Origin: Candidatus Latescibacterota bacterium
GTDB lineage: Bacteria; Latescibacterota; UBA2968; UBA8231
Direction of reading: 5' to 3'
DNA: 64,000 nucleotides
NCBI GenBank assembly: GCA_963422735.1
Contig: OY730476.1
Location: forward strand, 2,432,001-2,496,000
Shown here: piece by piece, positions 1-64,000 of the stretch
Position numbering within the stretch: the stretch's first letter is position 1
How the letters are laid out: each line of letters opens with the position of its first letter
Made by a program: the position numbers and the translations under genes
The notes under the pieces: model-generated
Seen by the model: the letters and a program-made list of their open reading frames with translations, nothing else
Database searches by the model: none
Told to the model about the DNA's origin: nothing

Positions 1-363
1 TCCTTCAGCTTTCCCATTGCCGAGGCCACCATTGCCCAAGGGTTTCTCGTCGATACGATTTCGACCGACCAGTACAACCGCCATGTTGACAGCCGCCCTC
101 AGCACGATCTCCCCCGCACGATGTCCAAACTCATCGCTGCCGGCATGGCCGAAGCCGATGTATTCGCCCGCGCCACCGCCCGCCCCGCCGAGGTACTAGG
201 CCTAAAGGGCGAGGTCGGCACCTTGGCCCCGAGTGCCTGCGCCGACTTGGCGGTGCTGCGCTGGAACGAGGAGGCCCTGCCCTTGCGCGACGTCAACGGC
301 GAGGAGCGGCCCGGTGGCTGTTGGGAGCCTGTGGCTACCATCCGCGGCGGCCAAGTGGTTTAA
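1..363 (+). CDS. Amidohydrolase/dihydroorotase-like metallohydrolase, C-terminal part (runs off window start)
   Basis: Frame 1 is open from base 1: DTISTD...MSKLIAAG...ATARPAEVLGL..EVGTLAP.ACADLAVL, the typical amidohydrolase C-terminus. Confidence 0.8.
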   Translation, partial: SFSFPIAEATIAQGFLVDTISTDQYNRHVDSRPQHDLPRTMSKLIAAGMAEADVFARATARPAEVLGLKGEVGTLAPSACADLAVLRWNEEALPLRDVNGEERPGGCWEPVATIRGGQVV

Positions 364-392
364 TTATGAGTTAGGAATTGTGGAGGATTTCT

Positions 393-1292
393 ATGACCGA
401 CAAACTAGCGCGTGGGATCTGGCCCGCGCTCGTCACTCCGTTCACCGACGACGGCAGCGCATTGGCCCCCGCGTGCGTCGAGCCGCTCGTCAGGCACCTG
501 ATCGAGGCTGGCTCGAACGGCTTCTTCGTCTGCGGTGGCACGGGCGAAGGGATCGCCATGAGCGTACCAGAGCGCAAAGCTATGGCCGAAGCGACCATCG
601 CCGCGGTCGCCGGTGCCGTGCCGCTGATCTTTCAAGTCGGCGCGACATCCACGGTCAATGCGGTCGAATTGGCCCAACACGCCGCGGCCGTTGGTGCGGA
701 CGCAGTGGCCTCGATTGCGCCGGTGGAAAAGCCCAATGACCTCCAAGCCGCGGTCGCCCACTACGCATCTATGGGTGCGGCTACCGATCTGCCCTTCTAC
801 GTGTACTGGCTCTCCCACACCGCCGCCAAGGACGTTACAGCCGAACAGTTCCTCGAGGCCATGGAAGCCGTGCCCAACTTCAGCGGCCTCAAGTTCACCG
901 ATAGCAACTTCTACCTCTTCCAACGCCTCGTACAGCTAGGCGGCGACCGCCTCAACCTAATCTCCGGCCCCGACGAAATCTGCCTCGGCGGCATGGTCGC
1001 CGGCAGCGACGCGGCCATTGGCTCGACCTACAACATCATGCCCAAACTGTTCGTGGAAATGAGGCAACACTTTGAAGCGAGCGATATACGGCCAGCCATG
1101 GCCCTGCAAGCGCGAGCCAACGAGGTCATCTCCACCTTGTCCCACTTTGACCTATTAGGGGCCGTCAAGGAGATTTTGACCATGCGCGGGCTGCCCGTAG
1201 GCCCTACCCGCCCGCCTCGCATCCCGTTCGACGATGCAACTCGCGCCGCGCTGTGCCGGGCACTAGACGACCTCAGCTTCGCAGTGGAATGA
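393..1292 (+). CDS. DapA/N-acetylneuraminate lyase family aldolase
   Basis: PALVTPF, GGTGEG, Schiff-base lysine in GLKFTD, IGSTYN (NanA-like); GGAGG RBS before ATG 393. Confidence 0.85.
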   Translation: MTDKLARGIWPALVTPFTDDGSALAPACVEPLVRHLIEAGSNGFFVCGGTGEGIAMSVPERKAMAEATIAAVAGAVPLIFQVGATSTVNAVELAQHAAAVGADAVASIAPVEKPNDLQAAVAHYASMGAATDLPFYVYWLSHTAAKDVTAEQFLEAMEAVPNFSGLKFTDSNFYLFQRLVQLGGDRLNLISGPDEICLGGMVAGSDAAIGSTYNIMPKLFVEMRQHFEASDIRPAMALQARANEVISTLSHFDLLGAVKEILTMRGLPVGPTRPPRIPFDDATRAALCRALDDLSFAVE

Positions 1293-1897
1293 GGGCCATT
1301 TCCCTCCCGGACGGCGACCTGCGCTGCGCCCCCGACTTTTTGGCTCCTGCCGAGGCCGACCTATTCATGCGGCAACTGTTGGACGGTATTAAGTGGCAAC
1401 AGCACCACGTCGTCGTCTTTGGCCGCCAGCTTCCCGCACCGCGTCTTTCGGCGTGGCACGGGTCCGCCGAGGCCCACTACGCCTATTCGGGGCTAGCGCT
1501 GGAGCCGCGCCCGTGGACCGCACCGCTGCTAGACCTCAAGACGCGGATCGAAGCGGCCGCCGACTGTCCCTTCAACAGCGTCTTGCTCAATCAGTACCGC
1601 GACGGCCGCGACAGCATGGGCTGGCACAGCGACGACGAGCCAGAGCTAGGAGCCAACCCGACGATCGCCTCGCTGAGTTTGGGCGAGACGCGGCGCTTCA
1701 TCCTGCGGCACAAGCACCGCGACCGCTCACTGGTCGAAATCCCACTCGGGCACGGTGCGCTCCTCATCATGCGCGGCCCGACCCAAACCTACTGGCAACA
1801 TCAAGTCCCCAAGACCCGACGCCCGTGCGCCTTGCGCCTCAACCTCACCTTCCGCCGCATCGTCGCTACTCGACGACCGCCCACCGGTGTGCCTTAA
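1289..1897 (+). CDS. AlkB-family (ALKBH2/3-like) 2-oxoglutarate Fe(II) dioxygenase
   Basis: FNSVLLNQYRDGRDSMGWHSDDE, WQHQVPK, RLNLTFR motifs; ATGA overlap with upstream stop. Confidence 0.9.
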   Translation: MRAISLPDGDLRCAPDFLAPAEADLFMRQLLDGIKWQQHHVVVFGRQLPAPRLSAWHGSAEAHYAYSGLALEPRPWTAPLLDLKTRIEAAADCPFNSVLLNQYRDGRDSMGWHSDDEPELGANPTIASLSLGETRRFILRHKHRDRSLVEIPLGHGALLIMRGPTQTYWQHQVPKTRRPCALRLNLTFRRIVATRRPPTGVP

Positions 1898-2200
1898 TCC
1901 CCTGCCCTTGCACTGCAGCTAGCGAGACTACCCACCGCCGACACCATTCGTCGTAGTTTCTTAGCTCAGACGCGGGGTTGGACCGGTTGCGGGCCACGAA
2001 GTCGGGATGGAAGGGGCGACCGGTCGGCGTCCCCGTCTTCTGATAGCGCAAGTCCATACTCCAGCGCACGGTGGGCGTCGAGCGGTGCGGCGTCTGCTTG
2101 TCCATCAGCAACACATCGCCTTTGTCCATCGGCAAAGTGCGCGGCGCAGCCTGCGGCATTTCCTCGTCGATGATCACCATGCCTCTACGATGTCCGGGGG
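1866..2200 (-). pseudogene. Phytanoyl-CoA dioxygenase (PhyH) family C-terminal remnant
   Basis: PMDKGDVLLM..TPHRSTP/TVRWSMDLRYQ..G.PTGRPFHP; N-terminal half absent or frameshifted. Confidence 0.6.
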
Positions 2201-2609
2201 TGCTGGTCCGAGAAATCGACTTGGGCTATCAAGCGGCGGGCCAGTACTGACGAGCACCAGCACCGCCCATTGGGATGGCCGCGACCATCGCGGCGAGCAC
2301 GTCCCAGCGGCGTATATCTGTACCGCTTGCAGGCCGGGCCGGTCGTCGAGGTGTGCAAGATGGTCGTCGTTAAATAAGACAACAGCGATCTCGCAGCACC
2401 TAAATTCCGGTCAATCAGAACGCGGCCAGTGCCCTTTGTGCGTCGAACTGAAAACGAATGCGGCCTCAAGGGCCGCCCTAAAACGGATGACAGAGTAAGG
2501 TATGGAGTTATCCGATGATGAATCCCAAAAGTGGAGACGTTGCACAACAACTTCCGGCAGTCGACCTGTGCGCAACGGTAGGATTGGGCTTGGGAGTTCA
2601 TAACAGCCA

Positions 2610-2709
2610 CGGTCAACCGGCAGTTGAGAAGGGCAAAATCTACTGGACGGATGATGGTGGGATACAGATCCGACGAGCCGACCTAGACGGCTCTAAGAAG
2701 CGTTCTTAA
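2610..2709 (+). pseudogene. YWTD (LDL-receptor class B) repeat protein fragment truncated by a MITE
   Basis: GKIYWTDDGGIQIRRADLDGS runs directly into the MITE terminal repeat, which supplies KRS*. Confidence 0.6.
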
Positions 2710-2842
2710 AACCAAGGTTTCGGTCTCTCACTCGGCTCCAAGTATCTGGGACCCAGGGCATCTCGCTCTATGAAAAACGCTTGACGCCAAGGCCACTAAA
2801 CAGCCTCGCAAAGCAGCTCGAAGGGGATTTTAAGAACGCTTC
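2697..2842 (-). mobile_element. 146-bp MITE, copy 1 (IS5 family IS1031-like ends)
   Basis: Perfect 15-bp TIR GAAGCGTTCTTAAAA...TTTTAAGAACGCTTC; its reverse complement matches 17106-17251 with about 12 mismatches by manual alignment; flanks TAA/TTA. Confidence 0.85.
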
Positions 2843-2873
2843 TTAGACAAATCTGCTTAAGTCAAGATAAAAT

Positions 2874-2903
2874 TTGCATTTGCTCGAAGTCTTTTTATAT
2901 ACT
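2874..2903 (+). promoter_or_regulatory. Possible sigma70-type promoter for the 3073 operon
   Basis: TTGCAT-N18-TATACT in an AT-rich leader. Confidence 0.3.
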
Positions 2904-3072
2904 GGTAGAAACCTAAAATTGGCCGGTACAAAGGCTTACATACAACATAGAGTAATGAGTTTCGCCCATATTCCCATTTGGAGAAGGGAGGTGGCAATAG
3001 CAAAATTGGGAAAAACGAAGTTTCGCAGAAGTACTCCGCTTTCATCAGTTATACCAGCTTGGAGAGTGCATT

Positions 3073-4980
3073 ATGAAGACGTTTTTAGCCAATATTTGCC
3101 TCGCAGTAGCTTTCGCCTTGCTGCCTACCCACTCGGCATTCGCCCAGGGTGCCATAGGCGGCGAGGCGAATGAAATAACCGAGAGCCGGATGCCTACGGT
3201 GCTAACGATCGAAGTCGAGGACATGAACAGCAACAGCTTCCCTGTGGATATTCCCTTTACTATGTCGGGATCTCCCGCCACCGTCTATCTGGCTGTTTAC
3301 ACGAACTTGGGGGATGCCGATCTCCCGGGTCTGACGGTGGAGGGCGATTTCAACTGGCATACTTATCAGGAAGTGAACTACGCTCTGTGGGTTTCCCCGG
3401 GCTCTCGCTTTGAGCCGGGTTCGCATTCAATCCGGTGGGATGGAAACGATATGAACGGCAATCAGGCCGATCCCAATGCCAGCTATCGGTTCTTTATCGT
3501 CGGCCTTGACGACCAAGCACCTATCAACATGGTGGGCTATGCCAATGAGCGACACACGGCTGAGTCGTGCTTGGCCCGTGATCAGAACGGCGATCTCTTC
3601 ATTGTGACCGGTGGTAGCACACAGCGGCTGACGGCGGATGGGCCGCGCCATTTGTTCCTCACTCGCGTCGGCACTAACTGGCTGGAGACGCCAGGCGCGT
3701 GGCAGGCCATTGACGTCGAGAACGAACTCATGACTGTTTTCCACGAGGACGACGTTATGCCGGCGGAGTGGCAGGGTGGCGGCAACGGCAAACAGTATGG
3801 TAGTCTGCCCGGCGACTTCTACGGCGATAGCTGGGACGGAACGGTCTATGGCTCCATCAAGTTCAACGTCGATCCGGCGAACGGTCAAGTCACCTTGGAC
3901 CGGAACTTCGGCACTGAGGGGGACGGCCGCATGAAGTTCGAGCCCTTCAGCGATGGGAATCTAGCTGTGGGATCGACTGGCATAGATGTATGGAAAGGAC
4001 GGCTCTACTACCCCATCTACGACCGGGGTAGAGACGCGCCCGCCCACGCCAATGTCGGGATTCAGGATGCGGCTACCGGCGAGGTCATTGACGTGCTCGA
4101 CCTGTCCGACTGGCTGGTAGTGGATGTGGGCGAGGGCAATCAGGCCTTCAGCCCCCACGATATCTGGGTGGACGATACCGGTATCTACATCGTGGGCTAT
4201 GCTGGCTCCCAGCATGTCAAGATCACCCTTGACGGTGAGTTGAAGTGGCTCAACGACAACGGCGATGGCTTTGCGGATCGGCGGAACGCGGACACCGGAG
4301 AATTCGACTATGGTGCCTTCTCCATCACGCCGTGGAACACATCTGGTTCGGGCAGCAAGGACGGCTGGGGCTTTGCCTTTATCCCGCTTTTAGGCAGTAC
4401 CTCCAGCACCGTGGATATCTTAGGACCGGATGGTACGGGTATCCTCCACATGGTGGCCACCCACGCTCCGGCCCACTGGCCGCAATGGGTAGAGTCGATT
4501 GAAGAGGACGGTCCGTACGACGGGATTTACTGGGATATCGGCTCGCGGCGCGGCGGTGGGACAGACCCCTGGGATGTGCCCGACTTCACGGGATTTCCGT
4601 CTCGTCAGGCGATCCACTTTCCCTTTGACACCAAGACCGCGCTCATCAATCCCGATACCGATGCCACGGTCGTAGAAGCGGTAGAGGGGGCGGGTCTGCC
4701 CGGTAAATATGCGCTCGATAACGCCTTTCCCAATCCGGCCAACCCGCAGACCACTATCCGCTTCAGCATCCCCCGGGATGAGAACGCGATGCTGCAGATA
4801 TACAATTTGTCGGGTCAGCAGGTGAAGACTCTGCATCGAGGTTGGGTCGAGGCCGGCGCGTATCAGAGCGCATGGGATGGGACGGATGATTCTGGCGCGA
4901 GCATGGCCAGTGGCGTGTATCTCTACACCCTGCAGGCCGGTAGCTTCTTTGAGGCTAAGAAGCTGACTTTGCTCAAGTAA
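3073..4980 (+). CDS. Secreted protein with N-terminal FlgD-Ig-like domain, beta-rich core and C-terminal FlgD/T9SS type-A-like sorting domain
   Basis: Signal peptide ending AFA-Q; PGSHSIRWDGNDMNG; C-terminus YALDNAFPNPANPQTTIRFSIP...WDGTDDSG..MASGVYLYTL...KKLTLLK. Confidence 0.85.
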   Translation: MKTFLANICLAVAFALLPTHSAFAQGAIGGEANEITESRMPTVLTIEVEDMNSNSFPVDIPFTMSGSPATVYLAVYTNLGDADLPGLTVEGDFNWHTYQEVNYALWVSPGSRFEPGSHSIRWDGNDMNGNQADPNASYRFFIVGLDDQAPINMVGYANERHTAESCLARDQNGDLFIVTGGSTQRLTADGPRHLFLTRVGTNWLETPGAWQAIDVENELMTVFHEDDVMPAEWQGGGNGKQYGSLPGDFYGDSWDGTVYGSIKFNVDPANGQVTLDRNFGTEGDGRMKFEPFSDGNLAVGSTGIDVWKGRLYYPIYDRGRDAPAHANVGIQDAATGEVIDVLDLSDWLVVDVGEGNQAFSPHDIWVDDTGIYIVGYAGSQHVKITLDGELKWLNDNGDGFADRRNADTGEFDYGAFSITPWNTSGSGSKDGWGFAFIPLLGSTSSTVDILGPDGTGILHMVATHAPAHWPQWVESIEEDGPYDGIYWDIGSRRGGGTDPWDVPDFTGFPSRQAIHFPFDTKTALINPDTDATVVEAVEGAGLPGKYALDNAFPNPANPQTTIRFSIPRDENAMLQIYNLSGQQVKTLHRGWVEAGAYQSAWDGTDDSGASMASGVYLYTLQAGSFFEAKKLTLLK

Positions 4981-5005
4981 TATTCCAGGTCATATTGCTA
5001 CAGAT

Positions 5006-5060
5006 GGACAAGGTGGGAGATTGGCTGTTGTTTGGACTATTCACTCACCTTGTCCTCTTT
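5006..5060 (+). terminator. Stem-loop after the first operon gene (terminator or mRNA stabiliser)
   Basis: GGACAAGGTG...CACCTTGTCC followed by TCTTT. Confidence 0.45.
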
Positions 5061-5123
5061 CACACCCCATCTCAACTGTCTAGGCACAGCTAAGTCACCC
5101 CCTTACAGGAAGAAGGCTTTCTC

Positions 5124-7268
5124 TTGGGAAGACGAAGGATTTTGCTGTCCCTGACGCTCCTCCTGCTCGGCTTTGGTAGCAGCCGACTCTGTGGCCAAAC
5201 TCTCCGCATAGGCCACTGGGAACAGACAACTTACTACCGTCATACCTTCCAGGCTCAACAGGCTCACTCGGGGATCGTGAGGATTACAGCTATCGGGGAT
5301 TATACCCTTTATTTTAATGGTAGCGAAGTGGAATCCGACAGCGACTGGAGGACTGCCGAAGAAGTCTCTGTGGACCTGCGGACAGGGGCCAACGATATAG
5401 CGGTGGCGGTGAACCACTTCGAGGCTGTAGCCGGCGCCGGCCTGATTCTCAGCCTTCAGGCTGGTCCTCAGATCGCAGTGAGTAATTTCACGGACGAAAC
5501 ATCTCTCTGGTTCTGGTCGGACGCCGCGCAAGTCGGTACCGACTGGACAACCGAGAATGTGCAAAATTCGTGGAAGAGGGTGCAGGCTGGAACGATCAGC
5601 AGAGGGCGAGTGCAAGGAGGCATATTTCATCCGCTCGCCGAGGTGATCGTCGGCTATCCGAATGCGGTGAATCTGGGCAGTTCGAGCACGGGCCACATCG
5701 TCCTCGCCGACCAGCGTGGCCAGAATATAGCCTTGGGACTAAATGCTACTGAAGTGGGGGTGACGGATGGCCGGATCGGCACTCCGGTATGGTCTTTGCC
5801 CCAGGGACTGAGTGCGCTGAATCGCTTGGTCGATATCACGCTGCCGGACCTGACGCGGATCAACCGGGTTCGGGTTATAACTAAGCCTCCCGCTGGCAAC
5901 GAGACGTATGCTGGCAACTCGCTGTTGGGGTATTCTGTGCAGATCAGCGAGGACCAGTCTCGCTGGATTGAGATGGGTGGAATCAACGACATAGAGGACT
6001 TTATCTTCACAGAGGTGCTCTTTGATCCAGTGTTGGCACGCTACGTCCGGATCCAAGTGACCCAAGCAGAGGTAGGCCAAGATCCGGCTAAGGTGACGGA
6101 GATTCAGATATACGGCGTTGATTTTGTCTCTGAAGGAGGCTATATCTCGCCGCCGCTAGACTTTGGCGATGCTGCGGTGAAGAATTTCGGGCGCGTACGC
6201 TGGTCGGCGCATGTGCCTGCAGCGACGGAGTTGAGCTTGCAGTTCAGCACGGGAGATTCGCCGGATACGACCGATGCTAGCTGGAGTGCCTGGAGTCGGG
6301 AATTCGAGGGCTCAGACATCTTCGTTCCCTCTCCCGAACCGCGGCGCTATCTGCGCTACCGGGTCAATCTCCGCACCGAAGACTTGGAAGTTACTCCGGC
6401 TTTGGACAGTCTTGAGATCGACTTCAGCACGAAGGGAATCGCCGCCAGGGATGCACGTGGTTCAGTGGTCCCCAACGAGGCCCCGATGGGAGTGGAGATT
6501 CCCTTCGTCTATCGGGCTATCTTAGAGTTGGCCGAGGGTGACGTTGTGGAGAAAATTCGGATCCGCCTGCCCAGCTTTCCCACTAGAGTGGATTCGATTC
6601 AACTGCTCGGCCAGGATATCCCTGTGCTGCAGTTTCCCACCGGTAGCGGGGGTATTGACGCGGGAGGACGCGTGTTGCGGATTACGCCTCGGAGCGTCAA
6701 CGACCTAGACATTCTCTTCGAACCGCCGCTGAGTTCGATGGACGGAACGGATATCCCTTTCCAAATTCTAATCCACTCTGCTCTCTACACCGACACGCAT
6801 GAATTTCGCGCCGCCCTGTTCAGTCCTAGTTCTGAAAATCCACAGAACATCCGCGAGAATTCGGTGGACGGCGCTTCTTGGAAGGTCGTAGTAACTGATG
6901 TGGTGACGAAGGATCTGCTCAATGTCAGAGCCCACCCTCGCGTCTTCACACCCAACGGAGATGGCGTAAACGACTTCACCGTGATCGAGTTCACACTGAC
7001 CAAAGTGGCCACACCGCGCCGCGTGGATGTGGAGATATTCGACCTGTCCGGGCGCAGAGTAAGCCGGCTCTACACGGAACGGCTAATTGGCGGCCGCTAT
7101 GTTCATCCTCTCTTGAATAAAGAAGAAGCGCGCTTTGTTCCGGGCTTCTGGGATGGCATGGATGAGTCCGGCGAATTGGTGCCCCCCGGAATTTATTTTT
7201 TTATGGTTAAAGCGAATCTGGATAGCGGGGATGAAACGGCCGCTGGGGTCGTCCATCTCGTCTACTAG
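5124..7268 (+). CDS. Secreted multidomain protein: galactose-binding-like domain, F5/8-type C (discoidin) domain, C-terminal FlgD/CHU_C (T9SS type-B-like) domain
   Basis: Signal peptide; YSVQISEDQSRW...ARYVRIQV...VTEIQIYG; HPRVFTPNGDGVNDF...WDGMDESGELVPPGIY. Confidence 0.8.
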   Translation: MGRRRILLSLTLLLLGFGSSRLCGQTLRIGHWEQTTYYRHTFQAQQAHSGIVRITAIGDYTLYFNGSEVESDSDWRTAEEVSVDLRTGANDIAVAVNHFEAVAGAGLILSLQAGPQIAVSNFTDETSLWFWSDAAQVGTDWTTENVQNSWKRVQAGTISRGRVQGGIFHPLAEVIVGYPNAVNLGSSSTGHIVLADQRGQNIALGLNATEVGVTDGRIGTPVWSLPQGLSALNRLVDITLPDLTRINRVRVITKPPAGNETYAGNSLLGYSVQISEDQSRWIEMGGINDIEDFIFTEVLFDPVLARYVRIQVTQAEVGQDPAKVTEIQIYGVDFVSEGGYISPPLDFGDAAVKNFGRVRWSAHVPAATELSLQFSTGDSPDTTDASWSAWSREFEGSDIFVPSPEPRRYLRYRVNLRTEDLEVTPALDSLEIDFSTKGIAARDARGSVVPNEAPMGVEIPFVYRAILELAEGDVVEKIRIRLPSFPTRVDSIQLLGQDIPVLQFPTGSGGIDAGGRVLRITPRSVNDLDILFEPPLSSMDGTDIPFQILIHSALYTDTHEFRAALFSPSSENPQNIRENSVDGASWKVVVTDVVTKDLLNVRAHPRVFTPNGDGVNDFTVIEFTLTKVATPRRVDVEIFDLSGRRVSRLYTERLIGGRYVHPLLNKEEARFVPGFWDGMDESGELVPPGIYFFMVKANLDSGDETAAGVVHLVY

Positions 7269-7310
7269 CTCGACCGGTGCAAGAAACAGGGAGATGGTCT
7301 GGCACTGATT

Positions 7311-10064
7311 GTGTCAAACCACAAGCCCAAGGCAATGCGGAGAAGCGTAGTGATAGAGAGGATTAGAGGAGAATTATCACTCGCTATATTCGCCGCGTTT
7401 CTCCTATACTTCTGTAGGGCCGAGGCTCAGCTAATCTCCCGCGACTACTACCCTCTGTGGCAAAAAGAGCATTACGAGAATCTCGGACAGTACGGCTACC
7501 GAGACTTTGATGAGCAGGACATTGAACGGCGGGTCTACGACCCCTTTGGGGTCTACTTAATTGACGGGGTTCCAGTGTTCACGCTCGAGGAGAGCCGTAC
7601 CGAGGGACCAGAGCGGGGCAGCGCTATCTTCAAGAGTCCGATCTACCCACGGATTTTCCGCAACTTGATGCTCGGCATGGATTCTTACCGGGGATGGTCG
7701 GCTGCTATCATGGTAGGCGATGCCATCCCCACCCGCTTTTCACCTTTGACTCTGAATTTGAGCCGTCTCAACGGCCTTCGCTTCGATGCCTCTACGCGCA
7801 AGACCAGTTTCAGCATTATTGCCTCGCGGATCTCGGATCCGGTACTCTTGGCGACGGGGTTGTCCCAGAGCGGCGTTCAGGTAAATCCAAAAGGCGTGTT
7901 CGGCAGACCTTCGTTCGGAACCTACCTGATAGGCGGCCATTGGGAGACGACTCTGGGGAGTGTGCTCAAACTGGGTTCCACCTATGTCAATGTTCACAAC
8001 TTCGACAGTATCGCGAGCAGGAAGGAGGGATCGCTCAAGGGAGTCGTTCCCTTTTCCGCTCTCGACGAGGGAAAGTCAGTATTCGTCTTAGTTAGCGATG
8101 ATTCCCATTGGGATGGAGAAGGGCCACGCGTCTATCGCATGGAGATGTACGTTGGCGGCGAGAGGCGGGACGATATCGAGCCGATGATTCGAATGATCCA
8201 CTCGGTGCCCGAACTCATAGGTGCTGCCAACAGGACTATCGGGCGGGGAACCAGTGAGATCGCGCTCAATCGGGCGGACAGACCTTCGTGGCTAATCCAG
8301 AATTATCAGATGGAGGAAATAGTCAGGGAGGGGTACACGCGCAGCGGTCAGCTCAGCAATTTTACCAGCGGCGGGCTGTTCTTTAAGGAAGGAGATCCCG
8401 TAAGCCACGATGGCGTTCCTTTTTTACAAGTAGATGGGACGGACATTCTGGTCTACCGCTTTGAGATTCCTCCGGGTTCCGAGAAGGTGCATTTCAGGGC
8501 GCTAGCTGCAGGGGACTATGTAGTGGATGTGGCCAGTGCCCTAGACTGGATCGGCACCGATGTCCAATGGAGGGATTGGCACACCGCAAAGCGGGCCGAG
8601 AACAATGCCAAGGACCGGGGCAATATGGGGTGGATCACGTTCCGCTATGGATTCCCGACGGGGATGATTCTCTACGGAATGAACTTCGAGGCCAAAGTCT
8701 TGGGCCTCCGCGCTTGGGGTGAATTCGTCCGGAATACCTCCTATTTCCAGTTCCCGTCGGGAGAAGGCAAGCGTCTTTCCACGAATGAGGACGCCTATTT
8801 CCTCAATGTGTTTCGGGACATGGGCCGTTGGGACATGGGGTTCGAGTATGTGAGTTTGCCTTCGGGCTTTGCCACTTCTTTTCAAGCCCTAATGCAGAAC
8901 CCCCGGCAAAATGTCATCGCCCCCTTTGACTTGGTGGACGACAACGACGATCGGGATGAATGGCCCGACCGCTGGGAGCAGGAGCGCGATTTTGCCTCGC
9001 TTAACATGACGCCGGCCCCGGGAGCAGGTCTGGGATTCGGGGTTTTTCCCGGCCTAGACGTGGATAACGATGGAGTTCGGGACAACACTTGGTACAACGG
9101 AGCGGACAAGGTCCTAACCTATTACGACCAGCCCTTTGTGTTCGGCGATGATTTCAATAATAACGGCCTAGTGGATGGGTGGGAGAACGACAATCGGTCG
9201 GATTATCCCTACGATCACGATAGTCGCGGCGGTCATTTCTTCATCACCTGGCGTCCCTTTACTTCCCAGCAGCATGCATGGATGCGAGCCGGCCGCTACG
9301 ATATGCGCCAGCCGGCCAGCGGTGGCCGGAATTTGACCACCTATGTGAAGACTAATTATCCGAGGCGCTGGCCGGGGCTCGGCCAGCTGCAGATCGGCTA
9401 CTACGGCAAGAGAGTACGGGACGATATTAGCAATGATCTGTACCAATTCGTCGGCAGCGGCAGGTACCAAGTATTGCCGGATCGGCTGCTGCTGCGGAAC
9501 AGTCTGCAGAATACCTTCGTGGTGGGGACTCATGTCAACACAGACATGCTGCCGCACTTAAACATCTACAATGATATTATCGTGGAAATCAACGACCAGC
9601 GAGAATTGACCGATGGGGATTTCTCTCAGCCGGATAGCCGCATAACGACTATAGGGTATGTCGCTAGGGTCGATTACACTTGGTATATAGGCGATAGCTT
9701 CGGCTTCGGGCCGATGTTTAAGGCAGTCTTCAACCGGACCAAGGCCGAACTATTTAGTTTACAGAGACACGCGTATACACTGACGCCGATCATAAGGGGA
9801 GATTACCATTTGGCACCGCACACAGTGCTGCGAGGGGGGATCCTCGGATGGCCACTGCGGGAGAAGCACCGAGACTTGGTGCGGCCTTTTTTGGACCGAG
9901 ATTCTTGGTACTACATCTTGGTTCTGGAGAATCTCGGCAATTACCGGGGAGTTGATGTGAGTACCAACATTGGGTACCAGAAGAATTTTGACCGCTATCC
10001 TTCCTCTTCACACCGCGTGGATGTCGGTGCCGTCCGCTATTTCATCCGCTTGCGCATCGGATAG
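7311..10064 (+). CDS. Uncharacterised large exported protein, paralogue A (probable outer-membrane beta-barrel with Asp-rich insert)
   Basis: 917-aa ORF, signal-like N-terminus, DDNDDRDEWPD and FPGLDVDNDG motifs, alternating terminal strand YFIRLRIG. Confidence 0.8.
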   Translation: MSNHKPKAMRRSVVIERIRGELSLAIFAAFLLYFCRAEAQLISRDYYPLWQKEHYENLGQYGYRDFDEQDIERRVYDPFGVYLIDGVPVFTLEESRTEGPERGSAIFKSPIYPRIFRNLMLGMDSYRGWSAAIMVGDAIPTRFSPLTLNLSRLNGLRFDASTRKTSFSIIASRISDPVLLATGLSQSGVQVNPKGVFGRPSFGTYLIGGHWETTLGSVLKLGSTYVNVHNFDSIASRKEGSLKGVVPFSALDEGKSVFVLVSDDSHWDGEGPRVYRMEMYVGGERRDDIEPMIRMIHSVPELIGAANRTIGRGTSEIALNRADRPSWLIQNYQMEEIVREGYTRSGQLSNFTSGGLFFKEGDPVSHDGVPFLQVDGTDILVYRFEIPPGSEKVHFRALAAGDYVVDVASALDWIGTDVQWRDWHTAKRAENNAKDRGNMGWITFRYGFPTGMILYGMNFEAKVLGLRAWGEFVRNTSYFQFPSGEGKRLSTNEDAYFLNVFRDMGRWDMGFEYVSLPSGFATSFQALMQNPRQNVIAPFDLVDDNDDRDEWPDRWEQERDFASLNMTPAPGAGLGFGVFPGLDVDNDGVRDNTWYNGADKVLTYYDQPFVFGDDFNNNGLVDGWENDNRSDYPYDHDSRGGHFFITWRPFTSQQHAWMRAGRYDMRQPASGGRNLTTYVKTNYPRRWPGLGQLQIGYYGKRVRDDISNDLYQFVGSGRYQVLPDRLLLRNSLQNTFVVGTHVNTDMLPHLNIYNDIIVEINDQRELTDGDFSQPDSRITTIGYVARVDYTWYIGDSFGFGPMFKAVFNRTKAELFSLQRHAYTLTPIIRGDYHLAPHTVLRGGILGWPLREKHRDLVRPFLDRDSWYYILVLENLGNYRGVDVSTNIGYQKNFDRYPSSSHRVDVGAVRYFIRLRIG

Positions 10065-10071
10065 AGTTGCT

Positions 10072-12903
10072 ATGAGCAAGACGAGGGCCTCTTATTTTTT
10101 CTTTTTAGGTGCTTTGGTGCTGATGTGGGTTAGGGAGAGTAGCGCCCATGTACGGGGATCGGGGCTTTTTCTTTACCGGCCGGGTGAGGGGTATATCACC
10201 CATTCCCGGGAACCCTACAAACATTGGCCTCGCTCTTATCTGGTCCGTCCCGAAGATCTCGTCTTCGACGAGTTGGGCAATTTTGTCGTCGAGGGCATCG
10301 AAGTGTTTCGGTTGCGCGAGTCGCGCACCCTTGACCCTGAGCCGGGAAGTGTCATCGACAAGAGCCGCTATTTCAAAGAGTACCTCAGTCGGCTTTCAGT
10401 CTCCTCTGATTCCTACGGAAAAATTAACACTTCTCTGATCATCGGCGACAATATCCGCACCAAATTTACCTCGCTGACCCTAGACTTGGCGGCCATGAAC
10501 GGAATTCGCTGGGACATGAACCTGCCCCAATCCGATTTTACCCTGATCTCCTCGCGTCTGGACTATCCCATTTTTGATGTGAACGCGAACGCCGATAACA
10601 AGCAACACAACTTTGGTGCGCTCGGCACTCGGCCACCCTTATTTGCCACCTATCTGTTGGGATCGCACTTAGAAACCGAGATTGGAGCGTTGAAGCTGGG
10701 ACTAATGTGGGTCAATCAGTATCGCGTCAACAGTCTGATGGAATGGGGTGAGTGGGATTTCAGGGGAGCGATGCCGGGGAATATCCAGCCGGTTGATTAT
10801 CTGGTGGTGAAGTTTGCGGATGGGTCGATAGACGATCGCGGAGGGCCCCGAGTATACGACTTCGAGGTCTATATCAACGGCCAACTACGACCGGAATTGA
10901 AGGTGTATCCCGATGCTGTTTCAGCGGCGGGAATTGACGACACCCAGCGCATCGTCGTGACTCGGCATCACCTTGAGGACATTGATCCGGCCTTTCCAAA
11001 CGGCGACAAGGAATTTCTTAGGGAATTGGGACGGGAAATACCGCCCTATGTAGAATTCGTCAACGGCTTGCTGCCAGAGGACTTCCCAAGAGAAAAGGGC
11101 TATCTGGAAGCACACGGCAAAGAGTTCCTTCTTTACTGGGTGCCGTTGAGCGAGGAGGATATCGACGATGTGCGGTTCAAGGTCAAGGTGGGCAACGACT
11201 ATCGGATCAGCCTGTCCGAGGTCTACGCCAACGACCCCACTAGGGCGAGGAGGGATCGAAGTCCGCGGGACCGGAACAGGGCCCTTTACTTCTACGACGT
11301 CGCCCATGCTCTAGGCAAGGTACAGGATCTCTCCAATCTGAGGGTAGTGGAGTTCCGGCACGGCCGACAGACTGGGAGAATGCTGGGCGGAATGCACGCG
11401 GATTTTGAGGTGGAGGATCTCTTTGTGAAGGCGGAGTACGATCTCAGCTACGATTTTCGTCAGTTTCCGACACCCAAAGGGAAGCGGAGCGATCGCCGAG
11501 GCGCAGCGTACTTCATCAATGCCGTCGTGGATCGAGACGGTGTGAAATTCGGGGGGGAATTATTCCGTATAGACCCGGAATACGGCACTTCCCTGCAGGT
11601 CCAGGACCCTAGCTATCAGAGCTTTGTCACCTTGCCCTTTGCACCCTTAGACAGCGAGATTGACGGCGGATTGAAAGGCATTGATGGGTTCAACCAGAGT
11701 TCGCTCAATGGAACCCTGACCTTCGATTCAGTGGAGGACAACGACGACAAGGATCGCTTTCCAGATGAGCATTATATCAGGAGCCGGAGGGATCTGGATG
11801 GGATTTTCCCGGGGCTAGATATCGATCAGGATGGCCGGCCAGAGACCAATATAAACAACAATGGTATCCCCGACTATCTAGAACCCTTTCTGCTCTTCGA
11901 CGTCAATCCCGAAGAGTACGATTACGGCGATGATTTGAACAACAACGGAGTTATCGACATCCGGGAGAACAATCCCAATGTGGACTACCCTTACAATAAG
12001 GATCTGGAAGGGTTTCACCTATTTGCGTCTTTCCGCCCTTGGAAAGGAACGACGCTCAAGGTGGGGCACTATAACACGAAGCAGATCGCAGCCGGGGGCA
12101 AGAACAGAGTCTTTTACACCAAGGTGGAACACACCCGCTATCTTCCCTTTTGGGGTCGCCTTACCCTGCTTGACTTCGCCAAGAGAGTAGAGGACGACAT
12201 CCGGGATAACGTCTTTCAGTTTCCCCGCAATGCCACCTTTGAACTGCAGGAAGATATTAGTGGTCGGCTGACTGGTGCGGGGTTGACCATTGATCTGATA
12301 GAAGACCCTCTACGCATGAAGGATAGTTTCGTCAACACCTCCTATGCCGCCTTGGATTTTGACGGTACCAAACCCCTCAATATCCACCTCGATTTCAAGC
12401 ACGACTTCAATCATCAATTTGCCCAAGAAGGACGCAAGTCCAACCGCATCGTCAGGCTAACTTCTGTCGTCAAGGGAGAGTATCCCTTGGACCTGTCGGG
12501 TATGTTTCGGGATGTGAGAATCACCCCTCAAGTGAAGGTAATGGGACAGAAGTTGACCAATAATCGGTGGCAGGTTCCGGTACTTCACGAAATATTCTTC
12601 TATCCCATTCTGCGCCTAGACTGGGATATGACCTCCTTGACGAGCATTCGTATAGGAGCCCAAGGCTTTCCCTTTCTGCAGAGCCGTTCCCTCGACTTGG
12701 TCAATTCGAATAGGGACTTTGCGGGTGAGGACTATGTTTTCATACTCGCCAATACTTTTACTTATCAGGGGTACAGGGTGAACTTCAACATGGGCTATCA
12801 GATACAGAAGAGGGAATTCAATTCCTCCAGACAGGCCCTGAATAATGTGGATACGTCCATATTCTTTTTTCAGGCTTTGGTCGGACTCCGTCCGGTCATA
12901 TAG
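10072..12903 (+). CDS. Uncharacterised large exported protein, paralogue B
   Basis: Signal peptide after ATG 10072; motifs collinear with 7311 and 12913; C-terminus IFFFQALVGL. Confidence 0.8.
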   Translation: MSKTRASYFFFLGALVLMWVRESSAHVRGSGLFLYRPGEGYITHSREPYKHWPRSYLVRPEDLVFDELGNFVVEGIEVFRLRESRTLDPEPGSVIDKSRYFKEYLSRLSVSSDSYGKINTSLIIGDNIRTKFTSLTLDLAAMNGIRWDMNLPQSDFTLISSRLDYPIFDVNANADNKQHNFGALGTRPPLFATYLLGSHLETEIGALKLGLMWVNQYRVNSLMEWGEWDFRGAMPGNIQPVDYLVVKFADGSIDDRGGPRVYDFEVYINGQLRPELKVYPDAVSAAGIDDTQRIVVTRHHLEDIDPAFPNGDKEFLRELGREIPPYVEFVNGLLPEDFPREKGYLEAHGKEFLLYWVPLSEEDIDDVRFKVKVGNDYRISLSEVYANDPTRARRDRSPRDRNRALYFYDVAHALGKVQDLSNLRVVEFRHGRQTGRMLGGMHADFEVEDLFVKAEYDLSYDFRQFPTPKGKRSDRRGAAYFINAVVDRDGVKFGGELFRIDPEYGTSLQVQDPSYQSFVTLPFAPLDSEIDGGLKGIDGFNQSSLNGTLTFDSVEDNDDKDRFPDEHYIRSRRDLDGIFPGLDIDQDGRPETNINNNGIPDYLEPFLLFDVNPEEYDYGDDLNNNGVIDIRENNPNVDYPYNKDLEGFHLFASFRPWKGTTLKVGHYNTKQIAAGGKNRVFYTKVEHTRYLPFWGRLTLLDFAKRVEDDIRDNVFQFPRNATFELQEDISGRLTGAGLTIDLIEDPLRMKDSFVNTSYAALDFDGTKPLNIHLDFKHDFNHQFAQEGRKSNRIVRLTSVVKGEYPLDLSGMFRDVRITPQVKVMGQKLTNNRWQVPVLHEIFFYPILRLDWDMTSLTSIRIGAQGFPFLQSRSLDLVNSNRDFAGEDYVFILANTFTYQGYRVNFNMGYQIQKREFNSSRQALNNVDTSIFFFQALVGLRPVI

Positions 12904-12912
12904 GAAGAGGCC

Positions 12913-15900
12913 GTGTTAAACGATTTGCACAAAAGATTTTCCAAGCCTTGCGGGATTTCTCGTTGCCTGCCCTTTAGCGGACAAGCGCCGCTTCTCGAAA
13001 GCTGGGTCTCGCTCGCTGTCCTCGTCTCTGCGAGTTCGTCCATCGGTGCCGAGGAGGACGAGTTTTCGGAGAGTTGGGGACCACGCACAGGAATCGATAT
13101 TCCGGAAGTGCCGCGAATCCAGCCCGACCGGATGTTTCTGAGGAGAGATTGGGAACTCTACGAGAATTATGCCCACAAAGAAAAGAGGTATAAAAACTAT
13201 TCGACCATCCTTTCTCCCTACCGCGATCCCAAGCAGTATTTCTACGGGCCGCTAGGGAATCGCTTAGTCTATGGGATCCCCGGCTATGACTGGGTGGAGA
13301 CCACAGGTCTGGGGCCCCAAAGACGGGGATCGTCGATACTGAGGGTGACAGGCGATCTCTACAACTATCCCGGGCGCGAACAGTCTACCTATCGGCGCTA
13401 TTTCGAGGATGTGCTGACCGTCTCGGAGCAGACCAACAGGTGGTGGGCGGGCCTGACCATTGCTCAGGAGTTACGGGGGCGCTTCACGCCGCTGACTCTG
13501 AAAGTCAACGCCTTTCGCGGCTTCAGAATTGACGTGGGTACAAAACACGACGATCTCTCGGCGCTCTTCATGAACTGGAACACTGTGCGAATGGGGGCCT
13601 TTCACTTTGAGCGGCGGGTCGGCCTGCTGAATCTGGGTCTGACTTATGTCAACCAGCACGAGAGCTTCAGCGATGCGTTCGGCCACACCTTCTCCCGCAA
13701 AGGGGTGCTGCGCCACAACCAGCCATACCCAGAAATTATCGCTATAAAATTTTCGGATGATTCACCCAAGGACGACCGGGGTGGTCCCTACATCGTCGAG
13801 TTGAACATCTTGGTCAACGGAATTCTCCGCAAGGACATCGTCCCGGATATTGTCGAACACATTGACGGCGTCACCGAGTCCTCGGTGGGCCGATTCGGCG
13901 CACAGGGATTAGTGCGCAACACCTATGCCGAGCTGTCAGCGGCCTTTACTTCCTCGGTCCCGACAGAGCCCACCTATATGCAGTACCGCATCAATGAAGC
14001 TCCGCTCTACATGGACTACCTCTTCTTCAAAGATCTAAGGTTGAATGATCCGATAGATCCTGAACGTCAGTTTACGACGTACGTATGGAGAGGCGTAGAA
14101 TTTCCCATTGAAGAGCCATGGCACCTAGCGGTGAATCGGCAGCCGGAAGCATCAACGAGCAGAGGCTACTACCGCGACAACGCCAATGCGATATTGGGAG
14201 AGCGATTTACTGAAGGCGAGGTGCGTGCCATCCTGATTCGCAACAACGCCCTCAACAACATCTATAGACCTCTAGAACAGTCTTTCCGGTGGCGCACCAA
14301 CGAAACAGGTCCTATAGAGGTCTCTGGCGACGATTTCGTGGTCTATTACTTCAACTTGGCAGGAGAGGGCTATGTTCAATCCGTTTCCTTCGAAGCCGTA
14401 GTCGCCAACGATTACAAGATTGAGGTGGGAACTGTGGCGAGGAATAGAAGGGTGGACCTCGATGATCCGTACGCGCCGATTGAAAGCCCCTACACACAGC
14501 GCTATGGCCAGCCGACGCTCTTTCGCGTAGTGGAACGCGCTCCGGGGAATGTCCAAGACCGGTCGAACGCGAAGCGTATTTCATTCGACATCGGCACACA
14601 GACCGGGATGGAGATATTGGGAGCCAATTTCAGCACCAATATCTTCGGGCTAAAAATTGACGGGGAGTACGCGAGGAGCCTGCACTACTTCCAGTACCCC
14701 GATGGTGTAGTCGGCCCCGATCCCAGCACGGCCATGCGCTTCGGCAAGCGCTTCGACCAGAAAGGTGAAGCGTATTATCTGGTGGTGCGTAAAGAGCACG
14801 AGCGCTTCGACTGGGGAGGCGAATTCTTCCATATGGGACCGAATTATAGCACGGAATTCGTAGTGTTGGGGACGCCGGCTGTACCCCATTTCAACAGTAC
14901 CATGCGCTTGATGATGGTGGACGACAATGACGACAACGACCGCTTTCCCGACTCGTGGTTCCAGCAGTACATCGCCGGCTTTGTCAACGAGGGAGTAGAT
15001 GCGGATGGTATTTTCCCCGGCAAGGATGAGGATGGAGATGGGCGACCGGACACAAATAAAAATGGGAATAGGCGGCCGGATTATCTGGAACCCTTCCTGA
15101 TGTACGATGTGGAATCGGACGACTATATCTATGATTTGGATCTGAACAACAACAACAGACCGGATGGCCGAGAGGACGATCCCGAACCCGATTACCCCTA
15201 TCCCGAGGATCTGGAAGGTTACCATCTGTTCGGGAAGTACTGGCTGCGGCGGGATCTGAGCTTCTTTCTGGGGCACCTCGATGCCCACCAGCAGGATAGG
15301 GCGGGTAAAAATTTGATGAATTATGGCCGTCTCAACTGGAAGGCAAAGCAACCGGGACTGGGTAGGCTGGTGGTGGAGAATACGCTGAAGCGGGTTTGGG
15401 ACACTGTTCCAGATCGCGTCTTGATCTCTTCGGACTTCGGTAGGAGTCCCTTCGGCAAGACACATTTGGCCGGATTCGGCTACCAACAACAGTTCGACCT
15501 GATATTAATAGAGGACAATCTGAACTACAAGAATAGCTGGGCCAATAGATTCTACTTGGAGACACTTTTGAGTCCACTCAAAGACCTGAGAATGTATCAT
15601 AACTTCCGCTACGAATTCAACTGGCAGCAGCGGGGCCTTTTGGACGATGGGACCCATCAGCGCAAGAATGTGATTCGCTCTATGAGTTCGGTTCACCGCG
15701 TCGACTATACGTGGCGGAGGCACCGGAGTAAATTGGAGATCATCCCGGCGCTGAAACTGCTTTTCCTCAAGCGAACCCAAGACATCATCGACATACCTCT
15801 GGCCAATGAGACCACGGTCATTCCGTTGCTCAAAGCCAATTACTATGTGACGCCCCGAACTACCTTTCGCCTCGGTGCCCAAGGTTTTCCTTTCTGGAAC

Positions 15901-16119
15901 TATGGCGTCAAGGACCATGGCAACAATTGGAACAGTTTCGAGCAGAACGTGTACGTACTCATGATGACCAATAGTTCCGACTATTTCGGCTATGAGATTG
16001 TGGCCAATGCTGGTGTGACTTTCGATCGCCGAACTTACGATGATTCCTTCCGCAGTGCCGACAATACCGATGTCCTAGCTGTCTTTATACAGATCGTAGC
16101 AGGGGCACCGCGGTATTGA
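12913..16119 (+). CDS. Uncharacterised large exported protein, paralogue C
   Basis: 1068-aa ORF with the same motif order; C-terminus VFIQIVAGAPRY. Confidence 0.8.
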   Translation: MLNDLHKRFSKPCGISRCLPFSGQAPLLESWVSLAVLVSASSSIGAEEDEFSESWGPRTGIDIPEVPRIQPDRMFLRRDWELYENYAHKEKRYKNYSTILSPYRDPKQYFYGPLGNRLVYGIPGYDWVETTGLGPQRRGSSILRVTGDLYNYPGREQSTYRRYFEDVLTVSEQTNRWWAGLTIAQELRGRFTPLTLKVNAFRGFRIDVGTKHDDLSALFMNWNTVRMGAFHFERRVGLLNLGLTYVNQHESFSDAFGHTFSRKGVLRHNQPYPEIIAIKFSDDSPKDDRGGPYIVELNILVNGILRKDIVPDIVEHIDGVTESSVGRFGAQGLVRNTYAELSAAFTSSVPTEPTYMQYRINEAPLYMDYLFFKDLRLNDPIDPERQFTTYVWRGVEFPIEEPWHLAVNRQPEASTSRGYYRDNANAILGERFTEGEVRAILIRNNALNNIYRPLEQSFRWRTNETGPIEVSGDDFVVYYFNLAGEGYVQSVSFEAVVANDYKIEVGTVARNRRVDLDDPYAPIESPYTQRYGQPTLFRVVERAPGNVQDRSNAKRISFDIGTQTGMEILGANFSTNIFGLKIDGEYARSLHYFQYPDGVVGPDPSTAMRFGKRFDQKGEAYYLVVRKEHERFDWGGEFFHMGPNYSTEFVVLGTPAVPHFNSTMRLMMVDDNDDNDRFPDSWFQQYIAGFVNEGVDADGIFPGKDEDGDGRPDTNKNGNRRPDYLEPFLMYDVESDDYIYDLDLNNNNRPDGREDDPEPDYPYPEDLEGYHLFGKYWLRRDLSFFLGHLDAHQQDRAGKNLMNYGRLNWKAKQPGLGRLVVENTLKRVWDTVPDRVLISSDFGRSPFGKTHLAGFGYQQQFDLILIEDNLNYKNSWANRFYLETLLSPLKDLRMYHNFRYEFNWQQRGLLDDGTHQRKNVIRSMSSVHRVDYTWRRHRSKLEIIPALKLLFLKRTQDIIDIPLANETTVIPLLKANYYVTPRTTFRLGAQGFPFWNYGVKDHGNNWNSFEQNVYVLMMTNSSDYFGYEIVANAGVTFDRRTYDDSFRSADNTDVLAVFIQIVAGAPRY

Positions 16120-16163
16120 AGAGCGGGCGCACCCTCAAGCGAATCCAACAAAAGGTAATTGCG

Positions 16164-16715
16164 ATGAAGCATTTTATTTTGTTACTAGCGCTTCTCAGCT
16201 TGGTACCTCTCTCCTGGGCGCAAAGCGAAGACGATGTCTTTGCAACTAGGCAGATCGTCACTAAAAAGAAGGCGGTCGTCCTGTCAGCTCTCTTCCCAGG
16301 GCTGGGTCAACTCTCTACCGGCCAAAAGATAAAGGGAACGTTCATGCTGGTCGGCGAGATTGGCTCTCTGGCCGTGACGCTAATAGCAAACGAGAACTAT
16401 AATACCCGCCGCGACAAATTCCACCGACTGAAAGACGAATATGAAGTAATGGCGACTGGGAACAGCCGCTACGATCTTGCCCAGCAAAAGTGGGACGAGT
16501 TGTATAAAGCCAATGATGAGTTGGACGATCTGCATGTGATGCGCAGGGTTTTTGGTGTGGCAGCTATGGGGGTGTACATTTACAGCCTGACCGATATCCT
16601 CTTATCTGGTTCTCCCAAAGTATCTACTGTGACCCGATGGAACTTGAGAGCCATGCCGGGAATGGGGGATGTGCCGCCCAAGTTGGTGATGACGGGAAGT
16701 TTCTCAACCTTTTAG
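16164..16715 (+). CDS. DUF5683-like membrane/exported protein
   Basis: Signal peptide; KKAVVLSALFPGLGQL..GQKIKG; YIYSLTD. Confidence 0.65.
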   Translation: MKHFILLLALLSLVPLSWAQSEDDVFATRQIVTKKKAVVLSALFPGLGQLSTGQKIKGTFMLVGEIGSLAVTLIANENYNTRRDKFHRLKDEYEVMATGNSRYDLAQQKWDELYKANDELDDLHVMRRVFGVAAMGVYIYSLTDILLSGSPKVSTVTRWNLRAMPGMGDVPPKLVMTGSFSTF

Positions 16716-16728
16716 AGGGAGTTCGTTA

Positions 16729-17118
16729 ATGGGTAGAGCTTTGTGGCTACTTTTTTATGTGCTGCTGATTTTCGGCATCCTGCACTGCAGCAAAGATCAT
16801 AACTTGCCGTCCAAGTTTCACGAGAGTCAGATTGGGATCCCCCAAGACTTGGAAGCATCCTTTGAAGGGGACGATGTGATTCTGGGATGGAACATGAGCG
16901 ATACTGCGGCCGTCTTTTATTATATAGTCACGGTAACTGAAGGCACATCAGGGGTGGAGCGTCAATACACTACTCCTGGAGACAGGCAGTCCTATACGGT
17001 TGAATTTACCTCGATTGATTCTTTCTATACCTTCCAGGTCCAGGCTGTGGATAAAACCAACTTCGCCGGGCAGAAGTCGAATGTGGACACCGTGTTTATT
17101 TCTCAGAAGCGTTCTTAA
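16729..17118 (+). CDS. Lipoprotein with one fibronectin type III domain
   Basis: Lipobox-like ILHC; PQDLEAS...VILGW...Y.V...YTFQVQAVDK. Confidence 0.7.
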   Translation: MGRALWLLFYVLLIFGILHCSKDHNLPSKFHESQIGIPQDLEASFEGDDVILGWNMSDTAAVFYYIVTVTEGTSGVERQYTTPGDRQSYTVEFTSIDSFYTFQVQAVDKTNFAGQKSNVDTVFISQKRS

Positions 17119-17251
17119 AACCCCCTTCGAGCTACTTTGCGGGGCTGTCGAGTGGCCTTGGCGTCAAGCGTTTTTCATAGAGCGAGACGCCCTCGGTCCT
17201 AGATACTTTGAGCCGAGTGAGAGACCGGAACCATCGTTTTAAGAACGCTTC
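17106..17251 (+). mobile_element. 146-bp MITE, copy 2, with TCA target-site duplication
   Basis: Same 15-bp TIRs as copy 1; TCA direct repeat at 17103-17105 and 17252-17254. Confidence 0.9.
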
Positions 17252-17363
17252 TCAGTAATAGCGCGATGACGGAAATGAATATATAGGCTTTAACGGCTAA
17301 CCTACGCCTACCTAGACCAAGAAGGTACTGGTGGTGTAGAAATTTACCTCGGATCGGATACGG

Positions 17364-18614
17364 GTGCGAAAATCTACTCCAGATCGTTTTAGGGCTCCAT
17401 CGGACGCGATAGCTCTAAAGAGGCTCTATCGAGATAACCGTAGAATATCCTACTCTGCGTACGCTCTAGCATTACTCATAATGGCCTCTACCTTCGCCTA
17501 CCTAGTGGGACTAAAAGACGAAAAGCCCGTGCCCAAGCCCCTCGCAACAGAGTTCATAATTCGCAAGCCAATGGCCAAGAAGCCCTTCCGTATGAGGAAG
17601 GCCTTGGTCCAAAAGAGAGTGATGACCCGAAAGCTAGCTGCCTCGAAGCCAAAACTGACCCGTACGCCCCCGCGTCCGGTGCGGCGGATAGATGTATTGG
17701 GCAATGTAGCTGTCTTCGATCGTGGAATCGATGCGGGGACAAGCGTAGGGACCGGCACTATCACGCCTCAGATGCCTTCTATGCAGATCAGAAGTTCGAA
17801 AGATCCGGAGAAGCGGATCAGTATGCAGGAGGAGTTTCTGGATCTGAACGCGCTCGATACGGGTAAGTATCGAGGCATGGTAATCCAAGATCCGAATGAC
17901 AGGAGAAATATCAAGGGCTTCGTCTACTTGGCGTTAGCTTGGGCCAACGATCTCCAACCCGACGCTCCCCGCTCGGTTTCTAGGCTTGCAGATGGCATCA
18001 ACTCTTATACCGGTATCCAAGCCAAGGTGGTGGACCACATGTTCTTGGACTCTCCCGAACTGTTCAAGACGCCTTTTGTATATATCACGGACAAGGATGG
18101 TTTTGAACTGACGGCTAAAGAAATCGAAAATCTGGGATGGTACATGCGAACCGGAGGATTTGTTTTTGCCGACAATGACCGGCCGGATCTCAACTTTGGG
18201 CCAGCGGAAGCTTCGTTGAGAAAAATGTTCAGCTTGGCTTTGGGCAAAGATGGCAAGCTGCAGCGCATTTCTAACAGTCATCCGATTTACCACAGTTATT
18301 TCGACCTAGATGGTCCTCCGGTTGGGGGAGAATACCTGAGTGTCAGGGGTAATCCCGACATTTTCTACTACAACTCGGCCGAGCAGACAGATGTTTACTA
18401 TCAGCCCGATCAGGCACAATTCCTTGAAGGAGTTTTTTTGAATGGGCGCTTGGTGGCGGTTTACTCAGATATGGGCTATGGAAGCATCTGGCAGGATGAA
18501 TTCGAGAACGAGCCTCAGCTGAGGATGGGGGTTAATCTGGTGGTTTTCGCCCTCACCCAAGAGGGCTCTATCGCGCAGCAGCAGATTGATTTCTACACTG
18601 AACTTACCGAGTAA
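17364..18614 (+). CDS. DUF4159 domain protein with N-terminal TM anchor and basic Pro-rich linker
   Basis: LFKTPFVYI, LGWYMRTGGFVFAD, HPIYHSYFD, LEGVFLNGRLVAVYS, MGVNLVVFALT. Confidence 0.8.
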   Translation: MRKSTPDRFRAPSDAIALKRLYRDNRRISYSAYALALLIMASTFAYLVGLKDEKPVPKPLATEFIIRKPMAKKPFRMRKALVQKRVMTRKLAASKPKLTRTPPRPVRRIDVLGNVAVFDRGIDAGTSVGTGTITPQMPSMQIRSSKDPEKRISMQEEFLDLNALDTGKYRGMVIQDPNDRRNIKGFVYLALAWANDLQPDAPRSVSRLADGINSYTGIQAKVVDHMFLDSPELFKTPFVYITDKDGFELTAKEIENLGWYMRTGGFVFADNDRPDLNFGPAEASLRKMFSLALGKDGKLQRISNSHPIYHSYFDLDGPPVGGEYLSVRGNPDIFYYNSAEQTDVYYQPDQAQFLEGVFLNGRLVAVYSDMGYGSIWQDEFENEPQLRMGVNLVVFALTQEGSIAQQQIDFYTELTE

Positions 18615-18653
18615 ATTTCTTCTTAAAGCCGGATTCTCGATTGAAGGAGTATT

Positions 18654-20150
18654 GTGCTGACTGCTACCGATTGCGCTGTCATTGCCATCTATGTCGTTGT
18701 GATGACTTGGATGGGTCTGGTGGCGCGGAAGAAGGCAACCAATGTCGACGAGTACTTTGCTGCTGGCCATCTCTTGCCTTGGTGGATGGCTGCGATATCG
18801 CACCATGTCTCAGGCTATAGCGCTGTACTCTTTGTCGGCTTTGCTGGCCGTGCCAGCAGTGCCGGGTTCAGCATGTGGACTCTATTTTCGCTCTCGTGTT
18901 TTATCGCCATGATGATCGCCGCCCTAGCTTGGGCACCGAGATGGTCCCGCCTCAAAGTTTTAACCCCGGTAGAATACTTGGAAACACGCTATAGCAACTC
19001 TGTGCGGCTACTAGTAGCGCTAGCAGGGATTGGAGTTAAATTTGCCGATCTTGGGATTAAGCTCTACGCCATCTCGATCGTGGTCCAAGTTTGTACCGAT
19101 TGGGATTTGCTGCACATTATCGCCGTGGGCGGTCTAGCCACCATTGTGTATGTCCTAGTCGGCGGTTTGTGGGCTACGGTACTGACCGATGTGATTCAGT
19201 TTTTCATTCAATTCGTTCTCAGCGTCCTCATCATGGTCGTAGTGCTCGGACACGTCGGTGGGTGGGATTCGATGTGGGCTCGATTGCCGGCGGATCGTAC
19301 GATGCCATTCAATGCAGAAGCGGGTATTGGGTTTGATTTCTGGCTGGTTTTGTTGATCGTCACTATACTCAGCTATAGTGGCGGTACTTGGGGACTCGCA
19401 CAGCGCTTCATCTCAGTGGGGCAATCGAAGGATACACAGAAGGCGGCCCTGCTTTCTGGTTTTTTGTACCTTCTTTATCCGATTGTAATTTTCGTGCCGG
19501 CTTGGGCAGCACCGCTGATGATGCCGGAGTATTTCGACCCCAGTTCATTGTTGCCGCACGAAGGATTCGACCCGGACCAGACCTATGTCCTCTTGGCTCG
19601 TCAGGTGCTGACTGATCTGGCTCCAGGGCTGATTGGGTTACTCATTTGCTCGATGTTCGCGGCGACTATGTCCATGATCGACAGCGATATCAATTCACTC
19701 GCCGCGGTCTTCACCAAAGATATCTACCAGCGCAACTTCAATCGCCAAGCGAGCAGCCAAACACTCTTCAGGACCGGGATGATCGCCACGGTTGCCTTTG
19801 GGATGGCGGTGCTGATTACGGCTATCTGGATCGCCGAAAGCGAGGGGATAGGCAAGGTCTTTGAAAAGACCATCAAAATGTTCAGCGCCGTTCTACCCCC
19901 AGTGGCCATCCCACTGATGTTCGGTCTAATCTGGAAACGAACCACAGCTCGGGGTGCCATTCTCTCCCTAATCGGCGGTTTGCTGACCTACGTTCTCTTC
20001 AATTCGATCTATCCCGATAATTTTACCATCAATATGGGTGCTGAGTTGGTCGTCAGCTTCCTGATCTACTTTGCGGAAGGATTCGTGAGCAAGCGCTCAG
20101 CGGAGAAAGAGCGAGAAGTCGAAGCACTCTTTGAGCGGCTGAAGGGCTGA
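18654..20150 (+). CDS. Sodium:solute symporter (SSS) family transporter
   Basis: EYFAAGH.LPWW, TPVEYLETRY, GGLWATVLTDVIQ, AQRF, AATMS.IDS.INS. Confidence 0.92.
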   Translation: MLTATDCAVIAIYVVVMTWMGLVARKKATNVDEYFAAGHLLPWWMAAISHHVSGYSAVLFVGFAGRASSAGFSMWTLFSLSCFIAMMIAALAWAPRWSRLKVLTPVEYLETRYSNSVRLLVALAGIGVKFADLGIKLYAISIVVQVCTDWDLLHIIAVGGLATIVYVLVGGLWATVLTDVIQFFIQFVLSVLIMVVVLGHVGGWDSMWARLPADRTMPFNAEAGIGFDFWLVLLIVTILSYSGGTWGLAQRFISVGQSKDTQKAALLSGFLYLLYPIVIFVPAWAAPLMMPEYFDPSSLLPHEGFDPDQTYVLLARQVLTDLAPGLIGLLICSMFAATMSMIDSDINSLAAVFTKDIYQRNFNRQASSQTLFRTGMIATVAFGMAVLITAIWIAESEGIGKVFEKTIKMFSAVLPPVAIPLMFGLIWKRTTARGAILSLIGGLLTYVLFNSIYPDNFTINMGAELVVSFLIYFAEGFVSKRSAEKEREVEALFERLKG

Positions 20151-20152
20151 TT

Positions 20153-20660
20153 CACTACTACCGCCGGGCGCAGTTCGCTCAAGCGGGCGAAATCTTCGTG
20201 GATGCAGGGTAAGGATGGGCGGATGACGCGGCCATTGCGAAACTGGAGAAGGTGATAAAATCTATTGGAGCGGCGCTTGTGCTCGCGATACTTCGCTTCC
20301 ACGGAAATGCCTTTGAACACCGGCGTCACCAGCGGATTGTGGGTGTGCATGACAATTTTGAACTGCAGGTAGCGTCCGGCAGGAGAATACCATGTCTTGG
20401 AGAATTTTGCTACGGGCTCGAAAGGGGACCATGAGGCGGCTGTAGGCACTAGATTATCGCCCAGACGTACCTCTATTTCTACCTAGCTTCCCTCGGGCAT
20501 GTCCACCTCCCGTCCTGCTCGGCACTCTTCTACGTCGAGCAATCTCTCGATTCTTTTTGGGTCTCCTCCTGTAGCCAAGTCGATCACCGACGAGACAAAG
20601 GTGCCCTGCGGTACGCTGCGATCTAGGAGGCGGATGGTGTACTCCCCGTCAATTTCATCT
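20153..20660 (-). pseudogene. Remnant of a secreted protein gene (fragmented)
   Basis: WSPFEP...GRYLQFKIVMHT.NPLVTPVFKGISVEA...NGRVIRPS, flanked by stops; resembles the RRYLRYRVNL..TP.L segment of the 5124 protein. Confidence 0.45.
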
Positions 20661-20702
20661 TTCTAGCCTAGGTGCTCAAAATCCGGTAATGGGGTACTCT
20701 AA

Positions 20703-20749
20703 TAAAAAAGCCTCCCTTGGCACGATTCTTGGCCAAGGGGGGCTTTTTA
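20703..20749. terminator. Bidirectional intrinsic terminator-like hairpin
   Basis: AAAAAAGCCTCCCTTGGC...GCCAAGGGGGGCTTTTT. Confidence 0.65.
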
Positions 20750-20859
20750 TGCCACGCAGTCTGCACAGGAGTTTATTCCCCTTTCAGGTTGGTGCGAATG
20801 TACCACCCTTCGTCGATGTCCCGATATGGCTCTACTTCAAATCGGCGCTTTATGGTTCG

Positions 20860-21405
20860 CCCTATCTCAGATACCGTGCCATTGCTGGCGCAGAAAAAAA
20901 AGCGGCCACCAACGCAACGGCCCTGAGACTTCCAAGCGTCCTACTGCTAGCCAAGTCCTTTGTGCTTAACCAAAAGCTCACCCCAGGCAGTATAACGATT
21001 CTGGTCGGATCGCTCCTCGGCGGCAATGGTTGGCATCAACCGCAGAGAGGTCTGAAAGGATCGGCCCCACTGGTGCATCCAACGCAATTCAAAGTGCCCT
21101 GGGAGCAAGGTGAGGTTATTGGGAAGAGAGGACATATGACCGAAAAACCTACTCCCTTCTTCGTGAAAGCGAATGCGCTTATAGAAGAAGGCCGCCGCGA
21201 GCGTGTCGCGGCGGCCCTGCCATTGATGGGACAACCGCCATTGGAAGGAAGCCAGCCCGACTGCGTGATAATCCCAGATGCGTGGCTGCTCACCCTGGTA
21301 CTCTACCAACTCCCATCCGTAGTTGGCAAAGGACACTTCCACTGACGGCTGGTTATCCGCGTGGGCTTGGCTGGCTAAGATAGCCAACGCGAAAATTAGC
21401 AGCAT
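20860..21405 (-). pseudogene. Exported beta-rich protein, truncated or frameshifted near 20947
   Basis: Signal peptide MLLIFALAILASQAHA, amphipathic beta pattern, two TAG stops at 20947 and 20941, coding-like continuation in another frame. Confidence 0.45.
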
Positions 21406-21423
21406 GGCGTATCCCTTTCTCCT

Positions 21424-21750
21424 TTACGGGAGGAGCCACCCCGGACGATTGGTATGCAAATTGACTTCGGCGTGTTGGGGCGAACCATGCACGGCATAGT
21501 GGTCTTCATCTAAGGCCACGTTACCCGTTGGATACATGTAGACGAATTTCCACTCGCCGACATCATCGTCTTGATTCCAACCCGGATCATACTCGTACAC
21601 TTTGAGGTGTATTTCGTCCTCGCGCTCGTAGCCGGTAACGGTTTCGGGCCAAAATACCTTACCCTTGCACTTCAGCCCTGAGTGAAGATAAATCCTCTGA
21701 CTCGACTTTGGCCATCTAGGCGACTTTAGGACACCCCAATTAAACCTGAA
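21424..21750 (-). pseudogene. 5'-truncated ORF (not in the ORF track)
   Basis: Open frame ...IYLHSGLKCKGKVFWPETVTGYEREDEIHLKVYEYDPGWNQDDDVGEWKF...WLLP*; stop is followed by AGGAGA RBS for the 21405 gene. Confidence 0.55.
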
Positions 21751-21926
21751 TTATTGATGAAAATAGTTTGCTGAGCCAAGTTGTTGCATTATTATAATAA
21801 GAACACCTCAAATCAGCCACTAGTGTTCTCACAGATTCCCCTGCTCCAATCAGTAGTTCGGATACCCTAGAGGCAGCGTAAATAGCGACAACACGACAAA
21901 GATAAACTCGTAACGCAAGGGTGGTA

Positions 21927-23264
21927 ATGAAGCTGAAAACAGTCATTCTGATAAGCCTACTTTTTGGTGTCTTTCTTCTCGTAGTGTTCTATGTCGATAG
22001 AAAGGAAGGCGAAAAAGAGGAAGAAGATTACTACTCTAGGGAATTACTGACTTTTAACAAGGATGAAGTGGGCGAACTTAGCATAGAGAATGCGAGCGGT
22101 AGAGTAGTGTGCCGAAAGGTCGGGGAAGATTGGCAGATCATCGAGCCTGTAACGGTTGATGCACATCGGGGGGCCATACAAGCTGTCCTAGCCAATCTCG
22201 AGCGGGCACGACTGACGCGATTTCTCGTCTTGGGCGATGAATCGCCGGAAGAGGCGCTCAAAAAGTACGGTCTAGACTTTCCGAGTGTGAAAGTGAGTCT
22301 TCACGTCGGGGGACGCCTTCTGGACACGGTCCTGTTTGGAAATGAGAATCCATCTGGACGGTATGTCTATGTCAAGAAGGATTCTGAGGACCGCATCGGT
22401 ATGGTCGAATTGTACCGTCGCACTGGGGTAGACAAGCAATGGAGCGAACTGAGGAATAAGACTACGCTCAAATTCAAGAGGGCACTGGCGACGAAATTGA
22501 GAATTGAAAGTCAGGAGGACACCGTCGAAGTAACAAAGAGCGGTGAGGAGTGGCGGATGAAGTTCCCGACAGAGGCGAGAGGATATGGAGAAGCTATAGA
22601 ATCCATTCTACAGGGCTTGGCCTCACCCGTCGAAGACTTTGTCGACGATGCACCCAATAGCTTGGGGCCATACGGCTTGGACCCGCCTGCGCTACGCGTC
22701 GAAGTTTCGGTGGGGGAGGATGAGGTCCATACTTTGTGGGTTGGATCTGAGAAGGGGGGGAGCCACTACGCCAGAGATATGTCAAGAGGTCCTGTGTTCA
22801 CCCTCGATTCGTCCTTTGTAAATCAGCTACATCGGGCGAGTTTCGAGTTGAAATCTAGGAAATTGTTCGATTTTATCCGGGAAGAGGTCAACCGCGTCGA
22901 GTTCGCCTATAGGGATAGCTCCATACTTTGCGTACGAGACAGTGCCGTTTGGCTGGCAGTTCCCCAGGACCGGCCGATCAATACGATGGAGTTAGAAGCA
23001 GTCCTGTTCAACATGGAGAAGCTCAAAGTCGGAAAATTCCCGACACTGGCTCAAGATCTCCACCGTGACTACGGCCTCAATCCACCGCGCATGAGAATCA
23101 GGCTCTGGGCCGGGGAGGAGACTGTCGGCGATCTTTCTCTCGGTGAGGACGAGGGAGATATGGTCTACGTCAAGAAGGGCGAGAACGACTTGATCTATCT
23201 AGTAAATAAGGAAATGGCCGAATCCCTTACGGCGGAGAGGCTATTTGCGCCAGAGCAGAGATAG
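21927..23264 (+). CDS. DUF4340 domain-containing membrane-anchored protein
   Basis: N-terminal TM; three repeats of W.I..P...L..YGLD.P...V.L...G. Confidence 0.85.
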   Translation: MKLKTVILISLLFGVFLLVVFYVDRKEGEKEEEDYYSRELLTFNKDEVGELSIENASGRVVCRKVGEDWQIIEPVTVDAHRGAIQAVLANLERARLTRFLVLGDESPEEALKKYGLDFPSVKVSLHVGGRLLDTVLFGNENPSGRYVYVKKDSEDRIGMVELYRRTGVDKQWSELRNKTTLKFKRALATKLRIESQEDTVEVTKSGEEWRMKFPTEARGYGEAIESILQGLASPVEDFVDDAPNSLGPYGLDPPALRVEVSVGEDEVHTLWVGSEKGGSHYARDMSRGPVFTLDSSFVNQLHRASFELKSRKLFDFIREEVNRVEFAYRDSSILCVRDSAVWLAVPQDRPINTMELEAVLFNMEKLKVGKFPTLAQDLHRDYGLNPPRMRIRLWAGEETVGDLSLGEDEGDMVYVKKGENDLIYLVNKEMAESLTAERLFAPEQR

Positions 23265-23283
23265 ACGAAAGAGAGAATATCCG

Positions 23284-24516
23284 GTGTCGGGAAAGAGCAC
23301 AGCCCGGATCAAATGGGGCGGTATCGGAATGGTATGTGCTGGCCTCATAGGAGTGATCTCTTTGTACTTTTTCGCCTCTGTACCTTCGAGAGCTCAGTCC
23401 GCAGCCAAGGCGTTATTCGAGCAGGGAAACGCCCACTTGAACGTCGGTCAGGTGGGCCGTGCAATTGGCTATTATGAAAAGGCGATCGACCGCGATCCAG
23501 ATTTTGTCTATGCCTACAACGGTATGGGCATGGCCTACAGAGCCACGGGAGATTTGGCCCGGGCAGAGTATTACCTCCTGCAGGCTCTTTCCCTAGATCG
23601 GACCTTGGTGGATACCTACAACAATCTGGGGATCATCTACTCGGAGAGCGATAGGACGGAGAAGGCAGAAGCCATATACAGACAGGCTCTTGCTTTGGAC
23701 CCGAACTCCGCCGTGACGCACTACAATCTGGGTGCCTTCTATGTGCAGATCGGCCAGTACAGCAAGGCGGTGGAGGAGTATAGGAAGGCCGTCCAACTCA
23801 GACAGGACCTGTTCCAAGCTCACAACAACCTAGCACTCACCTACATCGCCTTGGGCAAGCCGAGGGAGGCTATAGAGGAGTACGAGATTTCGCTCCAGTT
23901 GAATCCTCATCAGAGCAGAGCCTACTACAATCTCGGACTCGTCTATGCTGAAGAAGGCCAGTATGAAGTGGCGCTCAACTATTACAGGAAGGCACTCCAG
24001 GGCAAGCGCGATAATCCCGATGTTTACTATCGCCTCGGCCTGATCTACGAGGGCATGCAACAGGAGGAGCAGGCGATGGCGCAGTACGAGAAGGTTCTCG
24101 CCCTCGCCCCATCCCACCGACAGTCCCATTACCGCATCGGGTTGCTTTTGGCTAGGGAAAATCGCTACAGAGAAGCTGTGATCTATTACGAGAAGGCGAT
24201 CTCCCTAGATCCCCAATACGCCGATGCCCGCTACAATTTGGGCAGGGCTTATATGAAATTGGGAATGAGAGCAGAATCCCAACGCGAGATGGACTTGTTC
24301 AAGAATATGAGCCAGTACAACAAAGAGAAAGAGCACATCGACAAAATTCTGCTCTACATGCCCGGCGATGCGGCGGCGCACTGGAAATTGGGACGCATAC
24401 ACGAAAAATACGGTCAGTACGAGAAGGCGATCGCCGCGTACAGGAAGGCTCTGACACTGCGACCGGGCTTTGAGGAAGCTCGGCGGGGACTCAAAGAAGC
24501 ACTGCAGAGCCTTTGA
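23284..24516 (+). CDS. Tetratricopeptide repeat protein
   Basis: About ten canonical TPRs (YNNLG, HYNLG, ALDP); N-terminal hydrophobic segment. Confidence 0.9.
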   Translation: MSGKSTARIKWGGIGMVCAGLIGVISLYFFASVPSRAQSAAKALFEQGNAHLNVGQVGRAIGYYEKAIDRDPDFVYAYNGMGMAYRATGDLARAEYYLLQALSLDRTLVDTYNNLGIIYSESDRTEKAEAIYRQALALDPNSAVTHYNLGAFYVQIGQYSKAVEEYRKAVQLRQDLFQAHNNLALTYIALGKPREAIEEYEISLQLNPHQSRAYYNLGLVYAEEGQYEVALNYYRKALQGKRDNPDVYYRLGLIYEGMQQEEQAMAQYEKVLALAPSHRQSHYRIGLLLARENRYREAVIYYEKAISLDPQYADARYNLGRAYMKLGMRAESQREMDLFKNMSQYNKEKEHIDKILLYMPGDAAAHWKLGRIHEKYGQYEKAIAAYRKALTLRPGFEEARRGLKEALQSL

Positions 24517-24550
24517 GTTCTTCAAAGGGTTTGAAAAGAGGAGAGGACTG

Positions 24551-27500
24551 ATGAATTTGCTGGGATTGACGGTTGTGGGTATGACCTTGGGCATTGCCCT
24601 CCTAGCGAAAGATGTGCCCACCAGAGAGTACATGCTCTCCACCTTCCAAGCGGGTCAGAGTTTCTATTCCGAGGGGGCCTACGATCAGGCCATCGAGAAG
24701 TTCGAGGATATCAGCAGTGTTCGCAGTATGTTGCTGGATGACAGCGACATCATCGTCGTCGTTGGAAAAGTGGAAACTGCGGTGAAAGACGCGGCGATTT
24801 ACCAGATGGGCAATGCGTATTTTAAGATGTTCGAGGAAGAATTTCGTGCCTCGAAGGACGAGTCGAACAAAGAGGGACAGGAGAAGCGGAAAGGGCGGGC
24901 GGAGGAATACTTGGAAACTGCGGTGAGCTATTTTTTTGGAGTGGAACAAAATGCTAGGTCCGAGAATTTACGGGTGCTAGCGCAGAACAGGATTACGGCC
25001 TGTTGGTACATCGCGCGGCACTATCGAGAGGTCATCCGCGAGGGACAGAAATTTATTGAGAAATATCCCGACAACGCATATGTAGTGGAGGCACTTTACA
25101 ATATAGGATGGTCCTACTACGAACTAAAGGAATACGCCAATAGCATCGAAACCTTTACCGAACTGACGGAGCGCTTCAAATCCGGTTTTCAGGTCAGCCG
25201 GGCCTTTTTCCAGATCGGTGAATGCTATTATGACCAAGGACAGTACCGCAAGGCGATCCCCTACTATCAACAATTGGTGGACCAGTTAAACATCGGTGCG
25301 TTGAGCGAACAAGAGATTCAGAAAATGCAGTTCGAGAAAGTGGCCGGGTTGGTGGACGAAACCGAGTATGAATTGACTGCAAAGGCCCAGATCCGAATCG
25401 GGGACTGCTACAGCCAGTTAGAGGATTTTGAAAAGGCAGAGCTATCCTATCGCTCTGTCATCACGGTGTTTGCCCAAGAGCGGAGACTAGTTGAGAAGGC
25501 TTATCAGAGTCTGGCGGATATGTACTTTGAAAACCGGCTTTTCGCCCTATGTGTGGATACGTACCGCGAGGCCATCGTCCAAATACCCAACAACACATTT
25601 AAGGCGCGAATGCAGTTCCAGCTAGCTCAGCGCTACACCGAAGCGAGCGAAGAATGGGGAGAAGACCATTTTGAAGATGCGATTCGCGAATACAATGTAT
25701 ATGTGAAAGCCTACGGCGAGATCGCCTCCCGAGCCGGCTACTCCTTAGGGAATTCTTGGTTCGAAATTGGTCGAGCCTATTACTCTAAGGCCGAAAAATT
25801 GGTACAGCAGGGAGAGGTCGTAGGGGCCCACGAGGCATACGCGGCAGCCGTGCAGGCCTACGACACGGTCTTGGAGCAGTATCCCGATCCGAATTTTGTC
25901 ACCACGACCAGATTCAATGTCGCTCTATCCAAACAGAGGATTGGCGAGCAAGCGGCGCAGCGCGAGGCGGAAGAGATCTACCGGAAGCTCATCGCGGACA
26001 ATCGCGATGGCACTTATGCGAGGAGCTCACAATTCCAACTGGCGCGGATGTTCTACAACGAGGAGCTATACGACAAGGCGGTGGCCTTCTACGATGAGAT
26101 TATCGCGGTAACGGATGACTCCACTCAGTTGGATATCGCCCATTTTGAACTGGGATTGGCTCTTACTAAAAAAGGAGAGGTCGAAAGGGCGACAGAGGTC
26201 TTTTTGCAGGTGCGAGAGACGGCACCGCAGTCCTCATTGGCATGCGTCGAAGCAGGGCGCATATACCTGAGTATAGAGCAATTCGACCGAGCTCTGGAGA
26301 TTCTCGAGCGAGGCATGGCTAGAGTTAGCAGTGAGGAGGAGCGGGCTCAATACCACTACCTGATGGGCAAGGCGTGGGTGGGAAAAGAGGAGTACGAGCG
26401 TGCGGTGAACCAATTTACGCAGGCCATTAATATTACGGGCAACCCCAAGTTGAAGGAGATCGCACAGTACGACAGGGGAACGAGCTACTCGCGTCTGGAG
26501 CGATACGCAGAAGCAGAGGAAGACCTGAGAGTGCTGGAGAACTCTGCCGACGAGAAGATCAAAAGTCCGGCCCAGAAGATGTTGGGGATCGCTTATCTCC
26601 GCTTAAACAGACAGGAAGAGGCACTCGAGAGCTATAGGCGATTGGCCACTGCGGCCGAAGATCCAATTGAACAGGCAGAGTACATGGTACTTATGCTGAC
26701 ACTCTATCTCGAGTTGGAGCAGTATGATACAGCCATCGCCACGGGACGGGAAATTCTGGCGATGGACCTAGAGGATAGCAAAGGAGATAGAGATTACTGG
26801 TTGGAGGAGCAAGTCTATTACCTCATTGGTGAAAGCCAGCAGCACAAGGGGCAATACGAAGGAGCGATATCGACGTATAGCGAAGGACTCAAGCGCTACC
26901 CGAACTCTTACTATTCTGTCGATATGGCCTATGCTCTGGGAACGCTTTACTTTCAGAGCGAACAGTTCGACGAATCGGCGGAAGTATTAAGCGCTTTTGT
27001 AACGCGTTTCCCCGACTCAACTAACATTGGGTACGCGTACTACTATCTTGGGTACGCGTATTTCAGCCTGAGGGAATTCGATCGGTCTGCAGAGGTCTTC
27101 AAGAAGCTGGTGGAAAAATATCCGCAAGCCGATATGGCAGCAGAGGCACTGATGCGTGCATCTGAGAGTGTATTCAATTTGGGAAAATTTGATGAGGCGA
27201 TCACGCTGTACCAGCGTCTATTAGAGGATCATCTAGAGTCGCCGTTTAGAGATGATGCACTCTATAACACGGCTTGGGCGTTCTACGAACTGAAGGACGA
27301 GAAAAAATTCATTCAGACTTTTGAACGTCTGCTCGCAACCTTTCCCAACAGCGAATTTGCAGTAGATGCCCGCTTTACACTGGGCGATTATTACTTCAAC
27401 AAGGAAGACTACGAAAGGGCACAGGTCGAGTACCAACATGTACTGGACGACTATCCTGAGGCCGATATCACCAGAGAAATTCCCAAGGTCCTAGAAAACG

Positions 27501-27838
27501 TGTGGGAACTCATAGCCTATGAGGAATACGAACGGACTATGGCTATATTTGGCGAGGCTATGGTCTTGGACAAAGAGGGCGAGAGAGAGAAAACGCGACA
27601 GAAATTCGACGAGGTGGTGCCGCTGTTCATAGCTCTCACGGAGAAATATCCCGGCACCGAGGTGGAAATCGGCGCACTAAGCAATTTGGGTACATGTTAT
27701 GAGTTTTTGCGCCAGTGGAAGAAAGCTGTGCAAACCTACGATAAAGTGATCGCTCTATTCGAGGACGATAAAGCCAGCGAGGATGCCTATCGATTTGCCA
27801 AGGGGCATCGGGACTGGATCGTGAACTCTAAGCTGTGA
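24551..27838 (+). CDS. Large exported TPR protein (BamD/CpoB-like TPR repeats)
   Basis: Signal-like N-terminus; repeated YP.S...A.Y..G..YY pattern over ~1090 aa. Confidence 0.88.
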   Translation: MNLLGLTVVGMTLGIALLAKDVPTREYMLSTFQAGQSFYSEGAYDQAIEKFEDISSVRSMLLDDSDIIVVVGKVETAVKDAAIYQMGNAYFKMFEEEFRASKDESNKEGQEKRKGRAEEYLETAVSYFFGVEQNARSENLRVLAQNRITACWYIARHYREVIREGQKFIEKYPDNAYVVEALYNIGWSYYELKEYANSIETFTELTERFKSGFQVSRAFFQIGECYYDQGQYRKAIPYYQQLVDQLNIGALSEQEIQKMQFEKVAGLVDETEYELTAKAQIRIGDCYSQLEDFEKAELSYRSVITVFAQERRLVEKAYQSLADMYFENRLFALCVDTYREAIVQIPNNTFKARMQFQLAQRYTEASEEWGEDHFEDAIREYNVYVKAYGEIASRAGYSLGNSWFEIGRAYYSKAEKLVQQGEVVGAHEAYAAAVQAYDTVLEQYPDPNFVTTTRFNVALSKQRIGEQAAQREAEEIYRKLIADNRDGTYARSSQFQLARMFYNEELYDKAVAFYDEIIAVTDDSTQLDIAHFELGLALTKKGEVERATEVFLQVRETAPQSSLACVEAGRIYLSIEQFDRALEILERGMARVSSEEERAQYHYLMGKAWVGKEEYERAVNQFTQAINITGNPKLKEIAQYDRGTSYSRLERYAEAEEDLRVLENSADEKIKSPAQKMLGIAYLRLNRQEEALESYRRLATAAEDPIEQAEYMVLMLTLYLELEQYDTAIATGREILAMDLEDSKGDRDYWLEEQVYYLIGESQQHKGQYEGAISTYSEGLKRYPNSYYSVDMAYALGTLYFQSEQFDESAEVLSAFVTRFPDSTNIGYAYYYLGYAYFSLREFDRSAEVFKKLVEKYPQADMAAEALMRASESVFNLGKFDEAITLYQRLLEDHLESPFRDDALYNTAWAFYELKDEKKFIQTFERLLATFPNSEFAVDARFTLGDYYFNKEDYERAQVEYQHVLDDYPEADITREIPKVLENVWELIAYEEYERTMAIFGEAMVLDKEGEREKTRQKFDEVVPLFIALTEKYPGTEVEIGALSNLGTCYEFLRQWKKAVQTYDKVIALFEDDKASEDAYRFAKGHRDWIVNSKL

Positions 27839-27906
27839 TGCTCGAGATGAGTAGATTGGCTGGGCTCGCGCAGGTTGAGGGGAAAATAAGTCATAGCAAA
27901 AAGGGA

Positions 27907-28698
27907 ATGAATATGAAAATCATCGGCAAGGCGACAAGGCGGATACTGGTAGCTTGTACAGCCCAAATCGCGGTGGGGTGCATTATTTTTCCGCCGAAGA
28001 TCCATTACAGCTCGTACCTGGTGCCCGTGGAAAAGAGCGGCAATGAAGCTCCGTATAGAGTGGAGAACGATGGCTCTGTGTATATGTCGGATGGATTGCG
28101 GGTCAACGCCAAATTTATGACGGATGCAGAGCTGAATGTCTTGCTCTCCGAAGATTCGAATAGAGGAGAGTATTCGACTAATCCCTATACCTACGGCGAC
28201 TACATTGATCGGGATATAGGTTATACCCCCAACCGCTTCACTGTCTTCAAGGTGAGTGTTTTCAACCAGACTTTTGCCAAAGTTCAACTCTATCCCCTCA
28301 AAGCCATTCTTTTGACGGATCAGGGCCAGACACTCCATTCCTACGGGATGCCATCGACGTCGCCTTACAATAGCTTCGAGCGGTATTACAGAGGCTTGCG
28401 CGGGCAGAGCGGCAATGAATTCTACCGCTTTGGAGTCAGAATGGGGCATGTCCGCAGTCTGAACTATGCGGAGGATCAGCCGATATTCAAGGGAGAGAGC
28501 TACAGCGGTCTGATCGCCTTTGATTCGCTCGATCCAGCGGTGGAGAAAGTGCGGTTGGTACTGAAAGAATTCGCGCTCAAATTCGACGAGTTCGGCACGC
28601 CGCTGGAAACGGTTGATATCCGTTTCGACTTCAACCGCAGGGTAGAGAAGTGGGAGGTGAAGAAAGACCATGAGGCGGTGAGCTTTGACCGTCAATAG
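27907..28698 (+). CDS. Hypothetical lipoprotein
   Basis: Lipobox-like AVGC; NPYTYGD..D...GYTPNRFTVF; Ig-like C-terminus. Confidence 0.7.
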   Translation: MNMKIIGKATRRILVACTAQIAVGCIIFPPKIHYSSYLVPVEKSGNEAPYRVENDGSVYMSDGLRVNAKFMTDAELNVLLSEDSNRGEYSTNPYTYGDYIDRDIGYTPNRFTVFKVSVFNQTFAKVQLYPLKAILLTDQGQTLHSYGMPSTSPYNSFERYYRGLRGQSGNEFYRFGVRMGHVRSLNYAEDQPIFKGESYSGLIAFDSLDPAVEKVRLVLKEFALKFDEFGTPLETVDIRFDFNRRVEKWEVKKDHEAVSFDRQ

Positions 28699-28740
28699 TG
28701 GCTTTGAACCATCATCTCCGCTCTGGTGATAGCTCTTCCC

Positions 28741-29907
28741 ATGCTAAGAACAATAGCTCTTTTGGGCTGGCCTCGTCTCTGTAGAGTCGACCTGTTTGGG
28801 CTCTTACTACTCCTGTATCCGCTTCGTTCTGCGGCGTTTCAGTCCGAAGCGGTGATTCTGATCGTGCCCTTCGAGGACCATAGCTATTTTCGCGGTAGCT
28901 GGGATATCAGCCGGGGTATTCCCCGGGTCCTAGGCGAATTGCTCCAGCAGGGTCGGAATATAGTCGTTTTGCCAATGCTCGATTCTTTACAGACAAAAGG
29001 CGAGGACGGTGCCGCCCTGAGTGAGGCCCAAGTGCTCAGGATAGGAACTGCCGCCGGTGCTGATCTGGTTGTGAACGGCGATATCCGCAACTTCTCCATC
29101 AAACGGTTCAATGCAGGTAACCCCTTCCTGGGGGGGTACACCTCCTATACGGCTCTGGTCGAAGTCGAGATCCAATTGCTGCAGCCGCTCTCTGGTCGTC
29201 AAGTTGGAGCGGCGACGGGGAAGGCCGAAATGACGGATCGGGATCTGGGCTTGACCCTTTTGGGAAAACCTACCCGCAAAGAGGCCGCCCTTCTCAAACT
29301 CAACGAGATTCCCTTTGGCGTGGAGCGCTTTTGGCGGACAATCATAGGCAAAGTTACTCTAGATGCACTCCAGCAACTAACTGAAGAAATTGAGGCTAAA
29401 ACCTCCCCACCTCACGCCCTGCAACAGCCGGAACCGAAGATCCTCAGCCTGGAGGGAAAGGAGGGCTTCGTCAATTTGGGGCTGGCGGACAAGATCGAGG
29501 TGGGACACAAATTTGTGGTGTATTCCCGGCGGGAGGAGAAGCGGATCGGAGTCGTACAAATTGCCGAAGTACTGGCTCAGCATTTCTCCCGGATTCTGGT
29601 GCTCCAAGGGCAGGAGAATATTCAGGTAAAGGATATTCTGGCCCCCCCTAGTGCTACTAGGGCACAAACTCCTGCCGTGAGGCACTATCTCAATGCCGAG
29701 AGGCTACATGGGCCGTCTTTTTTTATACTCAATGTGGTCAATCTGTCTCATGCTCTGGGGTCTGGCCACCCATGCCGCAGGTGGGCAGGTGCATTTTGTG
29801 GAGGTGAGCGCAGAGGCGGGTATCAATTTTCACTATACCCACGGCGGCACAGGGCAAAAGTACTTTATCGAGACTATGGGACCGGGGTGCGCGTTTCTGG
29901 ATTATGA
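28741..29907 (+). CDS. CsgG/HfaB/FlgT-like exported protein; true end probably near 29651
   Basis: ILIVPFED...IG.AAGADLVVNGDI..F; C-terminal GFVNLG...IEVGHKF.V beta domain; C7 tract precedes an out-of-frame TAG. Confidence 0.65.
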   Translation: MLRTIALLGWPRLCRVDLFGLLLLLYPLRSAAFQSEAVILIVPFEDHSYFRGSWDISRGIPRVLGELLQQGRNIVVLPMLDSLQTKGEDGAALSEAQVLRIGTAAGADLVVNGDIRNFSIKRFNAGNPFLGGYTSYTALVEVEIQLLQPLSGRQVGAATGKAEMTDRDLGLTLLGKPTRKEAALLKLNEIPFGVERFWRTIIGKVTLDALQQLTEEIEAKTSPPHALQQPEPKILSLEGKEGFVNLGLADKIEVGHKFVVYSRREEKRIGVVQIAEVLAQHFSRILVLQGQENIQVKDILAPPSATRAQTPAVRHYLNAERLHGPSFFILNVVNLSHALGSGHPCRRWAGAFCGGERRGGYQFSLYPRRHRAKVLYRDYGTGVRVSGL

Positions 29908-31441
29908 CAGCGATGGATTCCTCGATTTATACGCAGTCAATGGTCACGATCTGACTCTTGGTGCCGACCCTGAAGAGCGCAATGCGCTCTATCGCAACAA
30001 AGGCAATGGAACCTTCGCCGAAGTTGGGGGCAAGGCCGGGGTGAGAGACGGGGGATACGGCATGGGGGTGACCGCCGCCGATTATGACAACGACGGCGAT
30101 GTGGATATCTACCTCACCAATTACGGTCTGAACGCGCTGTATCGCAACGAGGGGGATGGAACCTTTGCGGATGTCACCAACCAAGCGAGATTGGGGAACG
30201 AATTGTGGGGGACCGGCTGTGCCTTTTTTGACTATGACCACGACGGATTCCTCGATTTGTATGTGGCCAACTATGTCGAATATACCCTCGACGCCCCTAG
30301 AAAGGATCTGACTCCATATGCCGTTGGCTCCCTTGCGGGCGAAGAAGTAGCGCCAGATATCAGGGCCTATCCCAGTCCCGATAATTTTAAGGGCTCTCCC
30401 GATGCACTGTATCACAACGAGGGGGATGGAACCTTTGTGGACGTCACGGTCCAAGCCGGGGTATTCAATCCAGATGGAAAAGGGATGGGCTTGGTGTGCG
30501 GCGATTACGACAACGACGGTGACATCGATCTCTTCGTGGCCAATGACCAAGTAGCCAATTTCCTCTACCAGAACAACGGCGATGGAACTTTTGCGGATGT
30601 AGCTCTTATCGCAGGGGTCGGCTACAGCGGTGATGGGCGGATGGAAGCCAGCATGGGGGCCGACTTCGGGGACTATGACAACGATGGCTTCTTGGATCTC
30701 GTTGTCCCAAATTTTCAGCGCGAGCCTACCAGTCTCTATCGGAACGAAGGCGATGGTCTGTTCGCGTACGAATCAACGCCTTCAAGTATCGGGCGCTATT
30801 CGCTCCCCTATGTCGGTTGGAGCACCGCCTTCTTCGACTATGACAACGATGGTTTGTTGGATATCTTCGTCGCCAACGGCCATACTCTGGACAACGTGAT
30901 TCTTTTCGACGCCTCTACCTCGTATCCCCAGCGCAACCAGTTGTTCAGGAACGAGGGACAAAGACACTTCGCGGAGGTCTCCGACACCTCGGGGAAGGGG
31001 CTGTCCATCTTCAAGGTGAGCCGGGGCGCGGCGTTCGGGGATTACGACAACGACGGCGATGTAGATATCTTCGTGGTCAATTCGGTCGGCCGCGCTGACC
31101 TGTTGAGGAACGATGGGGGCAACGAGTGCAACTGGTTCCAAGTCAGAGTGGTCGGTGTAGAAAGTAACCGGGATGGTGTGGGGGCGAGGATCGAACTCAA
31201 CGCGGGCGGTTTGCTCCAGATCAGGGAGATCAAGAGCGGCTCTGGACTGTACAGCCAAAATGACCTGCACGCTTCTTTTGGGTTGGGGAAGAGTGAGAGT
31301 ATAGAGCAACTCGTCGTTCGTTGGCCCAGCGGCACGGTGGATCGCATGAGTCAGTTAGCCGTCAATCAGCGCGTCGTGATCGAGGAGGGCAGGGGCTGGG
31401 TCGGAGCAGGTGAATGGAACGACAGCAGCCGTGCGCCCTGA
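29693..31441 (+). CDS. CRTAC1 family protein (FG-GAP/VCBS repeats plus ASPIC/UnbV)
   Basis: Repeated DYDNDG.LDLYV.N and LYRNEGDGTF; SNRDGVGARI...SQND...FGLG...VRWPSG. Confidence 0.92.
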   Translation: MPRGYMGRLFLYSMWSICLMLWGLATHAAGGQVHFVEVSAEAGINFHYTHGGTGQKYFIETMGPGCAFLDYDSDGFLDLYAVNGHDLTLGADPEERNALYRNKGNGTFAEVGGKAGVRDGGYGMGVTAADYDNDGDVDIYLTNYGLNALYRNEGDGTFADVTNQARLGNELWGTGCAFFDYDHDGFLDLYVANYVEYTLDAPRKDLTPYAVGSLAGEEVAPDIRAYPSPDNFKGSPDALYHNEGDGTFVDVTVQAGVFNPDGKGMGLVCGDYDNDGDIDLFVANDQVANFLYQNNGDGTFADVALIAGVGYSGDGRMEASMGADFGDYDNDGFLDLVVPNFQREPTSLYRNEGDGLFAYESTPSSIGRYSLPYVGWSTAFFDYDNDGLLDIFVANGHTLDNVILFDASTSYPQRNQLFRNEGQRHFAEVSDTSGKGLSIFKVSRGAAFGDYDNDGDVDIFVVNSVGRADLLRNDGGNECNWFQVRVVGVESNRDGVGARIELNAGGLLQIREIKSGSGLYSQNDLHASFGLGKSESIEQLVVRWPSGTVDRMSQLAVNQRVVIEEGRGWVGAGEWNDSSRAP

Positions 31442-31486
31442 TGTCAGAGGCTCGACTATTATAATATTCGCGAAAGGAGTTTTCCG

Positions 31487-32761
31487 ATGAGATCATGGGC
31501 TTTATCCTTGCCTCTCTTGTGGGCCCTCCCCGGAATGGGCCAAGTATCTCTCTATACCAGCGAACGCGATGGGCAGCCGATATATGTGTTCGAGAATAAA
31601 TACATTAAGAGTGAGATAGCCCATACCCGAGGCCGGTCGCCTCTGAGTTATTTCGACAAAATCGCGGGCGTGGAACAGCTAAGACAGCTTGAACCCCTCG
31701 ACAAAAACCACGGAAAACACTATCCGCACGGCGGTGTCGCCGAATGTGTGCCGTGGACCGGGGGATCGCCCTACATGGGTTACCTATGGACACAACCGTG
31801 GGAGATGACAGCCCGGATCTACGAGCGCCGTGCAGTCTTGGTAGGTGAGGTGACTTTTCTCTACTCTGACCCAGTCACCGGCAAATTGTGCAAACTGAGA
31901 TTCGAAAAGACCACGACCGCTTACGAGGGATCCACGCGGCTGAAGATGGATTACAAAATAGAAAATGTCGGCGCACGGCGCGCCCGCTTTCAACACTGTA
32001 TCCACGGCAGTCCCTGCGTCGGAGGCGAGTGCGACGACAGCGATTATTTTTACGCCCCCGGCAGTCAATGCTGGGTGGTATGGAGCGGACTCATCCCCCA
32101 ATACCAAATCCCGGACCAGTCGTGGCACTCGTGGCCGATACCCGAAGCAGTGGATTTCCGCAGGGGAGGCTCGGGCGGTCTCCAGTTGTTTGTACCGGCG
32201 CTGTGGGGTGTCATTGGGGACGAAGAGAGCCGGCAAGTGATGGCTATGGCCAGCTCTCCGGTGTCTGTCGGGGATAGGGAAATCCCCTCCTACATAGGGT
32301 ATACGCGGGGTGCTGACACATACTACTTAGAGCCCTCGCTGACTCGTCACATTTCCAATCACGCCGACCGCTGGGAGCGGGAGGGTTACTCTGTCGACCT
32401 CGACCGGGGCGAGGTATGCGAATACACCGTGGATATGGCGATGTTTCACGGTGTCACCAAGGAACATATCATCTCTTTGTACAGACTCACAGGAGATTAT
32501 CTGCTATTGGATGAGCCGAGCCTGACCTTTGATAGCGGCAATGGTGGAAAGGCCGTCTTGAAAATGGATATTGGGGTATCGGCAGAAACCGAACTCATCG
32601 CGCAGGATGCGACTAGCGGTGAGTCCCTTTTCACCAAGAGCTTGCTGCCGGGAAAGGTAGCGCGGGTTTCGGAGGAGATCCGGCTACTCGGAGAAGCGGA
32701 AGCCGTCACTGTGATGCTCAGGAACGCAGCTGGGGACCAAGTTATACTAAGCAAAAAGTAG
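31487..32761 (+). CDS. Exported hypothetical protein, galactose-mutarotase-like supersandwich
   Basis: Signal peptide; VFENKYI..EI...G, GG..ECVP, LWTQPW, LKMDYKIENVG, H. Confidence 0.6.
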   Translation: MRSWALSLPLLWALPGMGQVSLYTSERDGQPIYVFENKYIKSEIAHTRGRSPLSYFDKIAGVEQLRQLEPLDKNHGKHYPHGGVAECVPWTGGSPYMGYLWTQPWEMTARIYERRAVLVGEVTFLYSDPVTGKLCKLRFEKTTTAYEGSTRLKMDYKIENVGARRARFQHCIHGSPCVGGECDDSDYFYAPGSQCWVVWSGLIPQYQIPDQSWHSWPIPEAVDFRRGGSGGLQLFVPALWGVIGDEESRQVMAMASSPVSVGDREIPSYIGYTRGADTYYLEPSLTRHISNHADRWEREGYSVDLDRGEVCEYTVDMAMFHGVTKEHIISLYRLTGDYLLLDEPSLTFDSGNGGKAVLKMDIGVSAETELIAQDATSGESLFTKSLLPGKVARVSEEIRLLGEAEAVTVMLRNAAGDQVILSKK

Positions 32762-32831
32762 AAATCGCAATTGTACGACGCAGGACAAAATTGCTGTGGG
32801 GAAATCTGTTAATAGAGGGAGCCAGAGGAAG

Positions 32832-34808
32832 ATGAAAGAACAGAAGCGAAGAGAAACGAGAGTGGGAAACTCCTCTGGGGTAACGGCGAGAGCTTTTTTC
32901 ACCGGTCTGGTGTGCTCGGCACTGGTAGGCGGGGGAACGCAGTACGGGGAAATCTTCCTCAGAAGTTCGCGCATGTCCGATGATTTCAGCACCGGCGGGG
33001 CTCTATTCATTTTCTTTTTTTTGGTGGCCGGCGTCAATGTGCTGTTGAAGCTCATGGGCCCCAGAGTGGCATTCACGCCGACGGAATTGATCCTTATCTA
33101 TGTGATGATGATGACTTCGTGCGCGATCACGGGAATGGGGCTGGCCCACTACCAGATTCCTCTAATGGCGACGCTGCCCTACTTTGCTACGCCCGAGAAC
33201 GACTGGGCGAGTCTGGTGGCCCCCTATGTCAGAGGATGGATGATCATCGAGGATCCACTGGCGTGCAAGTACTTCTTTGAGGGCCTGCCGCAAGGTGAGT
33301 CGATTCCGTGGGCTGTGTGGTTGAAGCCACTGGCCTACTGGAGCGTCTTCTTCGCCGCCTTCTACTTTGTGATGATCGCGCTGATGGTCATTCTGAGAAA
33401 GCAGTGGATAGAGCACGAAAGGCTGATATATCCCATCGTCAGGGTCCCCTTGGACATGATCGGTGAGAATAGCAGGGGCGGTCTATTGGCAGGGTTCTTC
33501 AAAAATCCCCTGATGTGGCTAGGTTTCGCCTTTGCTTCCTTCATCACTTCTTCCATTGGTCTCAATGCGTACTACGATTACTTGCCCTCACTCAATCCCC
33601 TCTATCCCGGCGTCACTATCTCGTTGCTGCGGGAATCGATCCAGTTGCGCTTTATGATCAGTTTCCCCGTGATGGGATTTGCCTATTTGATCAATCAGGA
33701 TGTGGCCTTCGGGCTCTGGTTTCTCGATGTTGTGGTCAAATGCCTAGACGGAGTATTCGATACCCTAGGGGTGTACCTACAATTGCGGGTCAATCACTAT
33801 GGCGGCAGTTCGGGGATATTCTCCTCGACCGCGGTCGGGGCGATGTTGATACTGGTGATCTATGGAGGATGGGTCGCTAGGGGCCACTTAAAAGATGTGT
33901 TTAGAAAGGCGTTTACCCCGGCTCCTGATGTGGATGATTCCGGCGAGATTCTCTCCTATCGGAGCGCGGTGATCGGCACCCTGGTGTCGGTGGTCGTCAT
34001 GCTCGTCTGGCTCAGGGCCGCCGGCTTACCTCTTTGGGCGGGGGGGCTGTTCTTGTTTATCGCCTTTGTGATCTTTATCGCCATTACTCGCATCGTGGTC
34101 GAGGGCGGTATGGCAGCGTGCCGGGCACCCCTGATCGCGCCCAATTTTATGCTCTATGCCGTAGGCACTCCGGCCTTGGGCACTCAGGGAGTGACGGCGC
34201 TGGGTTATACCTACGGGTGGTCTTCGGATATTCGGACCTTTTTGATGGCGTCGATTGCCAACGGGCTAAAGCTGCTGGACGACGAGCGTTTCGAGGGACG
34301 AAAGCGACCGGTGTTTGGCTGTATTATCGCGGCACTGGTCGTATCGCTGATCGTGTCGTTCGGGCTGATGCTCAGGCTAGTGTATGGGGTCGGGGGCGTG
34401 AACATCCACTCGTGGTTCTGCTTGGGAGCAAATTTGCTACCCTTCGACCTAGTATCGACGGTAGTCAGTCGACCGATTGACGTGACTTGGGGGATGTGGA
34501 TGAATATGGGCATTGGCGCCTCGCTCATGGGCCTACTGACGCTATTGCGGCACAAGTTTCTGGGGTGGCCTCTCCATCCGCTGGGATTGACTGTTGCCGG
34601 TAGCCGGGTGATGGACTGGACTTGGTTCAGCATCTTTCTGGCTTGGTTGATCAAGGTCATCGCGTTGCGCTATGGTGGCCCCAAGATGTTTAGGGCCCTG
34701 CGCCCCTTCTTTTTAGGAATGGTACTAGGACAATTCGTCTCGGCAGGTATGTGGACAGTGATTGATGGGCTCACCGGCATGACCGACAATATGATATTTG
34801 TAATTTGA
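32832..34808 (+). CDS. DUF6785/DUF6784-like multi-pass membrane protein (putative transporter)
   Basis: YFATPENDW, IPW..W..PL..W, LRKQWIEHERL.YP, WPLHPLG, WFSIFLAWLIK...YGG, PFFLG..LG. Confidence 0.85.
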   Translation: MKEQKRRETRVGNSSGVTARAFFTGLVCSALVGGGTQYGEIFLRSSRMSDDFSTGGALFIFFFLVAGVNVLLKLMGPRVAFTPTELILIYVMMMTSCAITGMGLAHYQIPLMATLPYFATPENDWASLVAPYVRGWMIIEDPLACKYFFEGLPQGESIPWAVWLKPLAYWSVFFAAFYFVMIALMVILRKQWIEHERLIYPIVRVPLDMIGENSRGGLLAGFFKNPLMWLGFAFASFITSSIGLNAYYDYLPSLNPLYPGVTISLLRESIQLRFMISFPVMGFAYLINQDVAFGLWFLDVVVKCLDGVFDTLGVYLQLRVNHYGGSSGIFSSTAVGAMLILVIYGGWVARGHLKDVFRKAFTPAPDVDDSGEILSYRSAVIGTLVSVVVMLVWLRAAGLPLWAGGLFLFIAFVIFIAITRIVVEGGMAACRAPLIAPNFMLYAVGTPALGTQGVTALGYTYGWSSDIRTFLMASIANGLKLLDDERFEGRKRPVFGCIIAALVVSLIVSFGLMLRLVYGVGGVNIHSWFCLGANLLPFDLVSTVVSRPIDVTWGMWMNMGIGASLMGLLTLLRHKFLGWPLHPLGLTVAGSRVMDWTWFSIFLAWLIKVIALRYGGPKMFRALRPFFLGMVLGQFVSAGMWTVIDGLTGMTDNMIFVI

Positions 34809-34925
34809 GTCCAGGATTGTTGGCAGATAGAAGACCCGGCTCTATTCCGGCTTATGGTGTAATGCTGTAACCTGTGAAAATCAATTTTGTAATTGAGAAG
34901 TTATCTCATAAATGCTAGCAACCCC

Positions 34926-34993
34926 GTAGGGATAGGCTCCTACGCCTAGCCCAACAAAGGACGACCACAGAGACCGAAGAGGCCGATCCCTAC
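34926..34993. repeat. REP-like extragenic palindrome (GTAG type), single degenerate copy
   Basis: GTAGGGAT...ATCCCTAC ends around a GC-rich interior. Confidence 0.35.
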
Positions 34994-35128
34994 ATAAGCG
35001 ACGTATTCAGGGTTATCATATAGCTTCTGATACTCTTTTTGGCAGTTAGGATAAATTCAATAACGCAAAGGAATGTGAGTCGCATTTCGAGTTCGACGAC
35101 GGATGTAGATTTGATAGAAAGGAAACAA

Positions 35129-36418
35129 ATGACCAATAATTGGCTCACGGGAATTTATCTGACTACGGATGTGGTGCTCAAATACCCCGATTATGTCGAG
35201 CGGCTGCGCGATGAGATCGGTCTGAATACGGTGGTTCTCTCCTTTACAGGCCAGCTATCGGAGGAGGTGCTCGCCCTCAGTCCCTATGGGAGACGTACGC
35301 CGACAGAAGTGGAACTGAGCAAGCTCGTTATACGGCATTTCGATGGTCGGCCCATAGACCCACGGGAATACCAGCAGGCCCAGGCCCTGTGCGGTCCCGG
35401 CGTTGGATCCCAAGGCGACGACAAAGCGTTCAGAAGGGCTGTGGGACAGCTAAAGGAGGCAGACCTGAATGTGTGGACGTGCGGAGGAGCTTGGACGATC
35501 CGCCGTCTCATGTTCTGTCCATCGCGGGAGGACGTGCAAGACTGGATTGAAGCCGTGTGCGTGTACTGGGCGACCCAGTACGATCTCGACGCGCTCGACA
35601 TCACCCACTTCCGCTATCCGATGGGCAGTTTTCCCCTAGGACTTTTTGGCTGCACCTGTTCTTCTTGCACAGCCGCCGCCCAAGAGCTTGGCTACGACAT
35701 GGGAACGATGGTGGAGGACTTGAAGCGTGCCCGGGAGGGACTGCGCCGACTCGACGGTGCTCGCCTCGGCGAAGTAATCCGTCTCGGGGTTGGTTTCTTT
35801 GATGTGGTCCACGCGCTCGGTCTGAGGTCGGGGGTACTCGACTGGGTCCGCTTCCGCTGCGACCTGATCGCTCGCAATCTGGCTCGCTTTCGGGCGGCGG
35901 TGCATGCAGCGGCTCCTAGCAAGGTCTTTGGCACCGACACCTACCCGGCCTCCATGGCACTGACGGCGGGCCACGATTACCGGCGCTGGGGTGAGATGGC
36001 CGATTTTGCTAGCCCGCTGGTGTCCCACATTTCCGCCTTTGTCTGCAACACGTTCATCGAGTGGGCCCGCTTTTTGCAGGAGGAGATTCCCAACCTGCAG
36101 GAAGAGGATGCTCTGCAGCTTATCTATCGATTTACGGGGTACGACGGCATGGGGTTGCCGGAGACCATAGCCGCATACGGTGCTGACGAGCCGGCGACGC
36201 TAGCCTATCGGATACCCACGGCCGACTTGGTTTTGCGGGATTTAGCGAAGGCGAAACTGTACCTACCGGCGGACATGCCCTCCTATCCGATTATCCACGG
36301 AGAGGGTTGGCCACCAGAGGCAATTGACCGCATCGCCGACGAAGTACGTCGGCTGGGGCATAGTGGTATCGTATGGCAGGGCACTGCCGAACTGATGGAG
36401 TACGACTTCAAGCGCTAA
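35129..36418 (+). CDS. Hypothetical glycoside-hydrolase-like TIM-barrel protein
   Basis: FCPSREDVQ...YDLDALDITHFRY, GCTCSSC cysteine cluster, W.RFRCD.I. Confidence 0.6.
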   Translation: MTNNWLTGIYLTTDVVLKYPDYVERLRDEIGLNTVVLSFTGQLSEEVLALSPYGRRTPTEVELSKLVIRHFDGRPIDPREYQQAQALCGPGVGSQGDDKAFRRAVGQLKEADLNVWTCGGAWTIRRLMFCPSREDVQDWIEAVCVYWATQYDLDALDITHFRYPMGSFPLGLFGCTCSSCTAAAQELGYDMGTMVEDLKRAREGLRRLDGARLGEVIRLGVGFFDVVHALGLRSGVLDWVRFRCDLIARNLARFRAAVHAAAPSKVFGTDTYPASMALTAGHDYRRWGEMADFASPLVSHISAFVCNTFIEWARFLQEEIPNLQEEDALQLIYRFTGYDGMGLPETIAAYGADEPATLAYRIPTADLVLRDLAKAKLYLPADMPSYPIIHGEGWPPEAIDRIADEVRRLGHSGIVWQGTAELMEYDFKR

Positions 36419-36865
36419 GAAGGTGCGTCAAATCATCGGCCCGCATTTATTAAGGCCCAAATCGTCCGAAAAGACCGGTGTAATCGAAGTGGACCAGCGC
36501 TTTGGTCAGCGTTTAGGAAACAAGGGGCATAGATATGTGGGAAATAATTAAAAGCGGCCGATGATGGTGCCCCTGATCGGCCGTGCTACTTTGTCCCTAG
36601 CCTATTCGATTGAGCACTTGTGGATTTCTGAGCAATTGCCTACCCCTCAACAAGCCTAAGCCGAGTTGGACCGGCCGAACAAGTGCTGCGACAGGGGGGA
36701 CCACCGCCGTAGTCGAAGTGTGCAATCGCGGCAAGGGGCTGCTCAATCTCGCGTTTGACTTGCTGCTGAAACGTTACGATACGCTGCTGATTGAACAGCT
36801 AGAGGAGAATTTTGCAATCAGTTCTAGTTTCATATGGCCTAACAGCCAACATCAGGAGGACGATC

Positions 36866-37801
36866 ATGCTCATAGCCACCAGCAATCAGGTCTTCACTCT
36901 GGAGGGGGAAACGCCCACGCAATGCTTGGCCATCGACGGCATCCGCTGCCTAGACGAGGGCGTCCATTGTTCCGCAATTGGTTTGGCCAATGGTCAAGTA
37001 GTTGTCTTGATCGACGGCCAAGCCCAACCGCAAGCTAATAGCATCGGCGATTCAGTGGAGTGCATCGCCTTGTTGTCCGAGGAGCCGCTGCAAGTGCTGC
37101 TGGGCACCGAGCCGCCCCGCGTGTACCGTCTCGACGGCGATGGCGAGCCGGCGAGCCGGGTAGAATCTTTTGACGCTTTGGAATGTCGCCAAAGCTGGTA
37201 CACGCCTTGGGGCGGGCCACCGGCTGTGCGCAGTTTGGCGCGCAGTGGTGACTGGGTTTTTGCCGATATCCACGTCGGCAGCATCATGCGCTCCCCCGAC
37301 CGCGGCGCTACCTGGGAGCCGGTGACTCCGGACTTGCACGCCGATGTGCATCAGGTAGCCACCGCCCCTAGCCGCGTAGGACGCTTGTACGCCAATACTG
37401 CGGACGCGGTTTTTGCCAGCGACGACTACGGCCGTTCTTGGCAGCATCGGATGGAGGGATTGGAAAACCGCTATGGCCGCGCCTTAGCGGTCCACCCGCG
37501 CGATCCCGACTGCCTGCTGGCCAGCGTCAGCAAAGGGCCTAGTGGTCGCGGGGATGTGCAGGGCAAGCTCTATTATTCAAGTGACGCGGGGCACTCTTGG
37601 ACCCGGGCACTTGCCGGCTTCCCCGAGGTCAGGGGCAATATCGACACCTTTCACATCGCCTTTGACGCCGAGGGGATTGCTTGGGTCGCGGTGGAGAATC
37701 AGCTCTATCGCAGTGAGGATAGAGGCGAGAGTTGGTCTGAATTTTGGCGAGCACCCGCTGCCATGGTCGCCTTGGCCTGCGCCCGCTTAAACGAGGTCTG
37801 A
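36866..37801 (+). CDS. BNR/Asp-box repeat beta-propeller protein
   Basis: RSPDRGATW, SDDYGRSW, SSDAGHSW, RSEDRGESW; AGGAGG RBS. Confidence 0.85.
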   Translation: MLIATSNQVFTLEGETPTQCLAIDGIRCLDEGVHCSAIGLANGQVVVLIDGQAQPQANSIGDSVECIALLSEEPLQVLLGTEPPRVYRLDGDGEPASRVESFDALECRQSWYTPWGGPPAVRSLARSGDWVFADIHVGSIMRSPDRGATWEPVTPDLHADVHQVATAPSRVGRLYANTADAVFASDDYGRSWQHRMEGLENRYGRALAVHPRDPDCLLASVSKGPSGRGDVQGKLYYSSDAGHSWTRALAGFPEVRGNIDTFHIAFDAEGIAWVAVENQLYRSEDRGESWSEFWRAPAAMVALACARLNEV

Positions 37802-37803
37802 AC

Positions 37804-39174
37804 ATGCAACTCCTTCTGACGCTGTTGATGCTAGCCAGTCATTCTACTGCTGGGAGCATGCGTTCGCACTGGCCTGAGTACCACGTAAATCCATTCGTCA
37901 TCCAATTGGACATTCCCGGCCCTACGAACTCTGCCGGCGGCCTCATTGTCGCCGATCTGAATGGCGATGGACGCATGGATTACTTGGTCACCGTTCCAAA
38001 TTACCTTACGGCTCATATCCACGATGGCCGCAAACTCTGGGCAATCGAAACCGACCTCTTGATAGGCGGCTCCGCAGAAAGCATCGGCCTACCCGGCCAT
38101 CACGGTCCAGGTATTCAGGTTACAGACACCGATGGGGATGAACGGGTCGAAGTGCTGTTCCTTACCAAGGATGGCACACTCCACGTAATTGATGGTGCGA
38201 CAGGGCTTGAGCAGTGGGCAGCACAGCCTCCCATTCCCAAAGGGGTCCAACGATGGGAGCATTTGGTCGTAGCTAATTTCCAAGGCGCGGGGGATCGAGA
38301 TATACTCCTCCAAGCCACCAATGCCGAAGGCTACCGCATGGGGCGCTTTCTAGCGGCCTATCGGCTGGCCGATCTCCGTCGCGGACATTTTGCCCCCCTG
38401 TGGGAACGCGACGACTTCGTCTCCTGCGCCCACAACGGCGCACGGCTGGCGGATCTGAATAGAGATGGGCAAGACGAGGTAATCGGCGGCACGGTCGTCT
38501 CTGCCGATGGCAAAATTTTACTGCGAATTCCCTTAAAAGGTCACATTGACTCGATCTTCATCTGCGACGTGCTACCCAAGGTCCCGGGCTTGGAAATCGT
38601 CGCTTTGGAAGAAGGGGGCGGCAATCGCATTTTCCTCTATAACCACGAACAGATCTTCTGGGAAACGCACTTTCGCCATCAAGAACCTCAGAATGCGGTA
38701 ATCGGCGAGTTCGACCTCGAACAGCCGGGCCTAGAGATATGGTGTCGGAGCCGCTATAACGAGCATCAGAAGCCTTTTGTTTTTGACGCACGGGGAGCAA
38801 AGATCGCCGATTACCAGATGGACGATGTAGCACCCGAGGGCTGGACCAAAAGAGGGGTCGAGGTCATCCACAAAATTGATTGGATCGGTGACCGCAAACA
38901 ACTGGCCGCAGCCAAAGAACGCCATACCGCCGGGGATATTGGCATCTTCGATCCAATTAGCGGGCGATTTCTCCACCGCTTCGAGGAAAAGGCCGACCGG
39001 CTCTATGTCGGGGATGTGGCTGGCGATTGGCGCGAAGAGCTAATCGTCTTGCACGGCAACCAACTCCACATCTACTTCAATGAGTCCGAGAATCGGGATT
39101 CTGATCGTCCGAGACTGTGGTCGCAAGACCACTACCGCCGCAGCAAGATGACTTGGAACTACTATAGTCCGTAA
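37804..39174 (+). CDS. Exported beta-propeller protein, rhamnogalacturonan lyase (PL11)-like
   Basis: ADLNGDG.MD, H..RLADLNRDGQDE, GH.D, GDVAGDWREELIV. Confidence 0.65.
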   Translation: MQLLLTLLMLASHSTAGSMRSHWPEYHVNPFVIQLDIPGPTNSAGGLIVADLNGDGRMDYLVTVPNYLTAHIHDGRKLWAIETDLLIGGSAESIGLPGHHGPGIQVTDTDGDERVEVLFLTKDGTLHVIDGATGLEQWAAQPPIPKGVQRWEHLVVANFQGAGDRDILLQATNAEGYRMGRFLAAYRLADLRRGHFAPLWERDDFVSCAHNGARLADLNRDGQDEVIGGTVVSADGKILLRIPLKGHIDSIFICDVLPKVPGLEIVALEEGGGNRIFLYNHEQIFWETHFRHQEPQNAVIGEFDLEQPGLEIWCRSRYNEHQKPFVFDARGAKIADYQMDDVAPEGWTKRGVEVIHKIDWIGDRKQLAAAKERHTAGDIGIFDPISGRFLHRFEEKADRLYVGDVAGDWREELIVLHGNQLHIYFNESENRDSDRPRLWSQDHYRRSKMTWNYYSP

Positions 39175-39186
39175 GATCGGGACACC

Positions 39187-40200
39187 ATGTCGATTCTACC
39201 GGGAAAAAACAGTGATTTTCTCAAGATCGCGGTCGCTGCCGCCGGGCGCGGCGACCTCCAAACGGTCCAAGCCGTATTGGCGCAGAAGCCAGCGTGGATC
39301 AGCCGCGTTGGTTCGCATGGCCGCACCATGTTGTGGGAAGCCGCGTACCGGGGGCGGCTCGCCATGGTCGATTACCTGCTCGATCAAGGCGCTGACATCC
39401 ACGCCTGCGGCTGTCACTTCACGCCGCTGCTAGTCGAAATCTCTCCCTACTGTGCCGCCCGTTACAAGCGCCATGATGCGGTCGCTGACCGGCTGCTAAC
39501 ACGCGGTGCATCAAGCGATATATACACCGCCGCCTTTCTCGGTGATGGCGATGCGGTCGCCGACTACCTCGACCGAGAACCGGAACTGGCAACGGCCGAG
39601 AAAGCGCAGCACGATTCCAGTCGGGGCATGACGGTTTTGCACTACGCCGTCAGTGCCGGGCACCTCAACGTCCTCTCGATGCTGTTGGCGCGGGATGCCG
39701 ATCCGCGGCCATACAGCGGCTGGCTGATTCGCTTTGCCGTGTGGCGGGATCGCGCCGATATCCTCAAGGCTCTGCTCGACGCCGGGGCCGATCCGACCCA
39801 CGCCGAGGCCCCTCGCTCCGGCATCGTCAATGCCGAGATCATCGAATTGTTGACCGCTCGCGGCGTCTCAGTGGATGTGGACCATGCCGAGGGCGGCTGG
39901 CCGCCCCTTGTCTTTCAGGCACGCGGTGATCGGGGCGGCAATGCCCAACGCGTGCGCGAGCTGCTCGACTGCGGTGCTAACGTCAATGTCAGGAATCACA
40001 AGGGCCAGACGGCCTTGCACTGCGCCGCCAAAGCAGGGTTCGACCCAATCGTTGCCTTGCTGCTCGACCGCGGGGCCGAAGTCAACGCCAAAGACGACAA
40101 AGGTGCAACGCCGTTGGCGACCGCATTGCGCTCAAAGGTGAAAGACAGGAATAGACTCGCGGCCGTCATCGACCTGCTCACCGATGCTGGTGGCGTTTGA
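39187..40200 (+). CDS. Ankyrin repeat protein
   Basis: GQTALHCAAKAG...VALLLDRGAEVNAKDDKGATPL and similar repeats. Confidence 0.9.
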   Translation: MSILPGKNSDFLKIAVAAAGRGDLQTVQAVLAQKPAWISRVGSHGRTMLWEAAYRGRLAMVDYLLDQGADIHACGCHFTPLLVEISPYCAARYKRHDAVADRLLTRGASSDIYTAAFLGDGDAVADYLDREPELATAEKAQHDSSRGMTVLHYAVSAGHLNVLSMLLARDADPRPYSGWLIRFAVWRDRADILKALLDAGADPTHAEAPRSGIVNAEIIELLTARGVSVDVDHAEGGWPPLVFQARGDRGGNAQRVRELLDCGANVNVRNHKGQTALHCAAKAGFDPIVALLLDRGAEVNAKDDKGATPLATALRSKVKDRNRLAAVIDLLTDAGGV

Positions 40201-40293
40201 GAATTGGCTGAAGGAACATAGATAGCCTGCACAGTGGGTACACATTGCTGACGCTCGTCCCTTGCATCCGACGACACAATTAATGTTTTATAC

Positions 40294-40330
40294 ATAAACC
40301 TTAATAACAACGAGAGTTATTAAGGTTTAT
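40294..40330. promoter_or_regulatory. Perfect 15-bp inverted repeat upstream of the Fic gene (probable operator)
   Basis: ATAAACCTTAATAAC-N7-GTTATTAAGGTTTAT, 30 bp before ATG 40361. Confidence 0.6.
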
Positions 40331-40360
40331 TTGATAAGCACTTAACGAGGGGATCGCTCC

Positions 40361-41524
40361 ATGAAACGCGGTGAAACCGGCCGGTACGAAAGTACGACCG
40401 TTGGCGATGAGACGGTGCGGGCTTTCGTGCCTGCGCCGCTTCCGCCCACGCCTGCGCTGGATCGGGTAGCTCTGCAAGGATCGTTGGAGAAAGCATTGCT
40501 AGCGCTGGGCCGGTTGGACAGCCTCTCCGCGTTGCTGCCCGACGCTCACCTTTTCCTTTATACCTATGTTCGCAAGGAGGCCGTGCTGTCCTCCCAGATC
40601 GAAGGTACCCAGTCCTCACTGTCGGATCTTCTGTTGTTTGAACTAGAGGAGATGCCAGGTATCCCCCTCGACGATGTTGTCGAGGTCTCGAATTATGTGG
40701 CGGCACTAGAATATGGATTGCGCCGGATACGCGAGGGATTCCCGCTCTGCAATCGCCTCATCCGCGAGACCCATGCCGAGTTGCTCGCACGGGGCCGCGG
40801 CAGCGACAAAACCCCAGGTGAATTCCGGCACTCACAAAACTGGATTGGCGGCAGTCGGCCCGCAACGGCGCGCTTTGTGCCCGCGCCGGCACACGCCGTT
40901 GCGGAGTGCATGTCGGACTTAGAGCGATTCCTCCATATAGAGGATTGCAGATTGCCCGCGCTCCTGCGGGCGGGACTCGCCCACGTCCAATTCGAGACCA
41001 TCCATCCCTTCCTCGACGGCAACGGACGAGTCGGCCGCCTGCTGATCGCATTCCTGTTATGTCACGACGGTGTGCTGCGCGAGCCGCTGCTATATTTAAG
41101 CCTCTACTTCAAACAGCACCGAGAGAGCTAGTACGACCTCCTCAATGATGTACGGAAAAACGGTGCCTGGGAAGCGTGGCTCGCGTTCTTTCTCGACGGC
41201 GTGACGCAAACCGCGGAGGGAGCCGTCTCGACCGCACAGCGGTTGCTTTCTCTGTTTCAGAAAGACCAAGTAAAGATACAACAGACAGGTCGTGCGGCAG
41301 GGTCGGCGCTGCGCGTCCACCAGGCTTTGCAGGAGCACCCGATTGCGTCGCTCCAAGAACTTGCCAAGCGCACGGAACTTTCGTTCCCCGCGGTTACCGC
41401 CGGAATCCAGATACTCGAACGGATCAGAGTGGTGCGCGAATTGACGGGCAAGAAGCGAAACCGGCTTTTCGGCTATGATCAATATCTTACCATCCCTAAC
41501 CGCCGGTCTAATAGGAAAAGGAAA
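40361..41524 (+). pseudogene. Fic family protein (Fic_N, Fic, C-terminal HTH) with in-frame amber stop at 41129
   Basis: EAVLSSQIEGT, HPFLDGNGRVGR; the frame continues past TAG as YDLL..VR..G.WEAWL.FFL...ELTGKKRNRLF. Confidence 0.85.
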
Positions 41525-42625
41525 ATGCAACCAACGCCAATCACCCCAAACGCGAAGCAAGTCCCGCTCCTAACCGCGAGCCAGATCGCCCAGTTCAAGC
41601 GCGACGGATTCTTAGTGCTCCCCGCCGTACTCGACCCCGAACTCTGCCACCGGGCCAGGGACGAAATGTGGGCTGCGATTGCAACCTACCTGCCTCGCAT
41701 AAAGCGGGACGAGCCCTCCTCTTGGGGGTCGATCACCGAGGAAGAAAGCACCGTGCTAAACGCGCAGCGGCCCGAGATCGGCGGCGACCCCTATTTCGCC
41801 GGCAACGGCCACCGCTTCTATGTTCGCAACGGCACCGAGCGATTCATGCTCGACTTGGCCCCTCGGGCCTTGTGGCAAGTCGCCGAGCAATTGCTTGGCG
41901 AGGGCACGGTGGTCTGGCCCGCTGGAGAGGATGACTCCGGCATCACAACGGGCCCGTGCTTCATGTGCGACGACGCGGTGGGAGGGCTGGCTACCCACCT
42001 GGGCAGAGAGATCGAGAGGTGGCCCGAGAAAGGATCCTTCACCACTGAGGAAGCACTGCGCCTGCCCAAGACCGGCCCGGTGTGGCTCAACGGACAAGGG
42101 ACGCGCGGCTTGTATTGCACTCTGCCCAATAGCCCTTCTCCTGGTCCCGAATACCGAGGTGCCCACTCCGACGGTGCCTGCTACGGCCGCTGGCGGCTAC
42201 AAATGTCTGCCTACATAGACGACCTGCCGCCCAACTCCGGCGGCTTTACGGTGTGGCCGGGCAGCCACGGCCGGATTTGGCGCGAGCAGTGGCAGGCCTT
42301 CCTCGCAGGCGAAAAACACACCGACAAACACTGGGCGGAACGCAAGGCCGGTGGCTACAACGATCCCGTCATTCAACGCATCAAGGTCGATACCCAGCCC
42401 GTCGATTGCTACGGCCCCGCCGGCACGGTGGTTTTGTGGCACACCAAAATTTTGCATATCGCCGGGCAAAATCTATCTACCGACGTCATCCGCCAAGCGA
42501 CCATCTACGGATTCCTCAAAACGCCGGCATCCCTCCCCGATCCGCTGGTAGTGGACAACACCAACGGCGACATTTGGCGGGATTGGTCTGACGAAGTGCG
42601 CGCCGTCGATGAGCACCAAGAATAG
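41525..42625 (+). CDS. Phytanoyl-CoA dioxygenase (PhyH) family protein
   Basis: QFKRDGFLVL, HSD, GGFTVWPGSH, GTVVLWH..ILH. Confidence 0.85.
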   Translation: MQPTPITPNAKQVPLLTASQIAQFKRDGFLVLPAVLDPELCHRARDEMWAAIATYLPRIKRDEPSSWGSITEEESTVLNAQRPEIGGDPYFAGNGHRFYVRNGTERFMLDLAPRALWQVAEQLLGEGTVVWPAGEDDSGITTGPCFMCDDAVGGLATHLGREIERWPEKGSFTTEEALRLPKTGPVWLNGQGTRGLYCTLPNSPSPGPEYRGAHSDGACYGRWRLQMSAYIDDLPPNSGGFTVWPGSHGRIWREQWQAFLAGEKHTDKHWAERKAGGYNDPVIQRIKVDTQPVDCYGPAGTVVLWHTKILHIAGQNLSTDVIRQATIYGFLKTPASLPDPLVVDNTNGDIWRDWSDEVRAVDEHQE

Positions 42626-42842
42626 CGACTCTTATTCCCAGAGACCGTCGGACTCTGGTTGTTCGACGAGCTACAGCGCCCCAATGCGACTGGACCCTTG
42701 AATGGTGCGCACTGGACGACCTAACCACCCCGTTTTCGACAATTCAAAGGCGTACGAGCCCTTCCGTCCGCACCGCTTCAACATCGCCTAGGGGAGAATA
42801 GACGCGGGGGTGAGTCCCTTGATGGGCTCGTGGGCTGGCTGG

Positions 42843-43230
42843 CTAACCGAGGAGCCTACGTGTTCGCTTCGCCTGACGCGATGCACTAGCGGCGCAGGCG
42901 GCAATGTCGAGACGTTCTGGGACGACCAATGCGGCCGCTAAGCGTTCATTATAAAACACGATCCAGCTACAATATATTGGGCGAGCGCGGTTTCGGGCGG
43001 CGCGGCGTTTTGTTCGAGCACGACGACCTCTTGCTCGACGTGGCGGGCGAGCCATTGCCGGGGTTCAGCTTAGCCGAATGTGAACCCTTGACCGGCGATT
43101 GCATCCGCTTTGTGATGCGCGGCGAGCGGCGCATCAGGGCGAGCGCGTGCGGTTGCAGTTTTCGTGGCAGCGCGGCAAGATATTCGCTTTCCAGTTCTCG
43201 CACGGCATACCCCAATAACCCGCAATCAGC
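42843..43230 (-). pseudogene. Possible decayed RelE/Gp49-type toxin and HTH antitoxin
   Basis: EYLAALPRKLQ..AL.L and NKTPRR segments resemble Gp49-type toxins; heavily eroded. Confidence 0.3.
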
Positions 43231-43395
43231 CGTAGGCACCTTGCTGCCCATTTCAGTCATGCTGAGCGCAGCACTTTACCGCGCCTTGTCCTGCTAAAGG
43301 CAAGGTGAAGCTGGCGCGAACAACATCTCATACTTACAGAAGTCAGTTACAGGTTCTATTGCACCCCCTATCCGCCCGCCGTACCTTGCCTCCCC

Positions 43396-44607
43396 ATGAG
43401 TTTACGTATCGGTATCGTCGGCACGGGCGCTTTTGCCCAGAGCTTTATTCCCCTCTTCAAAGCACATCCCCTCGTCGGCCAAGTCGTCCTCTGTGATTTG
43501 GATGGCGAGAAGTTGCAGCGCAATGCCGCCAAACACGGGATAACCGATCTAAGCCCCTCGCTCGACGCGCTCTGCGAATCGTCCATAGACGCCGTTTGCC
43601 TCTTCACCCAAAACTGGCTCCACGGCCCCCAAGCCGTCCAAGCCCTAGAGGCTGACAAACACGTGTACTCAGCCGTGCCCCCCGGCATGAGCTGCGCGGA
43701 AATAGAAAACCTGATCGCGGCCGTTGTGCGCAGCAGCAAAGTGTACATGCTCGGCGAGACCAGCTATTACTATCCCGGCGTACTCTATTGCCGCCAGCAG
43801 TACGCCCGCGGCGCTTTTGGCCAGATTGTCTATGGCCAAGCCGAGTACTACCACGACTGGGATCACGGCCTCTACGACGTGGCTCGCTGGCGTGGCGGAG
43901 AAAATTGGCGAGAGACCGCCGGTATCCCGCCGATGTATTACCCGACCCATTCGACGAGTCAGATCATCTCCGTTACGGGTGCCCACATGACGCATGTGTC
44001 TTGCCAGGGCTTCCGCGACGAGCACGCCGACGGCATCTACCCGCATAACGGCTGGCAAAACCCCTTCAGCAACCAGAGCGCCCTGTACAAGATGTCCGAT
44101 GGCAGCATCTGCCGCATCAACGAGTTCCGCCGCATCGGCCACCCCGGCTGCGTGCAGATGATTCTCCAAGGTAGCGAAGGCTGCTTCGAGCAATCCGCCA
44201 GTGGTGCCCGTTGGCTAACCAAAGACCACACCCAACAAGAAAACCTAGACCTGCTCCTAGCTTGCACCGGCCAGCCGCGCCGCTTCACCACGCCTTTAGG
44301 CGTGACATCCAACGATCCAATGGATAAAGTCACCGCGACCGACGGCACCCACCTCGGCGCATCGGCCGTTCACCCGGTCGAGTGCCTGCCGCACGAGTTC
44401 GCTGGCCTGCCCAATGGCCACGCGGGCGCGCATCAGTTCCTCGTCCACGACTTCGTCACAGCCTGCGCCAGCGGCCAGCTTCCGCCTAACAACGCCTGGG
44501 ACGCGGCGCGCTACATGCTTCCCGGCCTCGTCGCCCACGAGTCCGCACTCCAAGGAGGTACCCTCCTCCCCATACCCGACCTCGGCGATCCGCCACAGTA
44601 TCGTTGA
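43396..44607 (+). CDS. Gfo/Idh/MocA family oxidoreductase
   Basis: IGIVGTGAF, H...AVQAL...KHVYSAVP, YMLGETS, EYYHD, YPTHS. Confidence 0.92.
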   Translation: MSLRIGIVGTGAFAQSFIPLFKAHPLVGQVVLCDLDGEKLQRNAAKHGITDLSPSLDALCESSIDAVCLFTQNWLHGPQAVQALEADKHVYSAVPPGMSCAEIENLIAAVVRSSKVYMLGETSYYYPGVLYCRQQYARGAFGQIVYGQAEYYHDWDHGLYDVARWRGGENWRETAGIPPMYYPTHSTSQIISVTGAHMTHVSCQGFRDEHADGIYPHNGWQNPFSNQSALYKMSDGSICRINEFRRIGHPGCVQMILQGSEGCFEQSASGARWLTKDHTQQENLDLLLACTGQPRRFTTPLGVTSNDPMDKVTATDGTHLGASAVHPVECLPHEFAGLPNGHAGAHQFLVHDFVTACASGQLPPNNAWDAARYMLPGLVAHESALQGGTLLPIPDLGDPPQYR

Positions 44608-44692
44608 CAGTGGCATGACTGCGGAGAGTTGGTGTAGCCTTTGCAAATAACGATGAGCGGCGCATGGCACAGCTCACCCACCGCTTAAAAAC

Positions 44693-44798
44693 GGTCTATT
44701 GAGACGTCTATCCGGCCGCTGTATATTGCCCACCATGAATTTACGTATCAGCACCTTCCCTCAGAGCTCTATTCCCCGCTTCAAAGCGCATCTCTTCG
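44693..44798 (+). repeat. Diverged direct copy of the upstream region and 5' end of the 43396 gene
   Basis: TATCCGGCCGCTGTATATTGCCCACCATGAATTTACGTATC...CAGAGCTCTATTCCCCGCTTCAAAGCGCATC matches 43353-43473 with an internal deletion. Confidence 0.7.
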
Positions 44799-44799
44799 C

Positions 44800-46254
44800 A
44801 TGAACAAAGTAGAAATCCCGCCGCCCGAAGGCGTGTTCGCCCAGCCTTGGTCGCTGAGGAAAATTTTAGGTATGCTCGCCGTCTTCGGCCCAGCGGCCAT
44901 CGTCGCCTCGGTCGCTATCGGTGCCGGCGAGACCATCGTAGTGGTGCGGGCCGGTGCTTGGGCCGGCTATGGCTTGTTGTGGATGGTCTTGCTCAGCTGC
45001 TTGGTCAAGGGCGTCTTCTTCACCTATCTGATCGGCCGCTACACAGCCGTCAGCGGCGAGTTGATCGGTCACCGCCTCGTGCGCCTGCCCGGGCCGCGCG
45101 GATGGCTGCTATTGACCATCCTGCTCTTTGAGATGATCGGCGCGCCTCTAGCTTGGGTGCCCATCTCCAAGCCCTGCGGCGACCTTTTTCACTTCTTGCT
45201 GCGCGACCTGCTGCCCGCCAGCGAGGAAGAAGTCTTCTGGGAAAACGCCATAACCTCGGCCTTTATTGCCTTGGCGCTGTCCTTTGGCATCCGCCTGTCT
45301 TTTGAACGCCTCGAAAAACAACAGCTCATCATCTGCGCGATCCTAGTCATGGGGACCCTCGCCGGGACCCTCATCGTGCGTCCAGACTTTATAGCGGCAC
45401 TTGTGGGGACCTTCCGCTTTGGCGACCTACCGCCCTTCCCAGACTGGGCACCCGCCGACACAGTCGCGCATCCGCTGCTGACGTTGGGCACCACCTTTGG
45501 CTACGTCGGCGGCTCGGTCATTGGCTACATCGCCTACGCCAACTGGGTCGGCCTGCACAAGTGGGGGCTGACTGGCCACCAAGACATCGAGGCTATCCGA
45601 GATCGCGCCGCCCGCAGCGATGCCATCGACTACCTACCCGACGACCCCAAGCAAATCCGCCATCTGCGGCAACGGGTATCGCCGCTGCGCTGGGACGTGG
45701 CACTGGGAGCGCTGGTCCTCTTCATCGTCACCGGGGCCTTTATGATTTCCGGGGCAGCCGTGCTCTTCCCACTCGAAACCCGCTTCGAGGGCTGGAACCT
45801 GCTGACGCACCAAGCCCACGTCTGGCGTCAGATTCACCCGACCTTGGTGTGGATTTACTACGTCTGCATCCTCGCCGCGCTGTGGGGCACCCTGCAAGCC
45901 CTGCCCGAAATCTACGCCCGCGTGGCCCAAGAGTTTCTCGCCGCCCGCTGGCCCGACCGCACTTGGGAATACCAGGCGATCAAGCGCGTCATCTGCCTCT
46001 ACATCTTCGCCACCACTATGCTCATCGTCTGGAACAACGTCCCTTTCGATATCCTGACCCAGATTGCCGGCTTCCTCATCGCCAATCTGGCCATTGCCAT
46101 AATGATGGGGGCAGCCATCTATCTCAACTTCAAGCTGCCCGCCTCCTACCGCACTCGCGCATGGGTCCTCGGCGGCGCAGTGCTCTCGACCGTGGTACTG
46201 ATTACCTCGGCCGTCGTCAGCGGTTGGGGGCTGTTGCAAAAGCTGGGGGGCTGA
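44800..46254 (+). CDS. Nramp-like (APC superfamily) transporter
   Basis: FGPAAIVASVAIGAGE...GA..GYGLLW...IGRYT..SGE; about 11 TM segments. Confidence 0.8.
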   Translation: MNKVEIPPPEGVFAQPWSLRKILGMLAVFGPAAIVASVAIGAGETIVVVRAGAWAGYGLLWMVLLSCLVKGVFFTYLIGRYTAVSGELIGHRLVRLPGPRGWLLLTILLFEMIGAPLAWVPISKPCGDLFHFLLRDLLPASEEEVFWENAITSAFIALALSFGIRLSFERLEKQQLIICAILVMGTLAGTLIVRPDFIAALVGTFRFGDLPPFPDWAPADTVAHPLLTLGTTFGYVGGSVIGYIAYANWVGLHKWGLTGHQDIEAIRDRAARSDAIDYLPDDPKQIRHLRQRVSPLRWDVALGALVLFIVTGAFMISGAAVLFPLETRFEGWNLLTHQAHVWRQIHPTLVWIYYVCILAALWGTLQALPEIYARVAQEFLAARWPDRTWEYQAIKRVICLYIFATTMLIVWNNVPFDILTQIAGFLIANLAIAIMMGAAIYLNFKLPASYRTRAWVLGGAVLSTVVLITSAVVSGWGLLQKLGG

Positions 46255-46454
46255 CGGGCGGCTACGATACCCTTCATCTGCACTATCCCTACAGGCGGCG
46301 TATATGCGCTCGCGCTTGGAGCGCATCGCGGAGGCTCTGCATCCAAGGGCACCTCGTGAACGGCACCGATTCTTTTATATGTCGGATCAATCCCTGAGCC
46401 GATAACAGCGACCTTCACGGGGTAATCCGTTGTCGGTCGATTGGTCAAAAGCAT
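46251..46454 (-). pseudogene. S8 (subtilase)-like peptidase fragment
   Basis: PVKVAVIGSGID resembles V.VAVIDSGID, followed by GIVA; short and degenerate. Confidence 0.35.
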
Positions 46455-46692
46455 GTTCTGCCCTCTGGCAAGGCAGCAAGACGGGGCAACGCTAGCGTAA
46501 AGACGGGTCGCTCCCCCGATTCGCCGGCCGATCTCTTATAGCGAAGACTAGTTTTATAGGGAAGCTGGATTCAGGTTCCAGACCTCCAGCGAGGATGTCA
46601 GTTGCGAGGTAAATGAGGGGGTTTGTGCATCCATGAACGGTCATACTTAAACGGCAATTAGAATCCGAAAATTTGGCAAGGGAATTTGGCAA

Positions 46693-47105
46693 ATGGAAGC
46701 TATTCGCTTGGGTTTAGTCGGGTCGGGCGGCATGGCCCAAAGCCAGGCTGCCGCGTTTGCGGCCATGGAAGGCTGTAAGCTAACGGCCCTAGCCGCTCGC
46801 AACGAGCGCACCGGGGCCGAGTTGGCCCAGCGGCACGAGGCAGAGTTGCTGGGCCATTGGCAGGCCCTGATCGAGCGAGCCGATATAGACGCCGTGGCGA
46901 TCTGCACCAACAATGACAGCCACGCCCCCATTGCCGCAGCCGCCCTGAAAGCGGGCAAACACGCATTCTTGGAATACCCCTTGGCGCGCGCCTCGACGAA
47001 GGAGAAGCCTTGGCAGACTTAGCGCGGGCGACCGGCAAGGTGCTGCGCGTAGCCCATCCCGAAGTGGTATCGGCTGAGCATCGGCAGCTCAAAGAGGCGG
47101 CGGCC
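46693..47105 (+). pseudogene. Gfo/Idh/MocA oxidoreductase N-terminal fragment, frameshifted near 46995
   Basis: LGLVGSGGM...DIDAVAICT.N.SH...ALKAGKHAFLEYPLA, then LARATGKVLRVAH in another frame. Confidence 0.75.
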
Positions 47106-47972
47106 TCCCTCGGGCGAGGAGTTGCTGTCGTACCGCACGGCCATCCTCGGCGTCGCACTGGGCCTCGCGGTCATGTCGCTGTGGCTGTGGCGCTCTGGCC
47201 TGCCACCGTGGGCAGTCTTCGTCTATCTATTCGGGGCGTTTGTCATCTTTTTGGCCCTGACGCGGATGATCGTCGAAGCCGGTTTAGCCGCGGCCGTACA
47301 GGGCATGTCGGGCTGCGGCTTTCTCATTTCCAGCGTTGGCTCCTCGTCTCTTGGAGTAGCCGGGGTGCTGGCCACGGGTATGACCCTCGCTTGGGCCGGC
47401 GATCTGCTGGTCTTTATGATGGCCCCCTGCGCCAACGGCATTCGCATGTTGCACGGCCTAAGCCGCTACAAGCGCCGCATCCTCGCGATGATCGGGCTGG
47501 CCATGGCCATTGGCCTCGTGGGTGGGGTTGGCACGATCCTCGTGCTGAGCTACCACTACGGCGCGAACAACTACCACGGCTCGTGGGCTTGGTTTGCCAA
47601 GGAGCCGTTTCGCGTCGCCCGCAACTTCGCGTCAATCCGACCGGCCCCAATTGGGATGGCTGGCTGTGGAACGGAGTCGGCGCGGCGATTATGGCGCTGT
47701 TGATCTGGGCGCGGCACCACCTTTTGTGGTGGCCCTTCCATCCGCTGGGCTATCTGGCCAGCGGCACTTGGATCCTCAACAGCGTCTGGTTCAGCATCTT
47801 CCTCGCGTGGCTGGTCAAGGCACTCGTGTTGAAGTACACCGGGCCGAATGGATACAAGGCGACGCGGTGGTTTTTCCTCGGCATGGTGCTGGGGCAGTTC
47901 GTCGCCGGGGGATTCTGGATGGTCGTTGATGGGTTTACGGGCATGACCGGGAATAGGATTCGGATGTTTTGA
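47106..47972 (+). pseudogene. DUF6785/6784-like membrane protein C-terminal half, frameshifted near 47640
   Basis: GEELLSYRTAILG matches GEILSYRSAVIG of the 32832 protein; WWPFHPLG, WFSIFLAWLVK, FFLGMVLGQF. Confidence 0.8.
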
Positions 47973-50900
47973 AAAGAAAGGATGTAATGCGGAAGATGGG
48001 TACGAGAAGCTTTGACCGGGCCATCGGCGAGACAATGCACCCAAGTCGGAAACACTGTTGTGCTAATACTGGTTTAGCAAGTCGCCGAACAAGTGCTTAT
48101 AGCATAGCGCGTTCCACCCTTTGGCCTGTTGCGCTGTTGCTCGTCGCTCTTAGCGGGTCTCCCAAGGCCCTCGCGGAATCCTTTGACGACCAGCATGTAA
48201 CCGTCTTGGTCTTCACCAAAACCGCCGGTTTCCGCCACGATTCCATTGCCGACGGCATCGCCGCTATCCAGACCTTGGGGCGGGAAAACGGTTTTTCCGT
48301 CGAGGCGACTGAGGACGCGGGGCGTTTCACCGATGAGGGCTTGGCACCGTACCGGGCGGTAATCTTCCTCAACACTACCGGCGATGTACTGGCCATTGAC
48401 CAAGAACGATCTTTTGAACGCTACATTCGCGGCGGCGGCGGCTTTGTGGGCATCCACTCCGCAGCCGATACCGAGTACGACTGGGCTTGGTATGGCGACT
48501 TAGTGGGGGCCTATTTCGACAGCCATCCGGCCATTCAACAGGCTCAGATTCAAGTGGCCGACCGAGTTCATCCGGCCACGGACCATTTGTCTGCCCGCTG
48601 GCAGCGGCGCGACGAGTGGTACAATTACCGCCGCAATCCCCGCGGGCGGGTCCACATCTTAGCCACCTTGGACGAAGGCAGCTACGACGGCGGTCGCCAC
48701 GGCTTTGACCACCCCATCGCTTGGTGCCACGACTACGACGGCGGCCGCTCTTGGTACACCGGCGGCGGTCACACCCGAGAAAGCTACGGCGAGTCCCTGT
48801 TTATGCAGCATATCCTCGGCGGCATCGAGTACGCCTCAGGAGCGACCGCGGCCGACTGCGGAGCCACGCTGGATGCCAACTTTGAGAAAGTCGTCCTCGA
48901 CGGCGAGGCCGAAAATCCCATCGACTTGGCCGTGGCTGACGACGGGCGCGTGTTCTTCATTGAGCGCAAGGGAGAGCTGAATGTATATCGGCCCGACCTA
49001 GGATTGACCCGGCTGGTCGGACAGCTAGCGGTATCGACCGACTTTGAGGACGGCCTGCTGGGCATTGCTCTAGATCCAAATTTTGTCCGCAATAATTGGC
49101 TCTACCTGTTTTACTCGCCGCATGGCGAAGTAGCCAAGCAGCATGTATCCCGTTTTGAGTTAGATGGCGATGAACTGGTCCCGGATTCCGAAGTTGTGTT
49201 GCTGGGAATTCCCACCCAGCGGCGCGAGTGCTGTCACTCGGGTGGGGCACTGGCATTTGGCCCGGACGGTAGCCTTTATATCGGCGTCGGCGATAATACC
49301 AACCCCTTTGCTTCGGACGGGTTCAGCCCGCAGGACGAGCGTCCAGACCGGCGCGATTGGGATGCCCAGCGCACATCGGCCAACAGTGCCGATCTGCGCG
49401 GCAAGATCCTGCGCATCAAACCCCAGTCCGACGGCAGCTACAGCATTCCCCCAAGCAATTTGTTCGCCGAGGCCGAAGAAGGCCGCCCCGAGATTTACGT
49501 TATGGGCGTACGCAACCCCTTCCGGCTGTCGGTTGACCGCGAGAGCGGCTGGCTCTACTGGGGCGATGTCGGCCCCGACGCCCGCCAAGCCGACCCGCAG
49601 CGGGGGCCAGTCGGCTTAGACGAGTGGAATCAGGCGCGGGCGGCGGGTAATTTCGGCTGGCCCTACTGCATTGGCGACAACCAGCCCTATGTGGCCTACG
49701 ACTTTGCCACCGGACGTTCCGGTATGCCCTTTGATTGCGGGGCACCGAGGAACCTGTCGCCTAACAACACGGGCCTGCAAGCACTGCCTTCGGCGCAGGC
49801 AGCGTGGGTCTGGTATCCCTATGGCACCTCGTCCTCGTTCCCCGCAATCACCGCCGCTGGCGGCCGCACGGCACTGGCCGGCCCGGTGTATTACTACGAT
49901 GCCGCGGCGGGCAGCAAGAGTGTGCCGGCGTACTACGACGGCACACTCTTTATGTACGAGTGGGCCAGCAATTGGATTAAAGAGGTCAAGCTGGACGAGG
50001 ACGGGAACATCCTCAAGATCAATCCCTTTTTGGACAGTATGGAATTCATCCGTCCCATCTCCATGCAGTTCGGCCCGGATGGCTCGCTGTACGTGTTGGA
50101 ATGGGGCAGCGGCTTCTGGGGCGACAACGACGACGCCCGCCTGGTGCGGATTGACTATGTGCGGGGTTCGCAGGCACCGGTGCCCCACATTGAAGCCGCA
50201 CCCACCAACGGTGCCGCGCCGCTAGCAGTGCATTTCTCGGCCCGCAGTTCCTTTGATCCCGATCCGGGGTCCGTGCTAGACTTTGCTTGGGATTTTACCG
50301 GCGACGGCGAGATTGACGCGACGGAAGCCGAAGTAGTCTTCACCTACGAGGTAAGCGGCGACTATACTGCCCGGCTAACGGTCTCCGACGCCGAGGGCAA
50401 CCAAGGCGTGGCGCAAGTGCCTATCTCGGTCGGCAATACCGTCCCCGAGGTGGAGATCGTGCGGCCCCCGGATGGCGGTTTCTTTAGCTGGGGAGAAGTC
50501 GTCGATTTTGAAATTCAAGTCTTTGACCAAGAGGACGGGACTGCCAATTGTGCTCGGGTGGTATTACAAGCGTTTATCGGCCACGATGAACACAGCCATC
50601 CCCTTGAGGAGCACGGCGCTTGCAGCGGTAATTTCCAGACCGAGGCCGGGCACGGCAGCGATGGCGACGATTTGTTTTATACCATCGAGGCGCGCTATAC
50701 AGATCGAGGCACGAAGTTGGTCGCTCCGTTGACCGCTAGGGCGGGCCATATCCTGCAACCCAAGCGCAAGCAGGCCGAGCACTATACGCGCCAGAGCGGA
50801 ATACGATTAGAAACGACCGGAGACGAGGCCGGTGGCGGGCAGAATATCGGCTTTATCGCCCACGGCGACTGGATTTCCTTTGCGCCAATGAATCTGGAAG

Positions 50901-51478
50901 GCATCGAGTCGCTCAACTATCGGGTGGCCTCGACCGGGCTAGGGGGGCGCATCGAAGTGCGCGTTGATTCGCTGGCGGGGCCTTTGATCAGCACGGTGCG
51001 CGTGGGCAGTACAGGTGCTTGGCAGGTCTATACCGACTTGGCGGCACCTATTGCGGACCCGGGCGGCACCCACGAGTTGTTTTTCATCTTCCAGCGCAAT
51101 CCGGGTGACGACGGCTTGTTCAATATCAATTGGATTGATTTCCAAGGTCCGGGGATCTCCCGTCCCCCGGCCACCGCAGTGGCGGCCGAGTCGCGTCAAG
51201 AAGGGGCGTTGCCCGGCCCGGCCGTTCTGTATCCTCCCTATCCCAATCCCTTTAACCCGACGGTCCAGATCCACTTTGTGCTCCCTAGGCGCATGGCGGT
51301 GCGGTTGGAGGTTTTCGATCTCTTAGGGCAGCGGGTGGATGTCGTAGTCAACGAGATGCTGGACGCCGGAGGCCACGCAGTGCGGTTTGACGGAGCCGAT
51401 CTGGCGAGCGGGGTCTATATCGCGTGCTTGGCGACGCCGGGTGGGGAGTTGGTGCGACGGATGGTGTTGTTGCGCTAA
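47969..51478 (+). CDS. Secreted ThuA + glucose/sorbosone dehydrogenase + PKD + CBM6 protein with T9SS-type C-terminal domain (start uncertain)
   Basis: VLVFTKTAGFRHDSI; CCHSGG..AFGPDG.LYI.VGDN, GVRNPFR; DPD...WDF.GDG; CBM6 TGAWQ; YPNPFNP...ASGVY...RRMVLLR. Confidence 0.9.
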   Translation: MKRKDVMRKMGTRSFDRAIGETMHPSRKHCCANTGLASRRTSAYSIARSTLWPVALLLVALSGSPKALAESFDDQHVTVLVFTKTAGFRHDSIADGIAAIQTLGRENGFSVEATEDAGRFTDEGLAPYRAVIFLNTTGDVLAIDQERSFERYIRGGGGFVGIHSAADTEYDWAWYGDLVGAYFDSHPAIQQAQIQVADRVHPATDHLSARWQRRDEWYNYRRNPRGRVHILATLDEGSYDGGRHGFDHPIAWCHDYDGGRSWYTGGGHTRESYGESLFMQHILGGIEYASGATAADCGATLDANFEKVVLDGEAENPIDLAVADDGRVFFIERKGELNVYRPDLGLTRLVGQLAVSTDFEDGLLGIALDPNFVRNNWLYLFYSPHGEVAKQHVSRFELDGDELVPDSEVVLLGIPTQRRECCHSGGALAFGPDGSLYIGVGDNTNPFASDGFSPQDERPDRRDWDAQRTSANSADLRGKILRIKPQSDGSYSIPPSNLFAEAEEGRPEIYVMGVRNPFRLSVDRESGWLYWGDVGPDARQADPQRGPVGLDEWNQARAAGNFGWPYCIGDNQPYVAYDFATGRSGMPFDCGAPRNLSPNNTGLQALPSAQAAWVWYPYGTSSSFPAITAAGGRTALAGPVYYYDAAAGSKSVPAYYDGTLFMYEWASNWIKEVKLDEDGNILKINPFLDSMEFIRPISMQFGPDGSLYVLEWGSGFWGDNDDARLVRIDYVRGSQAPVPHIEAAPTNGAAPLAVHFSARSSFDPDPGSVLDFAWDFTGDGEIDATEAEVVFTYEVSGDYTARLTVSDAEGNQGVAQVPISVGNTVPEVEIVRPPDGGFFSWGEVVDFEIQVFDQEDGTANCARVVLQAFIGHDEHSHPLEEHGACSGNFQTEAGHGSDGDDLFYTIEARYTDRGTKLVAPLTARAGHILQPKRKQAEHYTRQSGIRLETTGDEAGGGQNIGFIAHGDWISFAPMNLEGIESLNYRVASTGLGGRIEVRVDSLAGPLISTVRVGSTGAWQVYTDLAAPIADPGGTHELFFIFQRNPGDDGLFNINWIDFQGPGISRPPATAVAAESRQEGALPGPAVLYPPYPNPFNPTVQIHFVLPRRMAVRLEVFDLLGQRVDVVVNEMLDAGGHAVRFDGADLASGVYIACLATPGGELVRRMVLLR

Positions 51479-51494
51479 AAAGTAAGGAGGAAGA

Positions 51495-51725
51495 ATGCCT
51501 TCCATTTCAAAGAGTAAATTAAAAGCCAATATACTTCGCATCTTTCGCGAGATTGAAGAAACCGGCGAAGAATGGATCGTCACAAATCACAATCGCCCCG
51601 CTTTACGCATTCAGCCGATTGGGCAAAAATGTTCGGAGCGATTCAGGACAAAGCCATCTATCGCGCAGACATCAATACGCCGACAACCGACGAATGGGAA
51701 GCACTGTCGCGATCGTCCTCGACTT
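51495..51725 (+). pseudogene. Phd/YefM-type antitoxin (frameshifted) followed by a PIN-toxin start remnant
   Basis: SISKSKLKA...FREIEETGEE.IVT....P; second frame YRADINTPTTDEW; then IVLD. Confidence 0.65.
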
Positions 51726-51746
51726 CAGCCCTCGCATTAGGGGTTT

Positions 51747-51820
51747 ATCCACGAAGGAACGCGAAGGGCCACCAAGGTTTTCTTGAGTATTCTTAGTGTT
51801 TCTTCGTGCTCTTGGTGGAT
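51747..51820. repeat. Short imperfect palindromic repeat element
   Basis: ATCCACGAAGGAACGCGAAG...CTTCGTGCTCTTGGTGGAT. Confidence 0.5.
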
Positions 51821-51924
51821 CGCTTCATGCTGGACGCTAGATCGAGATCGGCTATCTCAAACCGCAGCACAAGCCATTGCAGACGCCGACCGCATTGCCC
51901 TTAGTCCATCTCTATCTGGGAAAT

Positions 51925-52660
51925 ATGAAGAACATGCTTAATATGAATGCGCTTTCTGCGCTCGAAGCCGACGCCGGAGTCAGAGAGCGAACCAGACTCG
52001 AATGGAACTATAACAGCAACCACATTGAGGGCAACACGCTGACCTACCGCGAGACCGAATTGCTGCTCATCCACGGTCGCACGGCTGGCGGGCATCCGAT
52101 GCGGGATTACGATGAGATGAAGGTACGCGATGTTGCGATCGACTATATGCGATCCCTTGCAGGCGAGAAACAGATTATTGGGGAGGGCGATATAAGACAA
52201 CTAAACAAAATTCTCCTCAAGGAGCCCTTCTTGAAATACGCGGGCCGGATGGCCAACCGACGCAGAAGCGCATTGTTCCGGGCCAGTACAAGACACAGCC
52301 GAGTCACGCACGGACGGTGACCGGGGAACTCCAGCGATTCGCCGAACCCGAGGAAACGCCCATTTTGATGCAGGAATGGACCCGTGATTTCCGTCGCGAC
52401 TTGGAGCGAAGTGCCTATCCTCTGCCGTTGTTCCTATGTTCCTAAGCTGAGTCGCACTGGAGTTTTCTCCGCATCCATCCATTCGACGACGGGAATGGGC
52501 GCACCGCACGGTTGCTCGCAAACTACGCTTTGCTTAGGAACAACCTGCTGCCTATCGCGATCAAGAGCGACGACCGGGACCGCTATATCGGCGGGCTCCA
52601 GAATGCCGATATAGGCCGCATGTTGCCACTCGCCCAGTTACTCGCGCGGCGAAAGGGGAG
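51925..52660 (+). pseudogene. Fic family protein with multiple frameshifts
   Basis: LEWNYNSNHIEGNTLT..ET; later FLRIHPFDDGNGRTARLLANY in a different frame. Confidence 0.8.
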
Positions 52661-52671
52661 TCGATCGAGGA

Positions 52672-52854
52672 ACCATCACCCTCAGTACCGAACTCATTAA
52701 GACGCCTCTGCACTGCATCGAATACGTCATCATGCACGAACTCTGCCATCTGCGCGTCCACGATCACAGCCCGGCGTTCTTCCGCCTGCTCAACCGCTGT
52801 ATGCCCGATTGGGAGGTTAGGAAATCACAGCTTGATTCGGTGGTGTTGCAATAG
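52672..52854 (+). pseudogene. YgjP/DUF45 (M48) metallohydrolase C-terminal fragment
   Basis: [46 protein letters not shown]; HExxH motif; not in the ORF track. Confidence 0.8.
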
Positions 52855-52885
52855 CGGAGCAGCAGATCTTTTGGCAGTACCCATC

Positions 52886-54622
52886 TCAGGGCTGGGCCGG
52901 CTCCAATCCCAACAGCACGATCAGGAACGAGCGCACCCAATAGGCGCTGTTCATGTAGGGGTTTTCGGCCGAGGGCCAGTTCTTCCAATAGGTCTGGTTG
53001 TGGGGGATGCGGTGGAACCACTGGAGCAGGGGAATGGCCGGCAATTCGGCCAGCCATATATCGAGAGCTTGGCGAAACAGCGGCACGAGCGCCGGATCGT
53101 CGGGCGCGGTCTGGCCCATCTGATCGACCAAGCGGTCGAAGTCTGCGTTGCGCCAGCGCCAGAAGTACTGGGCGGCCGTGCCGGTAGGCTGGACGTAGCG
53201 GCTGTGGTAGAGCCGGAGGGTGAAGTACGGATCGCGTACTGAGCCGCCGTTGCCCATGATAAAGACGCGGGCCGTGCCCTGAGTCATGCGGGTATAGGCG
53301 TCGGAAAACATGCGGAAGGAGGCGTCGAAACCCGCGCGGCGCAACTGCTCGACCAGTACGGGCGTGAAGTCTTGGAAGAGAGAGGGAAAGACGACGACGG
53401 GAATTCTCAGGCGCTCGCCGTCCCGCTGCCACATACCTTCCGCATCGGTGCTCCATCCCTTGCGCTCCATGATGGCTGCGGTCTGAGCCAGGTCGTGTTT
53501 TTCTACGGGATGTTTTTCTAGCAAGTCCTGAACTTGGTCGATATAGTGCATCAGCGGTGGGAAGTGGGGGAACGGCAACAGGGTGTACTCGCCAGCCCCC
53601 TGCCAGCCGATGGCCACGAGTTGTTCTCGGTCAATGGCGTAGTTTACAGCCCAGCGAATGTCCGGGTCGTCGAAAGGTGGCTCTAGATTGTTAAAGCCGA
53701 GGACCGGCGGCCACCAGTCCCGATAGCCGTAGGGCAGTTGGCGGCCCGACCACGTGGTGACGTTGGGGTTTTGGTCGAGGAGGGTCTTGATGTTGGAGGG
53801 CCGCAAGTCAATGCATTGATCCATCTGGTTGGCGAGGATGAGTTGGACCCACTTGTTCTCGTCGCCTTGGGGCAGGTAGATGATGCGCTCGACCCGGGGC
53901 AGGGGCTGAAAGCCGATTTGGGCGGCCCACCAGTCTGTGCGCAGATCCCAAAGCCGCTGCTGAGGTTCGGAGAGGGCGAGGCGGTAGGGGCCGCTAACGA
54001 CCGGCAGGCCGCGGCCCAAGTCGAGGTTTTTGAACGAGGTCGGATCCTCGCCTCCCCAGATGTGCTTGGGCACGATGTGGATGCCGTTGCCGAAGTTGTA
54101 GGTAAAATAAGAAAACACAAAGCGGGGGTTGGGCGCTTTGAGCACGAACCGCGCCGTCAGCGAATCCGGGACTTCGACCTCGGCAACCCAAGTGTCCATG
54201 TCGGTGGAAAAGGCCAGCTCCGGGGCGTGGGCCTTGAGCATGTCAACTGTAAACTTGAGGTCGTGGGCGGTCCAAGGCCGCCCGTCGCTCCACGTCACCC
54301 CTTTGCGGATGTGGATCGTCACTTCCGTGTAGTCTGCGTTGTATTCGTGGCTTTCGGCAATCCAGGGTATGACGTGGTCTTTTTTTACGTACGCGTTGTA
54401 GAAGTAGAGCGGCTCAAACAGATAGTCGAAGCCCGGAGATTGGGTGCCGACGATAAAGGGATTAAACGAATCGTAGTCCCGCATCTGCGGCAGGCCGAGG
54501 ATGAGGGTGCGGTTGCGGGGGACGTGTTTTATGGCCCCCTCGTCGGAGCCACAGGCGGCGAGCGCCAAGCCGCCGAGTAAGCCCAAGGCGGCGAGTTTTG
54601 TTTTTTGGAGGAATTTTCTCAT
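52886..54622 (-). CDS. ABC transporter substrate-binding lipoprotein, family 5 (peptide/oligosaccharide)
   Basis: Lipobox LAAC; PWIAES, IRKGVTWSDGRPWTAHDL.FT, SGPY, PFDDPDIRWA..YAIDR. Confidence 0.92.
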   Translation of the reverse strand: MRKFLQKTKLAALGLLGGLALAACGSDEGAIKHVPRNRTLILGLPQMRDYDSFNPFIVGTQSPGFDYLFEPLYFYNAYVKKDHVIPWIAESHEYNADYTEVTIHIRKGVTWSDGRPWTAHDLKFTVDMLKAHAPELAFSTDMDTWVAEVEVPDSLTARFVLKAPNPRFVFSYFTYNFGNGIHIVPKHIWGGEDPTSFKNLDLGRGLPVVSGPYRLALSEPQQRLWDLRTDWWAAQIGFQPLPRVERIIYLPQGDENKWVQLILANQMDQCIDLRPSNIKTLLDQNPNVTTWSGRQLPYGYRDWWPPVLGFNNLEPPFDDPDIRWAVNYAIDREQLVAIGWQGAGEYTLLPFPHFPPLMHYIDQVQDLLEKHPVEKHDLAQTAAIMERKGWSTDAEGMWQRDGERLRIPVVVFPSLFQDFTPVLVEQLRRAGFDASFRMFSDAYTRMTQGTARVFIMGNGGSVRDPYFTLRLYHSRYVQPTGTAAQYFWRWRNADFDRLVDQMGQTAPDDPALVPLFRQALDIWLAELPAIPLLQWFHRIPHNQTYWKNWPSAENPYMNSAYWVRSFLIVLLGLEPAQP

Positions 54623-54689
54623 ACTTGTCTCGCTGATGTGTGCGCTTGCAAAAGGTGCGCAACATCCGAATAATAGAGGAACGACCTAT

Positions 54690-55828
54690 ATGGCGATGAT
54701 AAGGCTCTTTTTGCTTATGGCAGCACTACACGGCGCGAATGTAGCCCCAGCGGAAACCGAGGTCAAAGGCCGGCCAGCCTTGGTGCTCAACGGCGAGGCG
54801 GCCCAAGTCGTCGTCGATTTGCTGGGCGGCTCGATTGCGGATTTCCACTTGCAGGACCAAGGCATCAATCCGCTTTCATGGGGGCGGGAAGAATTCGCAG
54901 CAGGGCCGAGTGCAATGGGGCATTTCCTCTGCTTAGACCGCTGGGCGTCGGTCTCGGAGGCCGAGGCCGAAAGCGGCATGCCCGTGCGGTGGCGGGTCGT
55001 GCGCGGTCCCGAGGAGAAGGACGGCTTTATCGAGGCCGAGATGGCCGCTATTTGCCGCTGGCCGGCTTTGCGGTGAGGCGTTGGCTGCGGCTGGCCAAGG
55101 ACCGCGCCTTGCTCACCGTGCGCGAAGAGGTCGAAAACACCGGTGCGCTTGGACGCATGTATAATGTGGTACAGCACCCTACTATTGGCCCGCCCTTTCT
55201 CGACGAGACTACGGTAGTTGACGCCAACGCCCGCAAGGGCTACATGGTCTATAGCCCCATGCCCAACCCCGAAGAGCCGGCGGTGTTTTGGCCCGAGGCG
55301 CACAAATTGGCGAGCGGGGCCGAGGTTGATATGCGCTACTTGGGCGGCGACGACGACCCGACCAACGCGGGCTACAGCTTCGACGGCGACGACGGCTGGG
55401 TCGCGGCCAGCACAGCGAGCAAGGGCCTGCTCATCGGCTATGTCTGGAAAACGGCCGAGTATCCCTGGCTCAATATCTGGCGCAACTCAGCCGAGGGAAA
55501 GCCAGTCGCCCGGGGGCTCGAATTCGGCACTACGAGTCTGCCCTTACCTCCGGCGGCCCCAGCGGCCAAGGGGAAAATCTTCGGTATCCCGCTTTTTGAA
55601 TTTCTCGACGCCGGCCAGATTATCGCCAAAGTCTATGCGGCCTTTCTCTTTGAGATCTCGCCCGACTATGCAGGGACCGAACAGGTGGCACTGCTAGACG
55701 GTCGGCTGGTCGTGCGCCCGCGCGGCACCACGGGCGATCGCGCCAAAGCTATAGAGGCTGCAGCAGACGCTGTTGAACGCACGAATGCAGACTTAGTGAT
55801 GGAAGTTGATGCGCTATTTATCGAGTAG
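54690..55828 (+). pseudogene. Exported aldose-epimerase-like protein split by a frameshift near 55050
   Basis: Signal peptide; MGHFLCLDRW in one frame, VREEVEN..LGRMYNVVQHPTIG and YPWLNIWR...ARGLEFGTT in another. Confidence 0.65.
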
Positions 55829-55831
55829 GTT

Positions 55832-56662
55832 TTGGGGGCACTGGCCCTGTTGTTGGCGGGGTGCAGCGAGGACGGGGTCATCGTCGCTCGGGTCGGCGAG
55901 GTGAAAATTGAGCAGGCGGAGTTCGCGGCCTTTGTTGAGCGCCTGCCGCCGGGGTTGCACAGCCCCAAGGGGGGACGTGCAGCCGACCGGGAGCACTTGC
56001 AGTCGATGATCGACGAGGAGCTGATGTTCGCCGAGGCGCGTGCGCTCGGGATCGACACCAGCTTGGCGGTTGCACACCAGCTCGGCGAAATGGTGCGGCA
56101 GCGCCTCGTGGAGCGCTACCGCGCCCAAGGCATTGTGCCGCAGGTGGAGGTCACTGCCGAAGATGTCGAGCGCGCATTCGCGGAGATGGGGTTTGATCGC
56201 GAGCGGCTCTTCAGTCGCATCTTGGTGCGCACCCGCGAGGAGTTGGAGGCGGTCGGGCGCGACCTGCGCGAGAGCCAGCCCTTTGAGAAAGTAGCCGCGC
56301 GCTTTGCCACCAACGACCTCTTCGCCTCGCAAGGAGACGGCGTGGTCGGCTGGATCGGGCGCACACAAGCCGCACGGCGTTTCTCCATTCCGCCCGCCGT
56401 CTTTGCAGGTTTGCCCGTCGGGCAGGTAGCTGAGCCGGTCGCGCTGGCTGGCGGCTATCAGGTATTCCGCGTCGGCCTGACGCTGGGTTGGGCATTGGCC
56501 GAGGCCCAGTCGGGTTATCAGATCGCCGGCGACGAAGTCGTAGTCGAGCGGGCCAGCCACTGGCAGCAGTGGTCCATTCCCCCCATCTGGCGCGCATCCA
56601 CGAGGACGGCTCGGTTCGGGCGCATGCGCTGGGGACGGATTAAGTCTCAATACCAGCAATAA
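55832..56662 (+). pseudogene. PrsA/PpiC-type peptidyl-prolyl isomerase lipoprotein fragment fused to an unrelated N-terminal fragment
   Basis: LAGC lipobox, VIVARVG, ILV...A...FEKVAARF...G.VGW, VAEPV...GYQVFRV, then an abrupt switch to a signal-like segment. Confidence 0.6.
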
Positions 56663-56684
56663 CACCCGGTTCCGCACCTCTTCC

Positions 56685-56720
56685 AAAGCCCGCTTGCCCC
56701 GGTGGCAGGCGGGCTTTTTT
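56685..56720. terminator. Intrinsic terminator between convergent genes
   Basis: AAAGCCCGCTTGCC-CCGGT-GGCAGGCGGGCTTTTTT. Confidence 0.75.
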
Positions 56721-56725
56721 ACGTC

Positions 56726-57460
56726 TTATAGCCCGAGCAGGCCCCGAGCGTTCTCCCCGAGAATGAGGCGCTTGGCGTCGTCGTCAATGGCTGCGGTGAT
56801 GATCTTGCCGAGCTGCGGGCGGGGGTCCATCAGAGGCGTATCCGAGCCGAAGAGGACGCGGTTGGCCCCGGCCTTGGCCACGAGCTCTTCGACGACGCCC
56901 GGAGTGCGGAAGGTCGAACAGGTTTCGAGGAAGTAGTTGGGCAAGCACCCGGCCGCGGCAATGGCTTGGCTGCGATACGGCTCGATGTTGCCAGAGTGGC
57001 CGGCGACGAAGCGGGCGTTGGGGAAGCGCCCGGCCGCACGGCCTAGCTGGGCGGGAGCGGCCGTGGCCTCGCCGCCCGTGTGGGCCAAGACCGCGAGGCC
57101 GCGCTCATCGGCAAAGCCGTAGATTGGATCCCAAGCTGGGTCGTCGAGCGGAAAGGGCGTATAGGGCGAGTAGATTTTAATCGCCCGGAACCCGAGCTCG
57201 TCTATGGCTCTTTCCAACTCGGGCCGCACGGTGTCGGGAAAGGTGGGGGCCACGTAAGCGAAGCCAATGAAGCGATCGGGGTGGCGGGCGACAAAAGCCG
57301 CCGTCTGGTCGTTGCCGGGTTTGCCATCGGGATGGAAGATGTTAAAGACGCAGCTTTTGCCGATCCCCACCGCATCCATGGCGCGCAGCATCTCGACCGG
57401 GTCATCGACCATGTCGAGAGCATCCCAGCGGCCTACGTGGCCGTGAAAGTCGATGATCAC
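56726..57460 (-). CDS. Amidohydrolase_2 family metal-dependent hydrolase
   Basis: IIDFHGHVG, VLAHTG, VAGHSG, RVLFGSD.P, ILGENA. Confidence 0.9.
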   Translation of the reverse strand: MIIDFHGHVGRWDALDMVDDPVEMLRAMDAVGIGKSCVFNIFHPDGKPGNDQTAAFVARHPDRFIGFAYVAPTFPDTVRPELERAIDELGFRAIKIYSPYTPFPLDDPAWDPIYGFADERGLAVLAHTGGEATAAPAQLGRAAGRFPNARFVAGHSGNIEPYRSQAIAAAGCLPNYFLETCSTFRTPGVVEELVAKAGANRVLFGSDTPLMDPRPQLGKIITAAIDDDAKRLILGENARGLLGL

Positions 57461-58206
57461 GCAGCCCTTCCGAGAATGCGCTCTATATTGCCCGCAGTCA
57501 AAGCCGCGAGCGCGGCGTCGTCAATAGCTAGGTGGTGCAGGTAAAAGAGCATCGGTCCCATGGCATAGCGCGGATAATAAGAGCCGTAGAGGAAGCGCTC
57601 CACGCCAAATTCGCCGATCAGAGCCTCGATACCGCCCAGATTCTCAAAGCGGCTTAGCTCCATTGCCGCTTGGGGCAGTGCCCTGAGCAGGGGGCGCAAG
57701 GCGAGGGAATGCACGTAGTGAGCGCCGAGGAGTACTACCTGCAAATCCGGGAAGCGGCGCAAGGTCTCCATAACCTCGGCGACTGGAGTGTCGGCTAGCG
57801 AGAGCCACAGAGGGATGCGCTCGGCCGCCAGCCAAGCGAGCAACTCGCCGTAGATCCAGTCGGCAAAGGGAACGCGGCACGCCTCGGTGTTGTGCAGGCG
57901 GACGCTGCGGACCTCGCCCGCGGCGTGGAGCGCACTCAGTTGCGCCAAAGAATCCGCGCTCGGCCCGGCGACCCATTGAGGGACGAGCCCGTCGCCTTGC
58001 CAAGCACGCAGGGCCTCGTTGGCCTCAATCGCGCTGATGGCTTCGCCTTGGAGGTGATAAATTAAGCCGCGCACCACGCCGTGGCGCTGCATTTCCGCCC
58101 GCAGTTCAGCCACATTGGCAAACGGCGAGGGCCGGTCGTGGCAGTGGCCGACGCCGATGTTGGCGTCGAAGACCGGGACGCGGGCGCGGAAGTTGAAAGT
58201 CGTCAT
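57457..58206 (-). CDS. Amidohydrolase_2-like protein lacking canonical metal ligands
   Basis: VFDANIGVG, FPDL.VVL, GVERFLYGSYYP, AGNIERILG. Confidence 0.75.
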   Translation of the reverse strand: MTTFNFRARVPVFDANIGVGHCHDRPSPFANVAELRAEMQRHGVVRGLIYHLQGEAISAIEANEALRAWQGDGLVPQWVAGPSADSLAQLSALHAAGEVRSVRLHNTEACRVPFADWIYGELLAWLAAERIPLWLSLADTPVAEVMETLRRFPDLQVVLLGAHYVHSLALRPLLRALPQAAMELSRFENLGGIEALIGEFGVERFLYGSYYPRYAMGPMLFYLHHLAIDDAALAALTAGNIERILGRAA

Positions 58207-58745
58207 GCTAGCGCCTGATACTTCTCGTCGAGGTCGGTCGCAATGCCCTTGTGGATACCATGGAATACCCGCTGGTAGTCGCCCCTTCTTTGCGCCTCTA
58301 CGTCCATCCAGAAGCCTGGGAGGCCCGCGCTGCGAATGAAGCCATCTGCGCTTGGCGCGACCTCCTGATAGCGGCCATCGGCCAACCGGAACCAAGTCGT
58401 GTTTCCCGCGCTGCCGCCGGAGGCGATGTACTCGATGACGCCGGCTTCCGCCAACAGTTCTTGCGACTTTTCCATTAGGTCGGAGGACTGCTCGGCGTGT
58501 GGGAAAATCTCTGCTACGAGGCTCGGTGGGCCGCGATAGATGTCGCGGTTGCGCCGGGTATTTACGGTGAGGCCGCAGACGGCCATGATCTGAGGGTAGA
58601 TGACGACCCCTGGCAAGATCTCGGACCCGGTCTGCACGACCACATCTAGGCGAAACGCCTTGCAGTGGATGCGATAGTAGTTGATCGGTGTGAGCAGATC
58701 CGCCCACCCTCGCCCTACGTCCACAGTGAATCTCCTATTCCACAT
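58203..58745 (-). CDS. Uma2/DUF820 family endonuclease-like protein (divergent)
   Basis: YRGPPSLVAEI...DL.EK...AGVIEY, WFRL.DG.Y, G.IRS..LPGFWMD. Confidence 0.7.
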   Translation of the reverse strand: MWNRRFTVDVGRGWADLLTPINYYRIHCKAFRLDVVVQTGSEILPGVVIYPQIMAVCGLTVNTRRNRDIYRGPPSLVAEIFPHAEQSSDLMEKSQELLAEAGVIEYIASGGSAGNTTWFRLADGRYQEVAPSADGFIRSAGLPGFWMDVEAQRRGDYQRVFHGIHKGIATDLDEKYQALA

Positions 58746-58828
58746 GGCTGTCCCTTCGGTTGAACTTACCTATACAAATGTTCAAGCAAAAGAAGGGCAC
58801 TGTCAACCTCTTGGGACTCAGCGCGGGG

Positions 58829-59662
58829 CTAGGAGATGTTTTCGCGCGTCTTGACGATGTCTTTGTATTCGTAGTACGGGGCCAATTCGAGTAGGTCAAT
58901 CGTCTCGGGGTCGAGCCGCTGGCGAATGGCGTTTGGAAAGGGGCGGCGCTGGCCGGTGAGCATGTGCTGGACATTGTAGCGCAGGATGAGGAAGCGACGG
59001 TCGCGGTCGCGGGGCTGCCAAGTGAGCGCGCCGTGCATGAGATGCTCGGGCATGATGACCACGTCGCCGGCGCGAGGGCAGACATTGTGTACGCCCGGGG
59101 GCACGGTGTCGGCGACATAGTCCTCGTCTCCTTCGGCACCGGGGTAAAACATCCCTTGGGGTCGGTCGAAGTGGCCCTTGTGCGAGCCGGGCACGACGAT
59201 GAGGCCGCCGTCGCCGGGCAATACATCGCTCAAGTAAAAAAAGAAAATGAAGTCCGTGCAGCGGACCTTGCCGTCTTCGATGTAATAGCGCCGCACATCG
59301 GGCCGTTTGGACGGCTGCCACCCGGCGTGCAGGCGGTGGAAGCGATGGCCGTGGCGGTTGTAGCCCAAGGTGCCGCCGTTGAAGCGCGGCCGGCGATCGG
59401 TGAGTTCCATGAGGATCGGCCAAGTCGAAGGATGCCGGGTGAGCACTTCGAGGCTTTTGTCAAAGGCAAAGCCGTGCTGATAGCCCGTCAGGTCGCGGCG
59501 TGCGAGGTCCGCGCCGAATTCGGGCGGCCACTCTTCGGGCGGCATGTTGATGTAGCGATCGGCTGCCGCTTGGGCCGGCGCAAGCTCCTCTGGGCTGAGT
59601 ACGTCGCGCAAGTGAAGGTAGCCGGTCAAATCGAAGAAGTAGCGTTGGTTGGGCGTCATCAT
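58829..59662 (-). CDS. Phytanoyl-CoA dioxygenase (PhyH) family protein
   Basis: YFFDLTGYLHL, LHAG, GGLIVVPGSHK, AGDVVI.PE.LMHG. Confidence 0.88.
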   Translation of the reverse strand: MMTPNQRYFFDLTGYLHLRDVLSPEELAPAQAAADRYINMPPEEWPPEFGADLARRDLTGYQHGFAFDKSLEVLTRHPSTWPILMELTDRRPRFNGGTLGYNRHGHRFHRLHAGWQPSKRPDVRRYYIEDGKVRCTDFIFFFYLSDVLPGDGGLIVVPGSHKGHFDRPQGMFYPGAEGDEDYVADTVPPGVHNVCPRAGDVVIMPEHLMHGALTWQPRDRDRRFLILRYNVQHMLTGQRRPFPNAIRQRLDPETIDLLELAPYYEYKDIVKTRENIS

Positions 59663-59714
59663 GGGGTTGGGCCTTTGTTGGGGACGGGTAAGATAGCCGT
59701 TTCAACGACACCTT

Positions 59715-60570
59715 TCAAGCGCACCTCAGTGGAACACAATCCCGCCCAGATAATTGTTTTGCATACCGGTTACATAGTCGATGAACACCCGCGTCCCGGC
59801 CACTACGGCCTCGCCCAGAACCAGCCCCAGAAAGAAGGGTTTGAGGCGGTTCAACAGCGTCAGTCCGCCATATTTGAGCACCGTGCTCTTGATGAGCCAA
59901 GCGACAAACACAGCTAAACCACATCTTGCCGAAGACGCAGCTAATCGGGAATCCGAGAGAGTGGAAGGGCCATCACAGGAACCGGTACTCGAGCCGCTGG
60001 CGGCCGTGGTCGGCGATCATGGCCAACGGGAGTTGGATCATGGGATAGGCCAGACGCTCGTGTTCTACCCATTGTCGGCGCACGATCACCATTAGGCAGA
60101 GACCGAAGGCCAAGCCAAAGATGGCCCAGTAGAGCAGTGGTGCTGCCCAGATCGCCCACGGCACGGCCCCAGTGGGGCCGCCCTCGTAAAAGCCCCAGAT
60201 CGGCTTTGGGGCACCGGCCAATCGGGCATATAGGGCTGGACGATCTCGGCCCAGCCGTTTTCCGGCGTGGCGTAATAATAGGCCCCAGTGATTACTGGCA
60301 GGAGTTGCGCGGGCAGGCCGCGGCTCGACAGGGTATTGGCCAGCAGGATCAAGCCAGTTCGCCGCGCTGCAAGGGCAGGCGCGGATGCAGCAGCTTTAAG
60401 AGTGGGTTTAAGAGAGCGACTAGCACAAAAAAGAAAAATATCGCCGCGGGGGTCAGGTTCCATACCACCAGCCCAGAGCCTTTGACGATCATGTCGTTGT
60501 AGGTTGAGCCGAGGCCGATGCAAAGGGCACCGAGTAGCCCGACGATCAGCACCTTGGGCGTACATCCCTT
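59715..60570 (-). pseudogene. DUF6785/6784-like membrane protein with large internal deletions and frameshifts
   Basis: YYATPENGW, VPWAIWAAPL, RRQWVEHERLAYP, AWLIKSTVLKYGG..PFFLGL spread over several frames in ~850 bp. Confidence 0.8.
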
Positions 60571-60671
60571 TATCGCTGGTGGAGAACGCTTTTCCTCTCG
60601 CGTTTTGCCTTCCTCTTGACAGTGCCTGTAGCCGTGTACGACCTTCCGCATACACAATAGGAGGCCCTATT

Positions 60672-61928
60672 ATGGAAAAAGTACCGCTTTGCGTCGTCGG
60701 CTGCGGCGGCATGGGCCATCGCCACATCATGGCCTACAAGGTGTTGGAAGATAGCGGCGTCGGCAACGTCGAATTGATGGCCGTCTGCGATGTGCGCCGG
60801 GAGAGTGCCGAGTTCGCCGCCCGCGAAGTGCAGCGGCTGTTCGGGCGCGAGCCGCTGATCTTTACGGATATGGACTCGATGCTCAAGCGCGATGATATCC
60901 TGGCCATCGATGTGGTTACCGACGGCTCAACGCACCACCGGGTGGCCGTGCCGGCCCTCTTGGCCGGCAAGCACGCGCTGGTGGAAAAGCCCCTCGGCAT
61001 TACCATGCGCGCCTGCCAAGCCATGATCGACGCAGCCCGCACCGGCGGTGCCGTGCTGGCCACCGCCGAAAACTACCGCCGCGACCCGCCCAACCGCTTG
61101 GCGCGGGCCATCGTCGAGTCCGGCCTGCTCGGAGATCCCTTTTTGATGATACAGGCATCGGCCGGCGGCAGCGACAGCATAACCATCACGCCTTGGCGCC
61201 ATCTAAAGGAAAAGGGGGCCATTGGCTTGGACATGGGCGTTCACTACGGCGATATCATCCAATACTACATGGGGGACTACGCGCATGTCTTCGGCGGTGG
61301 CTTCATCGTCGAGCCGGTGCGGCGCAGGCCAGAAGGCTACGACGATCACCCCCTCGAATCCTACCGCGAGCGGGCCAAGACCTATCCCGATACCGTAGAG
61401 GCCACGGGCGAGGATTCAGTCGTCGCACTGTACAGGATGCGGTCCGGTGCGTTGGCGCAGCTCGTGCTGGTGGCGGGTCGCGGCGGTCGGGGAAGGGAGC
61501 GCAGCGTCCACGGCCGCTGGGGCGCACTCTATTCTCCCGGCGACCGCAATGGTCGGCCCGTGGTGCTGCGCTTGGAAGGCAAGGAGCTAAAAGGCCGCGA
61601 AATCCTCTCGCTTCTGCCGGATTTTCACCTCGACGAGATCACCGAACGCCTCTTCGGTGTCGGCGGCGTAGAATACGATCACTCCGCAGCATCCTTCTAC
61701 GAAATCGACTCCCGGCACTTAGCCATCGAGTACCACGACTTTGGCCAAGCCATACTCACCGGCGGCCAACCCGAAGTGGATGGCCTAGGCGGGATGCAGG
61801 CCGTCGCGGCGATTGTGGGAGCCTATGAGTCGGCACTCGCCGGGCGTTCGCTGTCTATGGAGGAGATTCTGAGCGGCACCGTGCGGGCCTATCAGCAAGA
61901 CATTGACGAGGCACTTGGGTTGGACTAA
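60672..61928 (+). CDS. Gfo/Idh/MocA family oxidoreductase
   Basis: VVGCGGMG, GKHALVEKPL, AENYRRDP, DMGVH; AGGAGG RBS. Confidence 0.92.
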   Translation: MEKVPLCVVGCGGMGHRHIMAYKVLEDSGVGNVELMAVCDVRRESAEFAAREVQRLFGREPLIFTDMDSMLKRDDILAIDVVTDGSTHHRVAVPALLAGKHALVEKPLGITMRACQAMIDAARTGGAVLATAENYRRDPPNRLARAIVESGLLGDPFLMIQASAGGSDSITITPWRHLKEKGAIGLDMGVHYGDIIQYYMGDYAHVFGGGFIVEPVRRRPEGYDDHPLESYRERAKTYPDTVEATGEDSVVALYRMRSGALAQLVLVAGRGGRGRERSVHGRWGALYSPGDRNGRPVVLRLEGKELKGREILSLLPDFHLDEITERLFGVGGVEYDHSAASFYEIDSRHLAIEYHDFGQAILTGGQPEVDGLGGMQAVAAIVGAYESALAGRSLSMEEILSGTVRAYQQDIDEALGLD

Positions 61929-62947
61929 AGGGTCGTTACCATGACCCAAAACGGCTGCTTGCCCACTTCGCAATCCGCGATGGGCTGTAGTGCGCCGCTG
62001 GTTGCATCGACTTGATAACAAGTCATGCGGTCGGCGGCTTCTCCGGCGCAGTACAGGTACGTGCCGGTCGGGTCGATGTTAAACGAGCGCGGGCTGGCCG
62101 GCACCGGGTAGTGCCCAAATGGGCTGAGCGCACCTGCGGCGTCGATGTGATAGCCGACGATGCTGTCGTGGCCGCGATTGGATGCGTAGCACCACCGGCC
62201 ATTGGGGTGGACTTCGACGTGGGCGGTGTTCCCGCCGTCGGCGTAGTCCGCGGGCAGGGTCGAAATGTCTTGGAAGATGGAGAGGGTGCCGCGCTCGGGG
62301 TCGAAGCGGTGGGCGGTTACTGTGTTGCCCTGTTCGTTGACGATGTACGCGACATCGCCGAGCGGGCGGAAGCATATATGTCGGGGGCCAGGCTCGCCCG
62401 CCGGCGGAGCCAGCACGGCCGGGTCGTTGGGCGAGAGTTGGCCGGTGCTGGCGTCGAAGCGGAACTGGCTGGTCTTGTTGTTGGGACAGACGTGGGGCAC
62501 AAAGACAAAGCGCTCGCCCTCGGTCAGCAAAACGGCGTGGGCCTTGGGGCCAGTGTCGATGCGCTGGACGAGGTCGCCGATGGCTCCGTCGTCGCCCAAG
62601 CGATGCACGGTGACGCCGCCGCCGGTGTAATAAGCGGTGAGGAGAAAGCGGCCAGTGCGGTCGGTAATGAGGTGGGCCGGGGTGTCAAGGCCGGTATCCA
62701 CCTTGTTGAGCAGGGTCAACTCGCCCGATGCGGTGTCGAGGTGGAAGCTAGCGAGGGTCGTGGACCCGACGTGGGCATCGTAGAGCACGGGGCGCGACGG
62801 ATGCAAAAAGAGCGCACCCGAAGGGCCATGTGCTGGGCTGGTGGCGCGCAGCTTTAGTTCGCCCGATTGGGGGTCGAGGTCGTAGAGTTTGATGGCTTCG
62901 TCGCCGGTGAGCGAGACAAAAACGACGGGTCGTTCTTGTGCGGTCAT
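61925..62947 (-). CDS. Lactonase family (6-phosphogluconolactonase-like) beta-propeller
   Basis: PAHL..D..GRFLLTAYY, AHAV, GPRH, YASNRGHDSI, PRSFNIDP. Confidence 0.9.
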   Translation of the reverse strand: MTAQERPVVFVSLTGDEAIKLYDLDPQSGELKLRATSPAHGPSGALFLHPSRPVLYDAHVGSTTLASFHLDTASGELTLLNKVDTGLDTPAHLITDRTGRFLLTAYYTGGGVTVHRLGDDGAIGDLVQRIDTGPKAHAVLLTEGERFVFVPHVCPNNKTSQFRFDASTGQLSPNDPAVLAPPAGEPGPRHICFRPLGDVAYIVNEQGNTVTAHRFDPERGTLSIFQDISTLPADYADGGNTAHVEVHPNGRWCYASNRGHDSIVGYHIDAAGALSPFGHYPVPASPRSFNIDPTGTYLYCAGEAADRMTCYQVDATSGALQPIADCEVGKQPFWVMVTTL

Positions 62948-63046
62948 TGAGGTTTGCTCCTTTGTGATTTTGTGCGAATAAGATAGCGGATTACTGCGGT
63001 GGGGTCGCCGATGGCTCCGAGGAAGCCAATGGAGCCAGAGCCATCC

Positions 63047-63323
63047 TTACACATGCACATACCCCCTGCCAATCGCGGTCCGACAGATGACCAACAAACC
63101 AGGGTAGCTAGCAGGCGGCAGAGTAGCGAAAAAACTGCGAAAAACTGAGGGGACCCGCAAACCAGCCTGCGACCAATCCTGCAATACGTAGTCCGTAGCG
63201 GTTTGGCTCGTAATCAGGCCGCGAGGCATGATAAACCGGAGAGGAGATGACTACTGTCGGCCGGCGTTTGATGCCCGTTACACCAGGGAAGTCAAGCACC
63301 ACTAGGTCGCCCGGATTAAACAA
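63047..63323 (-). pseudogene. PemK/MazF family toxin, frameshifted by a short deletion
   Basis: GDLVVLDFPG..GIKRRP.VVIS...SRPD, then GLITSQ..DW..AGL..PS in another frame. Confidence 0.8.
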
Positions 63324-63540
63324 GGTCCTCCTCCTCCTCCGGGTAGAGTTGTGCCGCATACTGTAAGGAGGCGGAGGTTAAGTCGCTTTGATCTTGTTCG
63401 CTCCAAGTGTCACTTCGGTCCACAACAACAACTTCGGCCTGTGCCAACTCCTGTAAAATGAGTGCTGCGAGACGAAACTGCTCGCTCGGTGATAGGGCGC
63501 GAACGGTTTCGGTGAAGACTTCTTGTGCGGTCGAGGTCCT
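63316..63540 (-). pseudogene. Putative cognate antitoxin, start codon apparently lost (not in the ORF track)
   Basis: Open frame STAQEVFTETVRALSPSEQFRLAALILQEL...WSEQDQSDL...YPEEEDLV* overlapping the toxin start; acidic C-terminus. Confidence 0.65.
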
Positions 63541-63696
63541 GTTGATTTCTCTCAGAAGGCGTTTTTAGCGATTCTTCGGTTGTCTATTTCAGTTCTCTAA
63601 ACTATGGATAGGAGTTCCCGACAGAAACAGAATGTTCACACTCGTAACAGAAGCGTATTAAAATAGATTCAACCTCAACGAACGGCTATCCCATCC

Positions 63697-64000
63697 ATGA
63701 CCACTCCGCGACGCCAGGCGACGATCATCGTGCTCTTCAGTGCGTTGACGGTCCTCGCCAGCATGGGGATCCGCCAGTCGTTTGGCCTCTTTCTACAGCC
63801 GATTAGCGACAGCTTGAGCTTGGGGCGCGAAGTATTCAGCTTGGCCATAGCACTGCAAAACGTGGTCTTTGGTCTGCCCTTGTTCGGGATAATCGCCGAC
63901 CGCTATGGCGCGCGGTGGGTCGTGCTAGGGGGTGCGCTGCTCTACGCGGCCGGGTGCCTGCTGGTGCCGGCTAGCAGCGGCCCGCTCGGCTTGTATCTAA
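63697..64000 (+). CDS. MFS transporter, N-terminal part (runs off window end)
   Basis: MGIRQSFGLFL.P...GREVFSLAIALQN..FG...GIIADRYGAR. Confidence 0.88.
   Translation, partial: MTTPRRQATIIVLFSALTVLASMGIRQSFGLFLQPISDSLSLGREVFSLAIALQNVVFGLPLFGIIADRYGARWVVLGGALLYAAGCLLVPASSGPLGLYL

Follow-up and report, generated by a model that had tools for sequence, protein, structure and literature searches.

The seven genes at positions 3073–17118 of the window (the whole 64,000-nucleotide stretch of DNA that was analysed), which comes from an uncultured marine bacterium, very probably encode one copy of the outer half, in the outer membrane and on the cell surface, of a conserved, hitherto undescribed envelope machine of the FCB superphylum. 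No published description of this system was found in the literature, and the named database entries examined for its barrel family read "hypothetical protein". The system joins three well-studied topics, namely TonB-type force transduction, type IX secretion (T9SS) and the uptake of nutrients across the outer membrane. As an uptake machine it would be a third design of outer-membrane import beside porins and TonB-dependent transporters, and if it powers or organizes T9SS cargo, it would show how the T9SS operates in lineages without the PorLMKN motor and ring. Either outcome would alter the annotation of genomes from Latescibacterota, Zixibacteria, KSB1, Ignavibacteria-type Bacteroidota and Marinimicrobia.

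Gene Cluster

All seven ORFs are open and lie on the + strand with intergenic gaps of −4 to 143 nt, as expected from the preliminary description, in which they appeared as intact, co-oriented and closely spaced. Most of them had also been credited with export signals, and signal-peptide-like N-termini, judged by eye, are indeed present in genes 1–4, 6, and 7. Gene 4 has an alternative, longer form with a TTG start from position 9970, and the likelier ATG start of gene 6 is found about 16 codons inside the annotated ORF. The boundary at 3073–17118 was drawn too tightly: the genes for a DUF4159 protein (gene 8), a giant TPR protein and a 287-aa protein, all on the + strand, share the same conserved module. 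The other parts of the window had been thought to be full of pseudogenes, which is not what a limited look at them gave, 22 of 29 further ORFs matching Pfam at E ≤ 1e-5. Two DUF6785/DUF6784 fragments in the window do look broken.

Secreted Proteins and the Type IX Secretion Parts of the Genome

Gene 1 (3073–4980; 635 aa) encodes a secreted protein that ends in a type A sorting domain of the T9SS (FlgD_ig, 57.7 bits; TIGR04183, 34.6 bits versus a cut-off of 23; Por_Secre_tail PF18962, 27.2 versus 27); its N-terminal 550 aa match no family in Pfam or NCBIfam. Gene 2 (5124–7268; 714 aa) encodes a secreted protein of lectin-like make-up, in which an F5/8 type C (discoidin) domain (F5_F8_type_C, 28.3 bits versus a cut-off of 28.2) is combined with a CHU_C type B domain (PF13585, 35.1 bits versus 27; TIGR04131 with 21.1 versus 35 is below its cut-off). 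Its sequence contains the stretch TPNGDGxND, which we take to be typical of the CTD (C-terminal domain) of type B. That both proteins end in T9SS-type sorting domains agrees with Pfam, with type A in gene 1 and, as the NCBIfam score falls short, probably type B in gene 2. The C-terminal ~400 aa of gene 2 are common to its paralogues. CHU_C or FlgD_ig was found in all 46 paralogues scanned and a discoidin-type domain in 19 of them; a catalytic domain was found in none of the 46. About 50 CTD-bearing ORFs are scattered around the chromosome.

The window lacks any recognizable T9SS gene, as had been noted, but the genome does not: profile searches for the translocon and its partners returned SprA (611.5 bits, in a 2140-aa frame), the sortase PorU (632.3 bits) and, adjoining the latter, a PorV-like gene (152.4 bits, below the cut-off of 250). 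Of the porKLMN genes, for which a genome search had likewise been proposed, none was detected above the cut-offs: the models for GldM (TIGR03517, PF12081), GldL (TIGR03513), and GldN (TIGR03523) have no match in the closed 4.95-Mb contig, and the best GldK score is 65.3 bits versus 350. It should be noted that absence here means absence by profile models and that diverged forms are possible. In control genomes the models do match (GldM in 29 of 121; GldL and GldN in 3 of 3).

Giant Barrels

Genes 3 (7311–10064; 917 aa), 4 (10072–12903; 943 aa), and 5 (12913–16119; 1068 aa), occupying positions a, b, and c of the trio, are full-length paralogues with 27–31% identity (BLASTP E-values of 2e-80, 3e-73, and 5e-48) and match no Pfam or NCBIfam family at E ≤ 0.01, which bears out their earlier characterization as collinear paralogues of no known family. 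They are predicted outer-membrane barrels, as had been surmised. The AlphaFold2 model of gene 4 (pLDDT 76.4, pTM 0.77) has ~26 long strands in hairpins, a disordered N-terminus of 70 residues, an inserted β-rich domain (~221–423) and an Asp-rich segment (~512–644); an Asp/Asn motif forms the most conserved columns of the alignment. All top matches of the model in Foldseek and VIA are outer-membrane barrels: for example, SlpA (8agd_A) is found by Foldseek with E = 4.4e-9, MtrB with 2.6e-8 and LptD with about 2e-5, VIA Z-scores are 9–14, and the widest VIA alignment, with SlpA 7zgx_A, covers 424 residues (Z 13.1, rmsd 6.9). Both inserted domains come after an even-numbered strand in our own strand count, which may be off by one, and would be periplasmic provided that the count is right. 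The last residues of the three barrels are G, I, and Y, with no uniform aromatic residue.

In the phylogenetic tree each of the positions a, b, and c is a clade with a support of 100 and with members from four types of trio cluster, and members from tandem pairs are likewise position-specific. To judge from these sequences, the triplication is ancient and position-specific.

Small and Periplasmic Partners

Gene 6 (16116–16715; 199 aa) encodes a small membrane protein with hydrophobic stretches, the assignment of which to DUF5683, first made by likeness, passes the Pfam cut-off (30.5 versus 26.7 bits). A DUF5683 gene is also present in a Bacteroidota-labelled locus (L084). The product of gene 7 (16729–17118; 129 aa) had been called an FN3 lipoprotein. 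Of this the signal-peptide-like N-terminus remains; the fn3 match is sub-threshold (20 bits versus 25) and the putative lipobox is atypical in that His precedes its Cys, so that a small secreted protein, possibly a lipoprotein and weakly FN3-like, is the appropriate designation.

Gene 8 (17364–18614) encodes a TonB-shaped DUF4159 protein (92.8 bits in Pfam). In its model a membrane helix (26–49) is followed by a Lys/Pro/Arg-rich, disordered linker (50–160) and by the α/β DUF4159 domain (165–416), a head of flavodoxin/ThuA-like fold that matches PDB 4i66 (E = 8e-14, TM-score 0.79). This structure, from a myxobacterium, is the only close one. A His is found in the helix of 16 of 33 relatives of gene 8, in 12 of them with a Ser four residues earlier, and a Ser-x3-His helix motif is described for the contact of TonB and TolA with their motors (Williams-Jones et al., PMC12204202). 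Gene 8 has Ala...Met in place of the Ser...His that is found in motor-linked relatives, and this cluster contains no ExbB/ExbD gene, which makes coupling to a motor here doubtful or a matter of a motor in trans. There are four ExbB loci in the genome, three of them within barrel clusters and the fourth beside a canonical TonB_C gene.

The TPR protein (24470–27838; 1122 aa) is of periplasmic type and consists of CpoB/YbgF-like units (TIGR02795, 238.7 bits over six stretches); with 99.9 bits it falls below the cut-off of 250 of the PorW/SprE model. Counterparts of 1038–1098 aa were found in the loci examined, and in most other loci their genes directly follow the barrel genes. The adjacent gene for "p250" (27835–28698; 287 aa) is a recurrent companion of barrel loci: the family has 17 tblastn matches in the genome and occurs in 11 of 26 barrel neighbourhoods. 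The protein has no Pfam or NCBIfam match, and the Atlas places it near clusters labelled "hypothetical" or "lipoprotein". A sodium:solute symporter gene (18654–20150, +; SSF, 153.8 bits) lies in the interval from gene 8 to the TPR gene; it is present in just 2 of the 70 related loci and is a doubtful member of the module.

Conservation

Among 60 related loci, each 15 kb or longer, a gene-2-like gene was present in 59, a DUF4159 gene in 52 and a gene-1-like gene, counted when the relative covers at least 40% of gene 1, in 32, while relatives of genes 6 and 7 were found in 18 and 14 loci, respectively. Three barrels per locus were found in 35 of the 60 loci and one in 20. The linkage of the trio to CTD proteins, which had been suspected, is kept elsewhere: the gene-2-like gene ends not more than 1.5 kb upstream of a barrel gene in 54 of the 60 loci, and in the organism's own genome one to three gene-2-like genes directly precede the barrel gene in 18 of 26 loci, or in 21 if one small ORF between them is allowed. 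These 26 loci hold 34 full-length barrel genes of ~2.8 kb each, which make up roughly 2% of the genome.

All 63 genomes sampled from the taxonomic family of the organism have such barrels, which recur under at least eight FCB-type phylum labels. Loci labelled Zixibacteria, KSB1, and Kryptoniota contain, in this order, genes for a lectin with a CTD of type B, a PorP/PorV-like barrel, one giant barrel, a TPR protein of ~1040 aa, ExbB and DUF4159, with ExbD accompanying ExbB in the Zixibacteria- and Kryptoniota-labelled loci. Two Bacteroidota-labelled loci have lectin/CTD-B, small barrel, giant barrel, TPR, and DUF4159 genes in a different order, and in one of these two ExbB and two ExbD genes are also found upstream. 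The small barrels of other phyla (~310 aa) score 28–67 bits with the PorP/PorV models, below the cut-offs.

Among the neighbours of barrel genes a SurA-like double PPIase is the commonest (14 ORFs in 14 of 20 loci). Four full DUF6785 + DUF6784 proteins are encoded near barrels, parts of ABC importers are found in 4 of 20 loci, and the window itself holds a DUF6785/DUF6784 gene together with the SSF symporter.

Possible Function

The best reading, which we put forward tentatively, is that of a Ton-like machine for surface capture and uptake that displays lectins delivered by the T9SS; we infer each of its steps. The products of genes 1 and 2 would cross the outer membrane via the ordinary SprA translocon of the genome, and the lectin-like protein with its type B CTD would remain on the cell surface, docked to the giant barrels or next to them. 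The three barrel paralogues, each specific to its position, may form a hetero-oligomeric outer-membrane unit, for which we count the fully supported a/b/c clades and the position-specificity of the tandem pairs. A periplasmic scaffold would consist of the products of genes 6 (DUF5683) and 7 (FN3-like), of p250 and of the 1122-aa TPR protein, and the TonB-shaped DUF4159 protein would connect the unit to the inner membrane, where in cognate clusters it would be coupled to the ExbB/ExbD proton motor. The purpose would be capture and energized passage of a large substrate, similar to that by SusC/SusD or TonB-dependent transporters, with unrelated parts. The expansion of the barrels to 26 loci, the gene-2-like genes preceding them and the transport genes nearby were counted for uptake. 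Against it stand that the barrels have no Plug or TonB-dependent-receptor signature and that a canonical Ton set with 16 transporters is already present in the genome. Also, none of 101 neighbouring ORFs scanned encodes a glycoside hydrolase, and no substrate is indicated. The non-aromatic ends of two of the barrels (G and I, beside Y) and inserted domains that would face the periplasm, if the strand count is right, are likewise listed against this reading. As to the neighbouring PPIases, a role in protein folding or secretion fits them at least as well as one in uptake.

It is possible, if doubtful, that the machine instead docks and energizes T9SS cargo. The giant barrels would then correspond to PorP/SprF on a larger scale and keep type-B-CTD proteins on the cell surface, and with ExbB/ExbD, DUF4159, and TPR proteins they would replace the PorL/M/K/N power train of Bacteroidia. 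The near-invariable linkage to a type-B-CTD gene argues for this, as does the PorP/PorV-like small barrel, the gene of which separates the cargo gene from that of the giant barrel in other phyla and in the motor locus of the genome itself. Anchoring of CTD proteins of type B on barrels of the PorP kind is established (Gorasia et al., 2022, PMC9143113), and the genome has only about 3 PorP-like genes versus dozens of CTD-B proteins. SprA, PorU, and a PorV-like protein are present and GldM, GldL, and GldN were not detected with models that match in control genomes; GldM_1st was found in none of 13 barrel-bearing genomes. The SurA-like PPIases beside the barrels also fit. However, the giant barrels match neither the PorP/SprF nor the PorV and PorQ models (PF11751, TIGR03519, NF033709, and NF033710), PorL/M/N may have diverged beyond the reach of the models, and the anticorrelation with GldM (0 of 5 barrel-bearing versus 29 of 116 other genomes of one phylum sample) is weak and confounded by kinship. 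Moreover, 34 barrels are many for a power train. The further-reaching proposal that, in Latescibacterota and allied FCB lineages with SprA, PorU and a PorV-like gene but without detectable PorL/M/N, the module is the missing T9SS power train and docking station, a second and independent route of energizing with the 34 barrels as cargo-specific landing pads for type-B-CTD proteins, we consider rather unlikely.

Decidedly unlikely is an envelope-integrity system, in which the barrels would be SlpA-like structural anchors in the outer membrane that work with a Tol-Pal-like set (ExbB/ExbD, DUF4159 as an analogue of TolA, and a CpoB-like TPR protein). Among structures SlpA matches best, distant members of the barrel family reach 23.7–35.0 bits with the Pfam model SlpA_C (PF21620; gathering cut-off 35), the TPR protein consists of units of the YbgF/CpoB type, no canonical TolB was found in the genome (best score 104.6 versus 343), and Bacteroidetes are without identifiable tol-pal genes according to Williams-Jones et al. 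(PMC12204202). Yet Pfam and NCBIfam gave no domain that binds peptidoglycan, whether SLH, OmpA-like or other, in genes 3–5, these genes do not match SlpA_C at E ≤ 0.01 and the best SlpA_C score in the genome is 16.3 bits, and a housekeeping tether hardly accounts for T9SS cargo of the lectin type or for 26 loci in one genome.

A machine of the gliding type, either Agl-Glt- or SprB/SprF-like, in which the motor moves or tensions lectin-like adhesins held by the outer membrane, is very unlikely. The layout is shared with Agl-Glt in that a TolQ/R-type motor, a TPR protein of ~1100 aa (1191 aa in GltD of the Agl-Glt core), other TPR proteins and a TonB-like transducer occur together (PMC3169522), SprB, a type B CTD adhesin, binds SprF (PMC9143113), and the only close structure to the DUF4159 head is myxobacterial. 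But the GltE and GltC models remain far below their cut-offs (90.2 versus 225 bits for a 423-aa TPR protein; 27.4 versus 450 in a relative), further gliding genes, GldL/M/N among them, were not detected, and the core complex alone is considered unlikely to drive motility by Luciano et al. (PMC3169522). Finally, the alternative that had been proposed, in which the trio itself secretes the two CTD proteins as a channel of their own outside the canonical route, has in its favour that cargo and barrel genes adjoin and that the window lacks T9SS genes; it is extremely improbable and not needed, since with SprA, PorU, a PorV-like protein and some 50 scattered CTD ORFs the usual route is at hand and the trio need not export CTD cargo, and since the numbers fit a cargo-specific channel ill, the barrels (one to three) bearing no constant ratio to the cargo genes beside them (also one to three).

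Comparison With Known Systems

SlpA of Deinococcus/Thermus (8ae1, 7zgx, and 8agd) is, like the gene 4 product, a very large outer-membrane β-barrel and its best Foldseek match (E = 4.4e-9 to 6.4e-8), with TM-scores of only 0.18–0.19. By the title of PDB 8ae1 SlpA is a trimer, so that the three paralogues might conceivably form a hetero-trimer. In SlpA an SLH domain and a coiled-coil stalk tie a barrel of 30 strands to the cell wall, whereas the trio has neither SLH domain nor stalk, the gene 4 model has ~26 strands and the gene context in this cluster is entirely different.

With the pairs PorP-PG1035 and SprF-SprB (Gorasia et al., 2022, PMC9143113) the cluster shares a CTD-B gene directly upstream of an outer-membrane barrel gene, and in other phyla a true PorP/PorV-like barrel belongs to the module. 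The giant barrels, however, are three times larger, do not match the PorP/SprF or PorV models and are accompanied by motor, TPR, and DUF4159 genes. The non-TonB transducers (Williams-Jones et al., 2025, PMC12204202) and Agl-Glt (Luciano et al., 2011, PMC3169522) show, as far as the available text of both goes, the same grammar of a TPR protein, a TolQ-like protein, two TolR-like proteins and a TonB-shaped protein with a non-TonB head. That text assigns these systems no function, neither giant barrels nor T9SS cargo are mentioned, and the published transducer head has a vWA fold rather than the flavodoxin/ThuA-like fold of DUF4159 that matches 4i66.

From the Ton and SusCD systems, of which susC and susD had not been recognized here, the module differs in that its transducer head is DUF4159 rather than TonB_C and that genes 3–5 match neither Plug (PF07715) nor TonB_dep_Rec. 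In place of SusD lipoproteins it has T9SS cargo at the surface. SusD is indeed absent from the genome, but TonB-dependent transporters are not: the Plug model finds 16 other genes, which with a canonical ExbB/TonB set form a separate Ton system. What the module has in common with the Ton and SusCD systems is an inner-membrane-anchored, linker-bearing transducer, encoded in cognate clusters together with ExbB/ExbD, and many paralogous loci of outer-membrane barrels, each with binding proteins of its own at the surface.

The Cluster and Its Partners in the Window

The seven genes at 3073–17118 very probably encode the outer half of a conserved envelope machine. All seven reading frames are open where the preliminary description had placed them, all are on the + strand, and the gaps between them range from −4 to 143 nt. 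Gene 1 (3073–4980, +) ends in a type A C-terminal sorting domain (CTD) for type IX secretion (T9SS) (FlgD_ig, 57.7 bits; TIGR04183, 34.6 vs. a cut-off of 23), gene 2 (5124–7268, +) encodes a discoidin-type domain (F5_F8_type_C, 28.3 vs. 28.2) and a type B CTD (CHU_C, 35.1 vs. 27), and gene 6 (+) encodes a DUF5683 protein (30.5 vs. 26.7). For gene 7 (+), which had been called an FN3 lipoprotein, the label is weak, the fn3 score of 20 being under the threshold of 25. Genes 3–5, the trio of giant outer-membrane barrels (positions a, b, and c), are collinear paralogues (27–31% identity; pairwise E-values 2e-80, 3e-73, and 5e-48), for which a scan of Pfam and NCBIfam returned no family at E ≤ 0.01. 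In its longest form, from a TTG at 9970, the gene 4 ORF shares 95 nt with gene 3. The likelier start is the ATG at 10072, since it gives a signal-peptide-like N-terminus and agrees with database homologues (943 aa, 93% identity).

Gene 8 (17364–18614) encodes a DUF4159 protein composed of a membrane helix (residues 26–49), a Lys/Pro/Arg-rich disordered linker (50–160), and an alpha/beta head. The sole close structure to the head is the uncharacterised 4i66 (E 8e-14, TM 0.79); further structural matches, which are flavodoxin/ThuA/GATase-like, are weak. The gene for a giant TPR protein (1122 aa) is displaced in the window to 24470–27838 and is followed by that for a 287-aa protein of an unnamed family (27835–28698). 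The giant TPR gene has that of a 423-aa TPR protein (23245–24516) immediately upstream and that of an FG-GAP/UnbV_ASPIC protein (29693–31441) downstream; proteins of both kinds are found repeatedly in satellite barrel loci.

The remainder of the window had been regarded as full of pseudogenes, which was not borne out: 22 of the 29 other ORFs have Pfam matches. Two ORFs do have the look of broken copies or of frameshifts in the assembly, one of 320 aa with DUF6784 only (47010–47972) and one that is a 212-aa DUF6785 fragment (60092–60730, − strand). A full DUF6785+DUF6784 membrane protein of 670 aa is encoded at 32796–34808, and this family recurs beside barrel loci genome-wide. The window also encodes a 1169-aa protein in which ThuA, glucose/sorbosone dehydrogenase, PKD, and CBM6 domains are fused (47969–51478) and, at 39187–41131, an ankyrin-repeat protein of 337 aa with a 256-aa Fic/DOC-family protein after it. 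The cluster sits in a lower-GC stretch, with a GC content of 0.50–0.56 across its region (2001–36000), 0.64 in 1–2000, and 0.58–0.65 beyond 38 kb.

Parts of genes 1–8 are covered by RNA-library contigs that are 92–99% alike (four libraries, three studies), namely 26 of 30 bins in X16, 16 in X15, 13 in X18, and 7 in X17, where uncovered bins are uninformative. One contig of 1623 nt runs from gene 1 into gene 2. The contigs stem from relatives and may include DNA carry-over; they hint only weakly at transcription of the cluster.

Fold and Family of the Barrels

The AlphaFold2 model of gene 4 (41-row alignment; pLDDT 76.4, pTM 0.77) has about 26 long strands by our own count from the DSSP list. 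The strands are broken by a beta-rich insert (residues ~221–423) and by a poorly structured Asp-rich segment (~512–644), which may resemble calcium-binding thrombospondin-type loops and whose Asp/Asn positions are among the invariant columns of the family. Foldseek against the PDB returned only outer-membrane barrels, with Deinococcus SlpA/SDBC at the top (E 4.4e-9), followed by MtrB, LptD, TonB-dependent transporters, and SprA; the TM-scores were low throughout (0.1–0.24). A second, independent structure aligner gave barrels throughout (Z 9–14), the widest alignment being that with SlpA (7zgx_A; 424 residues, Z 13.1, rmsd 6.9).

Among the 41 relatives of gene 4 that a word-indexed search returned, all named ones are "hypothetical protein" from metagenome-assembled genomes (MAGs), and three distant ones touch the Pfam family SlpA_C at 31–35 bits. 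When PDB sequences were searched with a profile of the family alignment, only chance matches to PDZ were obtained (E about 0.7). In a protein atlas the 30 clusters nearest to the barrel, and likewise those nearest to the 287-aa protein, are all without a Pfam family; the closest named cluster, DUF6029 (0.89), is a lead only. Because the structural matches are to barrels only, the profile search gave nothing, and the atlas clusters are unnamed, neither a soluble fold nor a characterised family can be assigned, and the preliminary description, of barrel-like proteins that match no recognised family, stands.

Conservation Across Phyla

When one genome per species was scanned, at least 524 stretches proved to encode a barrel relative. 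The record titles of the best 70 loci, which as best matches to gene 4 are skewed to its close kin, name Latescibacterota (most), Gemmatimonadota, Zixibacteria, KSB1, Kryptoniota, Ignavibacteria, Bacteroidota, Zhuqueibacterota, and Handelsmanbacteria; a later search found barrel relatives also in Marinimicrobia. When the 60 loci that are 15 kb or longer were searched by tblastn with the window proteins, a gene-2-like gene was found in 59, DUF4159 in 52, a gene-1-like gene in 32, DUF5683 in 18, and an FN3-like gene in 14. Three barrels are encoded in 35 of these loci, one in 20, four in 4, and two in 1. The proposed linkage of barrels and CTD proteins is kept: in 54 of the 60 a gene-2-like gene has its end no more than 1.5 kb upstream of a barrel.

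A fuller layout of the module was obtained from a Pfam scan of nine representative loci. In Zixibacteria, KSB1, and Kryptoniota the order is a lectin with type B CTD, a PorP/PorV-like barrel of ~310 aa, one giant barrel, a TPR protein of ~1040 aa, ExbB, and DUF4159 (one or two copies), with ExbD after ExbB in the Zixibacteria and Kryptoniota loci. In a Bacteroidota-labelled locus (L070), ExbB and two ExbD genes lie upstream of the lectin gene, which is followed by a ~310-aa ORF without family, a giant barrel, a TPR protein, and two DUF4159 genes. A further locus with the Bacteroidota label (L084) has in addition DUF5683, a 145-aa gene, and a type A CTD protein, with no ExbB/ExbD within the stretch examined. 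A cultured carrier was sought among 120 listed homologues of a Bacteroidota-labelled barrel, and all named matches were MAGs.

A FastTree phylogeny of 51 barrels (SH-like support, midpoint root, three rows of deviant composition) has two deep clades with a support of 100. One consists of 25 "satellite" barrels of the source genome, the other of cross-phylum singles, motor-linked singles, and trios. Each of the trio positions a, b, and c is a clade of its own with a support of 100, whose members come from four different trio-cluster types, and the first and second members of tandem pairs likewise cluster by position. To judge from the tree, the triplication is old and each position has been kept, since the position clades span the four cluster types. 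Such a position-specific triplication fits a hetero-oligomer or three fixed roles.

Barrel Loci of the Source Genome

A family HMM found 34 full-length barrels (870–1068 aa) in 26 loci of the source genome, of which 2 hold trios, 4 pairs, and 20 single barrels. In 18 of the 26 loci the gene immediately before the barrel is gene-2-like, and in 21 if one small ORF between them is allowed. All 46 gene-2-like paralogues scanned have CHU_C or FlgD_ig, 19 a discoidin-type domain, and none a catalytic domain; they have in common the last ~400 residues of gene 2, thus more than the CTD alone. The 101 other ORFs from 20 barrel loci (L087–L106) include 14 SurA-like double PPIases (in 14 of the 20 loci), 12 TPR proteins, 5 FG-GAP/UnbV proteins, and 4 full DUF6785+DUF6784 membrane proteins; ABC importer parts are found in 4 of the 20 loci, and no glycoside hydrolase was found among the 101 ORFs. 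The SurA-like proteins adjoining the satellite barrels are of 466–621 aa and match PPIC rotamase families; they may be chaperones of the barrels or of the T9SS cargo.

The second complete trio cluster (G000:C1:2316045–2342058) lies ~105 kb upstream and has its TPR gene in place. It comprises ExbB-ExbD-ExbD on the opposite strand, a gene-2-like gene, three barrels, TPR, DUF5683, FN3-like, DUF4159, the family of the 287-aa protein, and a gene-1-like gene, and is an orthologue of the cluster type of locus L042 rather than of the window's cluster. One single-barrel "motor" locus keeps the cross-phylum gene order. Three of the four ExbB loci of the genome are in barrel clusters, and the fourth is beside a canonical TonB_C gene. 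The genome encodes 16 Plug-domain transporters, and no SusD was found in it. A search for TolB gave only PD40-repeat matches below the cut-off, which are uninformative.

Type IX Secretion in the Source Genome

SprA is encoded ~32 kb upstream of the window (G000:C1:2394944–2400385; 2140-aa frame, 611.5 bits), PorU (632.3 bits) at C1:2052354–2056707 together with an adjacent PorV-like gene that scores below the cut-off (152.4 bits), and about 50 frames bear a CTD. The check for sprA, porV, and porKLMN was positive only in part: unexpectedly, GldM (two models), GldL, and GldN had no match in the closed contig (95% completeness), and GldK only sub-threshold sulfatase-fold matches. The translocon is present without the usual motor and ring (GldL, GldM, GldN) being detected.

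It should be noted that the nulls for GldM and GldL became usable only once positive controls had been found in other genomes. Of the 121 genomes in a phylum sample of Bacteroidota type, 29 have a GldM_1st match, and of these GldL and GldN match in 3 of 3 tested. GldM_1st was detected in none of 13 barrel-bearing genomes scanned; within one phylum sample it is found in 0 of 5 barrel-bearing vs. 29 of 116 other genomes, a comparison too small and too confounded by kinship to carry weight. The GldM/GldL equivalog models had no match across 12 barrel-bearing genomes, nor in the controls of that run.

Possible Functions

We rank first, although tentatively, a Ton-like machine for capture and uptake, the working of which we infer from its TonB-shaped partner, the synteny with motor genes, an expansion like that of SusC/D in which the lectin-type partners are non-catalytic, and the inner-membrane transporters nearby. 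In an alignment of 33 DUF4159 proteins the membrane helix has a His in 16, among them every one encoded beside ExbB/ExbD in other phyla, and 12 of the 16 have a Ser four residues earlier. The Ser/His motif is described as the motor contact of TonB/TolA by Williams-Jones et al. (PMC12204202). Against uptake it counts, however, that the barrels are without a plug domain, that their neighbours include PPIases and lack hydrolases, and that the window's cluster is without a motor gene and its DUF4159 protein has lost the motor-contact His, gene 8 having Ala...Met in place of Ser...His.

Less probable, and second in rank, is that the machine docks or energises the T9SS. PorP-like barrels anchor type B CTD proteins according to Gorasia et al. 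(PMC9143113). A role in envelope integrity is improbable. A role in adhesin trafficking is more doubtful still. Least credible is the private secretion channel of the preliminary description: since SprA, PorU, and a PorV-like gene are encoded in the same genome, the CTD proteins have the usual export route, and non-canonical secretion is unnecessary.

Relation to Known Systems

A literature search at the level of main articles turned up none that deals with the barrel family, the function of DUF4159, or T9SS in Latescibacterota. The Ton-like machine, as we prefer to read the DUF4159/ExbB module, can be compared with the Agl-Glt "core complex", the function of which outside myxobacteria is unknown according to its description (Luciano et al., PMC3169522); the two are similar in gene grammar.

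What the first reader, a model, noticed from the sequence alone, without database searches (positions are those of the whole stretch)
7311..16119. Three tandem paralogues share a full-length motif chain, including an Asp-rich Ca-binding insert
Seen, in the order A/B/C: YDPFG/FDELG/YGPLG; RFSPLTL/KFTSLTL/RFTPLTL; LGSTYVN/LGLMWVN/LGLTYVN; SDDS..GPRVY/ADGS..GPRVY/SDDS..GPYI; GDY/NDY/NDY; DDNDDRDEWPD/EDNDDKDRFPD/DDNDDNDRFPD; GVFPGLD/GIFPGLD/GIFPGKD; DFNNNG..DYPY/DLNNNG..DYPY/DLNNNN..DYPY; LRGGILGWP/IRIGAQGFP/FRLGAQGFP; amphipathic last strand. They diverge strongly between motifs, so the triplication is old and all three were retained. Inference: non-redundant subunits of a hetero-oligomer, each a barrel interrupted by an extracellular beta-sandwich and DxDxDG-type Ca loops. 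These motifs would define a family HMM.
Basis: partly seen in the sequence, partly recalled or inferred. Interest (0 to 1): 0.75.

Follow-up and report, generated by a model that had tools for sequence, protein, structure and literature searches.

The report
Three-barrel, motor-linked outer-membrane machine
Three related but distinct giant outer-membrane channel genes are inherited together, in fixed order, in uncultured Latescibacterota bacteria, next to genes for a proton-driven motor and secreted sugar-binding proteins, which points to an undescribed cell-envelope machine that most likely imports nutrients.

Summary
Three intact paralogues (A 7311-10064, B 10072-12903, C 12913-16119; 27-31% identical, dN/dS about 0.1) carry all 27 listed motifs. 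They match no Pfam, NCBIfam or PDB sequence. AlphaFold (pLDDT 86) gives a roughly 24-stranded outer-membrane barrel with an inserted beta-sandwich and an Asp-rich insert, both on the long-loop side. In 67 GTDB loci, 39 carry A-B-C in order (39 of 46 loci with B). A, B and C form three clades, and whole triplets were later re-duplicated, up to three found per genome. Best reading: the outer-membrane module of an ExbBD-energised, SusCD-like importer. Hetero-oligomer, calcium binding and substrate are inferred, not shown.

The parts
7311..10064 (+). Barrel subunit A (917 aa; signal peptide to about residue 39 by eye)
   Evidence: AlphaFold pLDDT 86.4, pTM 0.86
10072..12903 (+). Barrel subunit B (943 aa)
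12913..16119 (+). Barrel subunit C (up to 1068 aa; longest sandwich insert; the class that is expanded in other loci)
   Evidence: not folded itself
7428..7664 (+). A: conserved aromatic N-terminal segment (about 80 aa) before the long strands; candidate small plug
   Evidence: short strands in the model; weak covariation with strands 90-134 of the model; location in the lumen is inferred
8025..8651 (+). A: inserted beta-sandwich (B about 10732-11364, C about 13654-14592)
   Evidence: flanking strands covary across the insert (ladder score 5.3)
8931..9221 (+). A: Asp-rich insert with DDNDD, FPGLDxDxDG, DxNNNG and DYPY motifs (B about 11734-12003, C about 14920-15201); the most conserved region of the family; calcium binding inferred
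3073..4980 (+). Secreted 635-aa protein with FlgD-Ig / T9SS type-A-like C-terminal domain
   Evidence: Pfam PF13860, PF18962; TIGR04183 above cut-off; in 32 of 39 A-B-C loci
5124..7268 (+). Secreted 714-aa protein: lectin-like N-domain, F5/8 (CBM32-like) domain, T9SS type-B-like C-terminal domain
   Evidence: PF00754, PF13585; TIGR04131 below cut-off; PDB CBM32 E 3e-13; in 38 of 39 A-B-C loci
16116..16715 (+). DUF5683 protein
   Evidence: 13 of 39 A-B-C loci
16729..17118 (+). Small FN3 protein with a lipoprotein-like signal
   Evidence: 12 of 39 A-B-C loci
17364..18614 (+). TonB-shaped protein: one N-terminal membrane helix, Pro/Lys/Arg-rich linker, C-terminal DUF4159
   Evidence: 33 of 39 A-B-C loci; the window's copy lacks the helix histidine
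18654..20150 (+). Sodium:solute symporter (only in the window's closest relatives)
21921..24516 (+). DUF4340 protein and 423-aa TPR protein (accessory)
24551..27838 (+). 1,095-aa TPR protein with an N-terminal hydrophobic segment; candidate periplasm-spanning scaffold
   Evidence: 28 of 39 A-B-C loci within 10 kb of B
27835..28698 (+). Conserved lipoprotein; in other loci fused to an AgmX/PglI or TonB_C domain, or to DUF4159
   Evidence: 30 of 39 A-B-C loci
28726..29907 (+). FlgT-like periplasmic protein (weak family match)
   Evidence: PF16539 E 0.034; 7 of 39 A-B-C loci
29693..34808 (+). FG-GAP/ASPIC protein, unknown 424-aa protein and DUF6785/6784 membrane protein; probable end of the operon

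Best explanation
A, B and C are three non-interchangeable subunits of the outer-membrane module of an envelope-spanning importer. SHOWN (sequence or model): each is a signal-peptide protein folding into a large barrel (23 consecutive long strands plus short N-terminal ones, most likely 24) with two inserts; the three are inherited as an ordered unit with two CTD-bearing secreted proteins, a long TPR protein, a TonB-shaped DUF4159 protein, a lipoprotein often carrying a TonB-C-like domain, and often ExbB plus one or two ExbD. INFERRED: the barrels assemble side by side; calcium stiffens the surface Asp-rich loops; the CTD proteins are exported by a type IX route and act as substrate-catching lids, as SusD and surface glycan-binding proteins do; ExbBD turns proton flow into a pull through the DUF4159 protein and the lipoprotein or TPR scaffold, which shifts the short N-terminal plug and admits oligosaccharide-sized solutes; each paralogous operon, and spare C copies, serve different substrates. 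My odds per step: barrels 0.95, non-redundant triplet 0.9, physical complex 0.65, ExbBD-energised 0.7, glycan import 0.45.
For: Fold. Clades by position. Co-divergence of A, B and C across 14 loci: Mantel rho 0.86-0.88, p 0.0005. Neighbours in 39 A-B-C loci: type-B-like CTD protein 38, DUF4159 33, type-A-like CTD protein 32, lipoprotein 30, TPR 28, AgmX/TonB-C-like domain 19, ExbB or ExbD 14; any of ExbB, ExbD, AgmX or DUF4159 36. ExbB, ExbD, PorV-like and AgmX/TonB_C identities. A single-barrel locus (L067) keeps the CTD protein, PorV-like gene, TPR, ExbB, ExbD, DUF4159 and lipoprotein. For glycans: CBM32- and lectin-like domains in the adjacent secreted protein; several divergent operons per genome; sulfatases, mannonate dehydratases, a GHL10 protein, an oligogalacturonate-lyase-like protein and a symporter among 95 neighbour representatives.
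Against: The window has no ExbB, ExbD, PorV-like or AgmX gene in 64 kb, and 25 of 39 A-B-C loci show neither ExbB nor ExbD within 10 kb of B, so a motor would have to be shared from elsewhere. The TonB-type helix histidine is present in only 11 of 42 DUF4159-family rows and absent in the window. No TBDT-size plug and no recognisable TonB box. Flanking catabolic genes change from locus to locus and were not compared with a genome background; L067 sits among housekeeping genes. 46 of 87 full-length representatives fall in none of A, B, C, and single genes, pairs and C-only arrays exist, so three different subunits are not required family-wide.
Confidence: 0.4

Rival explanations
1. The cluster is a dedicated export or surface-anchoring machine for its own CTD-bearing proteins: a type-IX-like system in which three smaller barrels and an ExbBD motor stand in for SprA and GldLM.
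For: Type-A-like and type-B-like CTD genes lie directly upstream in most loci; PorV/PorP-like gene in 10 of 67 loci, between the type-B-like gene and the barrel; PPIase in 6 of 67; long TPR protein. Type B cargo binds PorP-like barrels (PMC9143113, abstract). A TonB-dependent barrel, Oar, secretes a protease (PMC11658791, passages).
Against: No sequence match to SprA; fold match to SprA is generic (TM 0.25). Cargo genes are only one to three per locus and co-occur like subunits. C-only arrays carry no CTD gene.
Confidence: 0.2
2. It is a force-transducing surface machine like Myxococcus Agl-Glt: ExbB plus two ExbD pull, through TonB-like and TPR proteins, on three outer-membrane barrels that hold a surface adhesin (motility, adhesion or surface remodelling).
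For: Same parts list in outline: one TolQ/ExbB, two TolR/ExbD, TPR proteins, three barrels, TonB-C-like domains (PMC11761067, PMC3169522, passages); AgmX/PglI domain E 9e-17, above cut-off.
Against: GltA/B/H are described as OmpA-like or autotransporter-like barrels (one is listed at 256 aa in PMC3169522), not 900-aa ones; no FHA, zinc-finger or GYF domains were seen in the neighbours scanned; several divergent copies per genome fit substrate variety better than one motility engine.
Confidence: 0.15
3. A, B and C are co-expressed but work as separate channels, each with its own ligand or partner, sharing one motor; there is no hetero-oligomer.
For: Single-gene, two-gene and C-only loci exist; genes are inserted between B and C in 12 of 39 loci, 8 of them with about 2 kb that includes a second CTD gene.
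Against: Order A-B-C is kept in all 39 loci, and B is without A or C in only 2 of the 41 loci not cut by a contig end near B; the three co-diverge; each class has its own fixed residues (10, 7 and 3 diagnostic columns).
Confidence: 0.15
4. They are SlpA/OmpM-like structural or passive pores that stabilise the outer membrane.
For: SlpA is the top Foldseek hit for both models (E 8e-9 and 2e-8); 3 of 14 homologues give a short PF21620 match; SlpA is a trimer with metal-bound inserts (PMC9388160, passages).
Against: TM-scores only 0.18-0.22; with the better model SlpA drops to Z 9.8, below maltoporin at 12.4; no SLH domain or coiled coil; fewer than 30 strands; the family profile finds no SlpA sequence in the PDB; motor genes would be unexplained.
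Confidence: 0.1

Closest known systems
TonB-dependent transporters / SusCD utilisomes
   Same: Large outer-membrane barrel, ExbB/ExbD and a TonB-shaped protein nearby, surface carbohydrate-binding partners, many paralogous loci per genome.
   Different: No TBDT or plug Pfam match; N-terminal segment about 80 aa against about 140 for the FecA plug (PMC11658791); probably 24 strands, not 22; three conserved paralogues; partners carry T9SS-type CTDs rather than lipid anchors; the TonB-shaped protein ends in DUF4159.
Myxococcus Agl-Glt and its core complex
   Same: ExbB/TolQ plus two ExbD/TolR, TPR scaffold, AgmX/PglI-type domain, three outer-membrane barrels.
   Different: Barrels are about three times longer and show no match to Glt models; the AgmX domain sits on a lipoprotein; no cytoplasmic platform genes seen.
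Type IX secretion (SprA, PorV, PorP/SprF with type B cargo)
   Same: CTD-bearing neighbours, a PorV/PorP-like gene beside the type-B-like gene in 10 of 67 loci, TPR protein, PPIase in 6.
   Different: No SprA, GldKLMN or PorU gene among the neighbours scanned; the barrels are not SprA homologues.
Deinococcus SlpA / OmpM
   Same: Top Foldseek hit; large barrel with Asp-coordinated inserts.
   Different: SlpA is a 30-strand homotrimer with SLH domain and coiled coil; none of these is present.
Fimbrial ushers FimD/PapC
   Same: Similar barrel size with an inserted beta-sandwich (Z 13.2, rmsd 5.8 over 337).
   Different: By strand parity the sandwich here is on the long-loop side, whereas the usher plug is inserted periplasmically (recalled); no chaperone or pilin genes nearby.

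Membership tests
Outer-membrane beta-barrel protein | Signal peptide and a run of amphipathic antiparallel strands with short turns on one side | tested here: met
   all top fold matches are outer-membrane barrels
TonB-dependent transporter | Match to TBDT barrel or plug family models | tested here: not met
   0 Pfam and 0 NCBIfam families for A, B, C
TonB-dependent transporter | 22 strands | tested here: inconclusive
   23 consecutive long strands plus short N-terminal ones; closure not resolved; coordinates not available
TonB-dependent transporter | N-terminal plug of about 140 aa with TonB box | tested here: not met
   about 80 residues precede the long strands; no TonB-box-like consensus seen by eye
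TonB-dependent transporter | Linked ExbB/ExbD and TonB-like protein | tested here: inconclusive
   ExbB or ExbD in 24 of 67 loci, none in the window; TonB-shaped DUF4159 protein in 39 of 67
TonB-dependent transporter | Proton-force-dependent uptake | not testable with these tools
   needs experiment
SlpA/OmpM | N-terminal SLH domain and coiled-coil stalk | tested here: not met
   no Pfam match and no long helix in either model
SlpA/OmpM | SlpA_C barrel homology | tested here: inconclusive
   3 of 14 homologues match about 80 of 656 profile positions, one at the cut-off; Z 16.1 with the weaker model, 9.8 with the better one
T9SS translocon SprA | SprA family match and a chain of over 2,000 aa | tested here: not met
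   each gene is about 900-1,070 aa
T9SS cargo (the two upstream genes) | Signal peptide plus C-terminal sorting domain | tested here: met
   3073-4980: TIGR04183 34.6 bits over cut-off 23; 5124-7268: PF13585 35.1 over 27, TIGR04131 below cut-off
T9SS cargo (the two upstream genes) | A T9SS in the same genome | not testable with these tools
Agl-Glt | TolQ/ExbB with two TolR/ExbD, TPR and AgmX/PglI-type domain | tested here: met
   at family level in related loci, not in the window
Agl-Glt | Orthologues of GltA/B/H, GltG, GltJ | tested here: not met
   barrels match no NCBIfam model; GltG/GltJ models match only the C-terminal domain, far below cut-off
Calcium-binding DxDxDG loops | Conserved D-x-[DN]-x-[DN]-[GN] spacing | tested here: met
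   2, 1 and 2 strict sites in A, B, C; FPGxDx[DN]x[DN]G in 44/45 A, 42/45 B, 35/56 C, 1/15 unclassed
Calcium-binding DxDxDG loops | Calcium actually bound | not testable with these tools
   no ligand model or assay

The most novel reading that the evidence does not exclude
A fourth class of ExbBD/TolQR-driven envelope machine beside Ton, Tol-Pal and Agl-Glt: an obligate A-B-C heterotrimer of about 24-stranded barrels, capped by type-IX-type surface proteins and driven by a TonB analogue whose effector is DUF4159, with exchangeable C subunits that set specificity; it would be a main uptake or export route of an uncultured, widespread lineage.
Probability: 0.35. Interest if true: 0.88.

Novelty: categorically new. 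Interest (0 to 1): 0.74.

Why it matters
It defines an unannotated outer-membrane barrel family of over 1,000 sequence clusters and ties it to a conserved multi-gene machine in an uncultured lineage whose outer-membrane uptake has been put down to non-specific porins and ordinary TonB receptors (PMC4454575, passages). It proposes a role for DUF4159, for which the one paper found gives only a clan assignment (PMC4702930). It links ExbBD energy to T9SS-type surface proteins outside Bacteroidota model organisms. A conserved heteromer of three large paralogous barrels would be a new membrane architecture and can be tested by structure prediction and heterologous expression.

Tried and rejected
Recent duplication within a genome: rejected for A/B/C, but true for the C-C-C arrays. 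Chance motif similarity: rejected. Known family by sequence: none in Pfam, NCBIfam or PDB; no match in plasmids; no Rfam hit in the window. SlpA homology: first suggested, weakened by the better model. Atlas: the three best clusters are unnamed hypothetical proteins; the nearest named cluster, DUF6029, scores 0.89 with 162 shared features, a lead only; the sandwich alone gave no usable feature hit and TM 0.40 or lower to named clusters. Covariation to find the barrel seam: effective depth about 175, no clear seam signal. Profile comparison of the barrel with the upstream CTD protein: no similarity. PDB sequence searches with the lipoprotein and with the 500-aa protein beside the C arrays: nothing. 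Promoter and terminator scans: at chance level (14 against 13.4; 18 against 18.1). Ten literature searches showed no description of this family or cluster in their listings; the library lacks most subscription papers. Metagenome and viral contigs were not searched.
Full report
OBSERVATION. The interval holds three intact, tightly packed + strand genes: A 7311-10064 (917 aa), B 10072-12903 (943 aa) and C 12913-16119 (up to 1068 aa), with gaps of 7 and 9 bases. They align over nearly their whole length at 27-31% identity, E 4e-48 to 2e-80. Against three close relatives each gene shows dN/dS 0.09-0.13. There is no further copy in the window.

FAMILY. None of the three matches Pfam, NCBIfam or a PDB sequence. 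A 20-sequence profile finds 1074 clusters (50% identity) at E up to 1e-3, 769 at 1e-10 and 360 at 1e-30; only the best 150 were listed. The Atlas's best clusters are hypothetical proteins, mostly Latescibacterota. The window's closest loci (92-94% identity in B) come from genomes labelled Latescibacterota or Gemmatimonadota, so the window is probably from that group (inference).

FOLD. Mature A, with 82 sequences, folds at pLDDT 86.4, pTM 0.86; B, with 20 sequences, gave the same layout at 63.5; C was not folded. In model numbering (A residue minus 39) there are 23 consecutive long strands from 80 to 877, preceded by four short strands and a helix. Short turns fall on the side of the C-terminus. 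The long loops, the beta-sandwich (200-408) and the Asp-rich insert (502-598) fall on the other side, which I read as extracellular by the usual barrel rule. Covariation supports strand pairing across the sandwich insert but did not resolve the closure, so 24 strands is a best guess in the range 22-26. Residues 64-79 covary weakly with strands 90-134, as a small plug might. The Asp-rich insert is the most conserved region in every class. Fold searches return barrels of many kinds with low TM-scores: SlpA first in Foldseek (TM 0.18-0.22); by VIA-align SlpA Z 16.1 with the weaker model but 9.8 with the better one, behind maltoporin 12.4 and FimD 13.2. This shows a large barrel, not a family.

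This sample is biased towards B-containing loci, and 10-kb flanks make neighbour counts lower bounds. 39 of 67 loci (31 genomes) carry A, B, C in that order, 27 contiguous and 12 with an insertion between B and C. Of 46 loci with B, 39 are complete, 5 are cut by a contig end, one has A-B only and one B alone. In a tree of 55 proteins (14 triplets that I chose to span the branches, plus 13 others) first, second and third genes each form one side of a branch (SH-aLRT 100, 100, 99; 2 changes against 20.4 shuffled). Holding the window's three together is rejected (p-AU 6e-102). Identity matrices of A, B and C correlate at 0.86-0.88. Single genomes carry up to three divergent triplets in this sample. 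So the triplication predates repeated duplication of the whole operon. Against generalising: 7 loci hold only C-class copies, some as recent C-C-C arrays, 13 hold only unclassed members as singles or pairs, and 46 of 87 full-length representatives are unclassed.

CONTEXT. The triplet is the centre of a larger cluster. Upstream lie two secreted proteins with T9SS-type C-terminal domains: one type-A-like (32 of 39 loci), one type-B-like with lectin-like and CBM32-like domains (38 of 39). Downstream or nearby are a 1,100-aa TPR protein with a hydrophobic N-terminus (28 of 39); a protein with one membrane helix, a Pro/Lys/Arg-rich linker and DUF4159, the layout of TonB (33 of 39); and a lipoprotein (30 of 39) whose C-terminus in other loci is an AgmX/PglI domain (19 of 39), a TonB_C domain or DUF4159 (L067). 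ExbB or ExbD is present in 14 of 39 triplet loci and 24 of 67 overall, often as ExbB-ExbD-ExbD and next to the DUF4159 gene; a PorV/PorP-like gene in 10 of 67. The neighbour profiles were built from these same loci; their names come from scans of representatives. The TonB-type helix histidine (motif recalled) occurs in 11 of 42 rows, across several operon types. The window has the TPR, DUF4159 and lipoprotein genes but no ExbB, ExbD, PorV-like or AgmX hit, although its relatives L004 and L005 have ExbB-ExbD-ExbD right after the DUF4159 gene. L067, labelled Bacteroidota, has the set around a single barrel.

MECHANISM. The parts list is that of a proton-driven machine reaching from inner membrane to cell surface. 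I favour import (0.4): surface carbohydrate-binding partners, several divergent operons per genome, spare C copies and frequent sulfatase, uronate and glycoside-hydrolase-like neighbours recall SusCD loci. That neighbour signal had no background control, and the window lacks the motor. Rivals are a private export or anchoring system for the CTD proteins (0.2), an Agl-Glt-like force transducer (0.15), separate channels under one motor (0.15) and an SlpA-like scaffold (0.1). No interface could be modelled, so the heteromer rests on gene order, clades and co-divergence.

KNOWN SYSTEMS. It fails defining tests for TBDTs (no family match, short N-terminal segment), SprA, SlpA/OmpM (no SLH or stalk) and Agl-Glt (no orthologues), while sharing the motor logic of Ton and Agl-Glt and the cargo signals of T9SS. 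Papers seen: abstract and outline of PMC9143113; selected passages of PMC4702930, PMC11761067, PMC4454575, PMC3169522, PMC9388160, PMC9603273 and PMC11658791; search listings only for the rest. Ten searches showed no description; 'DUF4159' with 'ExbD' and 'Latescibacter' with 'T9SS' gave 0 papers. No supplements were read; supplementary tables of genome papers could list these genes as hypothetical.

VERDICT. A real and old triplet of a new barrel family inside an undescribed conserved envelope machine. I rate the system categorically new on its composition; if it proves to be an importer it would work like Ton-dependent uptake with different parts. Interest 0.74.

Noticed in passing
window 20168-20683 (-): Remnant (85% identical over 173 aa) of a 719-aa transglutaminase-like gene that is intact in L001 and L003; it lies in the gap between the symporter and DUF4340 genes.
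   Followed up: partly
window 32796-34808 (+), 47119-47960 (+), 59747-60648 (-): Three copies of the DUF6785/DUF6784 membrane protein; the first intact, the other two split over several frames. The family also flanks 7 of 67 related loci and may be the inner-membrane transporter of the system.
   Followed up: partly
L059, L060, L064: Recent C-C-C arrays surrounded by up to seven copies of an unannotated protein of about 500 aa, with sulfatase and mannonate dehydratase genes, and without CTD, TPR or motor genes.
   Followed up: partly
L067:7379-21068: Smallest version, in a genome labelled Bacteroidota: CTD protein, PorV-like gene, one barrel, TPR, ExbB, ExbD, membrane-anchored DUF4159, a small unannotated protein and a lipoprotein-DUF4159 fusion, among housekeeping genes.
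   Followed up: partly
L058:15824-21323: Two near-identical membrane-anchored DUF4159 genes, each following an ExbD gene.
   Followed up: no
L053, L039, L051, L057: Loci whose records are labelled Nitrospinota, Myxococcales, Planctomycetota and Zipacnadia; L053 is 94% identical to the window's B, so mis-binning or mislabelling is likely.
   Followed up: no
window 2844-2873 (+): One of the two best sigma-70-like matches (10 of 12) lies 200 bases upstream of the first gene of the cluster; the scan overall is at chance level.
   Followed up: no
window 47969-51478 (+): A third CTD-bearing protein (ThuA, GSDH, PKD, CBM6, T9SS type A tail), which suggests that the genome exports many such proteins.
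   Followed up: no
window 55832-56662 (+): PpiC/SurA-like fragment related to the PPIase that ends the cluster in 6 of 67 loci.
   Followed up: no
window 40361-42625 (+): Fic-domain gene followed by a gene with a helix-turn-helix fused to a PhyH dioxygenase domain.
   Followed up: no
L061:5069-12490, L065: A long-branch unclassed barrel with a longer (1045 aa) F5/8-CTD protein upstream, separated by an inserted Schlafen/Fic gene.
   Followed up: no
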